This document shows, piece by piece, positions 1-64,000 of a stretch of 64,000 nucleotides of DNA. Below the pieces are notes generated by a model that saw nothing but the letters and a program-made list of their open reading frames with translations, did no database searches and was not told the DNA's origin. How positions within the stretch are numbered: position 1 is the first letter of the stretch; every line of letters begins with the position of its first letter. The stretch covers positions 2,535-66,534 of the forward strand of contig QZKO01000045.1 in the NCBI GenBank assembly GCA_003599505.1, given 5' to 3'. The translations under genes and the position numbers were made by a program. The DNA is from Nitrospiraceae bacterium. GTDB taxonomy: Bacteria; Nitrospirota; Thermodesulfovibrionia; UBA6902.

Positions 1-97
1 CGCATGGGACCTGCATAAATCTCCCGAGCAGCGTCAATATAAAACGGGAAGACCTGGAATATGTTGCGCATTGCATTAAGAACTATTTTCACGGGAC

Positions 98-736
98 ATG
101 AGAAACAAGAAAGAGAAAATCATATTGCTCGGCGGCGGCGGACACTCGAAGGTCCTGATAGAACTTATCAGGCTGGACAACAAATACAGGATTGCGGGGA
201 TATTGGATCCGAACCTCAGGATCGGGGACAATATCGCGGACATACCTGTAATCGGCGGCGATGATCTACTGCCCGCCCTTTATGGCAAGGGAGTCAGGAA
301 CGCCTGCATCGCGGTCGGCAGCGTTAAGGACAATTCCGCAAGAAACTCTTTATATAAGACAGCGAAAAGCGCAGGTTTTATTGTCCCGCCGCTGATTCAT
401 CCACGCGCGGTTGTTTCAGGTATGTCGGAAATTTCCGAAGGGGTGCAGGTCATGGCGAACGCGGTTGTTCAGCCGGGCTGTTTTATCGGTGAGAATACCA
501 TTATCAATACAGGGGCCGTTCTGGAACATGATTGCCGTGTCGGGGAGCATGCGCATATAAGTTCCGGCTCGGTTGTTTCAGGCGGATGTCATATTGGAGA
601 AGGTTCTTTTATCGGCTCTGGCTCTGCCGTTATTCAGGGAATCCATATAGGGAAAAACGCGGTTGTCGCCGCCGGAGCCGCGGTTGTAAACAACGTTCCG
701 GACAACGCGCTTGTAAAGGGAGTGCCGGCGAAATGA
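98..736 (+). CDS. Sugar O-acyltransferase, NeuD/PglD family (hexapeptide-repeat acetyltransferase)
   Basis: N-terminal Rossmann-like 'KIILLGGGGHSKV' followed by left-handed beta-helix hexapeptide repeats (VGEHAHISSGSVVSGGCHIGEGSFIGSGSAVIQG). Its 3' end overlaps the neuB start by 4 nt. Confidence 0.75.
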   Translation: MRNKKEKIILLGGGGHSKVLIELIRLDNKYRIAGILDPNLRIGDNIADIPVIGGDDLLPALYGKGVRNACIAVGSVKDNSARNSLYKTAKSAGFIVPPLIHPRAVVSGMSEISEGVQVMANAVVQPGCFIGENTIINTGAVLEHDCRVGEHAHISSGSVVSGGCHIGEGSFIGSGSAVIQGIHIGKNAVVAAGAAVVNNVPDNALVKGVPAK

Positions 737-1761
737 AGACGTTCATCATCGCTGAGGCCGGAATAAATCATAACGGCAGCGTGAAAATCGCCAAAGAGCT
801 CGTTGACGCCGCCGCTGAAGCCGGCGCCGACGCGGTAAAGTTCCAGACGTTTAAGGCGGAAGAACTGGCGGCAAAGACAGCGGTAATGGCGGATTACCAG
901 ATAAAAAACACCGGCATGAAAAAATCCCAGTACGAGATGCTCAGAGAACTGGAGCTGCCGGAAGCCGCCCACAGGGAGCTTTTTACCTACTGCGGGAAGA
1001 AAAAGATTATGTTTATGTCCACGCCGTTTGATGTGGCAAGCGCGGACTTCCTTGGCAAACTGGGGATGGAGATTTTCAAAATCCCTTCCGGCGAGATAAC
1101 CAATAAGCCGTTGATTCAGCGCATTGCCGGAAAGAAAAAGCCCCTCATCCTTTCAACCGGCATGTCTTATTTAGGAGAGGTCGAAAAGGCGATCAGATGG
1201 ATAAACGAAGCCCGGGGTCATGCTCGTAAAAGCCCTCTGTTAACGCTGCTTCATTGTGTCTCAAATTATCCCGCTGTTGCCGACGATGTAAATTTGTTGG
1301 CTATTAAAACGATGAAGAATGCCTTCGGATTACCCGTCGGTTATTCGGATCATACAATGGGGACAGAGGTGCCTATCGCCGCCGCGGCAATCGGGGCTAC
1401 TGTAATAGAAAAACATTTTACCCTTGATAGAACTATGGAAGGGCCCGACCACAAGGCGTCCCTGGAACCTCATGAATTAGGGAAGATGGTCGCGGCAATC
1501 AGGACAGTTGAGCGCGCAATGGGAGATGGGATAAAGAGGCCGGTTGCGAGCGAGCAGTCCGTCAGTCTCCTTGCCAGGAGAAGCCTCGTCGCCGCCAGAC
1601 AGATAGAAGCAGGTTCAACAATAAATCCGGATGATATTGCTGTTAAGAGACCGGGAAACGGAATCCTCCCTGAATTCCAGGAAGTCATCGTCGGCATGAA
1701 GGTCAGGAGACGGATCGAAAAAGATTCGGTCATAATGTGGGGAAATCTGAAAGATGCGTAA
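733..1761 (+). CDS. neuB: N-acetylneuraminate / nonulosonic acid synthase (NeuB family)
   Basis: 'MKTFIIAEAGINHNGS...' is the NeuB TIM-barrel N-terminus and the C-terminus has an SAF/antifreeze-like domain. The real start is the ATG at 733; the longer 532..1761 ORF is an out-of-frame overlap artefact. Confidence 0.85.
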   Translation: MKTFIIAEAGINHNGSVKIAKELVDAAAEAGADAVKFQTFKAEELAAKTAVMADYQIKNTGMKKSQYEMLRELELPEAAHRELFTYCGKKKIMFMSTPFDVASADFLGKLGMEIFKIPSGEITNKPLIQRIAGKKKPLILSTGMSYLGEVEKAIRWINEARGHARKSPLLTLLHCVSNYPAVADDVNLLAIKTMKNAFGLPVGYSDHTMGTEVPIAAAAIGATVIEKHFTLDRTMEGPDHKASLEPHELGKMVAAIRTVERAMGDGIKRPVASEQSVSLLARRSLVAARQIEAGSTINPDDIAVKRPGNGILPEFQEVIVGMKVRRRIEKDSVIMWGNLKDA

Positions 1762-2926
1762 TATAGCAGTTGTTACAGGCACGAGGGCCGATTATGGCCT
1801 GCTTTACCATATTATAAAGGGCATATATGAAGATCCTGATCTCGGACTGTCTCTTGTTGTGACCTCGATGCATCTTTCGCCTGAGTTCGGCATGACGGTA
1901 AAGGACATCGAAAGAGACGGCTTCCCTGTAGCGGAAAAGATCGACATGCTCCTGTCCTCTGATACACGGGAAGCTATTGCAGCTTCAATGGGATTGGGCA
2001 TGATCGGCTTTGCAAAGGCATATGCGCGATTGAAACCCGATATACTTGTGCTGCTCGGAGACCGCTTTGAAATCCACGCCGCCGCAAGCGCCGCGGTGCC
2101 TTTCGGGATCCCTGTTGCTCATATACACGGCGGAGAGCTGACCAAGGGCTCAATGGACGAGCTTTTCCGGCACTCTATAACCAAGATGAGTCATCTCCAT
2201 TTTGTCTCAACGGAAAAATATGCTTCAAGGATAAGACAAATGGGCGAACGGCCTGAAAACGTCTTTGTTACGGGAGCGCCCGGACTGGACAACATCATAA
2301 AACTGAAATTATTTAACAGGGCGAGGGCCTCTGAAGAGATAGGTATTCCCGTGGACAAAGAATGGGGTGTTGTAACTTATCACCCTGAAACGCTGGAGAG
2401 GGAAAACTCTTCCGTGGTCCAAATAAAAGAAATTCTTAACGCCCTGGACGAATTCCCCTTGATACACTGGATTTTTACCTTTCCCAATGCCGATACGGAC
2501 AGCCGGGCGATTGTACGTAATATCGAGGCATATGTCCGCCAGAGAAAAGGGAACTCCTCGGTTTTTATTTCGCTCGGACAGCTCAAGTATCTGTCGCTTC
2601 TGAAAAACGCCTCTGTCATGGCCGGCAATTCATCATCAGGCATTATCGAGGCGCCTTCATTTAAGTTACCCGTTGTAAATATCGGGAGCAGGCAGGACGG
2701 AAGAATACGGGCAAGGAATGTTATAGACGTTCCGGTCTGCAAAAAAAATAATATAATAAACGCCGTCAGGAAATCCCTTTCAAAAGATTTCAGGGACTCA
2801 CTGAAAGGGCTTAAGAACCCATATGGCAATGGTCATGCAAGCTCAAGGATTGTAAAAATTCTGAAAAGAATACCGCTTTCCCGGTTACAGAAGAATTTTT
2901 ATGATTTAAAGACAGGCAGGATTTAA
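1754..2926 (+). CDS. neuC: UDP-N-acetylglucosamine 2-epimerase (hydrolysing), NeuC family
   Basis: 'IAVVTGTRADYGLL...SMHLSPEFG...AHIHGGE' are NeuC/UDP-GlcNAc 2-epimerase motifs. The start overlaps the neuB stop by 8 nt. Confidence 0.85.
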   Translation: MRNIAVVTGTRADYGLLYHIIKGIYEDPDLGLSLVVTSMHLSPEFGMTVKDIERDGFPVAEKIDMLLSSDTREAIAASMGLGMIGFAKAYARLKPDILVLLGDRFEIHAAASAAVPFGIPVAHIHGGELTKGSMDELFRHSITKMSHLHFVSTEKYASRIRQMGERPENVFVTGAPGLDNIIKLKLFNRARASEEIGIPVDKEWGVVTYHPETLERENSSVVQIKEILNALDEFPLIHWIFTFPNADTDSRAIVRNIEAYVRQRKGNSSVFISLGQLKYLSLLKNASVMAGNSSSGIIEAPSFKLPVVNIGSRQDGRIRARNVIDVPVCKKNNIINAVRKSLSKDFRDSLKGLKNPYGNGHASSRIVKILKRIPLSRLQKNFYDLKTGRI

Positions 2927-2927
2927 T

Positions 2928-4022
2928 ATGGAAAAGGGCAAAATAAAACTTTTATGCACGCCGCCTGATACAAGCATTAAAAATGCAATCAGGACGCTCA
3001 ATGAAACCGGCGGCAAGATCCTTTTTGTGACGGACGCCGAAGACGCGCTGCTCGGCACCATGACGGACGGAGATATCAGGAGGGGCATTATCAACGGAAT
3101 GCAGCTTACCGATGGGGTCTCCGGAATAATGAACACAAAATTCTTTTCTATCAGGGCACAGGGGCCGGACAGTCTCCGCGAGGCAGGGCAGCTCATGCAG
3201 AAGCACTTAATCAGCCATATACCCGTCCTTGACGATAACAGGAGGATTATTGATGTCATTTCCTGGCTTGACTGTCTGAATCCGGAGACCGAACCCCCGC
3301 ATAAGGCCCGGGATAAATTCAGGAACACTGTCGTAATAATGGCAGGCGGCAAGGGGACGCGGCTGGACCCGTTCACAAAGATACTGCCTAAGCCTCTTGT
3401 GCCGATCAGGGACAAACCGGTTATTGAGCATATAATGGACAGGTTTTTTATAAACGGTTTTTCAAAGTTCATTCTTGTAATAAACTACAAAAAGGAGATG
3501 ATAAAGTCATATTTCAGCGAAAGTAAATTGCCGTATGAAATAGAGTTTGTCGAAGAGCAGGATTACTGCGGGACCGCCGGCGGGATATCATTATTGAAAA
3601 ATAAAATTGAAGGCGCGTTTATAGTTACGAACTGCGATACATTCCTTGAAGGGGAATATTCGGACTTTATCAACTGGCATGAAAATCACAATAATTTCCT
3701 GACAATAATCGGCTCCCATAAGGAGATCGAGGTGCCTTACGGCGTGCTCCGCATGAACAACGGCTCACTGCTTGAAATAAATGAAAAGCCCAGGATTGAC
3801 CTCTTCATAAATACCGGCACGTATATCTTTGAACCAGACCTGTTTGACTTTATAAAGGAAAACGAACGCATTGATATGGACAAGCTGATCGAACGGGTCA
3901 AGACGGAGCATGGCGACCGCGTCGGCGTTTACCCTCATTGGGGCGGCTGGTTCGATCTGGGACAGTGGGATGAATATAAACGGAGCCTGAAAAAAATCGG
4001 AGAGTATCCGGATGAATTATAG
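2928..4022 (+). CDS. CBS-domain-containing sugar-phosphate nucleotidyltransferase (PtmE-like)
   Basis: Tandem CBS pair at the N-terminus, then 'VVIMAGGKGTRLDPFTKILPKPLVPI', the NTP-transferase signature G-x-G-T-R-L. The start lies 2 nt after the neuC stop. Confidence 0.8.
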   Translation: MEKGKIKLLCTPPDTSIKNAIRTLNETGGKILFVTDAEDALLGTMTDGDIRRGIINGMQLTDGVSGIMNTKFFSIRAQGPDSLREAGQLMQKHLISHIPVLDDNRRIIDVISWLDCLNPETEPPHKARDKFRNTVVIMAGGKGTRLDPFTKILPKPLVPIRDKPVIEHIMDRFFINGFSKFILVINYKKEMIKSYFSESKLPYEIEFVEEQDYCGTAGGISLLKNKIEGAFIVTNCDTFLEGEYSDFINWHENHNNFLTIIGSHKEIEVPYGVLRMNNGSLLEINEKPRIDLFINTGTYIFEPDLFDFIKENERIDMDKLIERVKTEHGDRVGVYPHWGGWFDLGQWDEYKRSLKKIGEYPDEL

Positions 4023-4782
4023 GGACCTCTTCTCTTGTGAAAACAAAGTGGCAGTGGTCACCGGCGGCGCCGGTCTTATCGGCAGGGAAATTGCCCTCGG
4101 CCTGTATAATTTCGGGGCAGAAGTCTATGTCGCCGACATAAACAGGGCAAATGCTGAAGGGATACTGAATGAAAAAACAGGATTTCTCCAACTTGATATA
4201 ACGTCGGAAGACGGCATAAACAGAGCTTTCTCTCAGGCAATCAGGGAAAAGGGCAGAATAGACATCGTGGTAAACTGCGCATATCCGCGGACAGAGGACT
4301 GGGGCGAGAAATTCGAGAACATAAAATTCACCTCATGGAAAGACAACGTCAATAACCACCTCGGGGGTATATTCCTTTGCTGCCGCTCCGCCGCGGAGCA
4401 GATGAAAAAGCAGGGAGGCGGGGTCATTATAAACCTGGCGTCGATATACGGCATCAGCGCGCCTGACTTTTCAATCTATGAAGGCACCGACATGACCATG
4501 CCCGCCGCTTACTCGGCAATAAAAGGCGGGATAATAACACTGACAAAATATATTGCCGCCTATTACGGGAGGCACAACGTACGGGCGAATGCAATCTCAC
4601 CCGGTGGGATTTATGACAGGCAGCCCGAAGCCTTTGTCAAGAAATATTCTGCAAAAACCCCCCTCGGCAGAATGGGAGCGCCTCAGGAAATTGTCGGCGC
4701 TGTGATCTATCTCGCCTCTGAAGCTTCGTCCTATGTGACAGGTGAAAATCTTCTGATTGACGGCGGATGGACCGCCTGGTAA
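4012..4782 (+). CDS. SDR-family NAD(P)-dependent oxidoreductase (PtmA-like)
   Basis: 'VAVVTGGAGLIGREIA' Gly-rich cofactor-binding site; 'YSAIKGG' is the catalytic YxxxK. Overlaps the upstream gene. Confidence 0.8.
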   Translation: MNYRDLFSCENKVAVVTGGAGLIGREIALGLYNFGAEVYVADINRANAEGILNEKTGFLQLDITSEDGINRAFSQAIREKGRIDIVVNCAYPRTEDWGEKFENIKFTSWKDNVNNHLGGIFLCCRSAAEQMKKQGGGVIINLASIYGISAPDFSIYEGTDMTMPAAYSAIKGGIITLTKYIAAYYGRHNVRANAISPGGIYDRQPEAFVKKYSAKTPLGRMGAPQEIVGAVIYLASEASSYVTGENLLIDGGWTAW

Positions 4783-4809
4783 GAAACCGTCAGGAAATAT
4801 AATAGACAC

Positions 4810-5751
4810 ATGAAAGTGCTGGTTGCAGGCTGCGGCTCCATCGGGCAAAGACATGTCGGGAATCTTATTGATTCGGACAGAATTCACGAAATAATCCTCT
4901 ATACGCAAAACAGAGACTGCGTCAAAGAACTGGATGACAAAGGGAAAATATGCTTCACCCCTTCTCTTGACGGGGTCACAGCCGATTTCGCTGTTGTTGC
5001 CAACGAGACCTGTAAACATATTGATACGGCCATTCAATTGGCTGAAAAAGGCCTTCATTTGTTCATTGAAAAACCGCTGTCGCATAATTTTGACGGAATT
5101 GATGCGTTAAGAGAGGCCGTTGAAAAAAAGGGCATAAAGACATTCGTCGGTTACAACTTGAGGTTTCTTAAGGCAATGGAATATATAAAAGAGCGGCTTT
5201 CAGGAGGCATTCTCGGTAATCTGTACTTTGTCAAAATAGAAGTAGGGCAGTATCTGCCTTTCTGGAGAAAAAACCGGGATTACAGGGAATCGTACAGTTC
5301 AAGCGCTGAACGCGGCGGGGGAGTTGCACTCGATTTGTCACACGAACTTGACTATATGCGCTATCTTTTCGGCGACCCGCTCAGATGGAAGGTTTTCCGC
5401 ACAAGGACCGGCGAGCTCGACATAGATGCCGAGGACATGTTTGAAGGCCTTTATCTTTATGAGGAAAAATTCATCTGTAATGTGCATATGGATTATCTGC
5501 AAAAAGATGCGACCCGCACTCTCAGGATTAAAGGCAGTAAGGGCGAGCTTTTTTGCGATTTCCTAATGGGAGAGCTGACGGTTTCCGCTGGAAATGCAAG
5601 GACTGTCATAAAAGACGCTTTTATATTTGATATTAATAAAACATACCGTGACGAGATGGACCATTTCATGGATATTGTTGAAAAAGGCACGGAGCCGGCT
5701 GTCACCCTTGAAGACGGGATAGCCGTATTGAAACTGATAAAGGACAGTTAA
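4810..5751 (+). CDS. Gfo/Idh/MocA-family oxidoreductase (PtmF-like)
   Basis: N-terminal 'MKVLVAGCGSIGQRHV' Rossmann motif and an 'EKPL' motif typical of the Gfo/Idh/MocA family. Confidence 0.75.
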   Translation: MKVLVAGCGSIGQRHVGNLIDSDRIHEIILYTQNRDCVKELDDKGKICFTPSLDGVTADFAVVANETCKHIDTAIQLAEKGLHLFIEKPLSHNFDGIDALREAVEKKGIKTFVGYNLRFLKAMEYIKERLSGGILGNLYFVKIEVGQYLPFWRKNRDYRESYSSSAERGGGVALDLSHELDYMRYLFGDPLRWKVFRTRTGELDIDAEDMFEGLYLYEEKFICNVHMDYLQKDATRTLRIKGSKGELFCDFLMGELTVSAGNARTVIKDAFIFDINKTYRDEMDHFMDIVEKGTEPAVTLEDGIAVLKLIKDS

Positions 5752-5786
5752 CGTGTGCATTCCTTCAGAGCAATCCGGGGTTTCCC

Positions 5787-6494
5787 ATGTATAACAATAA
5801 TGTAATACTGTGCGTTATTCCAGCCAGAGGAGGTTCAAAGGGTCTTCCGGGAAAAAACACGAAACACCTCCTGGGGAAACCCCTTATCGGCTATACGATT
5901 GAGCAGGCGCGGCAGTCAAAGTATATTGACCGTATCATCGTCTCTACTGAAGACCCCCTGATAGCAGAAGTCGCAAAAAAGTTCACTGCTGAAACGCCGT
6001 TTATTCGGCCCAGGGAGCTTGCGGAAGACAACAGCAGCACGCTTGATGTGCTTGTCCATGCAATCAGGTGGATGGAGGAGAGGGAAAACTACAGGTTTGA
6101 TATCCTGGTGCTCCTGCACGTAACGACTCCTCTCAGATATCCTGAAGACATTGACAATTGCATTTCCCTCCTTGTAGATGAAAAAGCTGATAATGTTTTT
6201 TCGGTAACTGAAGCCCAAAGGAACCCTTATTTCAACATGGTGGAAATCAGCGGTAATAATGAAGTAACGCTTGTAAAAAAAGGGGTCTTCGCCACAAGAC
6301 AATCTGCCCCTGAGGTCTATGACATGAACTCCTCGATATATGTCTGGTGGAAGGATACATTCAAGGCGGAAAAAGGACTCTTCCTCAAGAAGACCAGAAT
6401 ATATACAATGCCAAGGGAAAGATCCATCGACATAGACGGGCCTCTGGACTTCAGGATCGCCGAGATGCTGCTGCAGGATAAGCAACTATCTTAA
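5787..6494 (+). CDS. neuA: CMP-nonulosonic acid synthetase (acylneuraminate cytidylyltransferase family)
   Basis: 'VILCVIPARGGSKGLPGKNTKHLLGKPLIGYTIEQA' is the canonical CMP-NeuAc/CMP-Leg synthetase N-terminus. Confidence 0.85.
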   Translation: MYNNNVILCVIPARGGSKGLPGKNTKHLLGKPLIGYTIEQARQSKYIDRIIVSTEDPLIAEVAKKFTAETPFIRPRELAEDNSSTLDVLVHAIRWMEERENYRFDILVLLHVTTPLRYPEDIDNCISLLVDEKADNVFSVTEAQRNPYFNMVEISGNNEVTLVKKGVFATRQSAPEVYDMNSSIYVWWKDTFKAEKGLFLKKTRIYTMPRERSIDIDGPLDFRIAEMLLQDKQLS

Positions 6495-6520
6495 AGCCCG
6501 ATGTTCTTCGCTAATTCCTT

Positions 6521-8011
6521 ATGTTAAGGAAAAAGATATTTATTAACACGGCTGTAAACTCGGGAGGGAAGCTTTTGTCCTTTGCCCTCCAGATATTCAT
6601 TATGACATACCTGATAAAAGTCCTCGGGAAAGACTCTTACGGGGTAGTCGTGCTCGCCCTTGCCCTTGTCGCCAATACCAATATCCTTGAGGCCGGCTTC
6701 GGCCTGTCCGTCACGAAATATGTTGCAGAGTACAAGGCCAGGGGCGACTGGCCGAGGCTTCTTCAGACAATAAACACAAACCTTGTCATCTCCACAATAA
6801 TGGGAATTGTAATGTGTTCCATACTTACGCTTATAAATGAAGTCTTCCTTGAAAAAATATTTACCATTCCGTCAGAGCTTGTTCCCGGCGCAAAAAACAT
6901 GATCAGGGCGCTGATACTGCTTTCAGTCGTCGAATTCTGGTCAGTCAGCCTGATACGTGTTGCAGAGGGGCTTCAGAAGTTTGCTCTGGCCAGGTCTATG
7001 GAGCTTGTCAAATGGTTTCTCAGGGCGGTATTTGTTTTAATAGCGGTCTATGCCGGGTACGGATTAGCAGGAATAGGCGCGGCCTATCTGGCCGCCGGCA
7101 TTCTGAGCCTTGTCGTCGTCTATATAAAGGTCATTATGCAAGACCCGGAGCTCAGGTTATCCATATCGCTCAGCAGCAAGGAATCCTTCAAACAGCTCTT
7201 CGGCTTCAGCATCTGGATATTCCTGTCAAAAGCGTTCGCGTTCATTTCATACAAAATCGATACAATAGTTATCGCCATATTCCTCCCGCCGGCAAACCTT
7301 GCCTACTACAGCATAGCTTTCAAGGTATACGAGATTCTAAGTTACGGCATCAACCTGATATCATATGCGATCATGCCAGTGACTTCTGAACTTCAAGCCG
7401 CAGATAATCGGACTAAATTAAGACTGCTGTTTCACAAGTCTTCCAGGTATACATTGATGTTTATGTTTCCCATTTTGGCCTTTTCTTTTTTATACGTGTT
7501 TCAGGTAATAGAATTCTGGGTTGGAGAAGACTTCGGCATTTCTGTAATGTTGGCCCAAATGTTTATCATTTCCCTGTTCTTCGTAGCTCTTTCTTCAAGC
7601 GGGGCAGTTATGATGATAGGACTTAACAGGGTAAAAGAACTTGTCGTTTATGCCGGCGCGGGCTCCTTAGTAAATCTGACAGTCAGTATTGTAATGGTAA
7701 AAGAAATAGGAGTAAAGGGGGTTCTGGTCGGGACCCTGGTCGGGTCGGTCATAATTGCTTCCGGATATTTATACAGGATGCTGAGATTGTTTGAATATCC
7801 CTTCCTGCTTTTCCTGAAAGACATTCTCGGCTGGCCGTTGACAGGAGCAGCAATACTCGGGAGCGTCCTGTCCGCGCTGCCCGGTAATTTTTACATCGGG
7901 GTATCAGTGACTCTCATTTATATGGCACTGTCTGTTCTCTTATTTTCCGACAGGGATGACATCCGGGCCATAATGAACCGAAGGGACCGGGACATTAAGT
8001 TTTCATCATGA
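6521..8011 (+). CDS. Polysaccharide flippase (Wzx / MOP superfamily)
   Basis: Hydrophobic membrane protein of about 496 aa with the typical 'MLRKKIFINTAVNSGGKLLSFALQ' N-terminus of polysaccharide-biosynthesis flippases. Confidence 0.8.
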   Translation: MLRKKIFINTAVNSGGKLLSFALQIFIMTYLIKVLGKDSYGVVVLALALVANTNILEAGFGLSVTKYVAEYKARGDWPRLLQTINTNLVISTIMGIVMCSILTLINEVFLEKIFTIPSELVPGAKNMIRALILLSVVEFWSVSLIRVAEGLQKFALARSMELVKWFLRAVFVLIAVYAGYGLAGIGAAYLAAGILSLVVVYIKVIMQDPELRLSISLSSKESFKQLFGFSIWIFLSKAFAFISYKIDTIVIAIFLPPANLAYYSIAFKVYEILSYGINLISYAIMPVTSELQAADNRTKLRLLFHKSSRYTLMFMFPILAFSFLYVFQVIEFWVGEDFGISVMLAQMFIISLFFVALSSSGAVMMIGLNRVKELVVYAGAGSLVNLTVSIVMVKEIGVKGVLVGTLVGSVIIASGYLYRMLRLFEYPFLLFLKDILGWPLTGAAILGSVLSALPGNFYIGVSVTLIYMALSVLLFSDRDDIRAIMNRRDRDIKFSS

Positions 8012-8733
8012 ATACTTCTTTAAACAAATTAAAATGGAAGATCAAGGTCTCAGTATACAATCAGAATATACTCAACTTGATTAGAGTGACTAAATATTTT
8101 TGCCTGGTAAATGAGTCGTCAAGATTACTGGATATCGGATGCAATGATGCCGTCTATACAAAGAAATACTGTGACAGCTTCGGAATTGATTTTGAGAATG
8201 CCTGCGGTATCGACTACAATGAGGAAAACATAACAGCTCTACCGAGAGACAGATTTTACTATCACGATATAGACTTACTGCGTCCGCTGCCATACGGGGA
8301 CAGACTGTTCGACCTGGTCATAATGAATCAGGTGCTGGAGCATGCAAAGAATATCTCGCATATCATTGCGGAAATCAACAGGGTTTCCCGAAAAGGTTCG
8401 ACATTCGTTTTATCGGTTCCCAATCTTGCAGCTTTGCACAGCAGATTGCTGCTCCTGGCAGGGAAAATGCCGTTAGCTATCCAGGGCATGGATGCCCATG
8501 TAAGGGGATTTACAATAAACTCACTTAAAAAATATGTGTCCAACTACGGTTTCCAGTATACCGGGTGCACAGGCAGCGGATTATATCCTTTTACGGGAAG
8601 TCTTACCGGGTATATCGGACGACTATTCCCTCAGTTCTCAGTATTCATTACTCTGGTTTTTAAAAAAACCGATGATTACGATTTGTCCAAATTGCGGACC
8701 AAACATTTTCACGAAACTAAAGTTGACTTTTAA
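8008..8733 (+). CDS. Class I SAM-dependent methyltransferase
   Basis: 'LLDIGCNDAVYTKKY' (motif I) and 'LVIMNQVLEHAKN' (Methyltransf_11-like). Overlaps the flippase stop by 4 nt. Confidence 0.7.
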   Translation: MNTSLNKLKWKIKVSVYNQNILNLIRVTKYFCLVNESSRLLDIGCNDAVYTKKYCDSFGIDFENACGIDYNEENITALPRDRFYYHDIDLLRPLPYGDRLFDLVIMNQVLEHAKNISHIIAEINRVSRKGSTFVLSVPNLAALHSRLLLLAGKMPLAIQGMDAHVRGFTINSLKKYVSNYGFQYTGCTGSGLYPFTGSLTGYIGRLFPQFSVFITLVFKKTDDYDLSKLRTKHFHETKVDF

Positions 8734-8761
8734 TAAATCTGCCGGGACGTACGTCACTGAT

Positions 8762-10168
8762 ATGCTTTTATCAGCCCTTAATTACAAGAACTTATTTAAG
8801 GCATTTTTACTCTTTGCCATTCTTTATAACGGATACAGATACTTCTATTTCCCATGGGATAAAGGAGGCCAGGCGCCCTCTATGCCCTTATATTTCTCCA
8901 TATTAAAGGACGCGCCCTGGGCCATTATCGTTTTCCTTGGTCTTGGCGGATTATATTGCAACAGAAAAAATCCTGCGGGACCACTGTACCGGAAATGGGA
9001 AAAATATGACTATTGGACGCTTTTTTTTATAATTGCCCATATTATTCTGCTTTCTGTTGCTGTCGCGCATCTTTCCCATAAAAACCCGATCGATGTTTTT
9101 CAACGGGATATCAAAAATGTCCAGTACGTTTTTTTGCCGTTAATATTCCCGCTCATCATCAAAAGTGAACATGATATTATTAAACACCTGGACTGGTTGA
9201 CAATAATCGGGGTTTCCGTGTCCCTGTTTGGATATTATACCCACCTGTTTGTCCCGGCATTTACCCTGGAAAACGCAGTACTGTCAACCCTCCAGTCTCC
9301 AATTTGCTTCGGCACCTTCGCGGTAATATTGTTTATGATAGCATTGCCCCGCGTACTTGAAAGCGAAGTTTCAGCATACTGGTACTCGGCTTTGTGTTTA
9401 TTCTATGGCAGCATCCTGCTATCGGCATCCGCTGCAGCGCTCCTGAGCATGATAGTCGGAACACTTTTTGTATTGTTTATTTCAAGACCTCGTTTGTCCA
9501 GCTTAAAGCGGGTCTGTGTCCTTATGATTATTTCGAGCCTCATATTTTACGGCCTCGGTTTTTTCAACAAGCTTACGGGCAAGGTGAACAATTCCGTTTC
9601 TTCCTATACCTCTCTTAATGGGATTAAGTCCTATGAAGAGGTAAACATAAAACCTGCCGGGAAGCCCTCTTTTTCGTGGGACTTTCTCAAGATACCTTAC
9701 AATCCCATTTCAGACAATACATACCGTTTCACAACTCAATATACCAGTATTGCTGCCAGGAAAGTATATTTCGAGGAAATTACAAAGTATCTGAAGACAG
9801 CCTCAGTAAAGAATATTTTGTGGGGAGATTTCTCTCTGAAAAACCATTTTGAGTATGATAATGTATATTTCTATTTCATAAAAAATGATGGTATAATTGT
9901 TACGGCCTTGATATTATCACTTCTAAGCGGTGGTATTTTTACCGGCTTTAAAAAATTCAAAAAGTTAAAAAAATCGGGCAGGACCAAAATGGCCGGCATA
10001 TCGTTGGGTGTTACCGCGGCATTGTTTATTTTAACTGTTATCCAGTTTAACCTTTCCTATTTTTTTACTATTTATCCTCTCAATTTTCTGACATATTTTC
10101 TTCTGGTTTTAATTGCTTTCATCAATCCTTCGGATGAGAGCAACATGCAATCAGATCAGGTGCAGTGA
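8762..10168 (+). CDS. Polytopic membrane protein, O-antigen polymerase/ligase-like (Wzy-like)
   Basis: Multi-TM protein located between the flippase and a glycosyltransferase. Start chosen at the ATG at 8762, downstream of the methyltransferase stop. The 8534 ORF extension overlaps the methyltransferase in another frame. Confidence 0.5.
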   Translation: MLLSALNYKNLFKAFLLFAILYNGYRYFYFPWDKGGQAPSMPLYFSILKDAPWAIIVFLGLGGLYCNRKNPAGPLYRKWEKYDYWTLFFIIAHIILLSVAVAHLSHKNPIDVFQRDIKNVQYVFLPLIFPLIIKSEHDIIKHLDWLTIIGVSVSLFGYYTHLFVPAFTLENAVLSTLQSPICFGTFAVILFMIALPRVLESEVSAYWYSALCLFYGSILLSASAAALLSMIVGTLFVLFISRPRLSSLKRVCVLMIISSLIFYGLGFFNKLTGKVNNSVSSYTSLNGIKSYEEVNIKPAGKPSFSWDFLKIPYNPISDNTYRFTTQYTSIAARKVYFEEITKYLKTASVKNILWGDFSLKNHFEYDNVYFYFIKNDGIIVTALILSLLSGGIFTGFKKFKKLKKSGRTKMAGISLGVTAALFILTVIQFNLSYFFTIYPLNFLTYFLLVLIAFINPSDESNMQSDQVQ

Positions 10169-10169
10169 T

Positions 10170-11606
10170 ATGACAGGTCAAAAAATCGACATACTCTTCG
10201 CCATCATGGCTGTTCAGGAAGTTGAATTTTTCATTCCCGTTGCCAGGCGGCTCATGCAGGAAGACGGCCTGAATATTTCCTTTCTGACCTTTCATGAGGC
10301 GGGAGATGATATTCTTGAAAGAGAAGGTATCCCTTATTTCAGCCTGCATAAAATCAAAAGGGAAAAGGAAAGAAACGTCAGACAGGCTTCGGGGGATGTT
10401 GAACATATAGAGAAAAAGCTGGGCGTGCGTGTTGAAAACCTGATCTTTCATGAAATGCACATGTCCGGCAGAAACAGAAAGGATTTGATATCAAAGGCTA
10501 CATGTTATGATTCCATATTTAACGACATCCTGAGGAGAAACGACATTGGCTGCGTGGTGCAGGAGCTCGGAGGCTTTATCGCGCCTTTGACCCTATATTA
10601 TGCTTCCGCCGAAAACAGGACCGATCATATATTCATCGAGCCTGCCATGTTCAGAAAAAGGATTGTCTTTACTCTTAACAACCTTTACGCTGACATACCC
10701 TGCTATGAAGACAGGAAGGCGTCAATGAACGACGACCTGAGGAGTCTGCTCGATGACTACAAAGACCGTAAGACCGTTGTCATACCGAAGAAGGACAGGC
10801 ATTTCTTTCAGGACATGACCTTCAGGAGGTTATTTTCATCCGATAATTTCCGCCGCCTTTCAAGAAAACTTTACCACAAATATATACTCGGGCGAGAGGA
10901 AGAGTACAACTGGATTTTTCAGTATGCAGCCATGCACTTGATAAAAGCGGTCAGGAGAAAGGTTCTCGGTATTTACTATACGAATCCTGTTGAAGGAGAG
11001 AAATATGTGTATTATCCGTTTCATGTCCCTCTCGACGTGCAGCTTACGGCCCGGTGCCCGGAGTTTTTCGGGCAGGAATATCTCGTGACCCTGATAGCGA
11101 AAAGTCTTCCTCCGGGTTACAAGCTTTATATAAAAGAACACCCCGCGGCCATCGGAGGACATTCCCTGTCAAAACTGAAAAAAGCCCTTGCCTTGTGCGA
11201 CAACATCAGGCTGATCCAACCGGGGCGTAATTCATATGACATCATCAGGAAGGCCGCCTGCGTCATCACAGTGAATTCAAAAGTCGGTTTTGAAGCCATA
11301 ATACAGGGGAAGGCAGTCATCGTCCTCGGGAAGACCTTTTACAGGGGAAAAGGGATGACCTTCGATGCCGGCAGCAGCCTGAGCGAACTTCCTGAAACTT
11401 TAAAGAAGGCCGTCAACTGCGGTCCTGTAAATCAAGGTGAACGGGACTCCTTCCTGGCCAGGGCATATGACTGGTCGTTCAAAGGCGAACTCTACGAAAA
11501 TAGCCCGGAGAATCTTGCCGACTTTTACAATTCACTGAAGGCTTTTATGCTGGAATCCGGGACGATCCGGGGAAAAGAACCCTGTCTTGAAGGTACGTTA
11601 AGATGA
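10170..11606 (+). CDS. Polysaccharide biosynthesis protein of unclear family (KpsS/Capsule_synth-like or glycerophosphotransferase-like); candidate glycosyltransferase
   Basis: Soluble 478-aa protein in the middle of the glycan locus with 'IKEHPAAIGGHS...VITVNSKVGFEAIIQGKAVIVLGKTFY'. The ATG at 10170 immediately follows the upstream stop. The family assignment is from memory only. Confidence 0.4.
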   Translation: MTGQKIDILFAIMAVQEVEFFIPVARRLMQEDGLNISFLTFHEAGDDILEREGIPYFSLHKIKREKERNVRQASGDVEHIEKKLGVRVENLIFHEMHMSGRNRKDLISKATCYDSIFNDILRRNDIGCVVQELGGFIAPLTLYYASAENRTDHIFIEPAMFRKRIVFTLNNLYADIPCYEDRKASMNDDLRSLLDDYKDRKTVVIPKKDRHFFQDMTFRRLFSSDNFRRLSRKLYHKYILGREEEYNWIFQYAAMHLIKAVRRKVLGIYYTNPVEGEKYVYYPFHVPLDVQLTARCPEFFGQEYLVTLIAKSLPPGYKLYIKEHPAAIGGHSLSKLKKALALCDNIRLIQPGRNSYDIIRKAACVITVNSKVGFEAIIQGKAVIVLGKTFYRGKGMTFDAGSSLSELPETLKKAVNCGPVNQGERDSFLARAYDWSFKGELYENSPENLADFYNSLKAFMLESGTIRGKEPCLEGTLR

Positions 11607-13039
11607 GATATAAAAGAATCTTGCTCCTGTTCCCTGACTATAAGGGCGGGCACTTCGGCGCTCTTCGCCCCCCTGCCGGTCTCGGTTATATCGCAGAGAC
11701 ACTGAAGACGGACCGTATTGATTATGAAGTCGTGGACATGGCCGCAGGGGCTTCGATGGAGGAGCTGAAGGAAAAGATCGTTTCATTTAAACCCGATCTC
11801 GTCGGGATAAGCATGATGACCTTCATGTACAGGAGGTCATATGAAATCATAGGCTATGTCAAGAAAACAAACCCGTCCCTCAAAATAATTGCCGGCGGCC
11901 CTCATGTCTCGACCCTCAGGGAAAAGGTCCTGCAGGAGTGCCCTTCGCTGGACTTCGGGGCGGTACTTGAAGGAGAGATGACGATCCTTGAACTATGCAG
12001 GGGCGTCGATCCGTCTTCGATAAAGGGATTAATTTACAGAAACGGAGAGGATATTATTTTTAACGGCGAAAGGACCTTTATAGACAACCTCGATAATGTC
12101 CCTTTCCCGAAATTTGAAAAATTTCCTCTCGGCAAGTATGTGACCGAGGAAATCGGGATAGTGTCATCGAGGGGTTGTCCGCATGGATGCATATACTGCC
12201 CCGTAAAGGCCGCCATAGGAAGACAATGGCGGAAACGGGGCGCCGACGCGATGGTTGACGAGATACAGTACTGGTATGACAGGGGATACCGCCAGATGAG
12301 TATCCTTGACGACAATTTTACTTTTGAGAGGGCAAGGGTAATTGAAATTTGCGAAAAGATCAAAAGCAGGGACCTCAAGGGCCTTGAACTTAATTGTAAT
12401 AACGGCGTCAGGGCTGACAAGGTGAATCATGAGATTCTCAGGCATATGAGAGAGGCGGGCTTCGCATATCTGGCGTTCGGGGTCGAGGGCGGAAACGACA
12501 AGGTGCTGAAAAACATAAACAAAGGGGTGAAGATGGAGTCCATTGAAAGGGCGATTAAAGAGGCCCTTGAACTCGGCTTCAAAGTGACCCTGTTCTTTAT
12601 AGTCGGTTCGCCCGGAGAGACCATGGACGACATAAAGGATTCCATAAACCTGGCGCTTAAGTATCCTGTGTTCGATGCGAGGTTTTACAACCTGATTCCC
12701 TTCCCGCAAAGCAGGTTATACGATTGGGTCAGGGAGAACAACTATTTTACGGTGGATTCCGAAACATATCTCAACAACTCATCCCAGTGGAGCTGTCAGC
12801 CTGTATTTGAAACTCCTGACCTGAACAGGCAGGAGCGGGAGGAGGCATTGAGAATAGTAAGAGGCGTCAGGAAAAAAATCAGGTATAATTCGATGAGAAG
12901 TTCACTATCAGCGAAACTGGGGCCTGCGGCGTCATTGGTTGCCACACTCTACGTTAACGACTGGGTCCAGGATAAATTGATGAAGAGCGGCGCCCTGAGG
13001 AGAAACCTGAAAAAAGCCTTCATGCGTATTTCACATTAA
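11603..13039 (+). CDS. B12-binding domain radical SAM enzyme (class B rSAM)
   Basis: N-terminal cobalamin-binding-like domain ('LLFPDYKGGHFGALRPPAGLGYIA') and 'CPHGCIYCPV' CxxxCxxC radical SAM cluster motif. Confidence 0.8.
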   Translation: MRYKRILLLFPDYKGGHFGALRPPAGLGYIAETLKTDRIDYEVVDMAAGASMEELKEKIVSFKPDLVGISMMTFMYRRSYEIIGYVKKTNPSLKIIAGGPHVSTLREKVLQECPSLDFGAVLEGEMTILELCRGVDPSSIKGLIYRNGEDIIFNGERTFIDNLDNVPFPKFEKFPLGKYVTEEIGIVSSRGCPHGCIYCPVKAAIGRQWRKRGADAMVDEIQYWYDRGYRQMSILDDNFTFERARVIEICEKIKSRDLKGLELNCNNGVRADKVNHEILRHMREAGFAYLAFGVEGGNDKVLKNINKGVKMESIERAIKEALELGFKVTLFFIVGSPGETMDDIKDSINLALKYPVFDARFYNLIPFPQSRLYDWVRENNYFTVDSETYLNNSSQWSCQPVFETPDLNRQEREEALRIVRGVRKKIRYNSMRSSLSAKLGPAASLVATLYVNDWVQDKLMKSGALRRNLKKAFMRISH

Positions 13040-13043
13040 GACT

Positions 13044-14534
13044 ATGAGAGTATTATTCCTTAATCCCCCGTTCATGTCCCGGCACGGGAAGTTCTCCAGG
13101 GAGCAGCGCAGCCCTGCCGTTACAAAAAGCGGCACTTTTTATTATCCCATGTGGCTCTGCTATGCCGCGGGGCTTCTTGAAAAACACGGCTTTGAGGTCA
13201 GGGTAATAGATGCCCCGGCAAAGCGGATGTCTGTTGAGGACGCCCTTTCCGCGCTCAAAGACTTCGCTCCCGAGCTCATTGTTGTGGACACCTCAACCCC
13301 CAGCATATATGCGGACGCGGACGTTGCCCTCAGGATAAAGGGCCTGACCGGCGGCTTCATCGTCCTCGTAGGCACCCATCCTTCCGCCCTCCCCGAACAG
13401 ACGCTGAAGATAAATGATTGCGTTGACGCGGTCGCCAGGAAAGAGTACGAATATACTGTGCTGGAGCTTGCGTCGCTCATGGAAAAAGGGGCGACGGGCA
13501 GGGAAGCGTTAAGCAAAATTGACGGCCTTTCTTTCAGGCAGGGGGATGAAATATTTCATAACAGGGACAGACAATTTCTTGACGACGTCGATTCGCTCCC
13601 TTTCGTCAGCGAAAGCTACAGGAGGCATCTTGATTACAGGGATTACTTCTACGCCCACAGCAGGCACCCGATTGTTACGCTTATTACGGGCAGGGGTTGT
13701 CCGCATCGTTGCGTGTACTGTCTGTATCCTCAGACCTTCAACGGTCACAGGCTGAGATACCGCAGCATAAAAAATGTCGTGGACGAGATAGAGTACTGCT
13801 ACCGGAATTTCCCTGACCTTAAAGAGATAATGTTTGAGGATGATACCCTGACCGTGAACAAGAAAAGGGCGACGGAATTCGCTCACGAGATATTAAAGAG
13901 GGGACTGAAGTTCAAGTGGTCCGCTAACTCGCGCGCAGACGTCGATCTGGAAACCATGAAGATCCTGAAAAAGGCCGGAGCGAGGCTTTTCTGCGTGGGC
14001 ATAGAAAGCGGGGAGCAGTCCATTCTTGATTCGATGAAAAAGAACCTCAAGGTTGAAAGGATCAAACAATTTTTCATGGATGCCAGGCAGGCCGGCATTC
14101 TGATTCACGGCTGTTTCCTCGTCGGCAATCCCGGCGAGACAGGGGAGACCCTTAAAACCACGCTCGATTTTGCCCTCGAATTAAACCCTGATACCGCCCA
14201 GTTTTTTCCCATCATGGTCTACCCCGGCACAAGCGCGTATGACTGGGCAAAACAGAACAAATACCTGGTGACGGAAGATTTTCAGGAATGGCTTTCCCCG
14301 GAGGGGCTGCATAATTGCGTTCTTTCGCGGCCGGGCCTTTCAAACAGGGAACTTGTCGCATTCTGCGACGAGGCAAGAAAAAAATTTTACATGCGGCCCT
14401 CTTTCATAGCGAGAAAATTTATCCAGGGCCTCTCCAACCCGCAGGAACTCAAAAGGCTCTCAAAGGGCGCCTTCACGCTGTCGAAACACCTGTTAAAGCT
14501 TACACCTGCACTCCGCAAAGGCTGCGACCCTTAG
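13044..14534 (+). CDS. B12-binding domain radical SAM enzyme (class B rSAM), paralogue
   Basis: 'VLFLNPPFMSRHGKF...' B12-binding N-terminus and 'GCPHRCVYCLYP' CxxxCxxC motif. Tandem with the upstream paralogue, 4-nt gap. Confidence 0.8.
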   Translation: MRVLFLNPPFMSRHGKFSREQRSPAVTKSGTFYYPMWLCYAAGLLEKHGFEVRVIDAPAKRMSVEDALSALKDFAPELIVVDTSTPSIYADADVALRIKGLTGGFIVLVGTHPSALPEQTLKINDCVDAVARKEYEYTVLELASLMEKGATGREALSKIDGLSFRQGDEIFHNRDRQFLDDVDSLPFVSESYRRHLDYRDYFYAHSRHPIVTLITGRGCPHRCVYCLYPQTFNGHRLRYRSIKNVVDEIEYCYRNFPDLKEIMFEDDTLTVNKKRATEFAHEILKRGLKFKWSANSRADVDLETMKILKKAGARLFCVGIESGEQSILDSMKKNLKVERIKQFFMDARQAGILIHGCFLVGNPGETGETLKTTLDFALELNPDTAQFFPIMVYPGTSAYDWAKQNKYLVTEDFQEWLSPEGLHNCVLSRPGLSNRELVAFCDEARKKFYMRPSFIARKFIQGLSNPQELKRLSKGAFTLSKHLLKLTPALRKGCDP

Positions 14535-14535
14535 C

Positions 14536-15510
14536 ATGGTTTCCGTCATAGTACCCGCATATAATGCCGAAAAGACGCTCGCCGGGTGTCTCGATTCACT
14601 CACCAGACAGGATTACCGCGGACGTTATGAAGTGATCGTTGTCGATGATGGATCTACCGACTCCACTGCCCGCATTGCTGCAGGGTACTCCGTGGCAAAG
14701 CTGGTAAGACAGGAGAATGCCGGGCCCTCGTCTGCGAGAAATAAAGGGGCTGCCGCGGCTGAAGGCGAGATAATTCTTTTTACGGACTCTGATTGCATGC
14801 CTGAGCCTGACTGGATTTCTGAAATGCTCAGGCCTTTTAATGAAAATCCTGAGATTGTCGGCGTCAAGGGGGCGTATAAAACGCGCCAAAAAGAGCTGGC
14901 CGCGAGGTTTGTCCAAATTGAGTATGAAGACAAGTACGCCTATATGATGAGGAACAAATATATTGATTTTATCGACACCTACTCCGCAGGCTTTAAAAAA
15001 GCCGTCTTCCTTGAAATGGAAGGATATGACACGGAATTTCCCGTAGCCTGCGCCGAGGACATTGAGCTTTCCTACAGATTGTCACGCCGCGGGTACAGGA
15101 TGATTTTCAATCCGGCCGCGATAGTCTATCATATTCACCCCGACCGGTTGACCGGTTATCTGAAAAAGAAATACAAGTTTGCGTACTGGAGGATGCTCGC
15201 GCTCAGGAAAAATCCCGGCAAGTCCCTAAAAGATTCACACACGCCGCAGATGATGAAACTTCAGCTCCTGTTTCCTCCCCTAATCATCGGTAGCGCGATA
15301 CCAGCGCTTCTGTCGGACAAACACCTGTATTTGTCCGGTTTTATCCTGCTTGTGTTGCTCTTTGGAATCACTACGGCGTCATTCACTGTAAGAACTTTAA
15401 AGAGAGATTTCACTGTAGGACTGTTATCCCCGGCGCTGCTGTTTTGCCGGGCGGCGGCGCAATTTTCCGGCGTGCTTTCCGGGATTATTTATATCAGCAA
15501 AAGAAAATAA
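14536..15510 (+). CDS. Family 2 glycosyltransferase with C-terminal TM segments
   Basis: 'VSVIVPAYNAEKTL...VIVVDDGSTDST...FTDSDCMPEPDW' is a GT2 (GT-A, DxD) signature. Confidence 0.8.
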   Translation: MVSVIVPAYNAEKTLAGCLDSLTRQDYRGRYEVIVVDDGSTDSTARIAAGYSVAKLVRQENAGPSSARNKGAAAAEGEIILFTDSDCMPEPDWISEMLRPFNENPEIVGVKGAYKTRQKELAARFVQIEYEDKYAYMMRNKYIDFIDTYSAGFKKAVFLEMEGYDTEFPVACAEDIELSYRLSRRGYRMIFNPAAIVYHIHPDRLTGYLKKKYKFAYWRMLALRKNPGKSLKDSHTPQMMKLQLLFPPLIIGSAIPALLSDKHLYLSGFILLVLLFGITTASFTVRTLKRDFTVGLLSPALLFCRAAAQFSGVLSGIIYISKRK

Positions 15511-15572
15511 ATAGAGGCTGGATGAACGTATAAAAGATAGGTCCGCGTACTTGGGCAGGGAATAAGAATTAA

Positions 15573-16106
15573 TCACCCCTGAATTTCCGTAAGTTCAATC
15601 AGCAGCCTCATTGCCGCAAGCGCGGCTTCCTCTTTGTTTTCGTCCCTGTTTCCCTTTAACCTTAATTCACGGGAAACAGTCTTTCCCACCCTGCCTGCCG
15701 CTATGTAAACCAACCCTCTTTCCTTTCCCTCAAGCGCGTCAGGACCGAGGTTGCCAGTGGCGGATACGGCGTAGTCCGTTTTTGAGAGCAGACGGACCTT
15801 TTCAGCCATCTCCCTTGCAATCTCATCACTGACAACTCCATACCCCGATATCGCATCCGGAGAAATACCGAGTATGCTTCTCTTGATTTCTTCCGAATAG
15901 GCTGTAATCCCCGCTGTAAAGAACTTGCCCGCTCCGGGAAGAGCAGTAATGAAATGACTGATAAGCCCGCCTGTGCAGGATTCTGCAACTGAAAGCGTCA
16001 ACCCCTTATTCCTGAAAAACTCATGCACCTTTGAAATTGCCTCAAAAATCTCCTGCTTCATGCTATAGATTGTAGCACTTCCGGAATAACTTTTAACCGC
16101 GTTCAT
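15573..16106 (-). CDS. CinA-family protein (C-terminal domain, PncC-like nicotinamide-nucleotide amidohydrolase)
   Basis: 'LTLSVAESCTGGLISHFITALPGAGKFF' is the CinA C-terminal domain signature. The true start may be the internal Met (MKQEIFEA, about 16061). Confidence 0.75.
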   Translation of the reverse strand: MNAVKSYSGSATIYSMKQEIFEAISKVHEFFRNKGLTLSVAESCTGGLISHFITALPGAGKFFTAGITAYSEEIKRSILGISPDAISGYGVVSDEIAREMAEKVRLLSKTDYAVSATGNLGPDALEGKERGLVYIAAGRVGKTVSRELRLKGNRDENKEEAALAAMRLLIELTEIQG

Positions 16107-16142
16107 GAACCTGGACGGGTATGGCGGTAAAGCGGCGGGAGG

Positions 16143-16493
16143 TTACTTCAGTATCCTGTTTTTCTCATCTACCCTGATAATAACAGGAGAAAAACCCTTA
16201 ATCTCTTCTTCAGTGTAATAGCAGTATGAAAAGATTATTATCACGTCGCCTACCGTGCCTTTCCTGGCAGCGGGCCCGTTGAGACAGATTACGCCGGAAT
16301 TCCTTTTGCCCGGGATCACATACGTTTCAAACCTCTCGCCGTTATTCAGATTGCTGACCCGGACCTGCTCGTAGGGTATCATTCCGGAGGCTTCAAGCAG
16401 CGCCTCATCCACTGTCAGACTGCCTTCGTAAGTGATATTGGACTCGGTCACAACGGCCTTGTGTATTTTGGCCCTCAACATGCAGCGAAGCAT
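16143..16493 (-). CDS. panD: Aspartate 1-decarboxylase
   Basis: 'MLRCMLRAKIHKAVVTESNITYEGSLTVD' contains the PanD self-processing G-S site region. Confidence 0.9.
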   Translation of the reverse strand: MLRCMLRAKIHKAVVTESNITYEGSLTVDEALLEASGMIPYEQVRVSNLNNGERFETYVIPGKRNSGVICLNGPAARKGTVGDVIIIFSYCYYTEEEIKGFSPVIIRVDEKNRILK

Positions 16494-16576
16494 TATAATT
16501 TCCTCACATTATTACTGATAATATCTGCTAACTTCACGATAACAGATTGATGATACAGGATTCAAGAGTTCGAAGA

Positions 16577-16852
16577 TTATCCTATGATCTTCGGCACTTT
16601 GTAAAAGCCGCCTTCTTTTTCAGGGGCGTTCTGCAGCGCGGTCTCCCCGGGAAGAGAGTCCGTTATCCCATCTTCCCTGAAAACATTTTTTATGGGAAGG
16701 ACATGGGCCGTGGGTTCTATATCCGTCGTATCGAGCTCGTTCAGTTTGTTTACGTACTCAATAATACCGCCGACCTGTCTGGAGAAAAGCTCCTTCTCTT
16801 TTTCTGCCAGATTGAGCCTTGCGAGCAGAGAAACATGCCCGATGTCCATCAA
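16577..16852 (-). CDS. gatC: Asp-tRNA(Asn)/Glu-tRNA(Gln) amidotransferase subunit C
   Basis: 'LARLNLAEKEKELFSRQVGGIIEYVNKLNELDTTDIEPTAHV' is a GatC-family sequence. Confidence 0.8.
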   Translation of the reverse strand: MMDIGHVSLLARLNLAEKEKELFSRQVGGIIEYVNKLNELDTTDIEPTAHVLPIKNVFREDGITDSLPGETALQNAPEKEGGFYKVPKIIG

Positions 16853-18957
16853 ATCTTCTCCAGGTTGGCGAATTTAAGGGAAAGTCTCTTTATCCCGACA
16901 GACGGGAAGTTCACCATGACCTTCACGTCATCCGTCTCTCCATAACTGTCCCTTACCACTCCTATTCCCCACTTCGGGTGCTTTACCCTGGAGCCTGTCA
17001 CAAAGGGAGATGTACCTAAAATATCTCCGGAACGTTGGACCGTCTGGAAAGCGATTTTATCCGTCTTGGGTCTCTTCTCAACGCAGCGGTAACATCCGGC
17101 CGGTATGTCAGCGAGAAACCGCGAAGGCTGCTGCTCCTGCAGAGAGGTATACAATCTCCTCTTTCGGGCCCCGGTCAGAACAAGAAAATCCTGCGCCCGT
17201 GTTACGCCGACATAAAAGAGCCTCCGTTCTTCCGCAAGCTCCTCAGGGTCCTTTATCGCATGGAAGTGCGGCAGGAGACCGTCTTCAAGCCCGGTGATGA
17301 ACACCACCGGGAATTCAAGCCCTTTCGCGCTGTGAAGGGTCAGGAGGGAAACCGCGTCGTCCTCGCAGGCCTCTTCCATCCCGCTGTAAAGTGAAGCAAG
17401 GTCGATAAACCCGCCGATGTCCTTCCCCCCGGTAAGATTTATAAGCTCCGTGACATTGTCGGCTTTTTCCTCACCGATCCAGTCGAGATATCCTGTTTTA
17501 TCACATATCAGTTTTATCAGGTCCGGCAGAGGAGAGTCCCTGTGCGCGATCAGCTCATCCATTATATCCGCAAACCCGCTGATTTTATCTTTCAACGCGG
17601 CCGTGTGAGCGTTACTTCTGAGGATATATTTCATGGTCCGGTAAAGACTTTCTTCCCTCTTGCGGGACTCGCTCTCCACCCTTGTAATAGTAGCCGCGCC
17701 GATCTGCCTCGGCGGACAATTGACGATTCTTTTAAGGCTTACCGTATCATCCGGATTAGCGATTACTTTCAGGTAAGAGATAATATCTTTTATCTCTTTT
17801 CTCTGATAAAAGCTGATCCCTCCGAATATGCGGTAATGCTGTCCGTTATCCCTTAGCGCCTCTTCGAGGGCCCTGGACTGCTGGTTTATCCTGTAAAGGA
17901 CAGCGATGTCTTTATAAGAATACTTGCCTTTAAGATAGAGCTCCTTGATCAGCCTCGATATGTACCGCGCCTCTTCAAGCTCATTGCTCGCGATGCAGTA
18001 ATACACCTTCTCGCCGGCGCCTCTTTCCGTCCAGAGTTTCTTGGGCATTCTTGAAGGATTACGAGCGATAACGCTGTCCGCGATATTGAGAATATTCTGG
18101 GTAGAACGGTAATTCTGCTCCAGGCGGATGACTTTTGTTTTTGAAAAATCTTTTTTAAAGAGGTGGATATTCTTTACCTCTGCGCCCCGGAATTTATAAA
18201 TACTCTGATCGTCGTCTCCCACAACGCAGATGTTTTTATCTTTTGAAGACAGGAGCCTGGCAAGCCTGTACTGGGACACATTCGTATCCTGAAATTCATC
18301 TATCATTATGTGCGAAAACTCTTTCTGGTATTTTTTCAGGACTGCCGGGTGCCTTTCAAACAGCCTGACGCAGAACATGATGAGGTCGTCAAAGTCCAGG
18401 GCGTTATTTTTCCTGAGCTCGTCCTGGTATCTCACATAAACCCGCGCAAACTTTTCGTCAAAGCCGTAGCTGTCTTCACCGGCAAGCAGCTCTTCAGGCC
18501 CGGTGAGTGAGGCCTTGAGAGAGGATATCTTTGATAAAATACCCTTGTAAAGCGCTTCATGTATCCTGAATTCCTTCAATATAGTACGGATAAGGCTGCC
18601 GGAGTCGTCATCGTCATAAATGCAGAAATCCTTACGGAAACCGAGGGTATCTATTTCCTTTCTCAATATCCTTGCCGACAGGGAATGAAAGGTGCCGATC
18701 CATAAGCCGTTCGTGCTTTTCCCTGTAAAGCTTTCTATCCTCTCCTTCATTTCCCCGGCAGCTTTGTTGGTAAACGTCATCGCGAGTATTGAAGCAGGCG
18801 GGACTTTGTGCGCGGTATTGAGGTAGGCAAACCTGTGAGTGATGACCTTTGTCTTGCCGCTTCCCGCGCCGGCAAGAACGAGTAACGGTCCGTTTGTATG
18901 TGTGACCGCTTCCCTCTGCTGAAGATTCAGGTCATTCAGTAATGTGTTTTTCGTCAT
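16849..18957 (-). CDS. ATP-dependent DNA helicase, UvrD/PcrA family
   Basis: 'LNLQQREAVTHTNGPLLVLAGAGSGKTKVITHR' is the SF1 helicase Walker A, and 'TLHSAKGLEFPVVFITGLE' is motif VI. Confidence 0.9.
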   Translation of the reverse strand: MTKNTLLNDLNLQQREAVTHTNGPLLVLAGAGSGKTKVITHRFAYLNTAHKVPPASILAMTFTNKAAGEMKERIESFTGKSTNGLWIGTFHSLSARILRKEIDTLGFRKDFCIYDDDDSGSLIRTILKEFRIHEALYKGILSKISSLKASLTGPEELLAGEDSYGFDEKFARVYVRYQDELRKNNALDFDDLIMFCVRLFERHPAVLKKYQKEFSHIMIDEFQDTNVSQYRLARLLSSKDKNICVVGDDDQSIYKFRGAEVKNIHLFKKDFSKTKVIRLEQNYRSTQNILNIADSVIARNPSRMPKKLWTERGAGEKVYYCIASNELEEARYISRLIKELYLKGKYSYKDIAVLYRINQQSRALEEALRDNGQHYRIFGGISFYQRKEIKDIISYLKVIANPDDTVSLKRIVNCPPRQIGAATITRVESESRKREESLYRTMKYILRSNAHTAALKDKISGFADIMDELIAHRDSPLPDLIKLICDKTGYLDWIGEEKADNVTELINLTGGKDIGGFIDLASLYSGMEEACEDDAVSLLTLHSAKGLEFPVVFITGLEDGLLPHFHAIKDPEELAEERRLFYVGVTRAQDFLVLTGARKRRLYTSLQEQQPSRFLADIPAGCYRCVEKRPKTDKIAFQTVQRSGDILGTSPFVTGSRVKHPKWGIGVVRDSYGETDDVKVMVNFPSVGIKRLSLKFANLEKI

Positions 18958-19234
18958 TCTTCTCCCAAATATGAAGCGCTTTGATAAACAGATTGAAGGA
19001 TTTCTTTACAAAGCCGGATTATTCATAAGCCGGAGCAGGCATGATGGAAAAAAAACATACAGTAAGATACCTTAATTAGTTTTAAGTAATTAGTTGCCGG
19101 ACAAAAACTAACACTATTTCCTGAAACCTTACTTGCTCCGTTTTTATGAACAGACCGGGTTAAGCGTTTATAACATTATATCAGACATAACGGAAATTTG
19201 TTGCCGCTTATGGCTGAATAGATAAAATTTATAC

Positions 19235-21067
19235 CTATTCCACGGTAACGCTTTTTGCGAGATTCCTGGGCTGATCGACATTGCATTTTCTCAATACCGC
19301 CATGTGGTAAGCCAGCAGATGGAGAGGGATTGAAAAGATAACAGGGGTAAGATAGTAGTTTGTTTTCGGCAAAAACAGCGCGTGAGAAGCGCGGACAAGG
19401 GCCTTCGCGGCTCCCTCGGTTGCGACCGCTATTACTTTCCCGCCGCGACTGTTTACTTCTTCCATGTTGGAAAGTATCTTTTCGAAGACCTTATCATCCG
19501 GGGCCAATGCAAGCACCGGCATGTTGTTGTCAATAAGGGCTATCGGCCCGTGTTTCATCTCTCCCGCGGGATATCCCTCAGCATGAATGTATGAAATCTC
19601 CTTTAATTTCAGCGCGCCCTCAAGGGCTATGGGGTAATTTATGCCTCTGCCGAGATAGAGAAAATCCCTGGCATGATAAAATTTTCTCGCTACCTTCAAG
19701 ACCGCGTTGTTGATCCGGAGCGCCTTCTCAACTTTTTCCGGCAATTGAAGAAGCTCGCTGAACAACTCCTTTATCTCTCCTGATTTAAGCGCGCCCTTTG
19801 CCTTTGCGAGCGCGATTGAGAACAGGTAGAGCCCCGTAAGCTGGGTGGTAAAGGCCTTTGTTGAGGCCACGCCTATCTCCGGTCCGGAGTGGGTATAAAA
19901 AACGCTGTCGGCCTCTCTTGCCGAAGTGCTGCCTACCACGTTACATATACTGAGCACTCTGGCCCCCAGTTTTTGGGCCTCTCTCTGCGCCGCTATTGTG
20001 TCCGCTGTCTCTCCTGACTGGGTAATAACGATGACAAGACTGTCTTCGGGAACAATCGGCCTCCTGTACCGGAATTCGGAGGCGATATCAACTTCACAGG
20101 GCACTCTCGCCATGTCTTCAATCATATATTTCCCGATAAGGGCCGCGTGCCATGATGTGCCGCAGGCTACAAGAAAAATCTTGTTCACTTTTTTCAGATC
20201 GCCTGCCCTGAGGGAAAACTCTTCAAGGTTTACAACCCCTTTTTCAGGGAAAAACCTTCCCCTGATCGTGTCCGAGATAGCCCTCGGCTGTTCATATATC
20301 TCCTTGAGCATGAAATGCCTGTAGCCGCCTTTTTCAGCCATTGCGGGACTCCACGTAATTCTGGTTGTCTGCTTCCTGACCGGTTTTTTACTTATTAAAC
20401 CGGAAATCGAGACGCCTTTATCTGTAATTACTGCCAGTTCGCCGTTTTCGGGAATTATCACGTCCCTTGTGTATTTCAGAAACGCGGGGATGTCCGAAGC
20501 AATAAAAAATTCTCCCTCGCCGAGACCCAGGACCAGGGGGCTGTCTTTCTTTACGGCAAGCATCCTGTCAGGCTCCCTCTCATTGATAACACCAATAGCA
20601 TAGGCCCCCTCCACGTGCTTTAAGGCCTCACGCGTTGCGTCTTCAAAAGAAAGACCTTTCTGTGAAAAGCTGTAAATAAGGTGACAAATGACTTCCGTGT
20701 CGGTCTCGGAAGTAAAGACATGCCCCTTCTTCTTCAAATCCTCTTTCAGCTCGAAATAGTTCTCTATAATCCCGTTGTGCACCAGGACTATCCCGCCCGC
20801 CCGATGGGGATGCGCGTTCTCTTCAGAAGGCCTGCCGTGGGTCGCCCATCTCGTATGACCCAGGCCTATAAAGCTCCTGAGTCTTTCCCCTTTTATGGAA
20901 TTTTCCAGGTCCCTTATCTTTCCCGCGCAGCGCCTGACGGTTATTTTGTTATCATTCAGAAACGCTATCCCTGCGGAGTCATATCCCCGGTACTCAAGCC
21001 GCTTCAGGCCATTGATAAGAACAGGGATGGCATTTCTTTTCCCGACATATCCGATTATTCCACACAC
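19235..21067 (-). CDS. glmS: Glutamine--fructose-6-phosphate aminotransferase
   Basis: 'MCGIIGYVG' N-terminal nucleophile Cys, two SIS domains and a C-terminal 'KSVTVE'. Confidence 0.95.
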   Translation of the reverse strand: MCGIIGYVGKRNAIPVLINGLKRLEYRGYDSAGIAFLNDNKITVRRCAGKIRDLENSIKGERLRSFIGLGHTRWATHGRPSEENAHPHRAGGIVLVHNGIIENYFELKEDLKKKGHVFTSETDTEVICHLIYSFSQKGLSFEDATREALKHVEGAYAIGVINEREPDRMLAVKKDSPLVLGLGEGEFFIASDIPAFLKYTRDVIIPENGELAVITDKGVSISGLISKKPVRKQTTRITWSPAMAEKGGYRHFMLKEIYEQPRAISDTIRGRFFPEKGVVNLEEFSLRAGDLKKVNKIFLVACGTSWHAALIGKYMIEDMARVPCEVDIASEFRYRRPIVPEDSLVIVITQSGETADTIAAQREAQKLGARVLSICNVVGSTSAREADSVFYTHSGPEIGVASTKAFTTQLTGLYLFSIALAKAKGALKSGEIKELFSELLQLPEKVEKALRINNAVLKVARKFYHARDFLYLGRGINYPIALEGALKLKEISYIHAEGYPAGEMKHGPIALIDNNMPVLALAPDDKVFEKILSNMEEVNSRGGKVIAVATEGAAKALVRASHALFLPKTNYYLTPVIFSIPLHLLAYHMAVLRKCNVDQPRNLAKSVTVE

Positions 21068-21101
21068 CTTTTTTCCCCTTTCAATGTTAACGCTCCAACT
21101 T

Positions 21102-22478
21102 TCAACTTTTAACTTTCAACTTTCTTTTGAGCGCCCAGCCTTTTAAATTCTGCTGTCTGGCCCTGCTTATCGCGAGGTCGCCTGACGGGACGTCCCTGGT
21201 TATTGTCGCTCCGGCAGCCACATACGCGTCTTTTCCGATTTTAACAGGGGCGACAAGCTGCGAATCGCTCCCGATAAAAACACCTGATTCGATGACCGTA
21301 CCGAATTTGTTTTTCCCGTCATAGTTACAGGTGATGGTCCCGGCCCCGATATTCACATTTTTCCCTATAACAGCGTCTCCGAGGTATGTAAGATGAGAGG
21401 CCTTTGTGCCTTCGCCGATGACGGATTTCTTTGTTTCCACAAAATTCCCTATTTTCGCGCACCGGCCTATCACGCTGTGAGGCCGGAGATGCGCAAACGG
21501 GCCTATCGAGCTCCGGTCTCCGACCCTGCTCTCTTCTATTACAGTATTGTCCTTGATGACTACATTGTTACCGAGAATACTGTCGGATATCCTCGAACCC
21601 GGGTATATGGTGCAACTTTTCCCGATTCTGGTCCTGCCCTCGAGATATGTATTCGGATAAATAATCGTGTCCTTGCCGATAAGCGCCGGCGGACTCACAA
21701 ACGATGTTTCAGGGTTTATAAACGTCACTCCTTTCAACATCCATTTATTTATTATTCTGTGTCTTATGATTTCTGAGACCCTTAACAATTCTTCCCTGTT
21801 GTTGACCCCGCGGATTTCTTCGGACGGACAATTATAGGCCTCAACCCTCTTCCCTTCTCCGGCAGCGATTCCCACAATATCGGTGAGGTAATATTCGCCG
21901 GAGGAGCTGTTCTTTTTGACTTTCTCCAGACACCCGAGGACTTCTTCTTCCATAAGATACACGCCGCCGTTCAGCTCATCAAACTTCTTTCTTTCATCAC
22001 GGGTCGCGTGCTTGTCCTCTACTATCCCGGTGACCCTGCCCTTTTCATCCCGGAAGATCCTTCCGTAACCTTTCATCGCGCCGTCGGAAAAAGAAAGAAA
22101 AGACAGGGCGTTCCTGCTGCGCCTGTGCTTTTCAATGAGCGTTTTCAAAGTCTTTGCCGTAATGAGAGGACAATCGCCGTTAAGCACAAGGAGCGCGCCT
22201 TTCTTCAATTCCTTCCTGGCGACTGCGAGGGCGTTCCCGGTCCCCAAAAGCTGTTTCTGTATAACAAAAGAGAGGCGATCATCGCCGGCCATCTCTTTTT
22301 TCACCAGCTCCGCGCCGTTTCCGATTACAACAACGGTCTTGCCTGGCCGCAGCGGCCTGACGGCGTCAATCGCATACCGGAGCATAGGCCTTCCCATGAC
22401 CTGATGGAGAACTTTGGGGATTTGAGAATTCATTCTCTTGCCGCGCCCGGCAGCAAGAATAACGACGTTCAGACTCAT
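21102..22478 (-). CDS. glmU: Bifunctional UDP-GlcNAc pyrophosphorylase / GlcN-1-P acetyltransferase
   Basis: 'VVILAAGRGKRM' nucleotidyltransferase motif and C-terminal hexapeptide repeats. Confidence 0.9.
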   Translation of the reverse strand: MSLNVVILAAGRGKRMNSQIPKVLHQVMGRPMLRYAIDAVRPLRPGKTVVVIGNGAELVKKEMAGDDRLSFVIQKQLLGTGNALAVARKELKKGALLVLNGDCPLITAKTLKTLIEKHRRSRNALSFLSFSDGAMKGYGRIFRDEKGRVTGIVEDKHATRDERKKFDELNGGVYLMEEEVLGCLEKVKKNSSSGEYYLTDIVGIAAGEGKRVEAYNCPSEEIRGVNNREELLRVSEIIRHRIINKWMLKGVTFINPETSFVSPPALIGKDTIIYPNTYLEGRTRIGKSCTIYPGSRISDSILGNNVVIKDNTVIEESRVGDRSSIGPFAHLRPHSVIGRCAKIGNFVETKKSVIGEGTKASHLTYLGDAVIGKNVNIGAGTITCNYDGKNKFGTVIESGVFIGSDSQLVAPVKIGKDAYVAAGATITRDVPSGDLAISRARQQNLKGWALKRKLKVKS

Positions 22479-22581
22479 TTCAATATGATAATCTTTTCAA
22501 TATATGTTTGCAATTGATCCCGGATCGTGAACCGTGTCCGGTTAACGTGACCGTAAATCATAAACGGACACGGGTAACGGA

Positions 22582-23673
22582 TTATAATTTCATATACTCC
22601 TTCAACAACGCCGGATACATGAATGGATTAAACAAAATATTAGTCATGAAGTAACATTCATGAGTGCAGAAACATTTCTTTTTCCTTATGGAGAGCAGGA
22701 TTTCCCGCGCCTTCCCGGTTTTCAGTATGCTTCTCAGGTCATACCCGTCATCCCGGACATTGCCCATTTTCATGGTGAATGACTCGCAGGGGAAGACATC
22801 CCCTGTTTCGGTAACGACCAGATTCAATCTTCCGGCGTAACAGGGAATTAATTGCCTTTTCAGGACCCATGTCTTATAAATCAGGCTGCGCTGCAGGATA
22901 TCCTGGGCCGCCTTGAGCTTTGCCCCTTTAAAGCGATATATGCCCGATTTTTTCATCTCTAAATCCGATGCCAGGCTGACAACGGCATCATGATATTTCC
23001 GGGCGTTGATTTCCTTCAAACTTCCATCATTAACGCTCCCTCTTATCAGCGATACGGTGTGTGTCTTTATTTTGTCCAGGCCGTTGATGAAATCCGTCAG
23101 TTCTTTCATATGGTCCTGATTCGCTGAATTAAACACCGTGTTTACTCCAAGCTCAAAATTCGGATACGCGTCAATCAGTTCGCCGAGCGCCCGGTATGTA
23201 TTCATGGTCTTCTGAAAACTGCCCCTTGCGCCTCTTATGGAGTCATGCGCGGCCTCCAGCCCCTCCAGAGACAGTTTTACAACAATGGTGCTCTTCTTGC
23301 AGCTTTTCAGTACCGCTTCAATCTTTTCTCTTATAACATCCGTCAGCAGGCCGTTCGTTGGGAAGAGAATTATCGCCGGCCTGTTTCTTTCATAAAACAC
23401 TCTTGTTATTTCAACGATATCATCTCTCAGAAATATTTCGCCCCCTGAAAACGCGAGCCAAAGCAGATTCCCGGTTGAGGAAGATATCTTTTCGATTTCG
23501 TCAAGGGACAATTCCGGAGTGGCCTCGTCTGCCCCCCCCCTTTTTTCTTTATCACCGGTATAGAAGCAGAACGGGCATTTAAGATTACACCTCCCGGTCA
23601 GGAATAAAGTAAGGTGGATGGGACGGCGTTTCAGGAAAACGGAGCTTATATGACGGAAAGGAGAGTAAGACAT
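22582..23673 (-). CDS. Radical SAM / SPASM-domain protein
   Basis: 'LTGRCNLKCPFCFYTG' CxxxCxxC motif and a C-terminal Cys cluster ('CESF...CFCTHECYF'). Contains a G9 homopolymer in the coding strand. Confidence 0.7.
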   Translation of the reverse strand: MSYSPFRHISSVFLKRRPIHLTLFLTGRCNLKCPFCFYTGDKEKRGGADEATPELSLDEIEKISSSTGNLLWLAFSGGEIFLRDDIVEITRVFYERNRPAIILFPTNGLLTDVIREKIEAVLKSCKKSTIVVKLSLEGLEAAHDSIRGARGSFQKTMNTYRALGELIDAYPNFELGVNTVFNSANQDHMKELTDFINGLDKIKTHTVSLIRGSVNDGSLKEINARKYHDAVVSLASDLEMKKSGIYRFKGAKLKAAQDILQRSLIYKTWVLKRQLIPCYAGRLNLVVTETGDVFPCESFTMKMGNVRDDGYDLRSILKTGKAREILLSIRKKKCFCTHECYFMTNILFNPFMYPALLKEYMKL

Positions 23674-24738
23674 TTATTTCCGCCCCCTTAAGAAATGGCG
23701 TATAAAACCGGTTGCCGTTCCAAGCGCTATCGGGACCGGATACAGGAACGCGTAATAACATAAAGCGGACACCGTAAACAGAAGACCTTTTGTCCTGTAA
23801 AAAAGTTTTATCTGGTTCCTGCTGACTATGACATTGGATAAAAAGAGCAAAGGTATTGCGTATAAAAGAGACGGTCTATTGGTAACCGCCCACAATGCAA
23901 TAACGAGGAAGCTCAGAAGAAGTGAAACAACATTAGTCTTGAGCTCAAAGGAAGCGGAGCCGGAGTCGGTAAGTATGTCCCTGTTTCCAAAAGAATAAGT
24001 ACACCAGTAAGTAGTCTTGCGGTAGGCGTTGAAGAGCGAACGCGCCAGGGTGAAGTTGAAAATGTGCCGGACCTGTATTTCCGGGCACATGATGAGCCTG
24101 ACGCCGGACCTTTTCAGCCTGTGACTGAACGCGACGTCCTCCAGTATCGGCATGAAATCCTCCGGGAACCCGCCGCTTTCAATGAACGTCTTTCTGGGGA
24201 CAACCATGGCATGCGCCGCTATGTAGTCGGGGTTTTCCGTGTTCTTGGTCTCTGAATAGTGAACAAAAAGTGATTGAAAGGCGCTGAAGAACCCCCTGTC
24301 ATAAGAAACCCTTGTATATGTTCCGCCGAGTACAACCCCCCCCTGGGAAGGTAAAGACATAAGTGTTCGATTTACTATAGAAAGCGTATCCGGCTGGAGA
24401 AGGCAGTCCGAATCGATAAAGAAAATAAATTCTCCGCTGCTTTTCTGCGCGCCGATGTTTCTTGCCCTCGAGGTCCCGGAATGCCTTTCAAGACTGATTA
24501 ATCTGCATGGGAACCTTTTAATAACTTCTACGGAATTGTCTTCGGACTTATCGTCGACGACAACAACTTCGAAGTTGCCGTATTCCGAAGAAAAAGCGGC
24601 CTCAAGACACGTTCCGATAGTGTCCGCCCTATTGTAATTCGGGATAACGAGGGAGATGCGTTTTTCCATCTTGCTTCGTGTATTATAATCATCCTCAATG
24701 TCTTTTTGAAATTCTTCAGGCCCGCAGCTCATTGACAA
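23674..24738 (-). CDS. Family 2 glycosyltransferase with C-terminal membrane anchor
   Basis: 'ISLVIPNYNRADTIGTCL...VVVVDDKSEDNS...FIDSDC' is a GT2 signature. Alternative start at the internal Met at 24671. Contains a G8 homopolymer in the coding strand. Confidence 0.8.
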   Translation of the reverse strand: MSMSCGPEEFQKDIEDDYNTRSKMEKRISLVIPNYNRADTIGTCLEAAFSSEYGNFEVVVVDDKSEDNSVEVIKRFPCRLISLERHSGTSRARNIGAQKSSGEFIFFIDSDCLLQPDTLSIVNRTLMSLPSQGGVVLGGTYTRVSYDRGFFSAFQSLFVHYSETKNTENPDYIAAHAMVVPRKTFIESGGFPEDFMPILEDVAFSHRLKRSGVRLIMCPEIQVRHIFNFTLARSLFNAYRKTTYWCTYSFGNRDILTDSGSASFELKTNVVSLLLSFLVIALWAVTNRPSLLYAIPLLFLSNVIVSRNQIKLFYRTKGLLFTVSALCYYAFLYPVPIALGTATGFIRHFLRGRK

Positions 24739-24785
24739 ATTATTTGTATAATTCTAAATTATAATCAAAACTTAATAGCTGCGAG

Positions 24786-26054
24786 GTGCCGATGCCTACT
24801 GAAGTAGAGACAATATCGCCGACAACGAGAAGGCTCAGAATCAACATCCCTTCGGACGTTATTAAATCCGAAACCGATAACGCTTACAACAAAATCAGGG
24901 CGACCACGAAAATACCCGGGTTCAGGCCCGGCAAGGCCCCCCAGGCCATTCTCGAGAAAAGGTTCGGGAAAAACGTCGAGGCCGAGGTTATAGAAAAGAT
25001 AGTGCCCGAGTACTATATGAAAGCCGTTAAAGAAGCGAATCTGGAGCCTGTCAATTATCCGAATATCGAGGACAAACTGGAGCTGCTGTCGGGACAGCCG
25101 CTGTCCTTTACCGTAACGATAGAGGTCAAGCCGGAAATAGGAGACCTGAAATATGAAGGCATTGTCCTGAAAGAAAAACCGGTCTCAGTAGATGACGATG
25201 AAATAGACAAGGCGCTGAAGCTGATGCAGGGAGGCAGGACCTTGTTCACTGTTACGGAAGAAGCCTTAAGTGAAAATGACATGGCGATTGTAAGTTATGA
25301 CGGTTACATCGAAGACAAACTGACCGAAGAAATATCGTATAAGGAATTCCCCCTGGTCCTCAGCTCCGATGCGATGCCCAAAGAGTTCAACAGCGCGCTG
25401 GTGGGCAAAAAGAAAGGGGATAAAGCAGAGGTAAAAATAAAATATGATGAAACCCATCAAAACAAGACCATAGCGGGCAAAGAGGTCCTGTTCAAAGTGG
25501 ACATCGTAGAGGGAAAGAAGAAAGCGGTCCCGCCGCTTGACGATGAATTCGCGAAGGACGCCGGTTATGCAAGTCTTGACGAGCTGAAAGACAAGATGCG
25601 GGAAAGCATCACTAACGCGAAAAAGAGCCAGGTCAATCTGGAATACAAGAAAGATATCCTGAACGACCTCATCCGGGTCCATGATTTCGATGTGCCTGCC
25701 TCTATGGTGCAGGGAGAAATCGAATCCCTGATTCATCAGGCGCAGGAAAATGCCCGGAGAAAGGGCGAACCGGAAAAAACGGACGAAGAAATGAAGCGGG
25801 AATTCGGGAACACGGCGAAAGACAACGTCAAAAGCGTGCTCCTGCTGGATGCCATCGGCAAAAAAGAGAACATCGATGTTACTGCTGATGATATGAAAAA
25901 GGCGATCGAAGAGATCGCGGCCCGGAACAACCTTAAACCCGAAGAGGTAACAAGGCTTTACGCGGTCAGGGAAGGTTCCCTGGAAGCGCTGAGAAGCCGC
26001 TTGTTCGCAGATAAGGTCCTGGAATTTATATTAGGAAAAGCAACGATACAGTAG
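24786..26054 (+). CDS. tig: Trigger factor
   Basis: '[20 protein letters not shown]' ribosome-binding signature motif. Confidence 0.9.
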
Positions 26055-26082
26055 GGACGGTTTCAAACCCGCCCTGCATTTA

Positions 26083-26691
26083 TTGCAAGGAGCACATATG
26101 AGTTTAATACCCATCGTAATCGAACAGACTGGAAGGACCGAAAGGGCATACGACATATATTCAAGACTGTTGAAGGACAGGATCGTGTTTATCGGCAGCC
26201 CGATAGACGATATCGTCTCGAATACCGTTATCGCGCAGCTCCTGTTCCTTCAGACTGAAGACCCGGAGAAGGATATCCACATATATGTAAATTCACCCGG
26301 AGGGATTGTTTCTTCAGGTCTCGCCATTTATGACACCATGCAGTATATAAAACCCGATATCGCCACATATTGCATCGGCCAGGCCGCCAGTATGGGCGCC
26401 CTCCTGCTTACAGCGGGGACAACGGGGAAGAGGTTCGTGCTCCCCAATTCCCGCATAATGATACACCAGCCGATCGGGGGCTTCCACGGCCAGGCGACAG
26501 ACGTGGAGATCCACGCAAGGGAAATTCTTAAAATGAAAGAGACCCTCAATAAAATCCTTACGAAACATACAGGGCAGCCCTTCGAAAAAATCCAGGTCGA
26601 TACTGAAAGGGATTACTTCATGTCGGCACAGGAGGCAAAGGATTACGGCCTCGTTGACGAGGTCATAGAAACGCTGAAAAAACGCGGTTGA
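26083..26691 (+). CDS. clpP: ATP-dependent Clp protease proteolytic subunit
   Basis: '[19 protein letters not shown]...[11 protein letters not shown]...IMIHQP' ClpP catalytic triad context. The start is probably the Met at 26098. Confidence 0.95.
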
Positions 26692-26706
26692 TTTGGAGCT
26701 TCAACT

Positions 26707-27963
26707 ATGAATGACAAAAAATTAAACAGAAACGATAACATCGTCCTCAGATGCTCCTTTTGCGGCAAAAGCCAGAAGGAAGTGAGGAAACTTATAGCGG
26801 GCCCTACCGTTTATATTTGTAACGAATGCGTAAATCTCTGCAATGAAATAATGGCGGAGGAGCTTGATTCATCCTTCGATATCAATGTCGCCCGGAAGCT
26901 CCCGGCCCCCGTGGAGATAAAAAATTTCCTTGATGAATACGTAATCGAACAGGACCGGGCGAAAAAGATACTTTCAGTCGCGGTGCACAACCACTACAAG
27001 CGCATTAACAGTCCCCGGCAATCCGATATCGAGCTGCAAAAAAGCAATATCCTGCTTATAGGGCCTACCGGCACCGGTAAAACCATTCTGGCGCAGACAC
27101 TCGCAAAGTACCTTGACGTGCCCTTTACGATCGCCGATGCCACAACGCTTACCGAAGCGGGATATGTCGGTGAAGACGTGGAGAATATTATTCTGAAGCT
27201 TCTCCAGGCGGCGGATTATGACCTGGAAAAGGCGCAGCGCGGCATTATATATATTGATGAGATCGACAAGATAAGCCGGAAGACGGAGAATGTTTCCATA
27301 ACGAGGGATGTGTCCGGAGAAGGGGTCCAGCAGGCCCTTCTGAAAATCATAGAAGGGACCGTGGCAAACATACCTCCCCAGGGCGGCAGGAAGCATCCGC
27401 AACAGGAATTTATACAGATAAACACAACGAATATCCTGTTTATCTGCGGCGGCGCGTTTGTGGGTCTTGAAAAAATAATCGAAGAGAGGATAGGCCGGAA
27501 AACCGTCGGTTTCGGCGTCGAGCCAAAGACCATAGCCGGAAAAAAGATAGACGATATCCTGAAACATATACAGCCGCAGGACCTGGTCAGGTATGGGCTC
27601 ATTCCCGAGTTTGTGGGGAGGCTGCCTGTTGTAGCGACCCTCGAAGAGCTGAGCGAGGAGGCCCTTGTCAGGATACTGACCGAACCGAAAAACGCAATTA
27701 TCAAGCAGTTCCAGAGGCTGCTTTCTTTTGATAACGTGAAACTGAAGTTTACAGAATCCTCCCTGACCTCCATAGCCAAAGAGGCCATCAAAAGAAAAAC
27801 AGGCGCGCGCGGGCTTCGTGCCATTCTTGAAGACGTGATGCTCGAGGTTATGTATGAAGTGCCTTCGCTCAATGACGTGAGGGAGTGCCTGATCACGGAA
27901 GAAGTTATAACCAGAAAGGAAAAGCCGATCCTTATATACGAAGAACAGGCCGAGTCCGCATAA
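26707..27963 (+). CDS. clpX: ATP-dependent Clp protease ATP-binding subunit
   Basis: N-terminal Zn-finger 'CSFCGKSQ...CNEC' and Walker A 'GPTGTGKT'. Confidence 0.95.
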
Positions 27964-28395
27964 TTATTTTTTCCCCTTTGTCAACCCGTGCGCAATCAGC
28001 GTCCTGAATTTTTCTTTCAGTTCTTCGTCCTTGAGGTTTTTGAGCGTGTTTTCGATATACCTCTTGTCTTCCTCATTTAACCCGGCCTGTTCCTTCTCAC
28101 GGGCTTCTTCTGTCTCTTCCGGAAGCCTCCCGATCCTGAACCGTATGTCGCTGACATTATACGGTTTCAGTTTCGCGGTGATCTCTTCCTTGAAGAAACT
28201 AAGGTGGTGCATCCATTGAGGGGTGTCTACGATAAGTGTAAGGACTTTGCCTTTTATTGTGTCGGGGGAAGTGTGTACTGAAACGGTTTGTCCTACAACC
28301 TCAACCCATCGTCTTCTGAGAGCATTGAGCGCAACCCCGCCTTCCAGACCATAGCTTTTTGTCAGTATTTTGAGAATACCATGGAGGGATTGCAT
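27964..28395 (-). CDS. DUF721 (DciA-like) domain protein
   Basis: N-terminal segment resembles DUF721 proteins; the C-terminus is a K/E-rich tail. Weak assignment. Confidence 0.45.
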   Translation of the reverse strand: MQSLHGILKILTKSYGLEGGVALNALRRRWVEVVGQTVSVHTSPDTIKGKVLTLIVDTPQWMHHLSFFKEEITAKLKPYNVSDIRFRIGRLPEETEEAREKEQAGLNEEDKRYIENTLKNLKDEELKEKFRTLIAHGLTKGKK

Positions 28396-28470
28396 ATAAA
28401 ACCGTTATTCGTTAATTGTTTATTACAGTCTGTTATGCCGATAACAAATAAATTATAACGCATAACGTTC

Positions 28471-28659
28471 TTAAACTACTTTCTTCACATTTCCCGAGCG
28501 GAGACACCTGGTGCAGACATGCTGTTTTTTTGTACCGTGCGTAGTCTGGACTTTTATTTTTTGCAGGTTAGGCATAAATACTCGCTTGGTCCTGTTGTTG
28601 GCGTGACTGACATTATTACCCGAAACCTTTTTCTTTCCGCAAACTGAACATACTGCCAT
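28471..28659 (-). CDS. rpmB: 50S ribosomal protein L28
   Basis: '[26 protein letters not shown]' is canonical L28. Confidence 0.9.
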
Positions 28660-28886
28660 GGTTAAAACACCTCCTTCATCCTAAACCCGAAATCCGAAGT
28701 TTGACATTATGTATTTATTAATTCGAATTTGTTTCGAATTTCGGATTTCGATATTCGAGCTTGAAGCAACTGCAATTGCTTTCAAAAGAGAAGTTATGAT
28801 AACATTAAACCAAATAAAGTTACAACTTCAGAAGCAAAACAGCAAAAAACACTAAATATTTCAGAGTTACAGGGAAAATAACCGGG

Positions 28887-31247
28887 ATGAGAATATACGA
28901 ACTGTCCAAAAAGATAGATATCAGCAGCAAAGAAATAATCGCCAGGCTTGCAGGCATGGGCATTCGGGTAAAGTCGCACATGTCGAATATCGACGATGAC
29001 GTCATGGGTAAGCTGTCGGATTTTTTTGCGAAAAAAGAAATACCCGGGAAAGAGAAGCTCCCTCCTGCTCCAGGGAAAGAAGCTCCGGTTAAACCGGCAG
29101 GGAAGCCCCATGTCGAGAAACCGCGGAAAGAACAGCCGCCGGCAGAAGTCATGCCGCAAAAAGAAAACCGGGCTGCTCAGGAAACAAAGGCAGGAGAAGT
29201 GGAAGAAGCTGTTTCAGAAGCGCCTGCGGTCCTCCATAAAAAGGCGGGGCCACCGGTGGCCGAAGAAGACGAGGTCATCGTCCCCGACAGATTCAAGAAA
29301 GAAATAGAGCGCTCGAATATTGCAAAATTCAAAGCCAAACCCGGAATGCAGCGCGCATTTGATTCCATCCGCAGGGTAGATGTTGCGAAGAAGCCGCAGG
29401 ACTTTAAACCTCATTTCAAAAAACACGATAAAAGGTCTCATATCCAGCGGGTCGAACCCGCTCCGCCCCCCCTTACAACACAGCCGAGGAAACGGGTCAT
29501 CAAGTTTCAGGAAGGCACTTCGGTAAAGGAATTTGCCGAGCTGATCGGACAGAAAAGCAACGAGGTCATTAAGAAATTTATGGAGCTCGGCTCCATGCCC
29601 ACTATCAACCAGCCTGTGGACGCGGATGCGGCGCAGATTGTCGCGGAGTCCTTCGGTTTAAAAATCGAGCTTGCAAATATCGAAACCGAGGAATCGCTCC
29701 TTGAAGAAGCAAAGGTCGAGGAAGCCGCTCTCAGTCCGCGTCCGCCGATTGTCACCATAATGGGACATGTCGACCATGGTAAAACCACCCTTCTGGACGC
29801 GATAAGACAGACAAGGGTGACCGAGACAGAGGCCGGGGGAATAACCCAGCACATCGGTGCATATAAGGTAAAGCTGAAAAACAGGGAAATAACCTTTCTC
29901 GACACCCCCGGGCACGAGGCGTTTACCATGATGAGGGCCAGAGGCGCAAAGGTAACGGATATTGTCGTCCTTGTTGTCGCCGCCGACGACAGCGTCATGC
30001 CCCAGACCATAGAGGCGATCGACCATGCAAAGGCCGCTAACGTCCCCATTGTAGTGGCGATAAATAAAATTGACAAACCTGATGCGAATGTTACAAAGGT
30101 CAGGAATGAACTTTCACAATACGGCGTGGTTTCAGAAGAATGGGGCGGACAGAACATCTTTGTTGAGGTTTCAGCGAAACAGAAAACAGGCATTGAACGC
30201 CTCCTCGAGATGATCCTGCTCCAGGCGGAAGTAATGGAGCTGAAGGCGAATTACAACAGACCCGCAAGGGGTACAATCGTTGAAGCAAAACTCGATAGAG
30301 GCAGAGGACCGGTAGGCACGGTCCTGGTCAATGCAGGCGAGCTTAAAACCGGAGACCCTTTCCTTGTAGGGACGGTTGCCGGCAGGGTCAGGGCGCTGAT
30401 CGATGACAAAGGCAAAAAGATCGAAAAAGCCGGCCCTTCAACTCCTGTCGAGGTTATAGGGTTTCCCGAGGTGCCCCAGGCAGGCGACATCTTTATTGTA
30501 ATGGAAGACGAAAGAAAAGCAAGGCAGATAGCGATTAACAGGCTCCAGAAGCAGAGGACCGCGGCAGCCACGCATATGAAGAAATTAACGCTGGACCAGC
30601 TTTATGAAAAAGTTAAAGAAGGCGAAGTGCGGGACCTGAACGTCATCATAAAGGCGGATGTTCAGGGCTCGGCGGAAGCGGTCAGGGATTCGCTTTCGGC
30701 CATCTCTCATCCGCAGGTCAAGGTAAATGTTATCCACGCGAGCGCCGGCGGCATTAATGAATCCGACGTCATGCTGGCCGCCGCGTCAAATGCGATTATT
30801 ATCGGGTTCAACATCCGGCCTGACGCGAAGGCGTCAGCGCTTGTGGAAAAAGAAGGCGTCGACGTCAGGTTATACAACATAATCTACGAGGCCATCGAAG
30901 ATGTGAAGAAGGCGCTCGAAGGACTGCTCGAGCCGACTATAACTGAAAAGGTCATCGGCAGGGCCGAGGTCAGAAGCCTCTTCCATATATCGCGTATCGG
31001 GACCGTTGCCGGATGTTACGTGACCGACGGAAAGATTTCCCGCAGCAGCTCAGGAGTCAGGGTGATAAGAGACAACGTTGTCATTTACGAGAGCAGACTT
31101 TCATCCCTGAAAAGATTCAAGGATGATGCAAGAGAAGTGCAATCAGGGTTTGAATGCGGGATCATGGTGGAAAATTTCAATGACCTCAAGGTCGGCGACA
31201 TACTTGAAAATTATGTCAGGGAAGAAGTCGCCGCGAAACTGGAATAG
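28887..31247 (+). CDS. infB: Translation initiation factor IF-2
   Basis: GTPase G-domain '[14 protein letters not shown]...DTPGHEAF...NKIDK' preceded by a K/E/P-rich N-terminal region. Confidence 0.95.
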
Positions 31248-31275
31248 CCCCCCTGGACCCTCTTGATTTTATAAA

Positions 31276-31557
31276 ATGATCGTCGGCCTCCTTACACTTG
31301 ATCTACACATATTTGAATCACATTCTTTAAAAGAAAAACGGTTTGTCATCAAAAGCCTTATCGACAGGATAAAAAACAAATTCAATGTCTCGGTAGCCGA
31401 AGTCGACGCCAACGACCTCTGGCAGAGGGCCGTAATCGGCATAGCCTGCGTCTCGAATGAGACAGTGATGGTCAATAAGGTTTTTGAGCAGATCAAAAAC
31501 CTGGTCCTGGGCACGCATTCCGTGGAATTAATCAATTCCACAACGGAGTTGTTGTAA
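31276..31557 (+). CDS. DUF503 protein (YlxP-like, conserved infB-downstream gene)
   Basis: 'MIVGLLTLDLHIFESHSLKEKR' is typical of DUF503, which normally lies between infB and rbfA. Confidence 0.8.
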   Translation: MIVGLLTLDLHIFESHSLKEKRFVIKSLIDRIKNKFNVSVAEVDANDLWQRAVIGIACVSNETVMVNKVFEQIKNLVLGTHSVELINSTTELL

Positions 31558-31588
31558 TGAAGTTAACGATCCTCCTCTATTGAAAAAA

Positions 31589-34096
31589 TTATCCTTCTAA
31601 TCTTGCCTCAAGCTCCGATTTGAAATCTCTATAAGTCTTTTCTTTCAATTTCTTAAAGAATAAATCATAACTCATTGGAGATAGAAATTTGAAATAATAT
31701 TTATGTTCCTGTTGCAGTTCATTAAGCCTGTTAAAGTGTTTTCTTGAATATTCAAGTTTTTTCCTATTCTCATCCCCTGATATTCCTTCATATGCTTTAT
31801 CATCTTTAATTTCTACCACAAGAATATCATTCAATATTTTTATGAAAAAATCAGGATTAAAACTCCCCTGCTTAGGATGCTCGCCTTTACGCCAGGAATA
31901 ATCAATCTTGTAAAAGCCTATATCAGGAGATTTAAACCATGCATCAATTATTCTGGAATTTTCTTCTTTGATTAGGCCCTTGATAAATTTTCGTTCAGGC
32001 TCATAAGCAGCCAATATTATATTCAGGTGCGTTTTGAAGTTGTATCTGTTTGCCACTTTTATAATAGCTGATTTTGGTAAACTCTCATCTTCATCAAGTT
32101 CTTTCAAAAGCTTAATATCTTCTGCTTCTCCTAAAATCAAAGAGTTGTCATCAAAGAATATTGTCCCATCACGTCTAAGCGACCCAATGCCAATGCTATT
32201 TTTCTTAACTTTAGTAGTACTAATTTTATATGGTTCATTTGATTTTGGGACTATCCTTGGGAAGATACTACTCTTTCTCTTAATAACGCCAAATGCGCGC
32301 AATGCTTTCAATCTATTTTCCTCACTGATAAAACTTGTCTTATCTTTTATTTCCTTTAAAGATTGTTGGATAACTTGCTCAATCCGTTTTTTAGTCCATA
32401 TTTCACTGTAGTTAGTTCCTGCATCCTGATCAAAGATATACAGCCGGTTAAAGATATCATTAGCAACATTTTTCACGGGATGCATATTCCTTGCAATATA
32501 ATATTCCCGTTTTTCTCTAAATCCTGTTATTACTGTCTCATATTCTGTTTCTTCTGGTACGATTGCATCTTGACTTGAAAAAGTTATATATCCTTTCTTG
32601 AGCAACTCAAATTCGTCCTCTTTTGGATACTCCTTATTTTCTCCTATGACCTTCTCATAATCAATCTGGTATAAATCAAAGTTGTAGTTCTCTTTCTTAT
32701 TTACAGGATAAGAATGGATTCTTTTCTCAATCTCAAGAACTTCATCTACCAGGTGTTTGATACTGCCTGACCATTTATCATGATTGAAAACTGTGACAAC
32801 TGGCTGATCTCCCTTATAGACTTCAGGTATCCTTAACCCTCTTCCTAAGACCTGCGCAATAAGAAGTTTTGAATTAAACGCCCTTTCCTCATGTGGAACA
32901 ATTTGAAAAACATTTTTAACATCCCAGCCTTCGGAAAGCATACTGACAGAAGCAATCCACTCTACAGGATTGTCTTTATCGTCTACCCTTCGCAGAATCG
33001 GGATATTGTTCTTATGTTCATTGGCAGAAGTAACAATTAAAACCTTCTCTGCCGCTTTCTCTTTGCTGATCTTCTCCTGTTTAGCAAGAAAAGTTATCAG
33101 CTTATCAGTCACTCGTTTACAGGCTGCTATGTTCTTTGTAACAAGGATAGTTATGGGTTTTACTTTCCGATATTTTATTTTCTTGTTTTCAATATGATTT
33201 TCGTAAATTTTCTGAAACTTCTCGTCCTCGTTTCCTGATGAGTCTTCAGCTACATAACGGATGCTTTTAACAAACTTTGACTCAATAGAATCTCTCAAAG
33301 AAAAGCGATGGATTACATCCGTGAAATAGTCATCTCCGATGTAGCAGGTACCTGAAAGGTTCACGATAAACCTGAATCCATATTTAGTGTCAAGCAGAAA
33401 TTCCTTCCACTTTTTGAGCGCAGTATCCGATGGACTCATAAGGTGATGAGCTTCATCGTTCAAAATGAGTGTTCGCTCCCCTTCCCCTACAAGGCTGTCT
33501 TCAATTGCTGATTTGGTATTTATGTAAGTAGCGTGAATATTCTCAATGCATATATCGCCCTTTTGAATGGTGTTAGATGCATTGATAATGCGTGGATTGA
33601 TTATTTTGGAATCAGCAGGCAAAAGTTCTTTTAAAGTTTTATCGGCTGATAGTGTTCTGAATTTTTCTGTTAAACCGGTCTCAATAGTATTTGACGGGCA
33701 GAGGACTAAAACCTGATCAACTGCGCCCTCTGCAAGCATAAGACGTGCAATGCCGTACATCACATAGCTTTTGCCTGTAGCCGTAGCATGCTCCAAAGAA
33801 CACGAAAGTTTATCAGGCAATTGCAGATGGGTTACAAAATCATCAATCGATGAATACTTCTCCTGAAGCTTTGGATTTTTGTGGTAGTTTTCTTCTACTA
33901 AATCCATGAGGCTTTTGTATTCACCGCCTAAAAAGTAGCGCAACGTCTCCCTGATTGCCTCTTTTTGATATTCCCTATTCTCACAGAGAGCATCTAAAAA
34001 AGCTTCATACTTGTTTGGGTCAAACCTTTTGGGGTCATAGTTGGGAGATATCTTGAGGACTAAATCTTTGTTTTGAAAAGTTTGACGGTCAAGCAT
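31589..34096 (-). CDS. res: Type III restriction enzyme Res subunit (SF2 helicase + PD-ExK nuclease)
   Basis: Walker A 'ATATGKSYVM', DEAH-box 'LILNDEAHHL' and a C-terminal 'NPDFFIKI...LVVEIKDDK' PD-(D/E)xK motif. AT-rich. Confidence 0.8.
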   Translation of the reverse strand: MLDRQTFQNKDLVLKISPNYDPKRFDPNKYEAFLDALCENREYQKEAIRETLRYFLGGEYKSLMDLVEENYHKNPKLQEKYSSIDDFVTHLQLPDKLSCSLEHATATGKSYVMYGIARLMLAEGAVDQVLVLCPSNTIETGLTEKFRTLSADKTLKELLPADSKIINPRIINASNTIQKGDICIENIHATYINTKSAIEDSLVGEGERTLILNDEAHHLMSPSDTALKKWKEFLLDTKYGFRFIVNLSGTCYIGDDYFTDVIHRFSLRDSIESKFVKSIRYVAEDSSGNEDEKFQKIYENHIENKKIKYRKVKPITILVTKNIAACKRVTDKLITFLAKQEKISKEKAAEKVLIVTSANEHKNNIPILRRVDDKDNPVEWIASVSMLSEGWDVKNVFQIVPHEERAFNSKLLIAQVLGRGLRIPEVYKGDQPVVTVFNHDKWSGSIKHLVDEVLEIEKRIHSYPVNKKENYNFDLYQIDYEKVIGENKEYPKEDEFELLKKGYITFSSQDAIVPEETEYETVITGFREKREYYIARNMHPVKNVANDIFNRLYIFDQDAGTNYSEIWTKKRIEQVIQQSLKEIKDKTSFISEENRLKALRAFGVIKRKSSIFPRIVPKSNEPYKISTTKVKKNSIGIGSLRRDGTIFFDDNSLILGEAEDIKLLKELDEDESLPKSAIIKVANRYNFKTHLNIILAAYEPERKFIKGLIKEENSRIIDAWFKSPDIGFYKIDYSWRKGEHPKQGSFNPDFFIKILNDILVVEIKDDKAYEGISGDENRKKLEYSRKHFNRLNELQQEHKYYFKFLSPMSYDLFFKKLKEKTYRDFKSELEARLEG

Positions 34097-34100
34097 AATT

Positions 34101-34613
34101 TCATTTCACCTCTGACCTGAAATCAGCTTTGTGTATACCCGCTTGTATTCTTTTTCTTGCTTCTTCAAAAGATTTCGTATCAGTTGAAGGAGAAAATTGA
34201 ACTATCAGATTGTATTTCTCTCGTAACCGCTTAACATTATGATAAAACTCTTCTTCTGAATAAAAATCTTTGAAAGTTTCATGTAACGATCTTGCTTCAT
34301 GTATTAATACTGTAAAATTCTTAGCAGCAAATAGGTGGTCTTTCGACTTTTTATCGTGTTCTAAAAGAATGTTTAGGATCGAAACTATACCTGAAAATAT
34401 AGTAACCCACGAAATCCAATTAGGCATTCCTAAAATCAAGGCAAAGGCACTCAAAACTGTAATTGCTGGCGGTACAAATTTATACCAAAAAGCTTTTCTG
34501 GAAAGCTTTTTCTCTATAATATAATGGGTTTCGGCAGTATAATTAGAATCTTCCTGAATCTGGTTACATTCTGCTATTAAGTTTTCAATTTTATTATTAT
34601 TCATGGTAAGCAC
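34101..34613 (-). CDS. SLATT-like 2-TM effector protein
   Basis: 170 aa with an N-terminal helix, a central pair of TM helices ('FVPPAITVLSAFALILGMPNWISWVTIFSGIVSILNILL') and C-terminal helices, the topology of SLATT domains. Overlaps the SMODS gene by 17 nt and ends 4 nt before the res start. Confidence 0.55.
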   Translation of the reverse strand: MLTMNNNKIENLIAECNQIQEDSNYTAETHYIIEKKLSRKAFWYKFVPPAITVLSAFALILGMPNWISWVTIFSGIVSILNILLEHDKKSKDHLFAAKNFTVLIHEARSLHETFKDFYSEEEFYHNVKRLREKYNLIVQFSPSTDTKSFEEARKRIQAGIHKADFRSEVK

Positions 34614-35547
34614 TTACGGGAAATGGAGCATCAAAAAGCTTTCTCCATGCCTCAATGGCTTCATTGTCACTCATAGCAAAAGTTTTTTTACAATGCTCAG
34701 CGATCTTATCAAACAACGTCGAGAGTCCTTGTTTTTCGGTTATAGACATATATCCGTCAGAAGAAGGAGATTTGCTTGCAGGTATATTTGCGGCTTTTAA
34801 AACTTCATCTTTACCCAGCAAGAAAAAATTATAAACTAAACTTGGATAATTAATTTGCCATTTTTGTTCTTTATAATAGTTAATTATAATTAAGATCAAA
34901 GATGCTGCTATCACTTCAAGATGATAAGATTTCATCATAGGGAATAGATTTCTTTTAGCAGCCTTAAGTATTTTAATTATAGGGATGAGATACCCATCAC
35001 TATTTTCATTTGATGATGCGATATGTTCCGCATCATAGTCATAATCAGCTATGACCCATTTATTATTTTTAGGAATCCAGTAACCTCTCCCTACCGGAAG
35101 AGTCGAAGTTCCATCAGGAGCTTTACCTATTTGATCAAGATACGCAGGAACAAGCTCAACTTTTACATTATCTTCATATTCAAAAGTTATTGTGGGATTA
35201 TCAGTCTCTACACCAAGTTTTTCATACGTTCCATGCTCAGTTACAATATCTTCTATCTTCTCCAGTGCATCTTCCGGTTTTATACCACCAGAAGGCAACC
35301 AGTTATAGAAGCTTCCTAATATAACCAATATATCAATATCAAAAATATCTTCCGACCATGGCTGTATTCTTGTCTTTCTTTGCAATGATCCGATCAATTT
35401 CGTCTCAATGGTTGAATCATATGATTCAATCCATTCCCTGATTGCATTGTGATGTGTTGTTACCTCTTCTTGGAAACTTTGGCTTAACTCAAGTTTTGAC
35501 TTGAACAGATTAAAAGCTTGAGTTATATTTAGAGCCATATTTATCAC
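34597..35547 (-). CDS. SMODS-family nucleotidyltransferase (CD-NTase-like second-messenger synthase)
   Basis: Pol-beta-type NTase signature '[23 protein letters not shown]' (GS-x14-DxD) and third acidic strand 'KVELVPA'. Overlaps the mod stop by 4 nt (ATGA). Confidence 0.65.
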
Positions 35548-37522
35548 TTCCTCCCAAAATCTTTTAAACTTTTTATTTCCCGCTTCTCATTCCCAAATAT
35601 ATCAATGTAAATAATCATGACTTGCCCTTTGACTTTATCGTCAACAAACCTCACCTCATAGTCGTTCTTCTTTAAATCCTCTGCGTAAAAAACTTCGTCA
35701 AGGTCAAAAACTTCTCCGTCAAAATCATAGTCCAGCATGACCATTGAAAGTGTCTCAAGGTTGGCAAATTCAACAGGTTTGCGGGAGATAATTCTGCTCT
35801 CAAACTTTTCAATCTTAATGACGCATTCTTTTATCTTCTGATTCAGCAGATCAGGATTTTTAGGTTTATCCAGATAATATTTGCACTCGACTGTCGGCAC
35901 CTGAACAAAGTCAAATCCTACAGCATCCACCGTATCATTGACATCCATTTCACTTACCGGTTGTTTTATCTTGGTAAATCCACGATTATGGATTTCCTCA
36001 ATAATGGAATAAGGGATGCGGAGAACAAAATATTTTGATTTTCCCTTAGCAATATAATCTTCAAGGAATTGTACCGAGGCAGCGGGTACGACGATGAAAA
36101 AGCGCCTGCCGATTTTGTCTCCAAGATACTTGTGTAGATCATCAATAAAGCCCCTGTCTAACATGGCATTTTTATATTTCTGGTAATTGAAGACAAGGAC
36201 GCTGTCCTCTCCAAGATAGCCATCGAGTTCAATCTTTGAAATCTCATGTTTTTCATCTCGGCACTGAAAGAGCTTTAATGCAAAGTCCCGATACTCCTCC
36301 CATGGAAGTCCTTTAAGCATTTTGTAATCGTAAAGACCTGCATTATAAAGAGTGAAAGGGTTACACTGCTTGCTGAATTTCTTTTTTGGATTCTCAAGGT
36401 CTTTGCTTTCACCAATGTTCAAAAAACGCTTTTGCATTGTATAAATTGCCAGCTTTCCACAGTCCACACCGATCCAACTCCTGCCGAGTTTTTCTGCAAC
36501 AGCAAGGGTAGTTCCTGAACCGGCAAAGCAGTCAAAAACAAGGTCGCCGGGGTTTGAAGAGGCTTTGATGATGCGTTGGAGCAAGGCTTCAGGTTTTTGG
36601 GTAGGGTAGCCAACCTTTTCAGTAGAAGTCGGGATTTGTTGAAAAGACATAATATCGTCCCAAACATCTCCGATAGCTTTTCCTTTTTCCATCACTTCAT
36701 CTAAATAACGTCTGCCACCTCTCCCGTCAAAATATTTCCTGCCGTCCTTATCTACTTTGTTGAATCTATCTATATATTCTTGTCGATGCTGGACGGCGAG
36801 TTTATTAAACATAAAGTCGTTGTTTTTAGCATAAAACAATAGAACATCATGACCTCTAATCCAGTTTTCAGCCTGCGTTTTAAATCCAGAGAGAACGCGA
36901 GTGTCCCAAACTACTTCTCTCTGGAAATGTTGTTCACCAAAAACCTCGTCTAAGAGAATCTTTATGTAGTGCCCTTTTTTTTCATCCAGATGCACATAAA
37001 TACTTCCATCTTCGCTCAATAACTCCTTCAAGCCCAAACAAGTCGCTTTCGTAAGAACTCCAGAAACCTCGCCCCTGCAATTTTGTCCTGATATGCTTTT
37101 TGATCCTGACTTCCACGAAACTCCTGCTTTGTTGCAAAGGGAGGATCAATATAAATTAATCTTACGCCCAGTGTGCCGTCAGCATTTTTGAGTTTTCCTT
37201 TATCCTTCATCTGCAAGAGGGTCTTCAACACTTGAAGGTTGTCGCCAAAGATGAGCATGTTTGTCCAACCGTTGCCGTTTTTACCATTCCGGAAGGTTTT
37301 TACTTTCTGCAAAGGCACAGCCATTGTATCAGCAAGGATATCTTCCTCACGATCCTTGTCGGAATAAATTAGCTCGTACTCTTTCTTGGTATCAAAGAGG
37401 AGGGAATGTTTAAGATTATTAAGCTGCGATATGAGGGCGTCTTTATGCTCTTTTGATAGCGGGTTACCTTTTACAAGAAGGCTTACAATTTCTTCAATAG
37501 CATTATTGGATAGTGTTCTCAT
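35544..37522 (-). pseudogene. mod: Type III R-M modification methyltransferase (Mod, N6_N4_Mtase family), disrupted by a -1 frameshift
   Basis: N-terminal fragment 37028..37522 carries 'IYIDPPFAT' (motif IV, DPPF). C-terminal fragment 35544..37037 carries 'YPTQKP...[15 protein letters not shown]' (motif I). The fragments overlap in different frames. Adding one T to the T3 run (plus-strand AAA at 37036-37038) restores a continuous '[24 protein letters not shown]' reading frame. Confidence 0.7.
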
Positions 37523-37672
37523 TTGTTTATTACTAATAGAATCAATTCAAACCTATTATTGGCCCCAATGGGTATAAGATAAGACCTAATACCACTATTT
37601 GTCAATGTTAATTAGGTGTATTGATACATTCACAAACCTTCCTTGTTAATCGCATGATTATGGGGAGGTTAA

Positions 37673-37990
37673 ATGAAAACAAAAGAGCTGATAGGCAAAA
37701 GAATTCAGGAGCTAAGAAAAAGAAGTGGTCTTTCTCAAGAGAAAGTTGCAGAGAAGGCAGATATCAACCCTCATTATCTCAGCCGTATCGAATGCGGCAA
37801 AGAAAACCCCACCCTCGACATGCTCATAAAACTCTCCAATGCCCTTGAAATTGAAATGTGGGAGATGTTTGACTTCGGGCATGTTACCGAAAAGAAGATA
37901 CTTAAAGAATCTCTCCAAACGTTCCTCAAAACCGCTGACGAACCTACCCTCCGCCTCGCCCTGAAAATCATCAGGGCTATTACAAGATAG
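37673..37990 (+). CDS. XRE-family HTH transcriptional regulator (possible controller of the divergent R-M/defence operon)
   Basis: 'LSQEKVAEKADINPHYLSRIECGKENPTLDMLIKLSNAL' HTH_XRE motif. Divergent from mod. RBS 'ggggagg' precedes the ATG. Confidence 0.8.
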   Translation: MKTKELIGKRIQELRKRSGLSQEKVAEKADINPHYLSRIECGKENPTLDMLIKLSNALEIEMWEMFDFGHVTEKKILKESLQTFLKTADEPTLRLALKIIRAITR

Positions 37991-38053
37991 CTTTCTTTCC
38001 CCTATCTTTTTATCACCTGTGATAAAATAACTTAAACGTGACAGGAGGTAATT

Positions 38054-38293
38054 ATGCCGAAAACCATAGAGGCTATTTATGAGGATGGGGTTTTCAAGCC
38101 TATTAAGAAAATCCGCCTTAGAGAACATGAAAAAGTTGAACTGTCTGTACTGACAAAAGCCGAGATTGATGATGTGGCCCGGAAGGCATTAAGCATAATA
38201 GGGATAGGGGGAAGCGGATTGAAAGATACCGCCCAGAGGCATGACGAATATCTTTACGGGAAGAAGCGACATATGCTGAAGAGAAAGAAATGA
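38054..38293 (+). CDS. DUF104-family antitoxin
   Basis: 'MPKTIEAIYEDGVFKPIKKIRLREHEKVELSV' is the characteristic DUF104 antitoxin N-terminus. Its stop overlaps the PIN gene start. Confidence 0.6.
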   Translation: MPKTIEAIYEDGVFKPIKKIRLREHEKVELSVLTKAEIDDVARKALSIIGIGGSGLKDTAQRHDEYLYGKKRHMLKRKK

Positions 38294-38706
38294 TATTTGT
38301 TGATACGGGTGCGTGGGTTGCAATTGCTGATAAAAACGATCAATATGCAAAAGAAGCAAGTCAACAATATACGAGTTTTATTCTAAAAAAGGAGAGGCTT
38401 GTTACATCCAATTTAATCCTTGTTGAAACTTATAATCTCCTTTCACAGACTATAGGGGCCAAAGCTACAATCAGGTTTGGAAATATCCTGAATTCAACCA
38501 ATCTTGTCAGAGTCGAGATCATTACAAAAACAGACTGGGATAGGGGCTGGAAAATTCTTGAGAAATATGATGATAAAGAATTTTCTTTTACGGATTGCAC
38601 AAGCTTTGCTTTAATGGAACGGTTAAAAATAAGAACCGCTTTTTCTTTTGATGCACACTTTGTACAGTATGGTTTTACTAAAATTCCCCCAACGATCCTA
38701 AGGTAA
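38290..38706 (+). CDS. PIN-domain toxin (VapC-like)
   Basis: 'MIFVDTGAWVAIADKND' (first acidic residue) and 'FSFTDCTSFALMERLKIRTAFSFDAHF' (C-terminal acidic residues) of the PIN fold. Confidence 0.8.
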   Translation: MIFVDTGAWVAIADKNDQYAKEASQQYTSFILKKERLVTSNLILVETYNLLSQTIGAKATIRFGNILNSTNLVRVEIITKTDWDRGWKILEKYDDKEFSFTDCTSFALMERLKIRTAFSFDAHFVQYGFTKIPPTILR

Positions 38707-38730
38707 TCCCTTCAATCATTTTACGACGTA

Positions 38731-39228
38731 TCAAGGAATCTCTTCTAATGAACCAACCGGAGAATAAAATCCATAATCAATCATACGGTTCAGGATTTCA
38801 TCGGCCTTTTTGGGATTAACAGCTTTTCTTCTCACTGCTTTTACAAGAATCCCTATTGTGCCTGTCAATTTAATTCCTGATAAACTTGCCTCTCTTCTTG
38901 CTGCCTTATCGTCACATGCAAATACAAAACCTCTTGCTTTTGCAAGAGAAATACAGGAGGCTTCTCCAAAACCCAGTGATACGGAAAGCGATTCAAAGAG
39001 GGCTTTTTCACTCCTGCTGCGAAGTGTTATTTCTTTGAGCCAGCCATTTCTCAAAGCTTCTCTTATTCTGATAAGCTGGTTGAAGCCTGCAAGTACACCC
39101 TTAGTATTTTCAGCAGACACAAAGTCTGTAATATATGCATTATTTGCGTATAAGATTTTAATTATATCAAGGGAATCCGACAGGGCAAAATTACTCAGGA
39201 CACAATTGTCGAAAATTATTTCAGGCAT
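38731..39228 (-). CDS. DUF3368 / PIN_3-family nuclease-like toxin
   Basis: 'IIFDNCVLSNF...GEASCISLAKARGFVFACDDKAAR' matches COG2405/DUF3368 PIN-like proteins. Confidence 0.65.
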   Translation of the reverse strand: MPEIIFDNCVLSNFALSDSLDIIKILYANNAYITDFVSAENTKGVLAGFNQLIRIREALRNGWLKEITLRSRSEKALFESLSVSLGFGEASCISLAKARGFVFACDDKAARREASLSGIKLTGTIGILVKAVRRKAVNPKKADEILNRMIDYGFYSPVGSLEEIP

Positions 39229-39532
39229 TTACTGAATCCTGAGCAATCTCATCCAGGTCCTGTATTTTAAGAGAGATATGATGCTCTTTCAGGTAAAGCC
39301 GCGCGCTTTCAGGATCAATGCCCAGAATTTCCGAAAGCTTTCCAAGACTGATGAAGCCTTCCTTATACGCCTCAATCGCAATCAATTTTCTATGTTCAAG
39401 AGAACTCCTCTTTTTATAAGTAATATCCACAGACTCCCTTACAAGCTCTCCGAGAGATTTCCCCTCTTTTCTTGCATAAGTTTTTAATTTTTTATGCTGT
39501 TCATCAGTTAGTATTATATTGGTCCTTTTCAT
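39221..39532 (-). CDS. RHH + UPF0175-family antitoxin (partner of DUF3368)
   Basis: N-terminal ribbon-helix-helix 'TNIILTDEQHKKLKTYARKEGKSLGELVRESV', then C-terminal UPF0175-like 'AIEAYKEGFISLGKLSEILGI'. Overlaps the toxin gene by 8 nt. Confidence 0.6.
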   Translation of the reverse strand: MKRTNIILTDEQHKKLKTYARKEGKSLGELVRESVDITYKKRSSLEHRKLIAIEAYKEGFISLGKLSEILGIDPESARLYLKEHHISLKIQDLDEIAQDSVNA

Positions 39533-39544
39533 ACCGCCTCCGGC

Positions 39545-39568
39545 ATATATGTGTAATTATATGTGTAA
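39545..39568. promoter_or_regulatory. Perfect tandem direct repeat TATATGTGTAAT x2 immediately upstream of the RHH antitoxin gene (candidate operator)
   Basis: Read directly at 39545-39556 and 39557-39568, 13-36 nt upstream of the antitoxin start (39532, minus strand). Confidence 0.45.
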
Positions 39569-39789
39569 TATAGCATTGCCTGGAATAGAGAGTCAATCCG
39601 GATTTTTAATTATCTTCCAGTCGTTCTGTCCATACTTTCCCTCAATTCATTTTTTAAATATGCTACAATTAAAACACATCAATTAATGTATTTGGCATTA
39701 ACATGAAATCAGGTAAAAATTTCTGAATTCCCGATCAAGCCGGGAATGACGGCCTATCTAAGGGTTAATGACTGAAGCGAGAGGAAACC

Positions 39790-40167
39790 ATGCATCCATA
39801 CAAACGCTCGGCGCGTGTCGGTGACCTGATAAGGGAAGAAATCGCCGACATTATAATGAACAAGATCAAGCATAAAGACCTCGGTTTTGTCACTGTTACC
39901 GGAGCGAAGGTAAGCGACGATTTGAGGAACGCAACAATATACCTGAGTGTTCTGAAATATGAAGACGCAAACAAGACCCTGCGGAAGCTCAATTCATTGT
40001 CGGCATTAATTAAAGGCGAACTCGGCAGGAGACTGAAGATGAAGTACGTGCCGGCCCTTGCTTTCAGAATCGACGAATCAATCCAGTACGGCATGAAAAT
40101 AGACAAATTGCTTGATGAAGTTAAATCGGAAAGGAGTCACCCTGACGAAGATGAAGATCTCTTCTAA
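39790..40167 (+). CDS. rbfA: Ribosome-binding factor A
   Basis: 'RSARVGDLIREEIADII...LGFVTVTGAKVSDDLRNATIYLSV' is canonical RbfA. Confidence 0.9.
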   Translation: MHPYKRSARVGDLIREEIADIIMNKIKHKDLGFVTVTGAKVSDDLRNATIYLSVLKYEDANKTLRKLNSLSALIKGELGRRLKMKYVPALAFRIDESIQYGMKIDKLLDEVKSERSHPDEDEDLF

Positions 40168-41131
40168 GCTTCTGAATATTGTTAAACAGAACAAATCTTT
40201 TATTATTGCCGGGCATATTAACCCCGAAGGCGACGCAATCGGCTCGGCGCTGGCGCTGGCCCTCGGATTAAAAAAAATAGGGAAGAAAGATATCTGCGTG
40301 CTTAGCAGGGACGGTGTGCCGGAGACACTGCAATTTCTGCCTTCCGCGAAACTGATAAAAAAGAGACCTCCTGATAAAAAGTACGACGTCCTGTTCATTG
40401 TTGACTGTAACACACCTGAAAGGACGGGATTCAGGGAGCTTAAAGCCGGGAATACGGTAATTATAGACCACCATATTCCGCCTGCCGATGCCGGCAAATC
40501 GGAATTTTACAGGACCTTGTCCGCTGCCGTCATTGACCCGGGCGCTGCCGCGACGGGGATGCTCGTATACAAGTTCCTTTCCGCACTCAAGGTCCCGATA
40601 GACAAAGATATTGCCACAAATTTATATACCGCGATACTGGTGGATACCGGGGGGTTCAGATATTCAAACACATCTCCTGAATCTTTGATGATGGCGTGCC
40701 ATCTGGTCGGGGCGGGAGCAAGGCCCTGGGATATTACAAAAGAAATTTTTGAAAGCATCCCTTATAAATCGATGAAGCTTCTGGGGCTTTCGATGGCAAC
40801 CCTCGATAAAAAAGACAATATAGCGTGGATTACCGCGACGAGGGAGATGTTCGAAAAGACCGGCACCACAGCCGAGGATTCTGAAGATTTCGTGGATTTT
40901 CCGAGGAAAGTGAAGGGCGCCGAGGCAGCGGTCTTTTTCAGGGAAGATGAAAAAGGTGTTTTTAAACTCAGTCTCCGCTCAAAAGGGAAAGTGGACGTGC
41001 AGAAAATCGCCGAAGGCTTCGGCGGCGGCGGGCATTTCGCGGCAGCGGGGTGCCGGATAAAAGGAACCTTGCGGGAAGTGCAAAGAAAAGTCCTTACAGC
41101 CGTCAGGAAAGCAATTAAGGAAGCAACCTAA
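40151..41131 (+). CDS. nrnA: DHH/DHHA1-family phosphoesterase (NrnA-like oligoribonuclease/pAp phosphatase)
   Basis: 'FIIAGHINPEGDAIGSALAL...IIDHH...GGGGHFAAAGC' are DHH and DHHA1 motifs. Start chosen at the internal ATG at 40151. Confidence 0.8.
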   Translation: MKISSKLLNIVKQNKSFIIAGHINPEGDAIGSALALALGLKKIGKKDICVLSRDGVPETLQFLPSAKLIKKRPPDKKYDVLFIVDCNTPERTGFRELKAGNTVIIDHHIPPADAGKSEFYRTLSAAVIDPGAAATGMLVYKFLSALKVPIDKDIATNLYTAILVDTGGFRYSNTSPESLMMACHLVGAGARPWDITKEIFESIPYKSMKLLGLSMATLDKKDNIAWITATREMFEKTGTTAEDSEDFVDFPRKVKGAEAAVFFREDEKGVFKLSLRSKGKVDVQKIAEGFGGGGHFAAAGCRIKGTLREVQRKVLTAVRKAIKEAT

Positions 41132-41183
41132 TCAGGCAGGGGCAATTCATGAATTGCCCCTGCACTCGTTTTGATTACCGCTC

Positions 41184-42083
41184 ATGGATTTAATCATAGC
41201 CCTCAATAAACCCAAAGACATCACCTCGCAGGACGCGGTCACAAAGGTAAAGAGGATACTTAAAGTAAAAAAAGCCGGGCATACAGGCACCCTCGACCCG
41301 ATGGCAACGGGCCTGCTCCTTGTTTGCATTAACAGGGCCACAAGGCTTGCGTCATATTTTTCGGCGCTCGATAAAGAATACAAAGCCGTCATGAAGCTCG
41401 GCGAGACAACCGACACGCAGGATGCATACGGTAAAGTTATCTCAAAGACCGACCGGTTTGAAATTGATAAAGGAGTACTGGAAGAGGCGATAAAATCATT
41501 TAAAGGCCGGATCCGTCAGATGCCTCCGATGTTTTCAGCGCTGAAACATGAGGGCAAGCCCCTGTACAAACTGGCCCGCAAAGGGATCGAGGTTGCCCGC
41601 GAACCTCGTGAAGTAATTATTCATGATATTGAGCTGCTGAATATCGACCTCCCGCTTGTCACTTTCAGGACCCGCTGTTCAAAAGGCACTTACATAAGAA
41701 CGCTGTGTGACGATATGGGGAAGAAACTCGGCGTTGGAGCGCATCTCTCCTGCCTTGAGCGGACCGCGATAGGTCCCTTCAGGATCGAAGAAAGCCTGGC
41801 CATTGAAGAATTGGGAAACATCGATATGCGCGGACCGGACGTAAAAGGCGCTTATACAATGGACCGGGCGCTTTCATGGATGCCGGAGCTTATTATTCAG
41901 GAGCCCGCAATAAAGGCGGTTTCACATGGGAATCCACTTACGGCAGATAACACATTAATACTTTCCGATGAATGCAGGAAAGCGGAAGGCCTCAGGATAA
42001 AATCTTCCGCTGGTGGGTTGCTCGCCGTCGGCAGGTTCGATGCGGGAAAGAACCTGATAAAAATGGATGTGGTTTTTGCATAG
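41184..42083 (+). CDS. truB: tRNA pseudouridine(55) synthase
   Basis: 'ALNKPKDITSQDAV...KAGHTGTLDPMATGLL' TruB catalytic Asp motif. Confidence 0.9.
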   Translation: MDLIIALNKPKDITSQDAVTKVKRILKVKKAGHTGTLDPMATGLLLVCINRATRLASYFSALDKEYKAVMKLGETTDTQDAYGKVISKTDRFEIDKGVLEEAIKSFKGRIRQMPPMFSALKHEGKPLYKLARKGIEVAREPREVIIHDIELLNIDLPLVTFRTRCSKGTYIRTLCDDMGKKLGVGAHLSCLERTAIGPFRIEESLAIEELGNIDMRGPDVKGAYTMDRALSWMPELIIQEPAIKAVSHGNPLTADNTLILSDECRKAEGLRIKSSAGGLLAVGRFDAGKNLIKMDVVFA

Positions 42084-42195
42084 GGTAATTCAGGCCCGTA
42101 TTTGCTTTTTTGGATGCATTTACTTTAGGCTAAAAGTAAGCGCTCACTCAAAAAGATCAATTTTTTGAGGGGACCGAACAAGGAGGATAGCAGAA

Positions 42196-42519
42196 ATGAT
42201 AACAATTACCGATATCGCAGCCGAGAAGGCAAAGGAAATATTGTCCGGGGAAGGAAAGCCCGACTGGGGGCTGAAGTTTTATATGGCAGGCAGCAGTTGT
42301 TGCGGCCCCTCCTACGGGATAGACATCGTTGAACAGCCGGACGGTGGCGATAAGACTATAGAGAAAAACGGCCTCAAAATTTTCGTGGATGCCGATACAT
42401 ACGAAAAGATCGAGGGCATGAAATTCGATTATATACAGGAGGGTGAAAAGGAAGGTTTTGTGCTTTCCGGCGGTCAGGCGTCATCCTGCGGGCCCGGGTG
42501 CGGCTCCTCCTGCGGTTAA
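42196..42519 (+). CDS. HesB/IscA-like Fe-S cluster insertion protein with Cys-rich C-terminal tail
   Basis: 'ITITDIAAEKAKEIL...GLKFYMAGSSCCG' resembles A-type carrier proteins. The C-terminal tail 'SSCGPGCGSSCG' is unusually Cys-rich. Confidence 0.5.
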   Translation: MITITDIAAEKAKEILSGEGKPDWGLKFYMAGSSCCGPSYGIDIVEQPDGGDKTIEKNGLKIFVDADTYEKIEGMKFDYIQEGEKEGFVLSGGQASSCGPGCGSSCG

Positions 42520-42561
42520 AAGTAAAAAGGGCGAGGCAGCGCCTCGCCCCTGCAACCTGCG

Positions 42562-44673
42562 CTACCTGAAAATCCCTTTTAATAACTCTTCGACGGGCTT
42601 TTTCTTTTCCGGCGAGTTGTCTTCCGGCGCTTTTTTATCGGCATCTCTCTTCAATAATTTATCGATAAACCTGTCGAGCTCTTTCTTTATGGCCCGTTTC
42701 CCCGCCCTGGCGACATCGACGGCATATGACGGCTTTGCGAATGTCCCCGAAACTTTGAGAGGGATTATGCCCCATCCTTCTTCGTCCCGGATATATTTTG
42801 CGATACCTGAACCGACAGTCTTATTTGAAAGACGGGGAGAAAGCTTCAAATCAAAGGCAAGGTCGAGAGTTTCATCAAGACCGATGTAGCCGGAAGGATT
42901 CATCGCTATATCATCGGAGACAAAGACACTGTCAAGCCGCGCAACCCCGTCTTTTATCTTTACCGTTCCGTTTGCCTGCTTCAGGTTTATTGTTCTTAAT
43001 TCATCGATGCCAAGGAGCAGCGCCAGGTTTTCAGTTATCTTCGCGTTTGTAATCTTCCCGTCTTTTACGCTGAAGTCCCCGTCGCCGGCGAGGTTCTTCC
43101 TGATGCTCTCCGGCAAGGTCCCCCTGCCGTTTAATCTGAGGTTGGCGGAAAGGACGCCGAAGACCGTGTCTTTTGCTTTCGGAAACAAGGAATTTATAAC
43201 CTCATCGGCGTGAAGGGAATCAAGGCTTCCCGCGAGGTTATAAACGTATCCCGGTTTCGAAAGGTCCACGGCGCTGTTTATATTCAGTTTGCCTTTCCCC
43301 GCAACCGCTGTTATTTTCGGAATCTCAAGTTTATTGTCTTTGAACTGATACTTTGCATAGAAATCATTCATTTTTATGCCCTTGTACACTGCTGATCCGA
43401 TCTTTATTTCACCTTCTGCCGCAAGTTTGAGATTGAGAGGCGCCGCCTCTCCCGGGACCTCGACTGAAGCCGCCCAGGCCTTTCCCGGAATTGAAGAGAC
43501 CTTGGCTGCCTCTACAGACACAAGCTCATCCAGAAGCAATTGCTTTGAATAAAGATTGAGCTTTATGTAGGGGTTTTTAAAATAATCAGCGACAGCGCCT
43601 TTTATATCAACTGTATTTTTGCCTGTTGTGCCCTTAATATCGATATCAATTGACCTCTCGCTGAATTTCAGCTTCCCGTCCAGAACGGTGTTTATGTTCT
43701 TGAACTTAATGCCGGCCTTTTCAAGGGAAACAAGACCTTCAGCTTTTAATGTATCCATCTTGCCGGACAGCCCTTTTAATTTTACATCCGCGGAAATGTT
43801 ACCGGACAAAGATAATCCTTTTATATCTGTAAATGATGAAAGCTCTTTCCACAAGTCCGACGCCCTGAGCTTCGTCAGGGAGATTGCAAGGTCTAATTCA
43901 GGCCCTTGTCTGAACCTCCTGATATCGCCGGTTATCGACGCCGGCATACCCTGAAGTTTCAGGTCCGCCTTATCGATGCGTAAATGGTCCGACCCGAGGT
44001 CTATATTAACCGCGTATGCAAGCGCTGCCCGGATGTTATTGATCCGCCTTTTCTGTAAAATAATTTCATCGAACGTCAGGTCCAGGCCCCCCTCTGAAAA
44101 CAGTTTTGAGCCGTCCGCGCTTTTGACCTTTGCATTGATGGAAAAAGCGCCCTTGATGCCAGGAAGTTTATTTAAACCATCAAGCAGGGTAAACCCCGCG
44201 TCCTTTACCGTTATATTATTTATGAGCAGGGAAACAGGGAGCCCTTTAGCTTCGGGGGTCTCTTTTCCCGCCGGTGCGGTTTCCGCCTTTTCCTTTTTTC
44301 CGAGGCCTTCAAAATTGAACTTCCCTTTATCGTCGCGCCTGATCAGGACTTCAGGAGAGAGAAGTTTCAGCTCGTCAATAATTATTTTCCCGGTAAGAAG
44401 GGGCAGCAATTGAAACCTGAGGACAAAATCCCTGCATTTGACAAAATCAGCCTTCCCGTCCGTCTCCTTTATCGCGAAATCTGTAACGGCTATTCCCTTA
44501 AAAAGGCTGATGTTCACCTCACCTATGCTTACTTTCCTGTTTAACGTCTGCTCGGCATAGGGGACAAGAAATTCCCTGACGCGCTCCGGGGTAACATAGG
44601 TCTTGATTAAAATGATAAGGCCGATGATGATGAGCGCGAAGACTGAGGCGATTATGGTAATAATTCTTTTCAT
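42562..44673 (-). CDS. AsmA-family outer-membrane biogenesis protein
   Basis: N-terminal signal-anchor 'MKRIITIIASVFALIIIGLIILI', then a long beta-rich repetitive periplasmic domain typical of AsmA/TamB-like proteins. Confidence 0.7.
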   Translation of the reverse strand: MKRIITIIASVFALIIIGLIILIKTYVTPERVREFLVPYAEQTLNRKVSIGEVNISLFKGIAVTDFAIKETDGKADFVKCRDFVLRFQLLPLLTGKIIIDELKLLSPEVLIRRDDKGKFNFEGLGKKEKAETAPAGKETPEAKGLPVSLLINNITVKDAGFTLLDGLNKLPGIKGAFSINAKVKSADGSKLFSEGGLDLTFDEIILQKRRINNIRAALAYAVNIDLGSDHLRIDKADLKLQGMPASITGDIRRFRQGPELDLAISLTKLRASDLWKELSSFTDIKGLSLSGNISADVKLKGLSGKMDTLKAEGLVSLEKAGIKFKNINTVLDGKLKFSERSIDIDIKGTTGKNTVDIKGAVADYFKNPYIKLNLYSKQLLLDELVSVEAAKVSSIPGKAWAASVEVPGEAAPLNLKLAAEGEIKIGSAVYKGIKMNDFYAKYQFKDNKLEIPKITAVAGKGKLNINSAVDLSKPGYVYNLAGSLDSLHADEVINSLFPKAKDTVFGVLSANLRLNGRGTLPESIRKNLAGDGDFSVKDGKITNAKITENLALLLGIDELRTINLKQANGTVKIKDGVARLDSVFVSDDIAMNPSGYIGLDETLDLAFDLKLSPRLSNKTVGSGIAKYIRDEEGWGIIPLKVSGTFAKPSYAVDVARAGKRAIKKELDRFIDKLLKRDADKKAPEDNSPEKKKPVEELLKGIFR

Positions 44674-44677
44674 TTCA

Positions 44678-46105
44678 TTATGATAACGCTGCCTTTACAC
44701 GTTCCACTAAAACTTTTACTTCCTTATCCTGCACGGTCCTTGCGTCAATGAGCAGGGCGTTGTCTTTGATCCTCGCGATTACAGGGGGATCGCCGAGCCT
44801 TAATTTTTTTTCCAGCTCGTTGACTGATATAGTAAAAGGCTTGAGAGACACCGCGAAGGTCGGAAAATTAACTTCCGGAAGAGAGCCTCCTCCAGCCTGT
44901 GACTCATCGGCAACGACCGCAAGCGCTGAACGGGCGGAAATGTCTTTTATTAAAAGCGAAAAAATTCTCTTTGCCCTGCGCTTTATTTCAGATAACGGCT
45001 GCGTCAGCATCCTGAGTGTGGGGATTTCTTTGATCGCCTTTTCTTCATCGAGGTACTGCATGAATGTCGCCTCAAGCGAAGCGAGGGTCATCTTGTCTAT
45101 CCTCATGGCCCTGAGCATCGGGTTTTTCTGGATCTTCCGTATCAGCTTTCCCCTGCCGATGATTATCCCGGCCTGAGGACCGCCGAGGAGTTTGTCGCCG
45201 CTGAAAGTCACAATATCCGCGCCCGTCCTGACGACTTCCTGCACTGTCGGCTCGCCGTGCACACCGTATTTTGAAAGGTTGATCATGCACCCGCTGCCGA
45301 GGTCGGCAACGACCGGCAATCTGAATTCCTTTCCGAGTTTCACCAGCTTTTCGAGCGGGACTTCTTCCGTAAAGCCGGTTATCCTGTAATTGCTCTGGTG
45401 GACCTTCAGCAAAAGCGCCGTGTCACCGCACAGGGCGTTTTCGTAATCAGCAGGGTGGGTCTTGTTCGTGGTCCCGACCTCTCTCAATATGGCCCCGCTC
45501 GCCTTCATGACTTCAGGTATCCTGAAAGAGCCCCCTATCTCGACAAGCTCTCCCCTTGATACAATTACTTCCCGGCCTTTCGCAAACGTATCAAGACAGA
45601 GAAGCACGGCCGCCGCGTTATTGTTCACGACAACCGCGTCCTCAGCGCCGGTCAACTCCCTGATAATGTCCTGTATATGCGAATACCTCTTTCCTCTCTT
45701 GCCTGTAGGGATTTCATATTCGAGGTTGGAAAAACTCCGGGCGGTGGCTGATACATGAGCAAGCGCCCTTTCCGAAAGGAGCGACCTGCCGAGATTTGTG
45801 TGCATGACAATCCCGGTGGCGTTTATCAGGGGCCTGAGTTTGTACGCTGAAAGCTTTTTAACAACAGTTTCAATATCCCGTGAAACGGCTTCAATCGATA
45901 CGTCGGTGCTTGCGCCGTTTAATATTTCCTTTCGTTTCGAATCAATGACCTCTCTGACGGCGCGCAGCACTGTTTTTCTTGGAAATGATGCAAGCCACTT
46001 CTGCCCGTATGAGCTCTTTAAACATTCATCAACAGACGGCAATTGCGAAAGCTGCTCCCGGATGGTCATGTGTCTTTTGTAGCACAAGGGGGGGGTTGTG
46101 GTCAA
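44678..46105 (-). CDS. selA: L-seryl-tRNA(Sec) selenium transferase (selenocysteine synthase)
   Basis: 'LINATGIVMHTNLGRS...' with the PLP-lysine region 'FSGDKLLGGPQAGII' is SelA-typical. The start is probably the internal Met at 46069 (MTIREQL). Confidence 0.85.
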   Translation of the reverse strand: MTTTPPLCYKRHMTIREQLSQLPSVDECLKSSYGQKWLASFPRKTVLRAVREVIDSKRKEILNGASTDVSIEAVSRDIETVVKKLSAYKLRPLINATGIVMHTNLGRSLLSERALAHVSATARSFSNLEYEIPTGKRGKRYSHIQDIIRELTGAEDAVVVNNNAAAVLLCLDTFAKGREVIVSRGELVEIGGSFRIPEVMKASGAILREVGTTNKTHPADYENALCGDTALLLKVHQSNYRITGFTEEVPLEKLVKLGKEFRLPVVADLGSGCMINLSKYGVHGEPTVQEVVRTGADIVTFSGDKLLGGPQAGIIIGRGKLIRKIQKNPMLRAMRIDKMTLASLEATFMQYLDEEKAIKEIPTLRMLTQPLSEIKRRAKRIFSLLIKDISARSALAVVADESQAGGGSLPEVNFPTFAVSLKPFTISVNELEKKLRLGDPPVIARIKDNALLIDARTVQDKEVKVLVERVKAALS

Positions 46106-46148
46106 GATTTTAAATTCCTGCTTGTTCTACTGCCACAGATAGGGCAAA

Positions 46149-46784
46149 TCACCTTTTTAATGGTGGCCAGAGATTTTCCCTAAGAAGCCTCTTGTCTATA
46201 ACCTGCTCCGATACTTCGAAATACCGGGCGATTGCATGAGCAATATATTCCCTCGCGGATTCTCCGGATGAATCCCATGTATTAAAGCCTGAACTTTCCA
46301 ATAGTAAGACAGCTTCATTTAGTTTCTCAACGAGTTTTTCTCTTGGCACAAGCAGCCGTCCTGCAAATTCATAGGCATGTTGTTCGATCCATGTGTATTG
46401 ATCATCAGGGATTTTATCAAAGAAATCTATCCATTCTTCAAGTGAAGCATATTGGATTTTTGAGAAGACATCGGAATGAAGAACGTAATGCCCAATCTCA
46501 TGTGCAATTGAAAATCTAAGCCTGTTCTGTGCCCGGTCATTCAGAAAGTCGTTCTGGTCTACCACTATAGTTCTTAAATCGCCGAGCAGGAGAGCATCAA
46601 CGTCTCCGGCTTCACGCAAATTGAAGATGGTGCGTATTTCTATGTCCAGTCCGAATTCCAGAATTTCGAATATGTCTATCGGGATGGTGTTTTGGGGCCA
46701 GTATCGAATGCGGAGATCATCCGCCGCTTTTCTTATATCTTCAATTTTTATGAATGGCGCTTTGAAGCTCTTGGGGTCTAACAC
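46149..46784 (-). CDS. ImmA/IrrE-family Zn-metallopeptidase (CapP-like)
   Basis: 'FSIAHEIGHYVLH' HExxH motif in the DUF955 context. Immediately downstream of an XRE HTH gene. Confidence 0.8.
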   Translation of the reverse strand: MLDPKSFKAPFIKIEDIRKAADDLRIRYWPQNTIPIDIFEILEFGLDIEIRTIFNLREAGDVDALLLGDLRTIVVDQNDFLNDRAQNRLRFSIAHEIGHYVLHSDVFSKIQYASLEEWIDFFDKIPDDQYTWIEQHAYEFAGRLLVPREKLVEKLNEAVLLLESSGFNTWDSSGESAREYIAHAIARYFEVSEQVIDKRLLRENLWPPLKR

Positions 46785-46790
46785 GGGATA

Positions 46791-47168
46791 TCAGCTTTTT
46801 TTAATTTTCGCTGCCAGTTTTCTCATTTCTTCTTCTGTCGGTTTTTGTCCGCGCAACGTCCTGAAAAAGGCAGGAAGCATCCTTACGACTTCAGGGTCGG
46901 ACATAATGTCTTTGGGAATAATTCCCCGGTTGGCGGCGGCAAGGTCAAAAAAAGCATACCAGTCACTGCTGCCCTTTGTGATACCCAAGGCTTCTGCATA
47001 GCGTTCCAGTATGTCGGGATCCTGAGGCGGAGGCATAGCGCCCCGTTCGATCCGGCTGACATTTGCCGGGTCAGCGGATGCCTTGAGACAAAATTCTCTG
47101 AGAGTTATCCTCTTATTTTTTCGAAGGCTCTTTAGAAAGGCTCCAAAAGACTTATATTCGCCACTCAT
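46791..47168 (-). CDS. XRE-family HTH regulator (CapH-like)
   Basis: 'ITLREFCLKASADPANVSRIERGAMPPP' HTH_XRE motif, paired with the ImmA/IrrE peptidase. Confidence 0.8.
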   Translation of the reverse strand: MSGEYKSFGAFLKSLRKNKRITLREFCLKASADPANVSRIERGAMPPPQDPDILERYAEALGITKGSSDWYAFFDLAAANRGIIPKDIMSDPEVVRMLPAFFRTLRGQKPTEEEMRKLAAKIKKS

Positions 47169-47195
47169 AGTTCCCCTTCCATCGACTTGTATTTG

Positions 47196-47212
47196 TTGTA
47201 CAATTATTACAA
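47196..47212. promoter_or_regulatory. Inverted repeat TTGTA-N7-TACAA (contains palindrome TTGTACAA), candidate operator upstream of the XRE gene
   Basis: Read directly: 'ttgtacaattattacaa' lies about 30 nt upstream of the XRE start codon (47168, minus strand). Confidence 0.4.
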
Positions 47213-47271
47213 ATTTATCAGGTTAAAGTCAACAATTAGTGAGTATAACACCATAGAATTTTTCCAGACGA

Positions 47272-50200
47272 TTACATCTTATTATATTTTTTATACAAAT
47301 CTCTCAAAAATTCATAACCCTTCATCCCGTAAATATTACATAGGTTATCAGCATCTTCTTTATGTCCATTAATGTAGAGTTTTTCAACTATTGAGCGGAT
47401 GTGCTCTTGTCTGAAATCAGTGATAAAATGTTCAAGCATTTTCAGCAATATCTTCCCGATATAGGCAATGCTTGCAGGATCGTCGAATTTATCGAGGTAT
47501 TCAATGATGAAGGACGAATGATAATCTTCGTTTGCGAAAGGGGCTGCCAGCATCAGCCACTGTGAATATTCCTCATGAATATATGGAAGGTAAATTGCCA
47601 ATTTTCCAAGGGCGGACAATATTTTCTTGTCATCAGAGCTTATATCTTCCTTAGGTTTTGTCTTATATTTATTATCATAGATCCACTTCCAGCAATAGAT
47701 AATTTTATCGACGATTTTCCGGCTCTCTTCTTTTCCATCCTCAATCTGTTTCTGGTTTGACCAGAAAAAGCTGACAACATTCAATATTTGTTCTCGATTC
47801 CAAGCATCTAAAACATTCCTGAATAAACTTTCAGGGTTGCTTATATCCTCATTCCCAAGCAAATATCCCAGGGCTATGTGCTGCACCAAATGTTCAATAT
47901 CATGTTTATTCTTAAATTCATATGTTATCCCAAGTTTATAGTGAGGGATCATAAGGTTGTAGAGATCATCGTAAACTTTGCCGATCGACAAGTAACCATC
48001 CATGAAAGCTACCCAGTACTTATCAACTGTAACCGGGTACAAACCTTTGATTCTTTCTTCGGCCCATGCTTTGTCCAAATAGAACAAATTAGGCAGATAT
48101 CGACCAAGGAAAGTGTAACTCTCAATAATCTTCTTTTCTAAAAGCTCATCATATTTCCCCTTAATCTTCGAACTCCATTTTATTTCCGCTTCAACACCAG
48201 CTCTATCATTGGTACGAGCAATCCTCAAAGCGAGATTTATGAATGCGGACAATGTCTTCCCATGCGAAGAATTTAAAGCATGAGTTACATAATCCGACTT
48301 TTCCTCTTCTTCCTCTGCTTTCAGATTATCAAAGATAAGAAACAGGATTTGTTCTGCTTTCTTTAAATACTTCTCATCAAACGCCCATGAATCATCTCTC
48401 GTTCCTTCTCGTATAAAGTCTGTGATTACACCAATTATCCAGAAATGATTGGCTCCGCCGAGAAAATCCTCTTTTTCAACTATGAATTCATCTTTCCAAA
48501 ATTCATTCCTATCAATATATAGGTGCAGAAATTCAAATAATTTACCCCAGGCAATATCCAGCTTTTTACTCCATGCTTCCTTTGCGCCATCAAGAATTTC
48601 ATAAATATATATAAATCCGGTGTTGATGAATGGAGATAAGTTGTCGATAAATTTATTTGGCTGCTCAGCAGCACATTCTTTTATTAATTTTGCCAATCCC
48701 CCTACGGTAGGGCCTTCTTCCCAAAGACCCGTTGATGATTTAAACTCCTTGAGGTAAGAAGGAAGTTTGTTTGTGGTCAACATATGCAAAATATCTTCTT
48801 TTGTTAAAGGCGAAGTCCCCCAACCAGATCGAATTTTAATCTCTCCCATGGCCGCGTGTAAGCCCACATCCCAGCCAGTTTGAGACTTAAAAGATTCATA
48901 TAATTTTTTAAATTCCGGAAATCTTACAAGTGCCTGACATCTTTGCTGTTTCCACTCTGCAATGTGTCTTTCTGCATCTTTCGCAGGAACAAATCCGGGG
49001 CCATCATTCAGTTTCCTGAATATTAATTCTTTTTGATTAGATGATAGTTCTAATAAATTCTCTAAAACATGTTTCAACTCGTCTCCGAAATCTATTTCTC
49101 CGAAAACAAGATTATCTGAATCCTTTTCTAATGCATCCCAGAATACTTCACTATATTTGTTGACATTATTTCCAATGATATATAGGGCCATCTTCGGAAA
49201 ATAAAAATATTTATCCCTAAAAAAGTCTTGCAATATTTTTTTTGTTTCAGCGGCATGTTTCCATGCCCTTGCCATTAGAATACTTTTCAAGACAAATGTA
49301 AGTACCTCAAGCGGGTCTGTAAGGTGGTTTCTTGATTCATCATAAAAACTTGCATGTGTTTCCTCATCATGAAAGTTGCGATATAGCCTATAAATATTTC
49401 TTTTTAATTCTTTTATATCTATACTCTTAAGCAGCACATCTTTTGTTAACTCATCAAATACGTTAGATGAGAAGTTGTCTAATGTAGTCTCATCCATTGT
49501 TATTTTCTTAAGTGGTGTTCCTCCCAGTTTCTTCTTCCTGAACACATATTCATAAACATCAGACTCAGTCTTATAACCCATATCAAAAAGCTTTACTGAA
49601 TATTTAGCGTCAATAGATGTAAGCGCTAACAGATATGCTTTATCCCCTGCCTCAAAAGGAATTAATGATTCATCTTTTTTCAGTAAAGTGTGTATCTTGT
49701 CACATAAAGGATATATAGCGCCATTTGTACACTTTTCTCCAATATCTCCAGAGAGTTTTTCAAATATAGTCTTTACCCAATATGAATCTATAACAAGTTT
49801 ATATTCCTCTTCTTTGTTATAGATTCGGGCTCTCTCTTCGGACAACTTAACAGACTTTATGTTAGTTATATAATCAACAATCCGTTCAGCTTTAGTAATA
49901 TCCTTATGGGAAGGATTTCCAGACAGGAATTTAGGCAATAATTTGAGGCCAATTTCTGATCCCACAAACGATGCATCAAACCTGGAACTAAGCCAAACAG
50001 GAATTAACTCAATAATATAAATCGGTATTTCTTCTCTCGGAATATTAAGCAAGATTGATACAAAACTTCGCCATGTATAGTAGTTATCTATATGTTGACT
50101 ATCTGAGTTTTTATAATTTGAAACAGCGTTAATGATTTGGAGTAACTCATCTATATACTTTTTATTACCTTGTTTATTGACTTGCTCGGACACCTTTTCT

Positions 50201-50457
50201 AAATAAGTGAGAACATTCCACCAGGGGATTGAATAAAACCCTTCTTGATCAGAGGGCTTAGGACCAGGTGCATTTTCAGCGGAAAAATAATTTTCTTTTT
50301 TGAGAATATGAAACCATTCAATATTGGTAACATTCTTAAAAAAATAATTATTATATGAATCTTCTTTTATAAGATCCACGACTTGCTGACTTAAATTGCC
50401 AGTGCCAATAGCATCATCAATGATTTTAACTTGCTTATAATATTCAGACTTAGTCAT
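47272..50457 (-). CDS. Large (1061 aa) predicted all-helical protein of unknown function, translationally coupled partner of the SIR2-like protein
   Basis: Long uninterrupted ORF with K/E/Y/N-rich composition, AT-rich DNA and no recognisable catalytic motif by eye. Its start overlaps the SIR2 gene stop by 8 nt. Confidence 0.6.
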   Translation of the reverse strand: MTKSEYYKQVKIIDDAIGTGNLSQQVVDLIKEDSYNNYFFKNVTNIEWFHILKKENYFSAENAPGPKPSDQEGFYSIPWWNVLTYLEKVSEQVNKQGNKKYIDELLQIINAVSNYKNSDSQHIDNYYTWRSFVSILLNIPREEIPIYIIELIPVWLSSRFDASFVGSEIGLKLLPKFLSGNPSHKDITKAERIVDYITNIKSVKLSEERARIYNKEEEYKLVIDSYWVKTIFEKLSGDIGEKCTNGAIYPLCDKIHTLLKKDESLIPFEAGDKAYLLALTSIDAKYSVKLFDMGYKTESDVYEYVFRKKKLGGTPLKKITMDETTLDNFSSNVFDELTKDVLLKSIDIKELKRNIYRLYRNFHDEETHASFYDESRNHLTDPLEVLTFVLKSILMARAWKHAAETKKILQDFFRDKYFYFPKMALYIIGNNVNKYSEVFWDALEKDSDNLVFGEIDFGDELKHVLENLLELSSNQKELIFRKLNDGPGFVPAKDAERHIAEWKQQRCQALVRFPEFKKLYESFKSQTGWDVGLHAAMGEIKIRSGWGTSPLTKEDILHMLTTNKLPSYLKEFKSSTGLWEEGPTVGGLAKLIKECAAEQPNKFIDNLSPFINTGFIYIYEILDGAKEAWSKKLDIAWGKLFEFLHLYIDRNEFWKDEFIVEKEDFLGGANHFWIIGVITDFIREGTRDDSWAFDEKYLKKAEQILFLIFDNLKAEEEEEKSDYVTHALNSSHGKTLSAFINLALRIARTNDRAGVEAEIKWSSKIKGKYDELLEKKIIESYTFLGRYLPNLFYLDKAWAEERIKGLYPVTVDKYWVAFMDGYLSIGKVYDDLYNLMIPHYKLGITYEFKNKHDIEHLVQHIALGYLLGNEDISNPESLFRNVLDAWNREQILNVVSFFWSNQKQIEDGKEESRKIVDKIIYCWKWIYDNKYKTKPKEDISSDDKKILSALGKLAIYLPYIHEEYSQWLMLAAPFANEDYHSSFIIEYLDKFDDPASIAYIGKILLKMLEHFITDFRQEHIRSIVEKLYINGHKEDADNLCNIYGMKGYEFLRDLYKKYNKM

Positions 50458-51316
50458 TTGTTGTCCTCATGTCATCTTCTACTCCGAGCTTTACGGTTTT
50501 AAAATATTTTGTTATCCAATCTTCTAATACGATAGGGAATGTATTACGCTTACCATATATTATTGATTCAATTCCGTTTAGTTCTTTGAATACTGTCAAG
50601 GTTGATGAATTAAACAGATTAGACATATCTTCTTCCGGCAATAATAAAAAATGATATTTATTATTATCATTTGTCTCTTGCATTATATCCAATATCTCCC
50701 GATCCCTTAAACCGTAACCAATAAATATGACACAATATTTTTTAAACAAGCTTTTTAAAAATCTCCGAAATGATGCTTCACGATATCTGGGTATATATTG
50801 TTCTCTCGTCAGCAAACTCTTTTCAAGATCATATTCGGATCCATGTATATGAAAAATACCTGAACTATTTAAGTTTGTCTCAATAAAATGTTCTGTTTTG
50901 TAGTATATTTCACTTAAATTAAATTCCTTTGTATTTTCTAAGCAGTTATCTATATTAGTGGTAATTATTTGAGGAAAGGGAGTAATCAGTTTCAATAGTT
51001 TTATAACAGGAAAATATTTTTCTGGATATAATTTTACATCGGGAACTAAAGCTTCTCGGACTATCCCCCAATATGTGTTTTCATTACCATTTCTTTTAAA
51101 TATATTGAAGCAATAATTTAGAATTTTTTCATTTTCCATGTCACCAATTAGTTCTTCTTTCTTAATTCCGCTTTCTTGTATTTCAATGTGATCAAGCATT
51201 TTTTTTGCAACAGAGTCCCAATCATAACAACCGGCTATCTTAGAAAGACCTGCACCTATAAATAGCGCACATTTATTATGTTTAATATATGGTAATACAG
51301 CATTCAATCTTTCCAT
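50450..51316 (-). CDS. SIR2_2-family (defence-type sirtuin-like, predicted NADase) protein
   Basis: 'CALFIGAGLS' (NAD-binding Gly-rich), 'IITTNIDNCLE' (TTNYD-like), 'IFHIHGS' and 'VIFIGYGLRD' match the SIR2_2 signature of ThsA/DSR-type defence proteins. Confidence 0.7.
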   Translation of the reverse strand: MERLNAVLPYIKHNKCALFIGAGLSKIAGCYDWDSVAKKMLDHIEIQESGIKKEELIGDMENEKILNYCFNIFKRNGNENTYWGIVREALVPDVKLYPEKYFPVIKLLKLITPFPQIITTNIDNCLENTKEFNLSEIYYKTEHFIETNLNSSGIFHIHGSEYDLEKSLLTREQYIPRYREASFRRFLKSLFKKYCVIFIGYGLRDREILDIMQETNDNNKYHFLLLPEEDMSNLFNSSTLTVFKELNGIESIIYGKRNTFPIVLEDWITKYFKTVKLGVEDDMRTTND

Positions 51317-51550
51317 TTTATTCTATTATCTCATCGCCTTCTGCAAAACCACTTACATAAGCATTTTGCTATCTTTTCGGGACGGACATTCAATTCATCC
51401 CGCAGCACTTCTTGTATTTCTTCCCACTGCCGCAGGGACAGGAATCGTTGCGGCTGGTTCTTCCGCTTAATTCTAATCCAACTCCCATCAAACGGCAAGA
51501 AAATAGTGGAGGGTGTCAAACGTTCGTAAGTGGGGACGTTTTGAAATAAT

Positions 51551-52864
51551 TTACTTCGGCGGAGGCGGAGGGTCAATGAGTGGATAAGCGGGTTTTACCC
51601 TGAAAGGGTTATAAAGTGGATCGCCGACCAGGATCATCTGCCATGAGAGGAAAGGGTTTGTCATGGCAAATACTTCCGCCAGCGAGTAATGCCCGCTCAT
51701 GAGAAGCTGGAAGAAGATGGAGGGAGGCGGAAAAGCGGTAAGATAAGGCTCGGTCACAGGGCCTATGCTTGCAATTACTCCCCTGTCCAGCATACTCTTT
51801 ACCCAGTAATTACGCTTAGGATCATGAAGAGACACGGCTTCTGAGCTTGCAACATGATAACCTACGGCGCCTTTTGCCCACTCAAACGCGTCCCTGTATT
51901 CCCCAAGACTGTACCATCCGCAATAAAGCGCTGCCTCCGGTGCTTCGCCGGGGCCAAACAGCTCAGGCTTATTGTCCAGTACTATGGGCATCAACCCCTT
52001 TTCAAGAATACGCGCGGCCCTTTTTATATCTTCATCGAATTTGGCATATTCGCTTGCCCCGCTCAGTCCCCTGGCATCGAGATAAAGCTTCCCCGCAAGG
52101 CCGGTTTTTTCTACCTCGACCGCTGTTCTCATTATCTTTTCAACCACTTCAGGGGCAGACGCGTCAAGCCTGCTGACCATAAGCGCCTGAGGAGAGTTAT
52201 TCAAACGTCCCCTGATAAAATAAAATTCAGGATTAGGCTGCCATCCCGCAAGCTCATAAGAAGGCGAAAGCAGCAAAGCAAGCTCCGAATCTACAGCCGC
52301 AACCGTGTCCTTGCCTGTCAGATGAGCAAGCTCGAACTGAAGCTTGCCAATTTCTGATTTCAGGGCGTTAAGTTTCTTATGGACCTCTTTGCTGTTTTTA
52401 TTTTCCTTCAGCAGCGTTTCCAGCTCCACTTTCTCTTTATTTTTCTCTCCTATCGTCTCTTCCAATTTTTTAATCGTTTCCTGCGAGGCATCAGGAGGCA
52501 GGGTCTTTGAAATGCGAAGGGGGACGCCGTACACGGTGACGATGCAGCGGATTCTCACACCTTTTTCCTGAAGGCTGTTTATGGTTTTCCGGAGCGGGGC
52601 CGCTATCAGTTCATCATACTGCTTTCGGGTAATCCCTTCCTGGAAAGGGGCCTTGACCCCGGCAATATGCGAAAAAGGTATTTTGCGGAGCTCGCTGTAT
52701 AAACTGCCCAGGCGGACCGAATCGGAAGACTCCGGATTTACGACAATGAGGACCTCTTCCGGCCTGAGAACAGCCTCTGAAGATGCAGGCATAAATATGG
52801 GCCCTGACAGGAGCAAAACAACAAATAAACTGCCCTGCAGCATAGGTGTGAGATAGTTTTTCAT
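51551..52864 (-). CDS. Secreted protein of unknown function (TIGR03790-like), Pro-rich C-terminus
   Basis: Signal peptide 'LFVVLLLSGPIFMPASSEA', no catalytic motifs recognised, ends '...IDPPPPPK'. Confidence 0.5.
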   Translation of the reverse strand: MKNYLTPMLQGSLFVVLLLSGPIFMPASSEAVLRPEEVLIVVNPESSDSVRLGSLYSELRKIPFSHIAGVKAPFQEGITRKQYDELIAAPLRKTINSLQEKGVRIRCIVTVYGVPLRISKTLPPDASQETIKKLEETIGEKNKEKVELETLLKENKNSKEVHKKLNALKSEIGKLQFELAHLTGKDTVAAVDSELALLLSPSYELAGWQPNPEFYFIRGRLNNSPQALMVSRLDASAPEVVEKIMRTAVEVEKTGLAGKLYLDARGLSGASEYAKFDEDIKRAARILEKGLMPIVLDNKPELFGPGEAPEAALYCGWYSLGEYRDAFEWAKGAVGYHVASSEAVSLHDPKRNYWVKSMLDRGVIASIGPVTEPYLTAFPPPSIFFQLLMSGHYSLAEVFAMTNPFLSWQMILVGDPLYNPFRVKPAYPLIDPPPPPK

Positions 52865-52921
52865 ATCATATTTTTCATCTTACTGCAAGAGGCTTTCAGT
52901 CGCGCGGAAAGAAACGCCGTC

Positions 52922-55675
52922 TTATACTTCCAGATATTCTTTTAAAAACCTCCCGGTATGCGATTTCTCTGTTCTTGCGATGTCCTCCGGGGTCCCTTCT
53001 GCCACAATATATCCTCCTTCATCACCGCCCTCGGGGCCGATGTCTATAATCCAGTCTGCGCATTTTATGACATCGAGGTTGTGCTCGACCAGGAGGACCG
53101 TGTTTCCCGCGTCCACAAGCTCGTTAAGGACTCTGAGGAGTTTTTTGATATCATCCGGATGGAGGCCCACGGTGGGCTCATCGAGTATATAGAGATGCTC
53201 TCTTCTGTTGAGGACGCCGAGCTCCTCGCATATCTTCAGGCGCTGGGCCTCACCCCCTGAAAGAGTGGTCGCGGGCTGACCCAGCCTCAGATAGCCGAGG
53301 CCCACTGAAGACATTAACCTCAATTTATTGATAAGCGCCGGCACGGCCCTGAAGAAATCTACGGCCTCGTCCACGGTAAGCTCAAGGACCTCGTAAATGT
53401 TTTTCCCGTTGTACATGACTGAGAGTATCTCCGGCTTATATCTCCTGCCGCCGCATTCTTCACAGGTTACATAGAGATCTTCAAAAAAGTACATCTCCAG
53501 TTTACGGAAACCGGCCCCCTGACAGGCTTCACAGCGGCCGCCTTCCGTATTGAAGGAAAAATGCCCGGGCGCATATCCAAAGATTCTGGACTGGGGCTGT
53601 TCCGCAAAGATTTTTCTGATGTGGTCAAACGCCTTAATATACGTCACCGGATTGGACCTCGGGCTTTTGCCGATGGGGCGCTGGTCTATGATTCTGACTC
53701 CCTTGAGATATTCAAGTCCTTTTATGGATTCGAAGGACCTGGAAGGCTCGAACTCTATTTTAAAAGACAGGGCAAGTGCCCTGTAAATAGTGTCCGTTAC
53801 GATTGTGCTCTTCCCTGAGCCGGAGACGCCGGTCACGCACGTCAGCGTCTGAAGGGGGATGGTTATATCGATATGCTTCAGATTATTGCCGTGCGCGTCT
53901 TTGACGACAAGCATTTTCCCGCTGCCCTTTTTTCTGAGTGAAGGAACGGGTATCTGCCTGATATTTTTCAGATACTCTGCCGTAAGGATATCGGTTTTCA
54001 GAAAATCTTTCTTCCAGCCCGAAAAAAGGACCTGGCCCCCGTTTCTTCCCCCGCCGGGACCCAGTTCCACGATCCAGTCGGACAAGTCGATAACGGCCCT
54101 GTCATGCTCCACAACAATTACCGTATTCCCCGCATCAGCAAGTTCTTTCAGAATTACGGCTATCCTGCCGACATCTCTCGGATGAAGCCCTACTGTAGGC
54201 TCATCGAGCACATAAAGGGTCCCTGTAAGTTTTGACGCAAGCTGGTTGGCAAGGTTTATCCTCTGTGTTTCACCGCCGGAAAGCGTCCTTGACTCCCTGT
54301 TCAGTGTAAGATAGCCGATTCCCACACGCATCAGGAAATCCAGTTTGAGATTGATCTGCCTGAGTATCTCCGATGATAACCCGCGTTCGTATTCCGTCAG
54401 GGCAAGCTTCAGGAAATATCCTTTCATCTGCGCGATTGACATGTCCGTCAGTTGAGCGACATCCAGCCCCCCGATCGTAAACGCGAGCGCCTCGGGGCGC
54501 AGCCTCTTTCCCAGGCAATGTCCGCACGTCACAGCCTTTCTGTACCTGCTTAAGAACACCCGGACATGCAGTTTATAACGCCTTCCTTCAAGGTATTCAA
54601 AAAACCCTTTCAGCCCGTAAAAGTCTGAGTTGCCCATGCGTATCAGCTCCTTAGCCTTGTCCGGGAGGTCTTTGTAAGGGACGTTCAGCCTGATGCCGTG
54701 TGCCTTTGCAGCCCTGGCAAACTGCCTGTACCACCATTTATACGCCGGCTTGCTCCACGGCTCTATGGCGCCTTGTTCAAGAGTAAGGTCTTTGTCCGGG
54801 ACAATACAGTCCCCGGAATATTCGAGAATGTTGCCGAATCCCTTGCATTCAGGACACGCGCCTAACGGGTGGTTGAAGGAAAAAAGGAGGGGCTGCGGCT
54901 TCATGATTTCAAGATTGCAATTATGGCATTCCAGCCCGGAGCTGAAATAAAGGATTTCGTTCTTCGCCGGCGCCTCGCGGACAATCTCCACCTTTACTCT
55001 CCCGTTGCCGTGTTCCCACGCGGTTTCGAGGGAATCGGCAAGACGGGGCCCATCCTTTATCACAAGCCTGTCCAGAAGCACGCTCACAGGGGAGGATTGC
55101 GACGGTCCCCTGTCGCGCTCTGTGATAAGCGACGAAATATCCCTTGCTTCACCTTCTGTCCATATCCGGTGAAATCCTTTATGCATAAGTTCCCGCGGCG
55201 GTTCTTCCGTATCAAAAAGTATCATCGCTTTCTGATCAATATATTTTTCTATAAGCTCTTTTGCCGCGGAAGACGGCGACCATGCCCTTAAGGAGCGGCC
55301 GCATTGCGGACAGTGCGGCCGGGCTATCTTCGCGTAAAGGAGCCTGAGGTAATCATATATTTCCGTAGAGGTGCCGACCGTCGAACGGGATGTTTTGACC
55401 GGGTTCCTCTGTTCAAGCGCTATCGCGGGCCTTATATTCCTGATGGATTCAACATCCGGGCGGTCGAGTTTTTCAAGGAAGAGCCTCGCGTATGTTGAAA
55501 GAGATTCTATAAACCTCCACTGACCTTCGGCAAAGATAGTATCAAAAGCCAGTGAGGACTTCCCCGAACCGGACACCCCGGTAATACAGATTAACAGGTT
55601 ATGAGGCAGACGGAGGCTTATATTCCTGAGATTATTCTGCTTTACACCTTCGATTATGAGTTCGCTTCCGGACAT
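52922..55675 (-). CDS. uvrA: Excinuclease ABC subunit A
   Basis: Two ABC ATPase modules ('GVSGSGKSSLAFDT', 'GVSGSGKSTIV') with intervening Zn-finger Cys clusters ('CPQCG', 'CEACQGAG', 'CEECGG'). Confidence 0.9.
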   Translation of the reverse strand: MSGSELIIEGVKQNNLRNISLRLPHNLLICITGVSGSGKSSLAFDTIFAEGQWRFIESLSTYARLFLEKLDRPDVESIRNIRPAIALEQRNPVKTSRSTVGTSTEIYDYLRLLYAKIARPHCPQCGRSLRAWSPSSAAKELIEKYIDQKAMILFDTEEPPRELMHKGFHRIWTEGEARDISSLITERDRGPSQSSPVSVLLDRLVIKDGPRLADSLETAWEHGNGRVKVEIVREAPAKNEILYFSSGLECHNCNLEIMKPQPLLFSFNHPLGACPECKGFGNILEYSGDCIVPDKDLTLEQGAIEPWSKPAYKWWYRQFARAAKAHGIRLNVPYKDLPDKAKELIRMGNSDFYGLKGFFEYLEGRRYKLHVRVFLSRYRKAVTCGHCLGKRLRPEALAFTIGGLDVAQLTDMSIAQMKGYFLKLALTEYERGLSSEILRQINLKLDFLMRVGIGYLTLNRESRTLSGGETQRINLANQLASKLTGTLYVLDEPTVGLHPRDVGRIAVILKELADAGNTVIVVEHDRAVIDLSDWIVELGPGGGRNGGQVLFSGWKKDFLKTDILTAEYLKNIRQIPVPSLRKKGSGKMLVVKDAHGNNLKHIDITIPLQTLTCVTGVSGSGKSTIVTDTIYRALALSFKIEFEPSRSFESIKGLEYLKGVRIIDQRPIGKSPRSNPVTYIKAFDHIRKIFAEQPQSRIFGYAPGHFSFNTEGGRCEACQGAGFRKLEMYFFEDLYVTCEECGGRRYKPEILSVMYNGKNIYEVLELTVDEAVDFFRAVPALINKLRLMSSVGLGYLRLGQPATTLSGGEAQRLKICEELGVLNRREHLYILDEPTVGLHPDDIKKLLRVLNELVDAGNTVLLVEHNLDVIKCADWIIDIGPEGGDEGGYIVAEGTPEDIARTEKSHTGRFLKEYLEV

Positions 55676-55841
55676 CCTGATATTTTAACAGGATATTCAG
55701 GGGTTTGGAATATACTGCGGTAAAATGTTTTTCTCCGGGCTGTCAGGGACGCTCACGGGAAGCCCCGGATAAAAAAAACAATAATTTTTTTAAATCAGGT
55801 ATGATTTTATATAAACAACTTCAAAAAGGAGGTCTTGCGGG

Positions 55842-56597
55842 ATGCTCAACTCCCTTGTGCTAACCAGGAAATTAATTCAGACAAAATATCCCTCTTTTGA
55901 ATACACGGTCTTTGATAGTTCACCGGTCACCCCCATGGCCAGGCCTTTAAACGAATGCAAACTGGCGCTGCTGACCACCGGCGGACTCCACCTGAAAACA
56001 GATATGCCGTTCGACACAAAATTTCTTGAAGGAGATTGTTCTTACAGGCTGCTCCCCGGGGACGTCAGGCACGAAGATATCATGGTAACCCATGAATCAT
56101 ACGACCACAAGTTCATCAATGAAGACCTGAACTGCGTATTCCCTATCGACAGGATGAAGGAATATGTGGAGGAGGGAAAGCTCAAATCCCTCTCCGGAGA
56201 ACATTACAGTTTCATGGGCCATATTTATGTCACCGGCCCCCTTCTTGAGAACGCGGCGAAGGTCGGACGCCGGCTGAAAGAACTCGGCGTGGATATCGCT
56301 TTCCTGACGCCTACCTGAGTCATCTGCAACCAGTCGGTCGGACTGGTGGCGAGAAAAATCGAAGAAGCCGGCATAAGCACGGTATGTACTACATTCAGGC
56401 GGGACCTGATCGGGCTTGCGAGGCCTCCAAGGGTCTTGTCCATGAAATTTTCGCCGGGGAAGCCGCTGGGGAATCCCGGGGATGTCGCAACCCAGAGAAA
56501 AATTATCGAAGCCGGTTTCGATCTTTTGCAAAAAAGCATTACCGATATGACAATTATTGATCTCCCTTTCAGGTTAAAGAAATTCGGGATATTCTGA
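55842..56597 (+). CDS. Selenoprotein, glycine/betaine/sarcosine/D-proline reductase selenoprotein B (GrdB/PrdB) family, with in-frame UGA (Sec) at 56316-56318
   Basis: ORFs 55842..56318 and 56346..56597 are in the same frame, separated only by a TGA. Read-through gives '...FLTPT-U-VICNQ...' (UxxC). A SECIS-like hairpin starts 10 nt downstream of the TGA. selA and tRNA-Sec are in the same window. The total of about 251 aa matches PrdB-size family members. Confidence 0.6.
56329..56347 (+). ncRNA. Bacterial SECIS-like hairpin (7-bp stem ACCAGUC/GACUGGU, loop GGUCG) downstream of the in-frame UGA
   Basis: Read directly from the sequence. Spacing and the G/U-containing apical loop resemble the E. 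coli fdhF-type SECIS. Confidence 0.5.
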
Positions 56598-56634
56598 TTG
56601 CAGCCGTATGAAAAAGACAAGCGCGGGCCCCGGT

Positions 56635-57516
56635 CTAAAAAATAAAACTCACAGGGTCCTTATAGTCATGGCATTTCACGCATAACGTTTTCGCCTGTTC
56701 CCGTCCGACCTTCCATGAATGCGCCTTATGACAATCCAGACATGAGATGTCCCTGTGTCTGTCATGTCTTCCTATGGAATGCTGATTTGTATGGCAGTTG
56801 ATCATGCAGTCGTTCGCCTGAGGTTTAATCCTGCTGTGCGGCTTATGGCATTTCCGGCAATCTAAACCGCTCATGGGGCCTTTTTGAGGAATTTCCTTGT
56901 GACAGTTCAGGCATTTCTGTTTTGTCGGCATCGCCGTCACTTCTCCATACGCGTGGCAGCTCAGGCACGCAAAGCTCTCCATCCCCATCCCGTGCACCCC
57001 CTTGTCTTCATGACACGTCAGACAGTTCCTTTCATCAGGGGGGAAATTATGCATTTCGGCCTCGTGGCATTTATTGCATTCTATCTTTTCCATAAATACA
57101 TGTCTTGCATGCCCGTAGGATTTCCTCATGGTAACGCCGCCCTGTCTTACTGATTCCATATGGCAGGTCTTGCAGCTTTCCCATGGTGTTACCCTGCCGT
57201 GCTCCTGTGCGACGGCGCTTTTGTTGCCGGAAAAGATATATGAAAAAAGCAGCCTGTTCTGGCCCAGAAGGCTCATTGAGTGACAAGTCTGGCACTTTGC
57301 ATTTCTGTGAGAGCTGTTTTCCCATGACTTGTATGACTCTTTCATAAGATGGCAGAGCTCGCAGAATTGCGGATCGTTCTTTGTAAAACTGTAATACCTG
57401 CTCCCTGTAAAAATCGCGAGCGTCACCGCGGCGAGTATCAGAACAATAATTAAAGGTCTGTCCGTTGCGAGGTGCCTGACGATAAATTCGATTAAAGATT
57501 TAAATTTCTTTTCCAT
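56635..57516 (-). CDS. Multiheme cytochrome c (about 11 CxxCH/CxxxCH sites), N-terminal membrane anchor
   Basis: Haem-binding motifs CELCH, CQTCH, CKTCH, CNKCH, CLTCH, CLSCH, CLNCH, CRKCH, CMINCH, CLDCH and CVKCH. N-terminal TM 'LIIVLILAAVTLAIF'. Confidence 0.85.
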   Translation of the reverse strand: MEKKFKSLIEFIVRHLATDRPLIIVLILAAVTLAIFTGSRYYSFTKNDPQFCELCHLMKESYKSWENSSHRNAKCQTCHSMSLLGQNRLLFSYIFSGNKSAVAQEHGRVTPWESCKTCHMESVRQGGVTMRKSYGHARHVFMEKIECNKCHEAEMHNFPPDERNCLTCHEDKGVHGMGMESFACLSCHAYGEVTAMPTKQKCLNCHKEIPQKGPMSGLDCRKCHKPHSRIKPQANDCMINCHTNQHSIGRHDRHRDISCLDCHKAHSWKVGREQAKTLCVKCHDYKDPVSFIF

Positions 57517-57538
57517 ATGCCGGATTTCTTTTATATAG

Positions 57539-57916
57539 TCAGAATGTCAAACCTTCTCTTTCCATAAGCATCTCTCCAAGGAATGAGCCCGGTTTGACCT
57601 CGGAGTTCGGGATAAGCTCTGCCTTATCGAGTCCATAATGTTTAACGCATGACGCGCAGATATAAAACTTGACGCCGAAGTCTTCAATGAGGGTCTTTAT
57701 GAGGTCTGCGAGCGGTGAGAATTCATCTTTCGTCTGCCAGGTCAGCGTCTCTGCAAACCCTTTTTTTGCGAGTAACGCCCCCTTGTCCATCAGGAAGAAG
57801 TCCAGGGTCGCGTCAAAGACTTTCATATTCGTTGCCAGTTGCAAGGCCCCGGCGATTTTATCAGGGTTGTCGTACGAGTGCGTAATGATGAAAACAAATT
57901 TCTTCTTCTCGGTCAT
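57539..57916 (-). CDS. DsrE/DsrF-like family protein
   Basis: 'KFVFIITHSYDNPDKIAGALQLA...FYICASC' resembles DsrE/DsrF-like sulfur-relay/peroxiredoxin-like fold proteins. Confidence 0.55.
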   Translation of the reverse strand: MTEKKKFVFIITHSYDNPDKIAGALQLATNMKVFDATLDFFLMDKGALLAKKGFAETLTWQTKDEFSPLADLIKTLIEDFGVKFYICASCVKHYGLDKAELIPNSEVKPGSFLGEMLMEREGLTF

Positions 57917-58085
57917 GGAAGGCTCCTTATTTATCGTCTTCTTTCTGTCAGCAGAAGGACGACGCCGGCTGCGATCGCGCCTGCGCCGGCCCAGGCCGGA
58001 ATTTTTACAGTCTCTTTCTCAATGAATCTTCTTTCCTCTATCAGGGTGCTGAATTGCCATTGCGCGTAGCTTTAGCGAAGTGCAA

Positions 58086-58183
58086 TGGCGGGAGCGTGTG
58101 GGAATCGAACCCACCATGCTCACTTGTGGCAAGCAACACCGGATTTGAAGTCCGGGAGGGACACCAGAACCCTATACACTCCC
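58086..58183 (-). tRNA. selC: tRNA-Sec (anticodon UCA)
   Basis: Minus-strand sequence GGGAGTGT...CCCGGACTTCAAATCCGG...GTGGGTTCGATTCCCACACGCTCCCGCCA. It has an 8-bp acceptor stem, anticodon loop CU-UCA-AA, a long variable arm, T-loop TTCGATT and encoded CCA. Length is about 98 nt. Confidence 0.75.
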
Positions 58184-58787
58184 ATTATTGGTTTTTAAGG
58201 ATAATACCCTGGGATAACTGCTCCCGGAAACTATTGTAGCAAAATCGCGGTAATTGTCCAATAGCCGGTCTTTGTGTAAAATGTAGGCGACCCTCTTGCC
58301 TCCTCCCTGCCGGGAGAGGGCAAGACCATAGCAGCTTTAATACAAAAAGAACTTTCGATGTTGAAGGGAGCGATTGTCGTTGCTAAACTGGAGACCGCTG
58401 TCAATGAGATAAGAGACAGGACCGGTAAGTCGGTAGATGTTTCAAAGAAAAATATAGATAAGAAACTTTACCAGGCGATTCAGGGATGGGATTCTCTGGA
58501 ACGAAAAGATGTCGAGCAACTGTTTGCTGATGATATTCTTGTGCTGACGGATTCGGAGGAGATAAGGGTGATCAAAGAATTGCGGAAGAAAAAAGGAGCA
58601 ATATAACATTTGTGAATTTCAGGTCAAAAACAGTGATTTCCATTTGATCGAAGTAATGTTCTTTATGAGATAAAGATAGAGAGTAAATATGGAGTGAGCC
58701 TTAACTTCGCGCCGATCTCAGGAAAGAAATGTTTAGGCTCAGCAATCTTGATTGAAAAAAGACAACCATTCCGGCTAAACTTGCATT

Positions 58788-59603
58788 GTGAATTCACAAT
58801 CAACTAACGATCAGGAATATCTAACAGTTGTCTTGAATGCCATACGTGTTTGCGCTGATTACCGGCCTAAACTGGGGCACAGCGCAAAGGATGGATACAC
58901 CCTTCAGCAATTTCAGGAGATGTACAGAAATGACCCATTTTATAGTTGGGTGGGTCTCGACAATCCGCTGATGTACGCCGCACATAAAGCAGCCGGCGGT
59001 ATGACAAGCATCTATCGCCAGATTGGAATCGGGTGCGAGAATTTGTTTCGCAAGGTTCTGCAGGATTCGCTGAATCTTACCGAAGATGATGTCAAATGGT
59101 CATACACCGTTAAGAAAGGCCGTGGGAAAACCCGTACCCTTTCTTTAGATGCGCGAATTCAGACCGATATCGTACCTGATCCGAAAGCAAAGACTCGAAT
59201 ACAGTCATGGATAGCCCAAAGCGCTAAGTCGCTGGATGTCAATGACCGTATTGCCTCATCACTCCAGGGAATCGTCTTTGAAGTGCGGCAAGGTTATAAG
59301 AGCAAGGATTCAAAGCGGCAAAACGCTGATATTGCCAATGCTGCTACCGCCTATACAAAAGGTTATCTTCCCTGTGTTGCCATCTTGTCCTTGCAGATCG
59401 ATGAAGCCATTGCCTTACGATATCGTAACGAAAAGTGGATGCTCCTTACCGGGAGCGTTGCGGGGGAATCTCCACTAACGTCAATTTATTCCTTTATGAG
59501 TGAAGTCATCGGCTACGATCTCGCCGCATTCTTCCAACGGCATTCTGATATTCTCAAGGCCGAAGTCAATAACGTGCTTACTAAACTACTTTCAACAAAA
59601 TGA
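58788..59603 (+). CDS. Putative Type II restriction endonuclease (partner of the downstream MTase)
   Basis: 271-aa protein with no clear family motif. Its stop overlaps the MTase start by 4 nt. Assigned by context only. Confidence 0.4.
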   Translation: MNSQSTNDQEYLTVVLNAIRVCADYRPKLGHSAKDGYTLQQFQEMYRNDPFYSWVGLDNPLMYAAHKAAGGMTSIYRQIGIGCENLFRKVLQDSLNLTEDDVKWSYTVKKGRGKTRTLSLDARIQTDIVPDPKAKTRIQSWIAQSAKSLDVNDRIASSLQGIVFEVRQGYKSKDSKRQNADIANAATAYTKGYLPCVAILSLQIDEAIALRYRNEKWMLLTGSVAGESPLTSIYSFMSEVIGYDLAAFFQRHSDILKAEVNNVLTKLLSTK

Positions 59604-60865
59604 CGACCTTTCTTACTACAAAGCACTACTCTCAAAGGCAGAACGCCCATCTTACGTTTAAACACAATTTAAAACATGGGCGGCATGGCTGGTTAAGATT
59701 AACTCCGGCTTATTCAGTCAAACTCGTTTCTGACATTCTTGCCGACAAGACGCCGGACGCAAAAGTCATTGATCCTTTTTCCGGCACCGGCACAACGCCG
59801 CTTTGTGCTACCTACCTCGGCCTTAAAAGCACCGGCTTGGAGATCAACCCATTCCTTGTGTGGTTCAGCTCTGTTAAAGCAAGAATGTTTAATCCCACAG
59901 TTATTCAGACAACTCAAGAACTTGGCGTAAGCATTGCGGAAGCCTCATCCTCTCCCAAGAGTCTAAAGCTTGACCCGCCGCCGATTCACAACATTTCCCG
60001 ATGGTGGGACAAAGAGGAATTGGAATATCTTTGCAAACTTAAAGCCTGTATTTGCGATGCAACGAAGGACATGACCGGGGAACGTGACCTGCTCTTGGTA
60101 ACCTTTTGCAGAACTGTGATTGCTCTATCAAATGCTGCTTTCAACCATCAATCCATGTCGTTCAAGAGCAATGATAATCGCCCCGGGTTATTTGACAGTC
60201 AACTCAACCATTCCAGTGTGTTCCGTAAGGAGCTTGCTTTTGTCCTTGAAGGCGCAGCCGACAACCCGAACACCACCGCTTGCATCATTACGGGAGATGC
60301 CAGGCAGCCCTCGCGCTATGTGAGGGACAAATACGATATCTTAATTACCTCTCCACCTTACCCTAACCGCATTTCCTACATTCGGGAAATGCGGCCTTAC
60401 ATGTACTGGCTTGATTATCTCACCAATGGCAGGGATGCCGGCGAACTCGATTGGCAGGCCATAGGCGGCACTTGGGGAATTGCAACCAGCAGGCTTACAG
60501 ACTGGAAACCCTCTGAAAACGCCTTCGTCCCTAAAGCGCTGAAAAAGGCAATTAGCGGAATATCCAGACAGGAAAACGCTAACGGTGTGTTGCTTGCCAA
60601 CTATGTATCTAAGTATTTTGACGATATTTGGCATCACATTAAAGATGTTCCGAAAGTGCTGAATGACTGTGCTGAAGTACATTACATTGTCGGCAATTCG
60701 TCATTCTACGGTACCCTTCTGCCGGTTGAGGAAATATACAAAGATATGCTTGAGCAGGCAGGATTCAAAGACGTTCAGATTTTACGTATCCGCAAACGCA
60801 ATTCAAAGGCGGAACTATTTGAATTCGATGTGACCGGTAAAAAATCGAGAAATAAATCCATGTAA
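59600..60865 (+). CDS. DNA methyltransferase (N6_N4_Mtase family; N4-cytosine or N6-adenine specific)
   Basis: 'VIDPFSGTGTTPLCA' (motif I, FxGxGTT) and 'ILITSPPYPNRISY' (motif IV, SPPY). Confidence 0.8.
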   Translation: MTTFLTTKHYSQRQNAHLTFKHNLKHGRHGWLRLTPAYSVKLVSDILADKTPDAKVIDPFSGTGTTPLCATYLGLKSTGLEINPFLVWFSSVKARMFNPTVIQTTQELGVSIAEASSSPKSLKLDPPPIHNISRWWDKEELEYLCKLKACICDATKDMTGERDLLLVTFCRTVIALSNAAFNHQSMSFKSNDNRPGLFDSQLNHSSVFRKELAFVLEGAADNPNTTACIITGDARQPSRYVRDKYDILITSPPYPNRISYIREMRPYMYWLDYLTNGRDAGELDWQAIGGTWGIATSRLTDWKPSENAFVPKALKKAISGISRQENANGVLLANYVSKYFDDIWHHIKDVPKVLNDCAEVHYIVGNSSFYGTLLPVEEIYKDMLEQAGFKDVQILRIRKRNSKAELFEFDVTGKKSRNKSM

Positions 60866-61051
60866 CGGGCGAGAAGATTGTCGCCTTCCACAAGCAGATT
60901 GCCGCTCCTGCCGGTAGTGATTCTCCACTGCTTTGTGTCCTATCCAATCAAGCCGAGGCATGATTGTTAAATGGCTGCTCAATAATCATACTCCCCATTA
61001 CACTTAAATCCAACATGGTCAAGCAAGTCATCAATGTTGTTCTCCAATACA

Positions 61052-62227
61052 TCAAAATGGTAGCACATCTCGCACTAAATACTTCAGAAATTTCGCACTT
61101 GTAGCTGCCGCAAATGATCGATCTATATCAGTTTTGTCCCTGGTCCGATCCATAATCGATTTAACTATAATGGCCTTTGATATCCCGTCGCCCACCGTTT
61201 TGCATGCACGAGCAACAGAATAACTTTCCATATCAACAGCAATAGACTTTCTGTCAGCAGGTGAAATAAGCTCTTTAAATCCGTCCGATTTGTTGAGTAC
61301 GATAGTACCACAAGCCATGGGTTCCATATGAACATTTATGCGCTGGTCACTATATCGCTTAGCCCTGCTCGGATCGTCCTTTTCAACAGATAAGCATAGA
61401 TCTTTTTTACTATCATTAATTTGCTGCAATATTGTTGTATCAATTTCACAGCTTGCGATCTCAGCCTCAAACCCTTTATCCGTCAGTTTTCCCTTCTGGT
61501 AAAGAAAAAGCTTAGTTGCAATAACTATATCGCCCATTTTTATTTTCTTATTATCAGGATTGCCGCCACATACACCAGTCATAGCCATATATTTAGGCGA
61601 GCTTTTTACTATTAATTCAGCCGTAAGGATTCCTGCATCCACTATTCCTGTCTCGGCAAGATAACCGGCAAGAACTTTAATGTTATGCCCCCTTTTTGAG
61701 ACCAACTCTCCACTGTAAAGAATTTTTGTCTCTGTCGAATGAGCGTCGTCTTTCCTTAAGTTGAATTCTTTACTAAGGTTTTCAAATTCATCATCGAAAG
61801 TCGCAGTCAAAATTGCAAGATCGAATATCTGCGGGCTGGTCACTTCTAATGCGGTTTTTGTGTTAACGGGAAATTTGTTGACTTCTTCCTTTTTCAAAAG
61901 GTGCAATGCATACACTTTGACGTTCTTTATTTCGTCATTCCTTTTAAGATCGCTTCTGGTTAGAAATTGAAATATCAATCTATTACTATATTTCTTTAAT
62001 TGATCCGCAAGAGGCTCTCCAGGATACGGCGGCTGCCTGTAGCCCGCATCAAGATGAACCCAAACACGGAACCGCGCGTTGTCTCCCATGATTCCCAAGA
62101 AATCTGTAAATTTTCTTATGTCTGTAAACGTAAGAACATTTAATTCCAGGCTACGCAAATAATTTTCATATTGTCTTATATCATCATCGGCTTTGCTGAT
62201 AATGAAAAAATCCCATATTTGTGACAT
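61052..62227 (-). CDS. Receiver-like domain fused to PNP_UDP (MTA/SAH-nucleosidase-like) phosphorylase domain (Detocs DtcC-like effector)
   Basis: N-terminal 'FFIISKADDD...RVWVHLDAGY' resembles a REC domain (Asp pocket). The C-terminal 'AMTGVCGGNPDNKKIKMGDIVIATKL...AVDMESYSVARAC...KAIIVKSIMDRT' matches the PNP_UDP_1 nucleosidase fold. Confidence 0.6.
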   Translation of the reverse strand: MSQIWDFFIISKADDDIRQYENYLRSLELNVLTFTDIRKFTDFLGIMGDNARFRVWVHLDAGYRQPPYPGEPLADQLKKYSNRLIFQFLTRSDLKRNDEIKNVKVYALHLLKKEEVNKFPVNTKTALEVTSPQIFDLAILTATFDDEFENLSKEFNLRKDDAHSTETKILYSGELVSKRGHNIKVLAGYLAETGIVDAGILTAELIVKSSPKYMAMTGVCGGNPDNKKIKMGDIVIATKLFLYQKGKLTDKGFEAEIASCEIDTTILQQINDSKKDLCLSVEKDDPSRAKRYSDQRINVHMEPMACGTIVLNKSDGFKELISPADRKSIAVDMESYSVARACKTVGDGISKAIIVKSIMDRTRDKTDIDRSFAAATSAKFLKYLVRDVLPF

Positions 62228-62248
62228 CTGATCCTCCTTAATTAATAT

Positions 62249-63928
62249 TTACGTGCGATTTAATAATCTCAATTCAAAGCGTGGTGCCGAATCGAGATTA
62301 TCCATACGAAATCGTCCATTAAATTTCTCTGCAGATTCTTTAATCAACGGGATGCCATGTCCCTCACGATAATCATCTGGAAAAGCTTTGTTTTGTTCAA
62401 TCGTAAAGATGACGAATCCTTCTTCTTTATAGACGTTACAACTGCAAGTCATATTTTCATTCTTCAACGCGTTATTGATAAGTTCTTCAAAAATTCCTCT
62501 TAAACATTCCTTGAAAATAAAAACATAGTCTTTATTTTCTATTAACAGTTTAGAATCATCAATGGCAATATTTTTATCATTTATTCTTGTGAGCATGCTG
62601 TCCTTTACCTTTTTCCAAGTGCCAATTAAATCTACGCGTTCATTTTTTCTGATAAGTTCAGCAAAGGAACCTTTTTGAGATATAACATCGACTTTCAAAG
62701 CTACCAAAGATTCTCGCAGTCTTAGCATGCAATCTTTAAGATGGGCTTCTCTGCCAGTCAACTCTTGAATTAATGCAAAATTATGATCAAGCCGAGCAAA
62801 TAGTTTACATACCGAATTATCTGCTTCAAAGAAGGTTGAGTACAATCTCGGGAAATTGCGCTTTAAAAAATCATTATTATTAAATGATTCAATAAAAACG
62901 TCAATTATCCCTCTAATGTCATTCATTAGTGCTCTATATTCTTTTGAAAACTCTACTAAATCAAACTCGGTTGCTTCACGATTTAAAAAAATCAATAAAT
63001 CTATTAAATCTTTTTCAATTTGAGAATGGTCTGAAGTTAGTATGCCCTCTTTATTAAAAAAATCTACCACACTATTAAATGCCGCCTCAAAAGAACTGCT
63101 ATTCTTAATGATATCGTATGTTTTATATATTTCTTTTAAAATGTTCCAACTATATGTCTTTTGTCCGTTGGTTTCCTCTAAAGCAGTTCTCACCTCATCA
63201 ATTAAATAGGACAAGTTCTTTTGTGATGCGCTTTCAGTATTATTATTTACAATGTCATTCCACAAGATGTAAGCCAAATAATCAAGAGCGCCATTATCAT
63301 CTGCCGCATAAATAAAAATACTTTTCAGAGTCTCCGCCTTATAAAATTCGTGAGAGTTTATAACATAATGAAACCTCAACAACTCTGCCTTTTTCCATCG
63401 GTTATGAATATCTGGCAAACCGTTGCTATAAATTATTTTCGATATGACATTTCTTAGCTCAAGCTTAAGTTCCGGCAAGAATTGATTAATTGAGTTCATA
63501 AGCTGTGGCTCATGCAATAGGACAGCCATAAAAATTTCAAACGTGTCTGTAGTTATTGCAATTTGCTGAAATTCATTTAAGTAATCAGAAAATAATCTGT
63601 ATGTTTCCAGCTTCCCCAATTTGTCTCTAAGCAAGTATGCCTTCTTTAGGTCTATACCGACTGGCAAATAATCGGGGCTTCCACGATAGATGCCTTTATG
63701 GTCTTCTCCTATGTCGTTATTATCATTCAGCGGTGCCCCAGCAGTATCATATTCCTGTAAACCTCTTAGTCTATATGTTAAATATTTCATAACTGATTTT
63801 GGAGGGCTTGGAGCCCGCCTCCTAATACTAATTAACTGGCGTTTTTCCTCACAGAAAGGACACGATGAGCGCGCCGCATAATTTGGAATATGCAAATTAA
63901 CCCCAAAGAATATTTCAATGGGGACCAT
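62249..63928 (-). CDS. Histidine-kinase-like protein with large N-terminal sensor region (Detocs DtcA-like)
   Basis: C-terminal HATPase_c motifs 'ELINNALKN' (N-box) and 'GHGIPLIKESAEKFNGRF' (G-box). A candidate H-box is 'REAHLKDCM'. Lies 21 nt upstream of the REC-PNP gene on the same strand. AT-rich. Confidence 0.55.
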   Translation of the reverse strand: MVPIEIFFGVNLHIPNYAARSSCPFCEEKRQLISIRRRAPSPPKSVMKYLTYRLRGLQEYDTAGAPLNDNNDIGEDHKGIYRGSPDYLPVGIDLKKAYLLRDKLGKLETYRLFSDYLNEFQQIAITTDTFEIFMAVLLHEPQLMNSINQFLPELKLELRNVISKIIYSNGLPDIHNRWKKAELLRFHYVINSHEFYKAETLKSIFIYAADDNGALDYLAYILWNDIVNNNTESASQKNLSYLIDEVRTALEETNGQKTYSWNILKEIYKTYDIIKNSSSFEAAFNSVVDFFNKEGILTSDHSQIEKDLIDLLIFLNREATEFDLVEFSKEYRALMNDIRGIIDVFIESFNNNDFLKRNFPRLYSTFFEADNSVCKLFARLDHNFALIQELTGREAHLKDCMLRLRESLVALKVDVISQKGSFAELIRKNERVDLIGTWKKVKDSMLTRINDKNIAIDDSKLLIENKDYVFIFKECLRGIFEELINNALKNENMTCSCNVYKEEGFVIFTIEQNKAFPDDYREGHGIPLIKESAEKFNGRFRMDNLDSAPRFELRLLNRT

Positions 63929-64000
63929 TCGGATTTCTATTTTGTGCGAACCAGCTTCTTCTTTTATATAGTCTGCTCTTATTTGATGTATCCTTGAAAA

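Follow-up and report, generated by a model that had tools for sequence, protein, structure and literature searches.

The window, the whole 64,000-nucleotide stretch analyzed here, comes from a metagenome-assembled genome and contains, between DUF503 and rbfA, a modular island in which a Type III R-M operon is combined with an XRE regulator and two toxin-antitoxin pairs. The operon comprises five ORFs (mod counted as two) in the order mod, CD-NTase (SMODS), SLATT, res, all on the same strand and separated by gaps or overlaps of a few nucleotides. Downstream of rbfA lie a DHH/DHHA1 gene (nrnA-like) and then truB. The features are as follows.

31276 to 31557, plus strand: DUF503 (ylxP-like), native left flank (Pfam DUF503, E 1.9e-32; 90% identity with the L001 ortholog)
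31558 to 39620, no strand: defence island, ~8.06 kb, horizontally acquired (GC/GC3 deficit, empty sites in 15 relatives, ends of homology)
31589 to 34096, minus strand: res, Type III restriction subunit, 835 aa, apparently intact (Pfam ResIII, E 6.6e-16)
34097 to 35543, minus strand: cargo slot from mod stop to res start, ~1.45 kb, holding SMODS-SLATT (ends of DNA homology to L171-L174)
34101 to 34613, minus strand: SLATT_4, two-transmembrane effector (Pfam SLATT_4, 29.6 bits, cut-off 27; NCBIfam SLATT_4, 62.1 bits, cut-off 55)
34597 to 35547, minus strand: SMODS / CD-NTase-like nucleotidyltransferase (Pfam SMODS, E 2.9e-17; PADLOC oligonucleotide cyclase, E 4.1e-40, full length)
35544 to 37037, minus strand: mod C-terminal fragment, 497 codons, with the FxGxG AdoMet motif (Pfam N6_N4_Mtase, E 1.6e-37; PADLOC MTase_III, E 8.3e-40)
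37028 to 37522, minus strand: mod N-terminal fragment, 164 codons, with the DPPF catalytic motif (PADLOC MTase_III N-terminal matches; translation ends RKRLVWA*)
37030 to 37046, minus strand: mod frameshift within CTTGTTTGGGCTTGAAGG, where homologs have 2 nt fewer (2-nt gap in blastn against L089, L081, and L086)
37673 to 37990, plus strand: XRE-family HTH regulator, divergent from mod (Pfam HTH_3, E 2.6e-14; PADLOC HTH_VI, E 5.8e-17; R-M 'Control_protein', E 5.2e-14)
38054 to 38706, plus strand: AF2212-like (DUF104) antitoxin, 38054-38293, and PIN toxin, 38290-38706 (Pfam AF2212-like, E 4.3e-15; PIN, E 4.1e-14)
38731 to 39532, minus strand: UPF0175/RHH antitoxin-like ORF, 39221-39532, and DUF3368, 38731-39228 (Pfam UPF0175, E 1e-8, ParD-like N-terminus; DUF3368, E 3.9e-7)
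39546 to 39596, minus strand: promoter-like site of the UPF0175-DUF3368 operon, 39596 to 39567 (promoter scan, 10/12 matches, extended TG)
39640 to 39789, plus strand: native rbfA upstream region (aligns with the L052 empty-site intergenic region, hairpin arms identical)
39790 to 40167, plus strand: rbfA, native right flank (Pfam RBFA, E 1.2e-30; 82-85% identity to the L001 and L052 orthologs)

These domain matches confirm the gene content proposed in the initial annotation (Type III R-M, SMODS/SLATT, XRE, DUF104-PIN, and RHH/UPF0175-DUF3368). That account correctly placed both SMODS/SLATT and Type III R-M in the island but treated them as separate neighbours, when the former is in fact nested between mod and res; it included neither this nested operon with its variable slot nor the frameshift in mod.

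The claim of an AT-rich insert between DUF503 and rbfA is borne out by both composition and comparative genomics. GC content is 0.33-0.41 in 1-kb windows over 31-40 kb as against 0.47-0.53 on either side, and the island is clearly set off from its surroundings, with a GC of 0.374 over 8,063 bp versus 0.462 for the remainder of the window, and a GC3 of 0.27-0.49 in its genes versus 0.55-0.60 in clpX, infB, DUF503, rbfA, nrnA, truB, and asmA. Empty sites were found by alignment to relatives: DUF503 and rbfA are 45-220 bp apart in 15 related Nitrospirota/Thermodesulfovibrionia genomes (IF2 identity 63-84%; ~130 bp in L001), and infB adjoins rbfA in more than 35 further Nitrospirota. Conceivably, the island genes already stood between DUF503 and rbfA in a shared ancestor and have since been lost from the relatives, a reading for which some room is left by a comparison limited to species-level representatives, the nearest 84% identical in IF2, with near history unsampled. 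However, such an ancestral arrangement would have to accommodate the short gaps in all 15 DUF503-bearing relatives, the infB-rbfA adjacency in the others, and the unrelated genomic contexts that homologous cassettes occupy elsewhere, and we consider it very improbable. Insertion is far likelier, because of these empty sites, the GC3 deficit, and the absence of island genes from all 80 infB loci compared. The comparison with related genomes proposed in the initial annotation as a refutation did not refute it.

The alignments also narrow the boundaries. The left end lies within 31558-31583, with the insertion point 1-25 nt past the DUF503 stop codon, and restriction cassettes from other loci cease to match at 31583-31593. 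The right end lies within ~39597-39640, with homology to the L052 empty site restarting at ~39640. Of the span originally assigned to the island (31560-39789), the rightmost ~150 bp (~39640-39789) is native rbfA upstream sequence conserved in L052. Within this upstream region are a promoter-like site (39692-39720) and a hairpin, ATTCCCG-atcaagc-CGGGAAT (39727-39747), with a 7-bp perfect stem. This hairpin is unique within the window and appeared in 0/100 shuffles; the region has no match in Rfam and a fold z-score of -0.25. The hairpin, previously noted near the right edge of the island, is thus real, but its conservation in the empty site of L052 rules it out as an island edge and makes it part of the native rbfA leader. 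The ~8.06 kb of foreign DNA lies upstream of an rbfA promoter and leader that predate it, and in one Thermodesulfovibrionia-like lineage its insertion divides the infB-DUF503 / rbfA-nrnA-truB gene string.

Inside the right boundary, a perfect 12-bp tandem repeat, two copies of TATATGTGTAAT at 39546-39569 (score 48), overlaps the -10 element of the promoter-like site and is probably an operator. The UPF0175-DUF3368 pair that this site precedes matches PADLOC PDC-S70 (E 1.2e-16), its ORFs overlapping by 8 nt; the AF2212-like and PIN ORFs overlap by 4 nt and form a VapBC-like pair. The XRE gene is not kept beside the cassette in other loci.

At the ends of the island, no flanking direct or inverted repeats of at least 8 nt were found. 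As initially reported, no integrase or transposase is present, the scanned ORFs having no Pfam match to such families, and no tRNA lies near the island. The insertion route left no documented sequence scar. A mobile element degraded to the point of lacking both integrase and ends, or an assembly chimera, might be envisaged, given that related cassettes adjoin mobile genes (the L086/87 cassettes abut Tn7-like tniQ/tniB/tnsB, and the L088 cassette contains an IS) and that the window is part of a metagenome-assembled genome. Both seem improbable: the island is devoid of integrase, transposase, tRNA, and terminal direct or inverted repeats, and a chimera would require two precise mis-joins at one intergenic site, as both flanks, clpX-dciA-infB-DUF503 and rbfA-nrnA-truB, are in perfect synteny with relatives. 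We infer instead that the island came in through recombination, either illegitimate or between conserved genes on its flanks, and not through site-specific integration. The suggestion that the site is a hotspot finds thin but real support in a different insert at the same DUF503|rbfA junction of L036 (IF2 75%), unrelated and ~1.5 kb long, which encodes a 450-aa SEC-C / Xre_MbcA_ParS_C protein. Occupancy is low, at 2/16 DUF503-bearing relatives in the sample.

Within the nested operon, the Res alignment displays the invariant helicase motifs ATATGKS, LNDEAHH, and QVLGRGLR and a C-terminal PD...EIK nuclease motif; its homologs number 5,234, several of which are named 'type III restriction enzyme' at source. 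A PDB sequence search with Res, the sole such search run on Res or Mod, gave no match, and neither protein was matched to EcoP15I. The CD-NTase likely starts at the ATG at 35538 (313 aa) and retains invariant G53-S54 and D70-x-D72, scoring 112.6 bits against NCBIfam CBASS_cyclase_b, under the 200-bit cut-off, and weakly matching 'Nucleotidyltransferase' chains 6p82, 6p8u, and 6p8j (E ~1e-8) and CdnD chain 9ntn in the PDB. The SLATT gene, likely starting at the ATG at 34604 (167 aa), matches the PADLOC 2TM effector (E 6.6e-18) and has two hydrophobic segments (~residues 45-64 and 66-85). SMODS-SLATT probably acts as a minimal Type I CBASS-like abortive-infection module, in which, upon infection, the cyclase would make a nucleotide signal and SLATT would permeabilise the membrane.

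Type III Res requires Mod for target recognition. The mod frameshift falls between the DPPF and FxGxG motifs, and no simple-sequence or tandem repeat was found in mod, including at this site. Further downstream, the variable target-recognition region (~36612-36925) forms a non-homologous block in every pairwise DNA comparison. Four independent mod lesions occur in relatives, namely a nonsense codon in L171, a frameshift in L173, another in L081-83, and a 47-nt tandem duplication in L172, the last being polymorphic, with an intact mod in the ~99-100% identical locus L215. mod is thus repeatedly inactivated while res keeps its helicase and nuclease motifs intact. As loss of Mod would abolish both methylation and cleavage without self-restriction, the Type III R-M system here is probably switched off by the frameshift. 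Alternatively, the 2-nt indel may stem from a mistake in assembly or consensus calling, which would leave the R-M system intact.

The mod-SMODS-SLATT-res order recurs in L089 and L086/87, with an additional DUF1016/YhcG gene before res in L081-83 and L088, and the partial contigs L090, L092, L099, L115, and L117 are compatible with it. The pairwise identities of mod, SMODS, SLATT, and res co-vary (r 0.89-1.00, from non-independent pairs). Among close Res homologs (78-85% identity), the slot contents differ: L174 has mod-res with an empty slot, L171 an AriA/OLD/GajA-like ATPase, L172 and L215-217 DUF3644 plus DUF1016, and L173 an LmuB-like SMC ATPase with an MNT-type nucleotidyltransferase. DNA homology to L171-L174 is lost 8-27 nt ahead of the mod stop (35544). 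It returns at 34096, where the res start codon begins, in L171, L172, and L174, and one base further in for L173. On the Res tree (simple neighbour-joining, without support values), loci with different cargo states intermingle; every distant Res relative (38-51%) has the canonical mod-res arrangement. By these comparisons, the mod|res junction in this R-M clade is a variable cargo slot.

The SMODS-SLATT lineage also resides within Type I systems, as hsdM-SMODS-SLATT-hsdS in L104, L118, and L119 (Pfam-confirmed) and in L100, L106, L110, L114, and L120 (tblastn). In the contexts sampled, ~10 distinct Type III and ~10 Type I loci of metagenomic origin that are not phylogenetically independent, this lineage nearly always sits within or next to R-M operons of the two types. 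Functional coupling of the cargo to the restriction system is suggested: co-transcription from the mod promoter would provide co-transfer, co-regulation, and a second defence layer behind restriction. A stricter form of coupling would have Mod/Res (or HsdM/HsdS) keep SMODS-SLATT silent, as EcoprrI does PrrC, until the R-M complex is disabled by an anti-restriction factor of the phage, for instance an Ocr-like DNA mimic or a SAM-degrading enzyme, whereupon SMODS-SLATT would fire and failed restriction would be converted into abortive infection. Such guarding would fit the R-M association of the lineage (at least 52% identity; ~14 of ~17 distinct loci of at least 5 kb, versus 1 of ~24 loci in more distant clades), the involvement of two mechanistically different R-M types with cargo usually right after the methyltransferase gene, and co-divergence with mod and res down to ~45% identity, even with altered gene order (L123). 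It also has precedents in PrrC and EcoR22I, and an AriA/OLD-like alternative cargo occupies the same slot, PARIS being known to be Ocr-triggered. Nevertheless, any physical or regulatory interaction between Mod/Res and the cargo is purely hypothetical; close dyad relatives with no detectable R-M neighbour (L084/85, L109, and L111) indicate that the module can stand alone; and with mod frameshifted, strict masking predicts a cargo that is either unleashed or of no use, whereas neither cargo ORF is disrupted. Moreover, embedding may merely confer co-transfer and co-expression, as discussed in a survey of embedded systems (bioRxiv 10.1101/2024.01.29.577857). Guarding is therefore doubtful, if worth entertaining. 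We place a probability of roughly 80% on the overall account of an insertion carrying a nested mod-SMODS-SLATT-res operon with a variable slot, a broken mod, and CBASS-like cargo.

A restriction-CBASS defence island is in itself ordinary, and its components have familiar counterparts. Like EcoP15I/EcoP1I-type R-M, the system pairs a beta-class Mod, which has DPPF, FxGxG, and a central recognition region of variable sequence, with a Res bearing SF2 helicase motifs and a PD-(D/E)XK motif, and mod lies upstream of res; unlike canonical Type III R-M, it carries cargo between the two. The recurrent inactivation of mod beside an intact res resembles phase-variable mod genes (phasevarions), but the lesions here are heterogeneous (+2 nt, nonsense codon, 47-nt duplication, frameshifts) and lack a simple-sequence repeat tract. 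As in Type I CBASS, a two-gene cyclase-effector (2TM/SLATT) pair stands without Cap2/Cap3 or HORMA/TRIP13 genes, the catalytic GS...DxD is kept, and full-length matches are obtained to the PADLOC cyclase and 2TM-effector models; the cyclase is nonetheless divergent (below the NCBIfam equivalog cut-off; E ~1e-8 to solved nucleotidyltransferase chains), and its lineage is habitually R-M-embedded instead of free-standing. The variable cargo at a fixed site between housekeeping genes, without an integrase and with a second insert in L036, recalls core-genome defence hotspots, from which this site differs in its position inside a translation/ribosome-maturation string and its low occupancy.

PrrC, an ABC-ATPase/anticodon nuclease that EcoprrI demonstrably masks and T4 Stp activates, offers a conceptual precedent for back-up defence, being a suicide effector encoded within the Type IC EcoprrI operon. 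The present pair differs in being a nucleotidyltransferase with a membrane effector in a Type III (or Type I) host, any interaction with which is hypothetical. A further counterpart is 'guilt-by-embedding', which Payne et al. (bioRxiv 10.1101/2024.01.29.577857) describe for defence genes within Hma, BREX, DISARM, and Type I R-M, and of which DarTG2 in a Type I R-M system (PMC12255303) is a specific instance. The likeness lies in same-strand accessory genes between host genes, with cargo that varies greatly among close relatives of the host system; several cargo families of the Type III slot (PDC-S02/DUF1016, PDC-S19/DUF3644, and PDC-S09) are listed by PADLOC as 'phage defence candidates' on the strength of their embedding. 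The survey's text, as far as consulted, makes no mention of Type III mod|res or CBASS. Here, by contrast, a Type III clade serves as host, its slot exactly bounded by the mod stop and res start, and the cargo is a CD-NTase and SLATT pair whose lineage also sits between hsdM and hsdS. The nested slot thus extends the known pattern of embedded defence genes to Type III systems, and its mod-SMODS-SLATT-res arrangement recurs in many uncultured bacteria.

An AT-rich segment of about 8.06 kb separates DUF503 from rbfA; the initial annotation had proposed such a segment, of about 8.2 kb, from the sequence alone. In 1-kb steps, the GC content drops from 0.52 at 29–31 kb to 0.33–0.41 over 31–40 kb and then returns to 0.48–0.50 (0.374 in the island vs. 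0.462 in the remainder of the window), while GC3 is 0.27–0.49 in the island genes against 0.55–0.60 in clpX, infB, DUF503, rbfA, nrnA, truB, and asmA. The gene content put forward at the same time, namely a Type III restriction–modification (R-M) system, SMODS/SLATT, an XRE regulator, and two toxin–antitoxin pairs, was upheld by Pfam, PADLOC, and NCBIfam.

Genes of the island, with the profile collections matched
31589–34096, minus strand: res (Pfam, PADLOC)
34101–34613, minus strand: SLATT_4 (Pfam, NCBIfam, PADLOC)
34597–35547, minus strand: SMODS (Pfam, PADLOC; NCBIfam below its cut-off)
35544–37522, minus strand: mod, N6_N4 methyltransferase (Pfam, PADLOC)
37673–37990, plus strand: XRE (Pfam, PADLOC)
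38054–38706, plus strand: AF2212-like and PIN, 4-nt overlap (Pfam)
38731–39532, minus strand: UPF0175/RHH and DUF3368, 8-nt overlap (Pfam, PADLOC)

The AF2212-like/PIN genes (VapBC-like) and the UPF0175/DUF3368 genes are each predicted to form a Type II toxin–antitoxin pair, in which a small antitoxin gene overlaps the downstream PIN or PIN-like toxin gene. A 138-aa ORF antisense to XRE and overlapping the AF2212-like start (37712–38128, minus strand) gave no Pfam or PADLOC match and was treated as a probably spurious call. The initial annotation was also right that mobility genes are missing: none of the scanned island ORFs matched an integrase or transposase family in Pfam. No tRNA target lies near the island, the sole tRNA in the window being tRNA-SeC at 58 kb.

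Low GC also marks other parts of the window. A second low-GC island (46791–51316; GC 0.30–0.39) holds an XRE HTH gene (46791–47168, minus strand) together with what seems to be a split DSR1-like defence sirtuin, the result of either gene fission or a frameshift: its SIR2 part (50450–51316, 288 aa) matches PADLOC Dsr1 positions 20–237, and a second part (47272–50457, 1061 aa), overlapping the SIR2 ORF, matches positions 576–1226 (E 1e-137). A third stretch at the window end (61052–63928; 0.35–0.39) encodes a 391-aa PNP_UDP_1 phosphorylase-superfamily protein with two matches, one to the PADLOC phage defence candidate family PDC-M60C (E 1.9e-34), the other to an effector model of the CBASS-type "PN-superfamily" class; its 559-aa neighbour matches no family. 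A surface-polysaccharide block at 6521–11606 (0.40–0.43), comprising a Polysacc_synt flippase, a methyltransferase, a Capsule_synth protein, and a 544-aa protein with no family match, is probably another variable region.

The segment could in principle be ancestral, in which case relatives would carry the same genes at the same position. Species-representative genomes were therefore scanned with IF2, 80 infB loci were fetched, and the window proteins were mapped onto them. The scan places the window in Nitrospirota/Thermodesulfovibrionia, the closest genome being a groundwater metagenome-assembled genome at 84% identity. The string clpX–dciA(−)–infB–DUF503–rbfA–nrnA–truB is kept in most of the closer Nitrospirota relatives; DUF503 and rbfA are 45–220 bp apart in 15 relatives possessing DUF503, infB adjoins rbfA in over 35 other Nitrospirota that lack DUF503, and the island genes are present in 0 of the 80 infB loci. 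These empty sites, together with the absence of island genes from the fetched loci, make an ancestral arrangement very unlikely and support the insertion initially proposed. Exact-protein look-ups of DUF503 and RbfA, aimed at other strains with or without the island, returned no record. One relative (L036, a fetched locus; IF2 75%) has a different insert of 1.5 kb at the DUF503/rbfA junction (L036:12735–14222), with one 450-aa ORF whose product has an N-terminal SEC-C motif and a C-terminal, antitoxin-type Xre_MbcA_ParS_C domain. The site has been used at least twice, and this second insert lends the earlier term "hotspot" some support, albeit thin. Within this group of Nitrospirota, clpX and opposite-strand dciA come before infB (window 26707–31247; loci L001–L054), an order kept across most relatives fetched; elsewhere, nusA usually precedes infB.

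The island boundaries can be placed within narrow intervals. The stop codons of res and DUF503 are 31 nt apart, and homology with copies of the restriction cassette elsewhere runs out at 31583–31593, which places the left junction within 31558–31583. On the right, ~150 bp before rbfA (about 39640–39789) align with the intergenic region of the empty DUF503–rbfA site in the relative L052, including an AT-rich promoter-like block and the hairpin at 39727–39747. This alignment, together with a promoter-like site for the UPF0175–DUF3368 operon at 39596..39567, sets the right junction at ~39,597–39,640. The hairpin is real and sits where the initial annotation had located it, as a 7-bp perfect stem with a single occurrence in the window, no Rfam match, and a local fold no better than shuffled sequence (z −0.25). 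Its arms are identical in the window and L052, and since both they and the promoter-like block are conserved in the empty site, the hairpin belongs to the native rbfA leader of the host; its interpretation as an island edge is refuted, and that as an att site is rejected on the same ground. No direct or inverted repeats of at least 8 nt flank the island junctions; repeats of 14–31 nt within the island are imperfect and internal, and thus look like chance occurrences rather than flanking repeats. A perfect 12-bp tandem direct repeat (TATATGTGTAAT ×2, 39546–39569) overlaps the −10 element of the predicted UPF0175/RHH–DUF3368 promoter; it is a probable operator for the antitoxin. The tolerance of the junction for 8 kb of DNA, most of it coding on the opposite strand, could be explained by an rbfA promoter that predates the insertion.

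In itself, such an island at a junction of core genes is ordinary. The features of note are a nested slot in a Type III clade, an R-M-embedded CBASS-like lineage, and recurrent mod knock-outs; the initial annotation had noted neither the nesting nor the broken mod. The res, SLATT, SMODS, and mod genes all lie on the minus strand and are tightly packed: mod stops at 35544 with the likely SMODS ATG at 35538, SMODS stops at 34597 with the likely SLATT ATG at 34604, and SLATT stops at 34101 with the res start at 34096. The two restriction genes share strand and order, mod then res, yet 1,447 bp of cargo lie between them, and the canonical mod–res adjacency, present in the related loci L174 and L175–L181, is lacking.

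Res bears the invariant SF2 helicase motifs ATATGKS, LNDEAHH, and QVLGRGLR as well as FNPDFF…VEIKDD, a C-terminal PD…EIK nuclease motif, and matches Pfam ResIII. Judged by these residues it looks functional; its PADLOC REase_III matches are weak, and a PDB sequence search gave no match. The CD-NTase cyclase scores 63.8 bits against Pfam SMODS (cut-off 26.5), matches PADLOC cyclase models over their full length (E 4.1e-40), and has G53, S54, D70, and D72 (GS…DxD) invariant in 31 homologs. At the sequence level it is a divergent cyclase, with 112.6 bits against NCBIfam CBASS_cyclase_b, below the cut-off of 200, and with nucleotidyltransferase chains at only E ~1e-8 as its best solved-structure matches. 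SLATT (SMODS and SLOG-associating 2TM effector) scores 29.6 bits in Pfam (cut-off 27) and 62.1 bits in NCBIfam (cut-off 55), and displays two Kyte–Doolittle hydrophobic peaks at approximately residues 45–64 and 66–85, as expected for its two transmembrane helices. Neither Pfam nor PADLOC detected Cap2, Cap3, HORMA, or TRIP13 genes in the island.

The nested arrangement is not a one-off. Tracing 288 cyclase matches to their contigs, with 80 loci added by a metagenome scan, located roughly 10 loci each of Type III and Type I in which the pair lies on the same strand inside an R-M operon; among the 89 loci examined, SLATT follows the cyclase in almost all that have downstream sequence available.

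Type III-associated relatives, with cyclase identity to that of the window (gene order mod–SMODS–SLATT–res unless another is given)
L089: 84%; mod–SMODS–SLATT–res
L088: 78%; IS element inside the cassette, extra DUF1016/YhcG gene before res
L081–L083: 76%; DUF1016/YhcG gene before res
L086/L087: 60%; Thermodesulfovibrio genome, cassette next to Tn7-like genes
L090, L092, L099, L115, L117: partial contigs; fit the mod–SMODS–SLATT–res order
L123: 47%; mod–res–SMODS–SLATT order

The pairwise identities of the four cassette genes co-vary (r = 0.89–1.00), which indicates that the cassette is largely inherited as a unit. XRE is missing from the other cassettes compared, and a role for it as conserved cassette controller is not supported. 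Several relatives display rearrangement or decay. The intact cassette of L086 (11987–16476) abuts tniQ/tniB/tnsB-type Tn7-like genes, a possible vehicle; in its sister contig L087, which encodes the same cyclase protein, res is split into ORFs of 360 and 484 aa. An IS with a DDE_Tnp_1 transposase (L088:2307–3863) lies between SMODS and a truncated SLATT of an otherwise conserved cassette. The L103 cassette has mostly decayed: its SMODS is frameshifted, and mod and res survive only as remnants. CBASS cyclases on plasmids are only 22–27% identical to this SMODS lineage, and viruses contribute a single viral contig.

The same lineage also resides in Type I systems. Pfam resolves hsdM–SMODS–SLATT–hsdS–hsdR in L104 and places SMODS–SLATT between hsdM and hsdS in L118 and L119, and tblastn recovers the hsdM/hsdS pattern in five further loci (L100, L106, L110, L114, L120). 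Elsewhere the pair lies directly upstream of hsdR–hsdMS (L095–L097) or after hsdS–mcrB–mcrC (L107). Among loci of at least 5 kb whose cyclase is at least 52% identical to that of the window, ~14 distinct loci are R-M-embedded or R-M-adjacent versus 3 that are not (L084/L085, L109, L111), the loci not being independent samples; in more distant clades (<50% identity), the association is seen in 1 of ~24 loci (L123). The hosts span at least three Type I architectures and two subclades of Type III. In the modest sample examined, this lineage of minimal CBASS-like modules seems to be confined almost entirely to restriction operons, of two different types.

Seen from the restriction genes, SMODS–SLATT is one of several occupants of the mod/res junction. 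The Res family yields 5,234 matches in more than 120 clusters at ≥74% identity, compared to only about a dozen cyclase clusters at ≥71%, and its closer members differ in what they hold between mod and res.

Occupants of the mod/res junction, with Res identity to that of the window
L174: 78%; nothing, 3-nt junction
L171: 85%; AriA/OLD/GajA-like ATPase (PADLOC)
L172, L215–L217: 84%; DUF3644 (PDC-S19) and DUF1016/YhcG (PDC-S02)
L173: 80%; two small ORFs, LmuB-like SMC ATPase, and MNT-type nucleotidyltransferase (PDC-S09)

Alignment of the window DNA with L171–L174 breaks off 8–27 nt short of the mod stop. It picks up again exactly at the first base of the res start codon in L171, L172, and L174, and one base further in for L173. 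Distant Res relatives (38–51% identity; seven viral-contig loci) are all plain mod–res. A neighbour-joining tree built from Res intermingles the cargo states in its crown clade and places the SMODS–SLATT-bearing L086 outside that clade, a topology that fits early SMODS–SLATT capture with later replacement or loss. Although the sample is modest, these loci suggest that Type III operons have an exactly bounded mod/res cargo slot, like those of Type I, BREX, DISARM, and Hma.

In the window, mod (an N6/N4 methyltransferase domain by Pfam and PADLOC) comprises two ORFs, with the DPPF motif in the N-terminal fragment and FxGxG in the C-terminal one. Alignment with L089, L081, and L086 locates 2 extra nt at CTTGTTTGGGCTTG; this +2-nt frameshift separates the two motifs, so that the assembled sequence encodes no intact Mod. 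Since Res of Type III systems requires Mod, methylation and restriction would both be off if the indel is real. On sequence grounds the indel may instead be an assembly error; the gene has no tandem repeat tract, and the lesion lies only in a T3G3 context. Four other mod lesions occur among the relatives: an in-frame stop (EFRGS*DQK) in L171, a frameshift near residue 245 in L173, a separate one, likewise near residue 245, in the three assemblies L081–L083, and a frameshift caused by a perfect 47-nt tandem duplication in L172 (L172:3000–3050). No two lesions are alike, each falls within the first ~250 codons, and of these loci only L087 lacks a full-length Res. A locus ~99–100% identical to L172 at the same genomic site in another sample (L215) has an intact mod of 673 aa, which points to a recent population polymorphism as the origin of the L172 lesion; the 47-nt duplication could be a reversible OFF switch needing no simple-sequence repeat. 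In the centre of the window mod, ~310 bp (36612–36925), alone in the whole cassette, have no DNA homology to any related locus, between flanks that are 76–80% identical, a pattern that fits a swapped target-recognition region and hence different recognition specificities.

The anatomy, recurrence, slot boundaries, and co-divergence of the cassette are established by these comparisons. As to mechanism, SMODS–SLATT is most likely a minimal Type I CBASS-like module that causes abortive infection by itself and is presumably transcribed together with the restriction genes, a reading that carries about 0.55 of the weight within the favored explanation. Embedding would then provide the pair with co-transfer, co-regulation, and layered defence. 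A PrrC-like guard, firing when restriction is inhibited, is less likely, and on balance improbable. Its appeal stems from the near-exclusive residence of the lineage in R-M operons, the AriA/OLD-like ATPase as alternative cargo in the mod/res slot, and published accounts of back-ups against anti-restriction (anti-anti-restriction) and of a Type III system that itself kills the cell on Ocr; yet the SMODS–SLATT pair also occurs alone, and the cargo ORFs of the window are intact despite the broken mod. It is similarly doubtful, although conceivable, that the mod/res junction of this Type III clade and the hsdM/hsdS junction of several Type I systems are dedicated docking slots for interchangeable abortive-infection modules, with the embedded CD-NTase–SLATT acting as a CBASS triggered by the R-M or methyltransferase state. 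The trigger might be, for example, R-M inhibition by Ocr-like mimics or SAM depletion, and the frequent, reversible-looking mod knock-outs might tune both defence layers at once. The four cassette genes make up a unit that can be cloned to learn what switches on a minimal CBASS-like module of Type I, and whether failure of restriction provides the signal.

Burroughs et al. reportedly defined SMODS and SLATT in 2015 and noted their occasional combination with R-M systems. Like Type I CBASS, the window pair consists of a CD-NTase cyclase with its catalytic residues and an adjacent effector, without ancillary genes; unlike it, the window cyclase fails the equivalog-level curated model. Inverse signalling of the Panoptes kind was considered and set aside, as Panoptes is a nucleotide-synthase and 2TM-effector pair using mCpol rather than SMODS. 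The recurrent mod knock-outs resemble the ON/OFF switching of Type III systems known as phasevarions, but classical phasevarions are defined by simple-sequence repeat tracts, which the window mod lacks. Repeated, independent inactivation of mod with intact res suggests Type III ON/OFF dynamics in uncultured groundwater bacteria without classical repeat tracts.

No account of a CD-NTase lying between mod and res, or inside the hsdM/hsdS junction, emerged from full-text literature searches. Defence genes embedded in Type I R-M, BREX, DISARM, and Hma are established (bioRxiv 10.1101/2024.01.29.577857; PMC12255303); the embedding survey leaves Type III mod/res outside its coverage and CBASS unmentioned (bioRxiv 10.1101/2024.01.29.577857). 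Extending "guilt-by-embedding" to Type III systems opens a new place to mine for defence genes. A precedent is PrrC, established as a resident of EcoprrI (bioRxiv 10.1101/2024.01.29.577857): SMODS–SLATT likewise shares strand and operon with the R-M genes around it, and by analogy the pair might conceivably play a cyclic-nucleotide version of the guard role.

Follow-up and report, generated by a model that had tools for sequence, protein, structure and literature searches.

A predicted minimal Type I CBASS pair at the mod-res junction of a Type III restriction-modification operon

Results

The window, a 64,000-nt stretch of a Nitrospiraceae contig, carries four consecutive minus-strand genes in the order mod, SMODS, SLATT and res, as the original prediction had proposed and the open reading frames confirm. 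The first gene is frameshifted and the last intact; the two between them encode a SMODS/CD-NTase-like nucleotidyltransferase (313 aa) and a SLATT_4 protein (167 aa). The proposed tight or overlapping same-strand junctions hold, each being 8 nt or less, with two changes of detail. SMODS, first listed as 34597–35547 (minus strand), was thought to share ATGA with mod. The overlap motif there is GTGA, and the true SMODS start is almost certainly the ATG at 35538, which lies 5 nt past the mod stop codon (TGA, 35546–35544), has GGGAGG just before it and yields a 313-aa protein 100% identical to public-database entry P0001. SLATT, first listed as 34101–34613 (minus strand), starts at ATG 34604, yielding the 167-aa P0241; the PADLOC SLATT profile match begins at residue 4 of the longer ORF. 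SMODS and SLATT therefore do overlap, by 8 nt (ATGAATAA) and not by 17, and this overlap couples SLATT translationally to SMODS. The gap between the SLATT stop and the res ATG is 4 nt (AATT), as predicted. The ribosome-binding site within the mod end is used by the first inserted gene and serves res in operons with an empty junction; here the 3′ end of SLATT provides res with a new site, GAGGTG, 4 nt upstream. No terminator-like sites were found inside the operon on the operon strand.

The res gene (31589–34096, minus strand) encodes an 835-aa Type III restriction subunit in an intact frame, with matches to Pfam ResIII (E 6.6e-16) and SWI2_SNF2, a DEAH motif at residue 214 and PD...EIK at residues 748–764. 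It shares at least 74% identity with more than 120 database clusters, of which several carry the source name 'type III restriction enzyme'.

SMODS (34597–35538, minus strand) is a predicted signal synthase. Its matches to Pfam PF18144 (E 2.9e-17), to the PADLOC CBASS cyclase profile PDLC00823 (E 4e-40, full length) and to NCBIfam CBASS_cyclase_b (E 2.3e-32) are far above chance; the NCBIfam equivalog score is 112.7 bits, under the cutoff of 200. A profile search of the PDB returned CdnD (6p82, 1.9e-17) over the full length, with at most ~22% identity to any solved CD-NTase. The AlphaFold model (pLDDT 92.8) resembles the solved CdnD, CdnB and CdnC cyclases, and its top 30 Foldseek matches are all bacterial CD-NTases (TM 0.70–0.78). 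G50-S51, D67xD69 and E128 are invariant across 23 SMODS homologues, and are present in the window protein by construction, as it forms the first row of this 23-sequence alignment. CdnD and CdnC, its nearest relatives with solved structures, depend for activation on HORMA partners, which are absent from this locus.

SLATT (34101–34604, minus strand) is a predicted membrane effector. It scores above the cutoffs of both Pfam SLATT_4, PF18186 (29.6 bits, cutoff 27), and NCBIfam SLATT_4 (62.1 bits, cutoff 55), and matches the PADLOC 2TM effector (6.6e-18) and RT-associated SLATT (2.4e-20) profiles. The two transmembrane helices originally proposed are also predicted from Kyte-Doolittle hydropathy, at residues ~43–61 and 63–81, with Lys/Arg on the flanks. 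The AlphaFold model (pLDDT 83) is all-helical with a hairpin at the predicted transmembrane position, and structure comparison found no solved structures resembling it. The window protein is the first row of the 30-sequence SLATT alignment and thus contains the invariant residues by construction. To our knowledge, the literature defines no site for nucleotide binding in SLATT proteins. Together, the Pfam, PADLOC and NCBIfam profile matches identify SMODS and SLATT as a predicted minimal Type I CBASS, bearing out the CBASS-like pair of the original prediction.

The mod gene is split into two minus-strand fragments. The N-terminal fragment (37028–37522, 164 aa, PADLOC MTase_III and MTase_II matches) contains catalytic motif IV, DPPF, and aligns with the N-termini of intact Mods from loci L001 and L016; the C-terminal fragment (35544–37037, 497 aa, Pfam N6_N4_Mtase E 1.6e-37) contains the AdoMet motif FAGSG, so that the frameshift separates the two motifs. 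Sister loci share DNA homology with all of mod except the variable target-recognition region, at ~36609–36985. Three-frame translation and alignment with homologues place the frameshift at GTTTGGGCTTGA (37025–37040, minus strand), where a one-base shift is required. The N-terminal frame terminates in ...FLRKRLVWA* at 37028, whereas intact homologues run uninterrupted through RKRLV[FL]-LRELL, and the break falls between RKRLV and L(K/R)ELL. No X XXY YYZ slippery heptamer is present at the site. The frameshift is real in the assembly sequence, and may reflect misassembly or a variant in the population behind this metagenome-assembled genome (MAG). Type III Res relies on Mod for target recognition (Rao et al., 2014). 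Because mod is broken, methylation and restriction are probably both off in this genome. That would leave the CBASS pair, which has intact reading frames and has kept its invariant residues, as the sole working part.

Divergent to the operon lies a gene for a 105-aa XRE-type HTH regulator (37673–37990, plus strand; Pfam HTH_3 E 2.6e-14), which matches the PADLOC R-M 'Control_protein' (5.2e-14) and HTH_VI (5.8e-17) profiles and probably controls or represses the operon. This gene and the intergenic DNA are kept in L121, which has the same R-M genes and other cargo. The best promoter-like site upstream of mod, TTGACA-18-TATCTT (37576–37605, minus strand), is a consensus match only, at 10 of 12 positions, and promoter-like sites across the region show no excess over shuffled sequence. 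The genes lie on an island with a GC content of 0.33–0.40, versus ~0.50, that splits the infB-rbfA gene cluster and harbours two toxin-antitoxin pairs, AF2212-like/PIN and UPF0175/DUF3368.

Sister Type III operons reveal the limits of the inserted cassette. In blastn alignments with L110, L112, L115–L118 and L121, homology stops at 35552–35572 and returns exactly at 34096, the res ATG; the breakpoints thus coincide exactly with the 3′ end of mod and the start codon of res and bound a SMODS-SLATT cassette at 34097–35551 (minus strand). Among ten sampled contexts of Res orthologues (~79–87% identity), mod and res are adjacent or overlapping in six (L116, L117, L118–120, L122, L123, L124), and the same gap holds unrelated cargo in the other four: DUF3644 with YhcG, an OLD-like AAA_15/21 and TOPRIM protein, an SMC-like ATPase with a small NTase, or an unknown 312-aa protein. 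In L033, SLATT is followed by a 34-nt relic copy of the res 5′ end and then by YhcG, a second cargo gene. In a neighbor-joining tree of Res, built like the SMODS tree without support values, the window clusters with loci bearing other cargo, and the SMODS-SLATT loci L033, L001 and L016 are scattered.

The order mod-SMODS-SLATT-res, originally regarded as an unusual architecture, is recurrent. It is found in L001, L016 and L033, and partially in L032, L034, L042, L058 and L059, and extends to MAGs of other phyla; in L001, from a Cloacimonadota MAG, all four genes are intact, with gaps of 2, 2 and −8 nt. Type I versions also exist, in which the same SMODS-SLATT clade lies inside operons arranged hsdM-X-hsdS-hsdR. 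By our tally, ~25 of 32 informative loci of the SMODS clade are located within or next to R-M operons of Type III or Type I, and a single clade on the SMODS tree spans both of these operon types as well as housekeeping contexts; more distant relatives occur in helicase/DUF1156-methylase and MmeI-like loci. The pair and the R-M genes decay independently of each other: mod is broken and the pair intact in the window and L033, and SMODS is broken and the R-M genes intact in L016. Homologous Res/Mod loci therefore do carry the pair recurrently, yet as optional cargo and not as the specificity subunit that the original prediction had considered. All close relatives of the locus are uncultured, and plasmid and phage records gave no match.

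Discussion

We consider it likely that the locus is a Type III R-M operon whose mod-res junction is a cargo slot, here occupied by a minimal, self-contained Type I CBASS. Because the mod-res gap would be a swappable slot, the same gene order recurs in other uncultured bacteria; cassettes would shuttle among operons as their conserved flanking arms, mod 3′ and res 5′, recombine. The whole unit may be transcribed from a promoter region common to the divergent XRE regulator, and the cargo would thus be co-regulated and co-transferred with the R-M genes. R-M would form the first line of defence by cutting unmethylated DNA. On infection by a phage that escapes it, the CD-NTase would detect an infection cue and produce a cyclic or linear oligonucleotide. 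This signal could be bound by the cytoplasmic helical part of SLATT, which would then oligomerise, its hairpin permeabilising the membrane so that the cell is killed or arrested before phage release. The restriction and CBASS layers would act independently.

Several known systems come close to this locus. Like canonical Type III R-M (EcoP15I/EcoP1I), the locus has mod followed by res, a Mod of the β-class N6-adenine methyltransferases (DPPF, variable TRD, FxGxG) and a Res with DEAH helicase motifs and a C-terminal PD-ExK nuclease; here, however, mod and res do not abut but are split by 1.45 kb of cargo, and mod is frameshifted in this assembly. Like Type I CBASS, the pair comprises two genes, a cyclase of the CD-NTase fold and then a small membrane effector, and matches the PADLOC cyclase and 2TM-effector profiles over its full length, but it sits inside an R-M operon instead of standing alone. 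Experiments have demonstrated antiphage activity for a lactococcal-plasmid pair of a CD-NTase and an effector of the same family (SLATT_4, PF18186; PMC11381338); the lactococcal enzyme has an AGS-C domain, which the short window cyclase (313 aa) lacks.

Earlier work has already documented defence genes nested in Type I R-M operons (PrrC, DarTG2, TgvAB; Payne 2024). DarTG2 within an RptR-controlled EPEC Type I R-M island (PMC12255303) and TgvAB within the Type I R-M of Vibrio cholerae VPI-2 (PMC11411939) are likewise independent two-gene modules placed between R-M subunit genes, with one promoter and a small HTH regulator at the island head (RptR there, XRE here). They differ in their Type I hosts, their cargo and their experimental validation, whereas here the host is Type III, the predicted cargo is CBASS, and the XRE regulator is divergent and not the first gene. 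The 'guilt-by-embedding' survey of Payne et al. reported Abi-type modules embedded in Type I R-M, BREX, DISARM and Hma, co-oriented in 96.7% of cases (bioRxiv 10.1101/2024.01.29.577857). As here, the nested cargo is co-oriented and varies among otherwise similar host systems; Type III R-M is not among the surveyed hosts, and CBASS is unmentioned in the paper's text. Relative to that survey, our comparison describes the exact slot (mod 3′ end/res ATG) and, with the L033 relic of the res 5′ end, evidence that recombination takes place there.

A direct molecular link between the two layers, through which abortive infection would back up a neutralised R-M system, appears unlikely. The CD-NTase would then be held inactive by, or would monitor, the Mod/Res complex, and be triggered by a phage anti-restriction protein that blocks restriction or by DNA ends from restriction. 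A precedent for this logic is documented (PMC12707154): in the EcoprrI Type IC locus, the abortive-infection effector gene for PrrC is nested co-oriented among the R-M operon genes. PrrC, however, has physical as well as functional ties to its host R-M complex and responds to the phage Stp peptide as its trigger, its host system is Type I rather than Type III, its effector chemistry differs, and our comparative data argue against an obligatory tie to R-M. The overwhelming placement of the clade in R-M operons, always co-oriented and usually between methylase and nuclease or specificity genes, would fit such a link, but the hosts are Type III, Type I, helicase/DUF1156 and MmeI-like systems with unrelated subunits, so that one conserved 313-aa enzyme would have to read very different complexes. 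Although activation of the closest solved cyclases depends on a protein partner, which the cassette does not encode, embedded and non-embedded SMODS have the same length and no extra domain, the pair stays intact where mod is broken (window, L033), and the close relatives L002 (by cysS/DJ-1) and L023 (by glyQ) have no R-M gene within three genes. Because the pair is also found without R-M, and with several unrelated R-M types, the functional coupling of restriction and abortive infection suggested at first is unsupported. The clade preference for R-M operons could equally well reflect a functional link as hitch-hiking. The other initial suggestion, an insertion that inactivated mod-res coupling, is contradicted by the intact L001 and by the GAGGTG site that the cargo supplies to res.

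We also regard it as improbable that the operon is the dead remains of an island gained by horizontal transfer, without function in this organism, in which SMODS and SLATT happen to be lesion-free so far. The mod frameshift would fit such decay, yet it is the single lesion seen in 5.9 kb, and one indel in a metagenome assembly may not stand for the whole population. Independent lesions are frequent in sister loci (a mod frameshift in L033, a 47-bp duplication in L114, a split mod in L115, a SMODS frameshift in L016 and, in L045, a rearrangement with an inserted 1707-aa helicase-nuclease gene), and the low GC content of the island and the interrupted infB-rbfA cluster also point towards decay. 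Against it, res, SMODS and SLATT are full-length, and the residues invariant in the SMODS and SLATT alignments are present in the window proteins, by construction as first rows.

It is very unlikely that a membrane toxin and its controller act mainly to stabilise the cassette or island against loss, by post-segregational killing, rather than to sense phage: SLATT proteins are predicted membrane toxins, two toxin-antitoxin pairs share the island and R-M systems themselves act as addiction modules, but there is no evidence of a stability difference between the two products, and SMODS has a complete catalytic signature and the fold of signal-producing CD-NTases, not of an antitoxin. The sole tested CD-NTase and SLATT_4 pair acts as an antiphage system (PMC11381338).

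The operon occupies a low-GC island between DUF503 and rbfA

The operon lies on the minus strand within an 8.2-kb island (31558-39789) across which G+C falls from ~0.50 to 0.33-0.40. infB and DUF503 (28887-31557) flank the island on one side, rbfA and a DHH phosphoesterase gene (39790-41131) on the other; its insertion between DUF503 and rbfA therefore interrupts the normally contiguous infB-DUF503-rbfA-DHH cluster. The methylase gene mod is present as an N-fragment (37522-37028) and a C-fragment (37037-35544), followed by genes for a 313-aa SMODS protein and a 167-aa SLATT protein and by a full-length ORF for the nuclease, res (34096-31589). A divergent XRE-type HTH gene (37673-37990) upstream of mod matches the R-M controller-protein profiles of PADLOC. 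All the genes that the original prediction placed in this Type III operon are present, with domain calls that are robust across Pfam, PADLOC and NCBIfam, and the window proteins are 100% identical to database entries P0001, P0121 and P0241 from a Nitrospiraceae MAG.

The junctions are tight or overlapping, as predicted, and differ in detail. Because mod ends in TGA, its overlap with an upstream GTG reads GTGA and not the proposed ATGA; SMODS itself almost certainly starts at ATG 35538, 5 nt past the mod stop and behind GGGAGG, a position backed by homologues as well as by the database protein. For SLATT the most likely start is ATG 34604; the overlap with SMODS, ATGAATAA, is then 8 nt in place of the proposed 17 nt. 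The 4-nt spacing between the SLATT stop and res stands, and the res start follows GAGGTG. No terminator-like hairpin is found on the minus strand inside the operon, and the best promoter-like match, a weak one at the level of the consensus, is upstream of mod. In "empty" operons a ribosome-binding site in the last mod codons serves res; the equivalent site in the window serves SMODS. A transcript started at the mod promoter and controlled by the XRE protein would also include SMODS and SLATT.

At the island ends there are no convincing flanking direct repeats that could mark att sites, just 14-20-nt two-copy matches typical of chance, and an ORF and Pfam scan of 31.5-39.8 kb revealed no recombinase or integrase gene; a tRNA was likewise not found at the island. 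The island also carries an AF2212-like plus PIN toxin-antitoxin-like pair (38054-38706, plus strand) and a UPF0175/ParD-like plus DUF3368 (PIN-like) toxin-antitoxin-like pair (38731-39532, minus strand).

SMODS and SLATT resemble a minimal Type I CBASS

SMODS scores 63.8 bits against Pfam PF18144 (cutoff 26.5), and its cyclase signature is intact: G50-S51 (G[SG]), D67-I-D69 ([DE]x[DE]) and the third acidic residue, E128 in VELVPAY, are invariant among 23 homologues. The AlphaFold model (pLDDT 92.8, pTM 0.90) has the full-length cGAS/DncV-like fold, with a nucleotidyltransferase core and a C-terminal helical lobe. Its top Foldseek matches are only bacterial CD-NTases (CdnD, CdnB, CdnC, CdnG, DncV), then cGAS; the best is CdnD 6p82 (E 3.4e-15, TM 0.73-0.78), and a profile of the 23 homologues finds the same P. 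aeruginosa CdnD structure in the PDB over residues 3-308 (E 1.9e-17). Against the NCBIfam equivalog NF041117 (CBASS_cyclase_b) the protein aligns over profile positions 1-275 of 275 and scores 112.7 bits, under the cutoff of 200; SMODS is therefore a diverged superfamily relative and not an equivalog of that subfamily.

The SLATT protein passes Pfam PF18186 (SLATT_4) marginally (29.6 bits, cutoff 27) and matches NCBIfam NF033632 (62.1 bits, cutoff 55) and the PADLOC 2TM effector (E 6.6e-18). In line with the original call of a two-TM protein, Kyte-Doolittle hydropathy in 19-residue windows exceeds 1.6 at about residues 42-61 and 63-82. The hydrophobic hairpin is flanked by the basic stretches KKLSRK and EHDKKSK, and the AlphaFold model is all-helical, with helices at 2-57 and 63-81 separated by a short turn. 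Together these analyses fit two adjacent TM helices in a hairpin with cytoplasmic termini. A Foldseek search of the PDB with this model returned nothing better than E 0.35, generic helical bundles only, and neither a solved structure nor a defined ligand site was found for SLATT.

The layout is that of Type I CBASS: cyclase and effector overlap by 8 nt, the other operon genes are mod and res only, and ORF, Pfam and PADLOC analyses detect no Cap2/Cap3, HORMA/TRIP13 or other CBASS accessory genes in the operon. By the features tested, the window pair belongs to minimal Type I CBASS. A lactococcal plasmid pair of a CD-NTase and a SLATT_4 protein confers phage protection in experiments (PMC11381338), and by analogy the window pair may work in the same way. 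SMODS would make an oligonucleotide signal on infection, and activated SLATT would permeabilise the membrane, leading to abortive infection; the R-M and CBASS layers would be independent.

The best PADLOC match of the window SLATT is an RT-associated SLATT profile (2.4e-20). In locus L014 of a Patescibacteria MAG (8778-10004), the start of a SMODS-SLATT pair is overlapped by the last 4 nt of a gene for a reverse transcriptase (RVT_1, E 2.7e-21).

The mod-res junction is a modular cargo slot

Database clusters at least 74% identical to the window Res number more than 120, far more than for the SMODS protein. We inspected ten distinct contexts of its orthologues (comparison loci L110-L124). In six, mod and res abut or overlap (L116, L117, L118-120, L122, L123, L124), and in the remaining four the gap holds other cargo. 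L110/111/114 carry a DUF3644 gene, with a weak EC042_2821 REase-like match, and a YhcG/DUF1016 nuclease gene (L110 3832-5999); L112/113 an OLD-like AAA_15/AAA_21 plus TOPRIM protein (L112 4267-5988); and L115 an 822-aa SMC-like ATPase with a 106-aa minimal nucleotidyltransferase (2841-5982). L121, whose Res is 85% identical to that of the window and which shares with it the divergent XRE gene and a PIN toxin-antitoxin flank, has a gene for a 312-aa protein in the gap (4060-4998). We rejected the idea that this protein is a diverged SMODS, as it has neither a Pfam match nor blastp similarity; its gene is an uncharacterised candidate for defence. In L121, the flank beside this version of the operon consists of an HTH gene, a small ORF and PIN.

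The boundaries of the window cassette are exact. DNA homology to sister loci runs through mod to 35552-35572, except across the target-recognition region (36609-36985), and restarts exactly at the res ATG at 34096; since it breaks at the mod 3′ end and at the res ATG, the cassette is 35551-34097. The pair is thus embedded cargo in the sense of Payne et al. (2024), with mod and res on its two sides, all genes on the minus strand and orthologous operons either empty or otherwise filled. In a neighbor-joining tree of Res, the window falls among loci that hold other cargo, and the SMODS-SLATT-bearing loci L033, L001 and L016 are scattered, which argues that cargo has been gained, lost or swapped repeatedly.

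Locus L033 has a YhcG/DUF1016 nuclease gene as a second cargo after SMODS-SLATT. Between SLATT and YhcG, upstream of the real res start, 34 nt of the res 5′ end persist as a relic, ATGCTTAACCACCAGACCTTTCAGAACAAGGATT (5901-5935 vs 7118-7151). Cassette entry through recombination within the conserved 5′ arm of res would be expected to leave such a footprint.

Defence genes nested as cargo have been described for Type I R-M, BREX, DISARM and Hma systems (Payne et al., bioRxiv 10.1101/2024.01.29.577857), and PrrC (PMC12707154), TgvAB (PMC11411939) and DarTG2 with the island repressor RptR (PMC12255303) are precedents for cargo nested in R-M loci. The literature searched, without the founding SMODS/SLATT paper, contains no account of the Type III mod-res junction as a cargo slot or of CBASS as R-M-embedded cargo. 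That founding paper, in which Burroughs and colleagues defined SMODS and SLATT in 2015, is reported to note occasional combinations of these systems with R-M.

Provided that these comparisons hold up, a widespread lineage of Type III systems has a slot for defence cargo between mod and res, much as Type I systems do at their hsdM/hsdS/hsdR junctions. "Guilt-by-embedding" would then extend to an unsurveyed host system, a new hunting ground for defence genes. Candidates in the sister loci are the L121 312-aa protein, DUF3644 with YhcG, the OLD-like ATPase and the SMC-like ATPase with its mini-nucleotidyltransferase.

The SMODS-SLATT clade prefers R-M operons of several types

Genome and metagenome collections yielded 109 loci with SMODS relatives, and SLATT is directly downstream of SMODS in ~90 of them. 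The order mod-SMODS-SLATT-res recurs in two Cloacimonadota MAGs, L001, in which all four genes are intact with gaps of 2, 2 and -8 nt, and L016; in L033; and on short contigs in L032, L034, L042, L058 and L059. L065 has the order mod-res-SMODS-SLATT. Members of the same clade are nested in Type I operons too: Pfam scans of neighbours reveal hsdM-SMODS-SLATT-(extra gene)-hsdS-hsdR in L041, L046, L047/48, L052, L056, L060 and L061/62, and in L037-39 the pair heads an hsdR-hsdMS operon. L050 combines the pair with McrBC, and distant SMODS clades also adjoin MmeI-like enzymes. The architecture, originally described as unusual, is therefore a recurrent one, found in the same order in other Type III loci and in Type I hosts.

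About 25 of the 32 informative non-redundant loci of the window's SMODS clade lie in or directly beside an R-M operon, and in 11 of these ~25 R-M genes can be seen on either side of the pair. The fraction is approximate, given pattern-based selection of the sample, the shortness of most contigs and a tree without support values. That tree, a neighbor-joining tree of SMODS, has Type III and Type I hosts intermingled. A tblastn search of 72,556 plasmids and 50,697 phage records found no SMODS relatives in these cultured replicons.

The strong preference of the clade for R-M operons raises the possibility of a dedicated "restriction guard" modelled on PrrC, the anticodon nuclease that is nested in a Type IC R-M locus and tied to the host R-M complex. 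Here, a CD-NTase that lacks its own phage sensor would read the state of the host R-M complex, and failure of restriction would trigger a nucleotide signal and membrane collapse. The fact that the nearest solved cyclases need protein partners also favors such a reading. The host R-M types are, however, diverse and unrelated, SMODS has no extra domain, and stand-alone relatives exist. Association with R-M is not obligatory: seven of the 32 loci have no R-M link, among them L002, beside cysS and DJ-1, and L023, beside glyQ, neither of which has an R-M gene within three genes. We thus find no support for the functional coupling with restriction that the original prediction suggested, and consider a guard role for the clade unlikely. 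It is similarly doubtful that the cue is, for example, stalled or inhibited translocating nuclease-methylase complexes or DNA ends made by them. Were the guard reading true, it would make the PrrC principle a generic, signalling-based one that spans Type I and Type III as well as related ATP-dependent restriction systems.

Distant SMODS-SLATT pairs (~30% identity) in L020, L022, L025 and L028 are nested between a gene with HTH, SNF2-helicase and NOV_C regions (1,070-1,240 aa) and a DUF1156 methylase gene (850-1,065 aa). This makes a third kind of ATP-dependent modification/restriction-like host operon. Outside R-M, distant pairs often have a LexA-like S24 peptidase/HTH gene upstream (L004, L005, L006, L093), and others are near an HTH plus IrrE/M78 peptidase gene (CapH/CapP-like); further loci with these regulator contexts are L009, L085 and L108 (nearby) and L015, L021, L011 and L030. 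These neighbors suggest that the stand-alone versions may be under DNA-damage-linked transcriptional control.

mod is disrupted in the window and in some sister loci

The mod frameshift is real in the window assembly. It maps to ~37028-37037, with ...FLRKRLV before it and L(G)LKELLSEDG after it; intact homologues have RKRLV[FL]LRELL at this point. No single polypeptide combines DPPF, the TRD and the AdoMet motif: the frameshift leaves DPPF in the N fragment and FAGSG in the C fragment, and therefore neither fragment can be an active methylase. Mod is intact in the orthologues L001 and L016. A programmed frameshift was rejected, as no X XXY YYZ heptamer is present at the break and homologues read through. 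We also rejected phase variation by a simple repeat: mod has a single long homopolymer, a coding-strand A8 at 36975-36982, which is in frame and lies ~50 nt 3′ of the break, and the lesions in L033, L114 and L115 differ in place and kind.

Sister loci carry lesions that are independent of one another: mod is frameshifted in L033 and split in L115, L114 has a 47-bp duplication, and in L016 it is SMODS that is frameshifted. Such a pattern fits the fast turnover that is usual for defence islands. The mod lesions look like sporadic decay rather than a switch. Their recurrence may stem from selection for loss of restriction, from plain decay or from noise in metagenome assembly.

Res retains SF2 helicase and PD-(D/E)xK nuclease motifs downstream of mod on the same strand (ResIII, Pfam E 6.6e-16; ATGKS; DEAH at residue 214; C-terminal PD...EIK at residues 748-764). 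Type III Res depends on Mod for target recognition, and for this reason neither methylation nor restriction is expected to survive the mod lesion in this MAG. Loss of both would make the lesion harmless to the cell and leave CBASS as the only candidate active part. A dead relic would extend the loss from mod to the whole operon; with the cyclase signature intact and res full length, this seems improbable to us. That the pair is an addiction module is very unlikely.

We favor the cargo-slot reading, with the window locus one more horizontally acquired defence island, in which restriction is probably switched off. As a compact natural construct (~6 kb, one promoter region, one regulator), the locus could be used to ask if first-line restriction and abortive-infection signalling act independently, synergise or crosstalk.

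Across the 14 Type III loci of the window's lineage examined, mod is broken independently in four, the window included. The sites are 37028-37037 in the window, ~3190-3200 in L033, ~1985-2035 in L114 and ~1450-1480 in L115; the lesions comprise single-base shifts and the 47-bp duplication, which is in tandem. In the middle of the window's mod, segment 36609-36985 matches none of the sister loci at DNA level and both its flanks are 70-80% identical, as would be expected if Type III mod alleles swap their target-recognition domains. Locus L045 (673-11472) is heavily rearranged: a single gene for a 1707-aa helicase plus MTES_1575/DUF559 nuclease protein separates the mod N-terminus from a mod C-terminal stub, SMODS is either split or a chimera, with 85% identity towards its N-terminus and 55% towards its C-terminus, and res is reduced to its last 24 codons.

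Follow-up and report, generated by a model that had tools for sequence, protein, structure and literature searches.

A two-gene SIR2 and helical sensor locus on an acquired island is probably a split member of the DSR1 family of anti-phage systems

Published work has established that DSR1 depletes NAD+ and protects against phage, with NAD+ depletion that is only transient and with no collapse of the culture. In Escherichia coli Dsr1 the trigger of the sensor is the major capsid protein of the phage, and a bilobed TPR architecture has been reported for Dsr1; DSR2 recognises the phage tail tube protein by means of a C-terminal alpha-solenoid. DSR1 generally counts as a single-gene system, and our literature searches found no experimental study of a two-gene form. 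A survey of Dsr1/Avs7 sensors (Nature 2026, PMC13581612) mentions the handling of "split proteins" in its methods.

We analysed a 64,000-nucleotide stretch of contig QZKO01000045.1 from a Nitrospiraceae bacterium (hereafter the window). An earlier sequence-only reading of it had proposed an undescribed, DSR2-like pair of defence genes. The features that concern us are as follows.

50450..51316, minus strand: SIR2 effector subunit, 288 aa, predicted NAD+ glycohydrolase (Pfam SIR2_2, PADLOC Dsr1, motifs, AlphaFold2)
47272..50457, minus strand: sensor subunit, 1061 aa, HEAT/ARM-like alpha-solenoid with homology to DSR1-family proteins outside their SIR2 part
50450..50457, minus strand: 8-nt overlap ATGACTAA, shared by the SIR2 stop and the sensor start
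46150..51501, minus strand: acquired AT-rich island of ~5.3 kb, holding a relic yecA-like gene, SIR2, sensor, XRE and M78 peptidase
51343..51501, minus strand: relic of a YecA-like UPF0149/SEC-C gene (blastn against contig L002, ORF and translation)
46791..47168, minus strand: XRE-family HTH protein, 125 aa, CapH-like (Pfam HTH_31 and HTH_3; PADLOC capH, E = 2.9e-6)
46149..46784, minus strand: M78 (ImmA/IrrE) zinc metallopeptidase, 211 aa, HEIGH motif, CapP-like (Pfam Peptidase_M78, E = 4e-12; PADLOC capP, E = 2e-15)
47195..47232, minus strand: promoter-like site (TTGACT, 18 nt, TG-AATAAT) overlapping the palindrome TTGTAATAATTGTACAAC, just upstream of XRE (promoter scan)

Both proteins of the pair matched the same PADLOC Dsr1 model, PDLC04166. 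The 288-aa protein aligned to model positions 20-237 (E = 1.4e-42), and the 1061-aa protein carried the match on to position 1226 of 1227 (E = 1.3e-137). A fused relative, P0109, spans the whole of this model (1431 bits), and the window sensor is colinear with P0109 and with two further fused relatives, P0081 and P0095. Since both proteins match one Dsr1 model colinearly, we read the pair as a two-subunit member of the DSR1 family, with a probability of roughly 80%, which is neither DSR2-like nor undescribed in kind. The PADLOC search proposed as a check thus returned an existing model, and together with the fused relatives and the mention of split proteins in the survey this removes the claim of novelty. 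The DSR2-like architecture gives way to DSR1 as well: PADLOC Dsr2 models gave no match at E<=0.1, and the 50 top-ranked Foldseek matches of the sensor model included no DSR2 chain, even though the library searched contains such chains. What stands of the proposal is its core, a defence-type SIR2 effector and a large helical sensor encoded by two coupled genes, that is, a split defence-associated sirtuin.

The relationship to the canonical protein is remote. Against the NCBIfam Dsr1 equivalog model (NF041818), which in our reading stands for the canonical E. coli-type protein, the SIR2 protein scored 17 bits compared to a cut-off of 1400, and the window sensor gave no match. Relatives reached 27-60 bits, and the sensor regions of P0004, P0028 and P0109 were weakly colinear with the model. 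This weak match places the window type in a distant sister group, to which the capsid trigger may not transfer.

The 288-aa protein matched Pfam SIR2_2 with E = 1.1e-21 (77.9 bits; cut-off 24.5), in agreement with the four signature blocks first noticed in the sequence, all of which we found. Across 27 homologues, G21-A22-G23-S25, T119-T120-N121-D123, H156 and G159 were invariant and H158 was conserved in at least 90%; N121 and H158 are candidate catalytic residues. The AlphaFold2 model (pLDDT 89) had ThsA, the SIR2 domain of DSR2 and KomC as its top structural matches (TM 0.61-0.70), and its C-terminal tail (residues 277-288) is predicted to be disordered. The PADLOC models that matched this protein were those for Dsr1, ThsA, LmuA and PDC-S25, with a marginal match to a SIR2-pAgo-associated model, and no others; the ThsA matches (E = 1.6e-14 and 5.4e-12) were far weaker than the Dsr1 match. 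PD-T7-2 and other two-gene SIR2 systems in PADLOC were ruled out on the same list, as no such model matched. SIR2-fold enzymes include protein deacylases and ADP-ribosyltransferases, the reaction is not fixed by sequence alone, and the transient NAD+ depletion without culture collapse seen with DSR1 would suit an enzyme that acts on a specific target rather than on bulk NAD+. We nevertheless regard such an activity as very improbable here, since the nearest relatives in sequence and structure (Dsr1, ThsA, DSR2, KomC) are all defence NADases and the Pfam family is SIR2_2, not that of the classical sirtuins.

The sensor had been described as a helical protein with no recognisable motif. The first part of this description holds: its AlphaFold2 model is nearly all helical, and Foldseek comparison, a suggested test of a HEAT-type fold, identified the model, which is confident, as a HEAT/ARM-like solenoid. 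The second part holds for Pfam, where nothing rose above threshold, but not for PADLOC, given the Dsr1 match reported above. Sequence searches of the PDB, with the sensor alone or with a 35-sequence profile, returned nothing meaningful, and neither these nor the structural comparison brought up a solved DSR1 or Avs7 sensor. Residues 3-19 correspond to a former linker helix, residues ~260-360 to a beta-rich variable insert, and residues 81-200 form the most conserved block, which is N-terminal, adjoins the SIR2 side and lies outside the solenoid. That the best-conserved part lies beside the SIR2 subunit and not in the solenoid would fit a large protein that serves as an antitoxin-like inhibitor or scaffold, with the SIR2 protein freed when its partner is degraded or no longer made; so would the gene order, the tight coupling and the potentially toxic NADase. 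We consider a toxin-antitoxin-style module of this kind improbable: homology ties the large protein to the sensor portion of DSR1 family members, fused forms cannot depend on two proteins of differing stability, the E. coli Dsr1 sensor answers to a specific phage protein, and a 1061-aa solenoid far exceeds known antitoxins in size.

The two open reading frames lie as the sequence-only reading had placed them and share the 8 nt ATGACTAA between the stop of one and the start of the other, an arrangement consistent with translational coupling. In the fused protein P0081 (1344 aa) sensor homology begins at residue 290, so the fused boundary coincides with the point at which the window genes (288 and 1061 aa) are split. 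The total lengths of fused relatives (1344 aa for P0081, 1357 aa for P0095) equal that of the pair and the window derives from a metagenome-assembled genome, both of which would fit a fused DSR1 gene that was recently inactivated by a frameshift or broken by an assembly error. Comparative data contradict the frameshifted-pseudogene idea and we rejected it; an artefact of either kind seems scarcely credible. SIR2 and sensor are separate genes in 39 independent loci, drawn from many phyla and assemblies; start codons are proper, overlaps are short (mostly 1, 4, 8 or 11 nt), and a RefSeq plasmid of a cultured Vibrio has the same arrangement. Both window reading frames are full length with intact motifs, and the overlap geometry NTGNNNTRA is kept in L072, L073, L074 and L075, in relatives whose SIR2 proteins are merely 45-58% identical. 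Split points differ between lineages, with at least two in the family. Judged from these sequence comparisons, the split between SIR2 and sensor is genuine.

We examined the pairing of the two genes across relatives, which had been put forward as a check on the original proposal. A metagenome scan with a single protein yielded 4 loci, and further close relatives were gathered individually. Wherever the DNA upstream of a stand-alone sensor gene was readable (39 of 39 loci, spanning many phyla and including some archaea), a SIR2 gene lay directly upstream, usually overlapping. From the SIR2 side, 3 of 3 window-type SIR2 genes had a sensor gene next in line, overlapping by 8 nt. The cultured example of the pair is on plasmid pOCN014 of Vibrio coralliilyticus. 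The sensor family also includes fused SIR2-, TIR- and PIN-sensor (PIN_12) forms, and further loci comprised 11 with a fused SIR2, 8 in which a TIR-sensor fusion is preceded by a SIR2 gene and 6 with a TIR-sensor for which an upstream SIR2 gene was not found. When the 150 closest cluster representatives of the sensor family were considered, ~70% of those that are complete were stand-alone sensors, and the two-gene form thus dominates in this subfamily. The 8 loci that combine a separate SIR2 with a TIR-sensor fusion are left unexplained by a simple one-effector picture.

Comparison of the two subunits across these loci revealed repeated exchange of the SIR2 gene among close relatives, next to a conserved sensor. 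At least six SIR2 types, only 22-31% identical to one another, accompany sensors of 62-82% identity; some of the types are ThsA/LmuA-like and others of Dsr1 type. Conversely, SIR2 genes with ~90% identity occur beside sensors that are merely 70% identical, and the SIR2 gene has been replaced between stretches of conserved flanking DNA. Sensor and SIR2 identities were uncorrelated (Spearman 0.07). This lack of correlation was the result we least expected. We tentatively suggest, while giving it somewhat less than an even chance, that the SIR2 position serves as a slot for hot-swappable effectors with generic activation, and that splitting is an adaptation for effector exchange. If so, the sensor would activate SIR2 generically, by induced proximity or oligomerisation, and not via a co-evolved interface; splitting of the gene may then permit rapid exchange of the effector, for instance as a way round phage inhibitors of SIR2, and the usual pattern of a variable sensor with a conserved effector would be inverted. 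The seemingly free exchange of divergent SIR2 genes beside one sensor has implications for how the effectors and sensors of defence systems recombine in nature.

The pair resides on DNA that differs from its surroundings. As first noted, the segment is AT-rich: GC content is 30-39% across 47-51 kb and 30-44% in the island interior, compared to 47-53% in the flanks. The flanking genes are those named at the outset, selA (TIGR00474, 619 bits) on one side and TIGR03790 (248 bits) on the other. Nucleotide similarity to an unrelated metagenome contig, L002, starts at 51501 and stops at 46162, and with the contrast in GC these limits bear out the suggestion that the two coupled genes were acquired horizontally. 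At the 51501 end lies the relic of the yecA-like gene, which consists of 45 nt of the gene's upstream region (51501..51457, 91% identical to L002 2933..2977), its last ~25 codons, ending at 51390, and the conserved spacer that precedes the SIR2 slot (51452..51343 as a whole is 89% identical to L002 3660..3769). The YecA-like gene is intact upstream of SIR2 in L002, L061 and L062. We looked for direct repeats flanking the island and for a tRNA integration site and saw none of note; the sole tRNA (tRNA-Sec) is 6.5 kb away.

Downstream of the sensor, the XRE and M78 peptidase genes had been likened to a CapH/CapP pair. The likeness holds in sequence (capH and capP matches) but not in arrangement: the window pair is downstream on the same strand and has its own promoter, whereas described CapH/CapP pairs lie upstream and are divergent, with a promoter region in common with the immune operon that they regulate. 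It resembles CapH/CapP, and likewise ImmR/ImmA and DdrO/IrrE, as an HTH repressor and an M78 HExxH peptidase adjoining a defence operon, but is limited to a subset of relatives. In CapH/CapP, the peptidase cleaves the repressor and is stimulated by DNA damage or ssDNA, and such pairs regulate diverse immune operons. This known role, the capH and capP matches and the co-transfer of the block, in which homology with L002 and L003 at the nucleotide level extends through the M78 stop codon, could mean that all four genes form one obligatory system, with the pair controlling transcription of SIR2 and sensor on DNA damage. The pair, with a conserved XRE, also follows the sensor in L002, L003, L062 and L067; in L043 the XRE/M78 pair lies 2 kb downstream. 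We find an obligatory four-gene system possible but rather unlikely. Most family members are without the pair, including the close L001, L059, L068, L069 and L070, and the pair is not placed as described CapH/CapP pairs are. The palindrome TTGTAATAATTGTACAAC, a candidate autoregulatory operator, occurs once in the window, at the XRE promoter, with no second copy upstream of SIR2. The intergenic stretch upstream of XRE shares 95% identity with L002 and L003.

For the split DSR1-family reading we propose the following mechanism. Translational coupling would let SIR2 and sensor be made together, and the two would associate non-covalently; the break between them falls at the former linker, where the SIR2 tail (277-288) is predicted to be disordered and the sensor begins with the linker helix (3-19). 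The HEAT-like solenoid may keep SIR2 inactive until a phage protein is bound, as the major capsid protein is in the case of E. coli Dsr1. Binding of the ligand would release or oligomerise SIR2, leading to hydrolysis of NAD+ and a halt in phage replication. The XRE repressor and M78 peptidase would act as a stress-responsive pair (DNA damage or ssDNA) that moves with the island and controls at least its own expression. With a natural two-piece version, the way in which a helical sensor of phage proteins turns on a SIR2 NADase could be tested directly. Annotation pipelines that expect one Dsr1 gene may mis-call split loci.

Compared with other systems, the locus recalls Thoeris in that ThsA is the closest PDB fold to the window SIR2 and some relatives pair a separate SIR2 with TIR, as a TIR-sensor fusion. 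We found no TIR gene (ThsB-type) in the island, and, unlike ThsA, the 288-aa SIR2 protein has no room for a SLOG/Macro signal-binding domain and has a ~1000-aa solenoid sensor as its partner. Avs7 and proteins with Dsr1/Avs7 sensors likewise join one sensor family to many effectors (here fused or split SIR2, TIR and PIN_12); the window system lacks a STAND NTPase domain. With DSR2 it has in common a SIR2 NADase under a large helical repeat sensor, and the window SIR2 model superposes on the DSR2 SIR2 domain (TM about 0.65-0.69), but DSR2 consists of one polypeptide of about 1000 aa and the window sensor has no sequence match to any Dsr2 model. Canonical DSR1 is one polypeptide with a ~950-1050-aa sensor; the window system differs from it in its two overlapping genes, in a SIR2 partner exchangeable among divergent SIR2 lineages and in its distance from the canonical type, far under the NCBIfam cut-off. 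With DSR1 it shares a defence-island-like, horizontally acquired setting and an order in which a SIR2 NADase-type domain precedes a helical sensor of ~1000 aa, its two proteins together covering the whole PADLOC profile.

Both genes lie on the minus strand, and their ORFs have 8 nt in common, ATGACTAA:

50450..51316, minus strand: ORF of the SIR2 protein, 288 aa
47272..50457, minus strand: ORF of the large protein (the sensor), 1061 aa

The SIR2 protein carried a SIR2_2 domain (Pfam E=1.1e-21, 77.9 bits, cut-off 24.5), and the ORF, Pfam and overlap data thus confirmed the genes, coordinates, domain call and overlap of the sequence-only reading. G21-A22-G23-S25, T119-T120-N121-D123, H156 and G159 were invariant in an alignment of 27 homologues, and H158 nearly so. 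The AlphaFold2 model of this protein (pLDDT 89, pTM 0.85) was disordered only in the last 12 residues and superposed best on defence NADases, namely ThsA, the SIR2 domain of DSR2 and KomC (TM 0.61-0.70). The sensor matched no Pfam family above threshold in the Pfam search; its confident AlphaFold2 model (pLDDT 90.4) showed an alpha-solenoid interrupted by a beta-rich segment at about residues 200-322.

The large protein had been taken for a domain-less protein with no recognisable motif. It is not an orphan: it matched the 1227-position PADLOC model of Dsr1 (PDLC04166; DSR1, defence-associated sirtuin 1) with E=1.3e-137, the match extending to position 1226, and the SIR2 protein matched positions 20-237 of the same model (E=1.4e-42). 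Homologues of the sensor (n=110, designated by P-numbers) fell into four kinds:

Stand-alone sensors: about 940-1090 aa
TIR fusions: about 1100-1215 aa, including P0004 (76% identity)
SIR2 fusions: 1229-1357 aa
Fragments at contig ends

The fused homologue P0109 matched the PADLOC Dsr1 model over its full length (1431 bits), and homology to the window sensor began at residue 290 of the fused, 1344-aa P0081. In a joint alignment the window pair was colinear with the fused proteins. The shared match to one Dsr1 model, together with this colinearity, shows that the pair is a member of the DSR1 family whose coding sequence is divided in two. Among its homologues, the sensor was most strongly conserved at residues 81-200, adjoining the former junction; it varied most in an insert at ~residues 260-360, which was missing in roughly 60% of them. 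On the NCBIfam Dsr1 equivalog model (cut-off 1400 bits), the SIR2 protein scored 17 bits, the sensor had no match, and relatives scored 27-60 bits at colinear positions; the window pair is not close to the canonical DSR1 type. The pair had no match to the PADLOC Dsr2 profile and no DSR2 chain ranked among the top structural hits for the sensor model, so the proposed likeness to DSR2 does not go beyond general design. What stands of the split-DSR interpretation is a DSR1-family pair in two pieces, not a DSR2-like or undescribed system.

We scanned 75 fetched loci (L-numbers; one genome per species plus metagenome assemblies) with purpose-built SIR2, TIR and sensor profiles. A separate SIR2 gene stood immediately upstream of a stand-alone sensor at 39 of the 75 and upstream of a TIR-sensor fusion at 8 (L009, L018, L027, L033, L035, L041, L062, L066), and SIR2 and sensor were fused at 11. 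No SIR2 gene was found upstream of the TIR-sensor at 6 loci, two of which had little or no upstream sequence. Four loci had other arrangements, one being a PIN_12-sensor fusion. No stand-alone sensor lacked a SIR2 gene among fetched loci with readable upstream DNA. The SIR2 stop and the sensor start mostly overlapped by 1, 4, 8 or 11 nt, and a search from the SIR2 side gave the same picture: all three arbitrarily picked window-type SIR2 genes had a sensor gene behind them that overlapped by 8 nt in the NTGNNNTRA pattern of the window pair. A frameshift artefact could mimic a two-gene form. The joint alignment showed, however, that the split position depends on lineage: the linker helix KSEYYKQVKIIDDAI is the start of the sensor in the window, L059 and L061, and the equivalent helix is the end of the SIR2 protein in L001, L002 and L005. 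This difference excludes the artefact and shows that fission or fusion occurred more than once.

The family was found in Nitrospirota, Planctomycetota, Clostridia, Atribacterota, Thermotogota, Gammaproteobacteria and archaea. A profile search over 1.84 billion cluster representatives returned 4145 relatives at E<=1e-3, of which 1423 were at E<=1e-30; the best 150 of the 4145 comprised 98 stand-alone sensors, 20 TIR fusions, 10 SIR2 fusions, 11 with other N-termini and 11 partial sequences. The split form dominates the sensor subfamily, a fact that seems under-appreciated. Two members are convenient for experiments: a split pair with an 8-nt overlap on plasmid pOCN014 of the cultured Vibrio coralliilyticus (RefSeq; L072, 248126..251867; WP_040122581.1, 306 aa, and WP_040122582.1, 942 aa), and a fused form, a 1326-aa 'SIR2 family protein', on Bacillus anthracis pXO1 (L071). 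A SLATT gene adjoins the former and an HTH regulator the latter.

Sensor and SIR2 identities were essentially uncorrelated (Spearman 0.07 over 1316 phylogenetically non-independent pairs among 52 loci). Where sensors were at least 60% identical (51 locus pairs), median SIR2 identity was 27%. Sensors 62-82% identical to that of the window were accompanied by at least 6 SIR2 types, 22-31% identical to one another. The opposite was seen too: the SIR2 proteins of L001 and L070 were 90% identical, their sensors only 70%. The partner SIR2s of L004, L007, L020 and L061 best matched ThsA- or LmuA-type SIR2 and did not match the Dsr1 SIR2 profile. By these counts, which are pairwise rather than tree-based and rest mostly on metagenome contigs, replacement of the SIR2 is general among the relatives; that the gene behaves as an exchangeable cassette seems under-appreciated.

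The island itself bears traces of such an exchange. GC content was 30-39% in the SIR2 and sensor genes versus 47-53% in the flanks, where selA (44678..46105) and TIGR03790 were confirmed; the defence island has been inserted among selenocysteine-related genes. A tRNA-Sec gene lies at 58086..58183, minus strand. In blastn comparisons with the unrelated contig L002, window 50359..46162 was 83.6% identical, a match that takes in the sensor, XRE and M78 genes and stops ~13 nt short of the M78 stop codon. No nucleotide similarity was seen anywhere in the SIR2 gene or over the initial ~100 nt of the sensor gene; it resumed at 89-91% in 51501..51457 and 51452..51343. These upstream matches are the remnant of a YecA-like UPF0149/SEC-C gene, which in the closest relatives directly precedes the SIR2 slot (73-81% amino acid identity among them):

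Window 51343..51501: last ~25 codons kept
L002 2994..3722: intact
L061 115..879: intact
L062 4181..4936: intact
L001 1067..1695: fragmented

The gene was not found at the more distant genome loci L004-L058. The limits of the blastn matches and the gap over the SIR2 gene define an island of about 46150..51501 whose SIR2 gene has been replaced between conserved flanks.

The sensor gene is followed, in the same orientation, by genes for an XRE-type HTH protein and an HEIGH-motif M78 peptidase, which weakly matched the PADLOC capH and capP models. A promoter-like site of the pair's own overlaps the palindrome TTGTAATAATTGTACAAC at 47195..47212, which occurs only once within the window; the intergenic region before the XRE gene keeps 95% identity with L002 and L003. 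The XRE/M78 pair followed the sensor in L002, L003, L062 and L067, lay 2 kb downstream in L043, and was missing from most fetched loci, close relatives included. Described CapH/CapP pairs lie upstream of the regulated operon and are divergent, whereas the window pair lies downstream on the same strand; for this reason we treat it as an accessory regulatory module travelling with the island. Autoregulation is probable, and regulation of the SIR2 and sensor genes by this module is possible but unsupported. A WYL-domain gene takes its position in L070 (6131..6544), and an HTH_3 protein lies downstream of the sensor in L073 (7793..8107), which suggests an exchangeable regulatory accessory as well.

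The window holds a second AT-rich island of defence-type genes (31589..39228, GC 33-41%):

31589..34096, minus strand: ResIII/SNF2 helicase
34101..34613, minus strand: SLATT_4 two-transmembrane effector, adjoining the SMODS gene
34597..35547, minus strand: SMODS nucleotidyltransferase
35544..37037, minus strand: N6/N4 DNA methylase
38290..38706, plus strand: PIN protein
Within the island: DUF3368 protein

The SMODS and SLATT genes look like a minimal CBASS-like module in or beside a restriction-modification-like cluster. In a third AT-rich stretch (61052..63928, GC 35-39%), a PNP_UDP_1 phosphorylase-like protein (391 aa, minus strand) directly follows a 559-aa protein with no Pfam match; the two may be another defence-type pair. 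L062 has a PNP_UDP_1 gene a few genes downstream of its related SIR2/sensor system.

Effectors other than SIR2 were also joined to the sensor. Members with other N-termini included L051 (1628..5479), P0250, P0258 and P0282: the sensor was also found fused to a PIN_12 nuclease domain that takes up about 250 aa at the N-terminus, and several representatives had unassigned N-terminal extensions of ~140-160 aa. The 8 loci with a separate SIR2 and a TIR-sensor fusion have two NADase-type domains per two-gene unit, and the keeping of both is unexplained by a simple one-sensor/one-effector model.

DSR1 protects against phage with transient NAD+ depletion and without culture collapse, and it is the major capsid protein of the phage that triggers the sensor common to Avs7 and E. 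coli Dsr1 (WP_029488749.1) (PMC13581612). By homology, we infer the physical association, trigger and enzymatic activity of the window pair: the solenoid of the sensor would bind a phage protein, binding would activate the co-translated, non-covalently bound SIR2 subunit, and the activated subunit would hydrolyse NAD+. DSR1 is the nearest known system, and the pair shares its domains and homology; the pair differs from it in not being a single polypeptide and in falling below the NCBIfam equivalog threshold. The published Dsr1/Avs7 sensor is joined to diverse effectors, and the methods of that study mention split proteins (PMC13581612). Given these likenesses and precedents, the finding is a two-gene variant of DSR1, of an already-known kind, rather than a new system.
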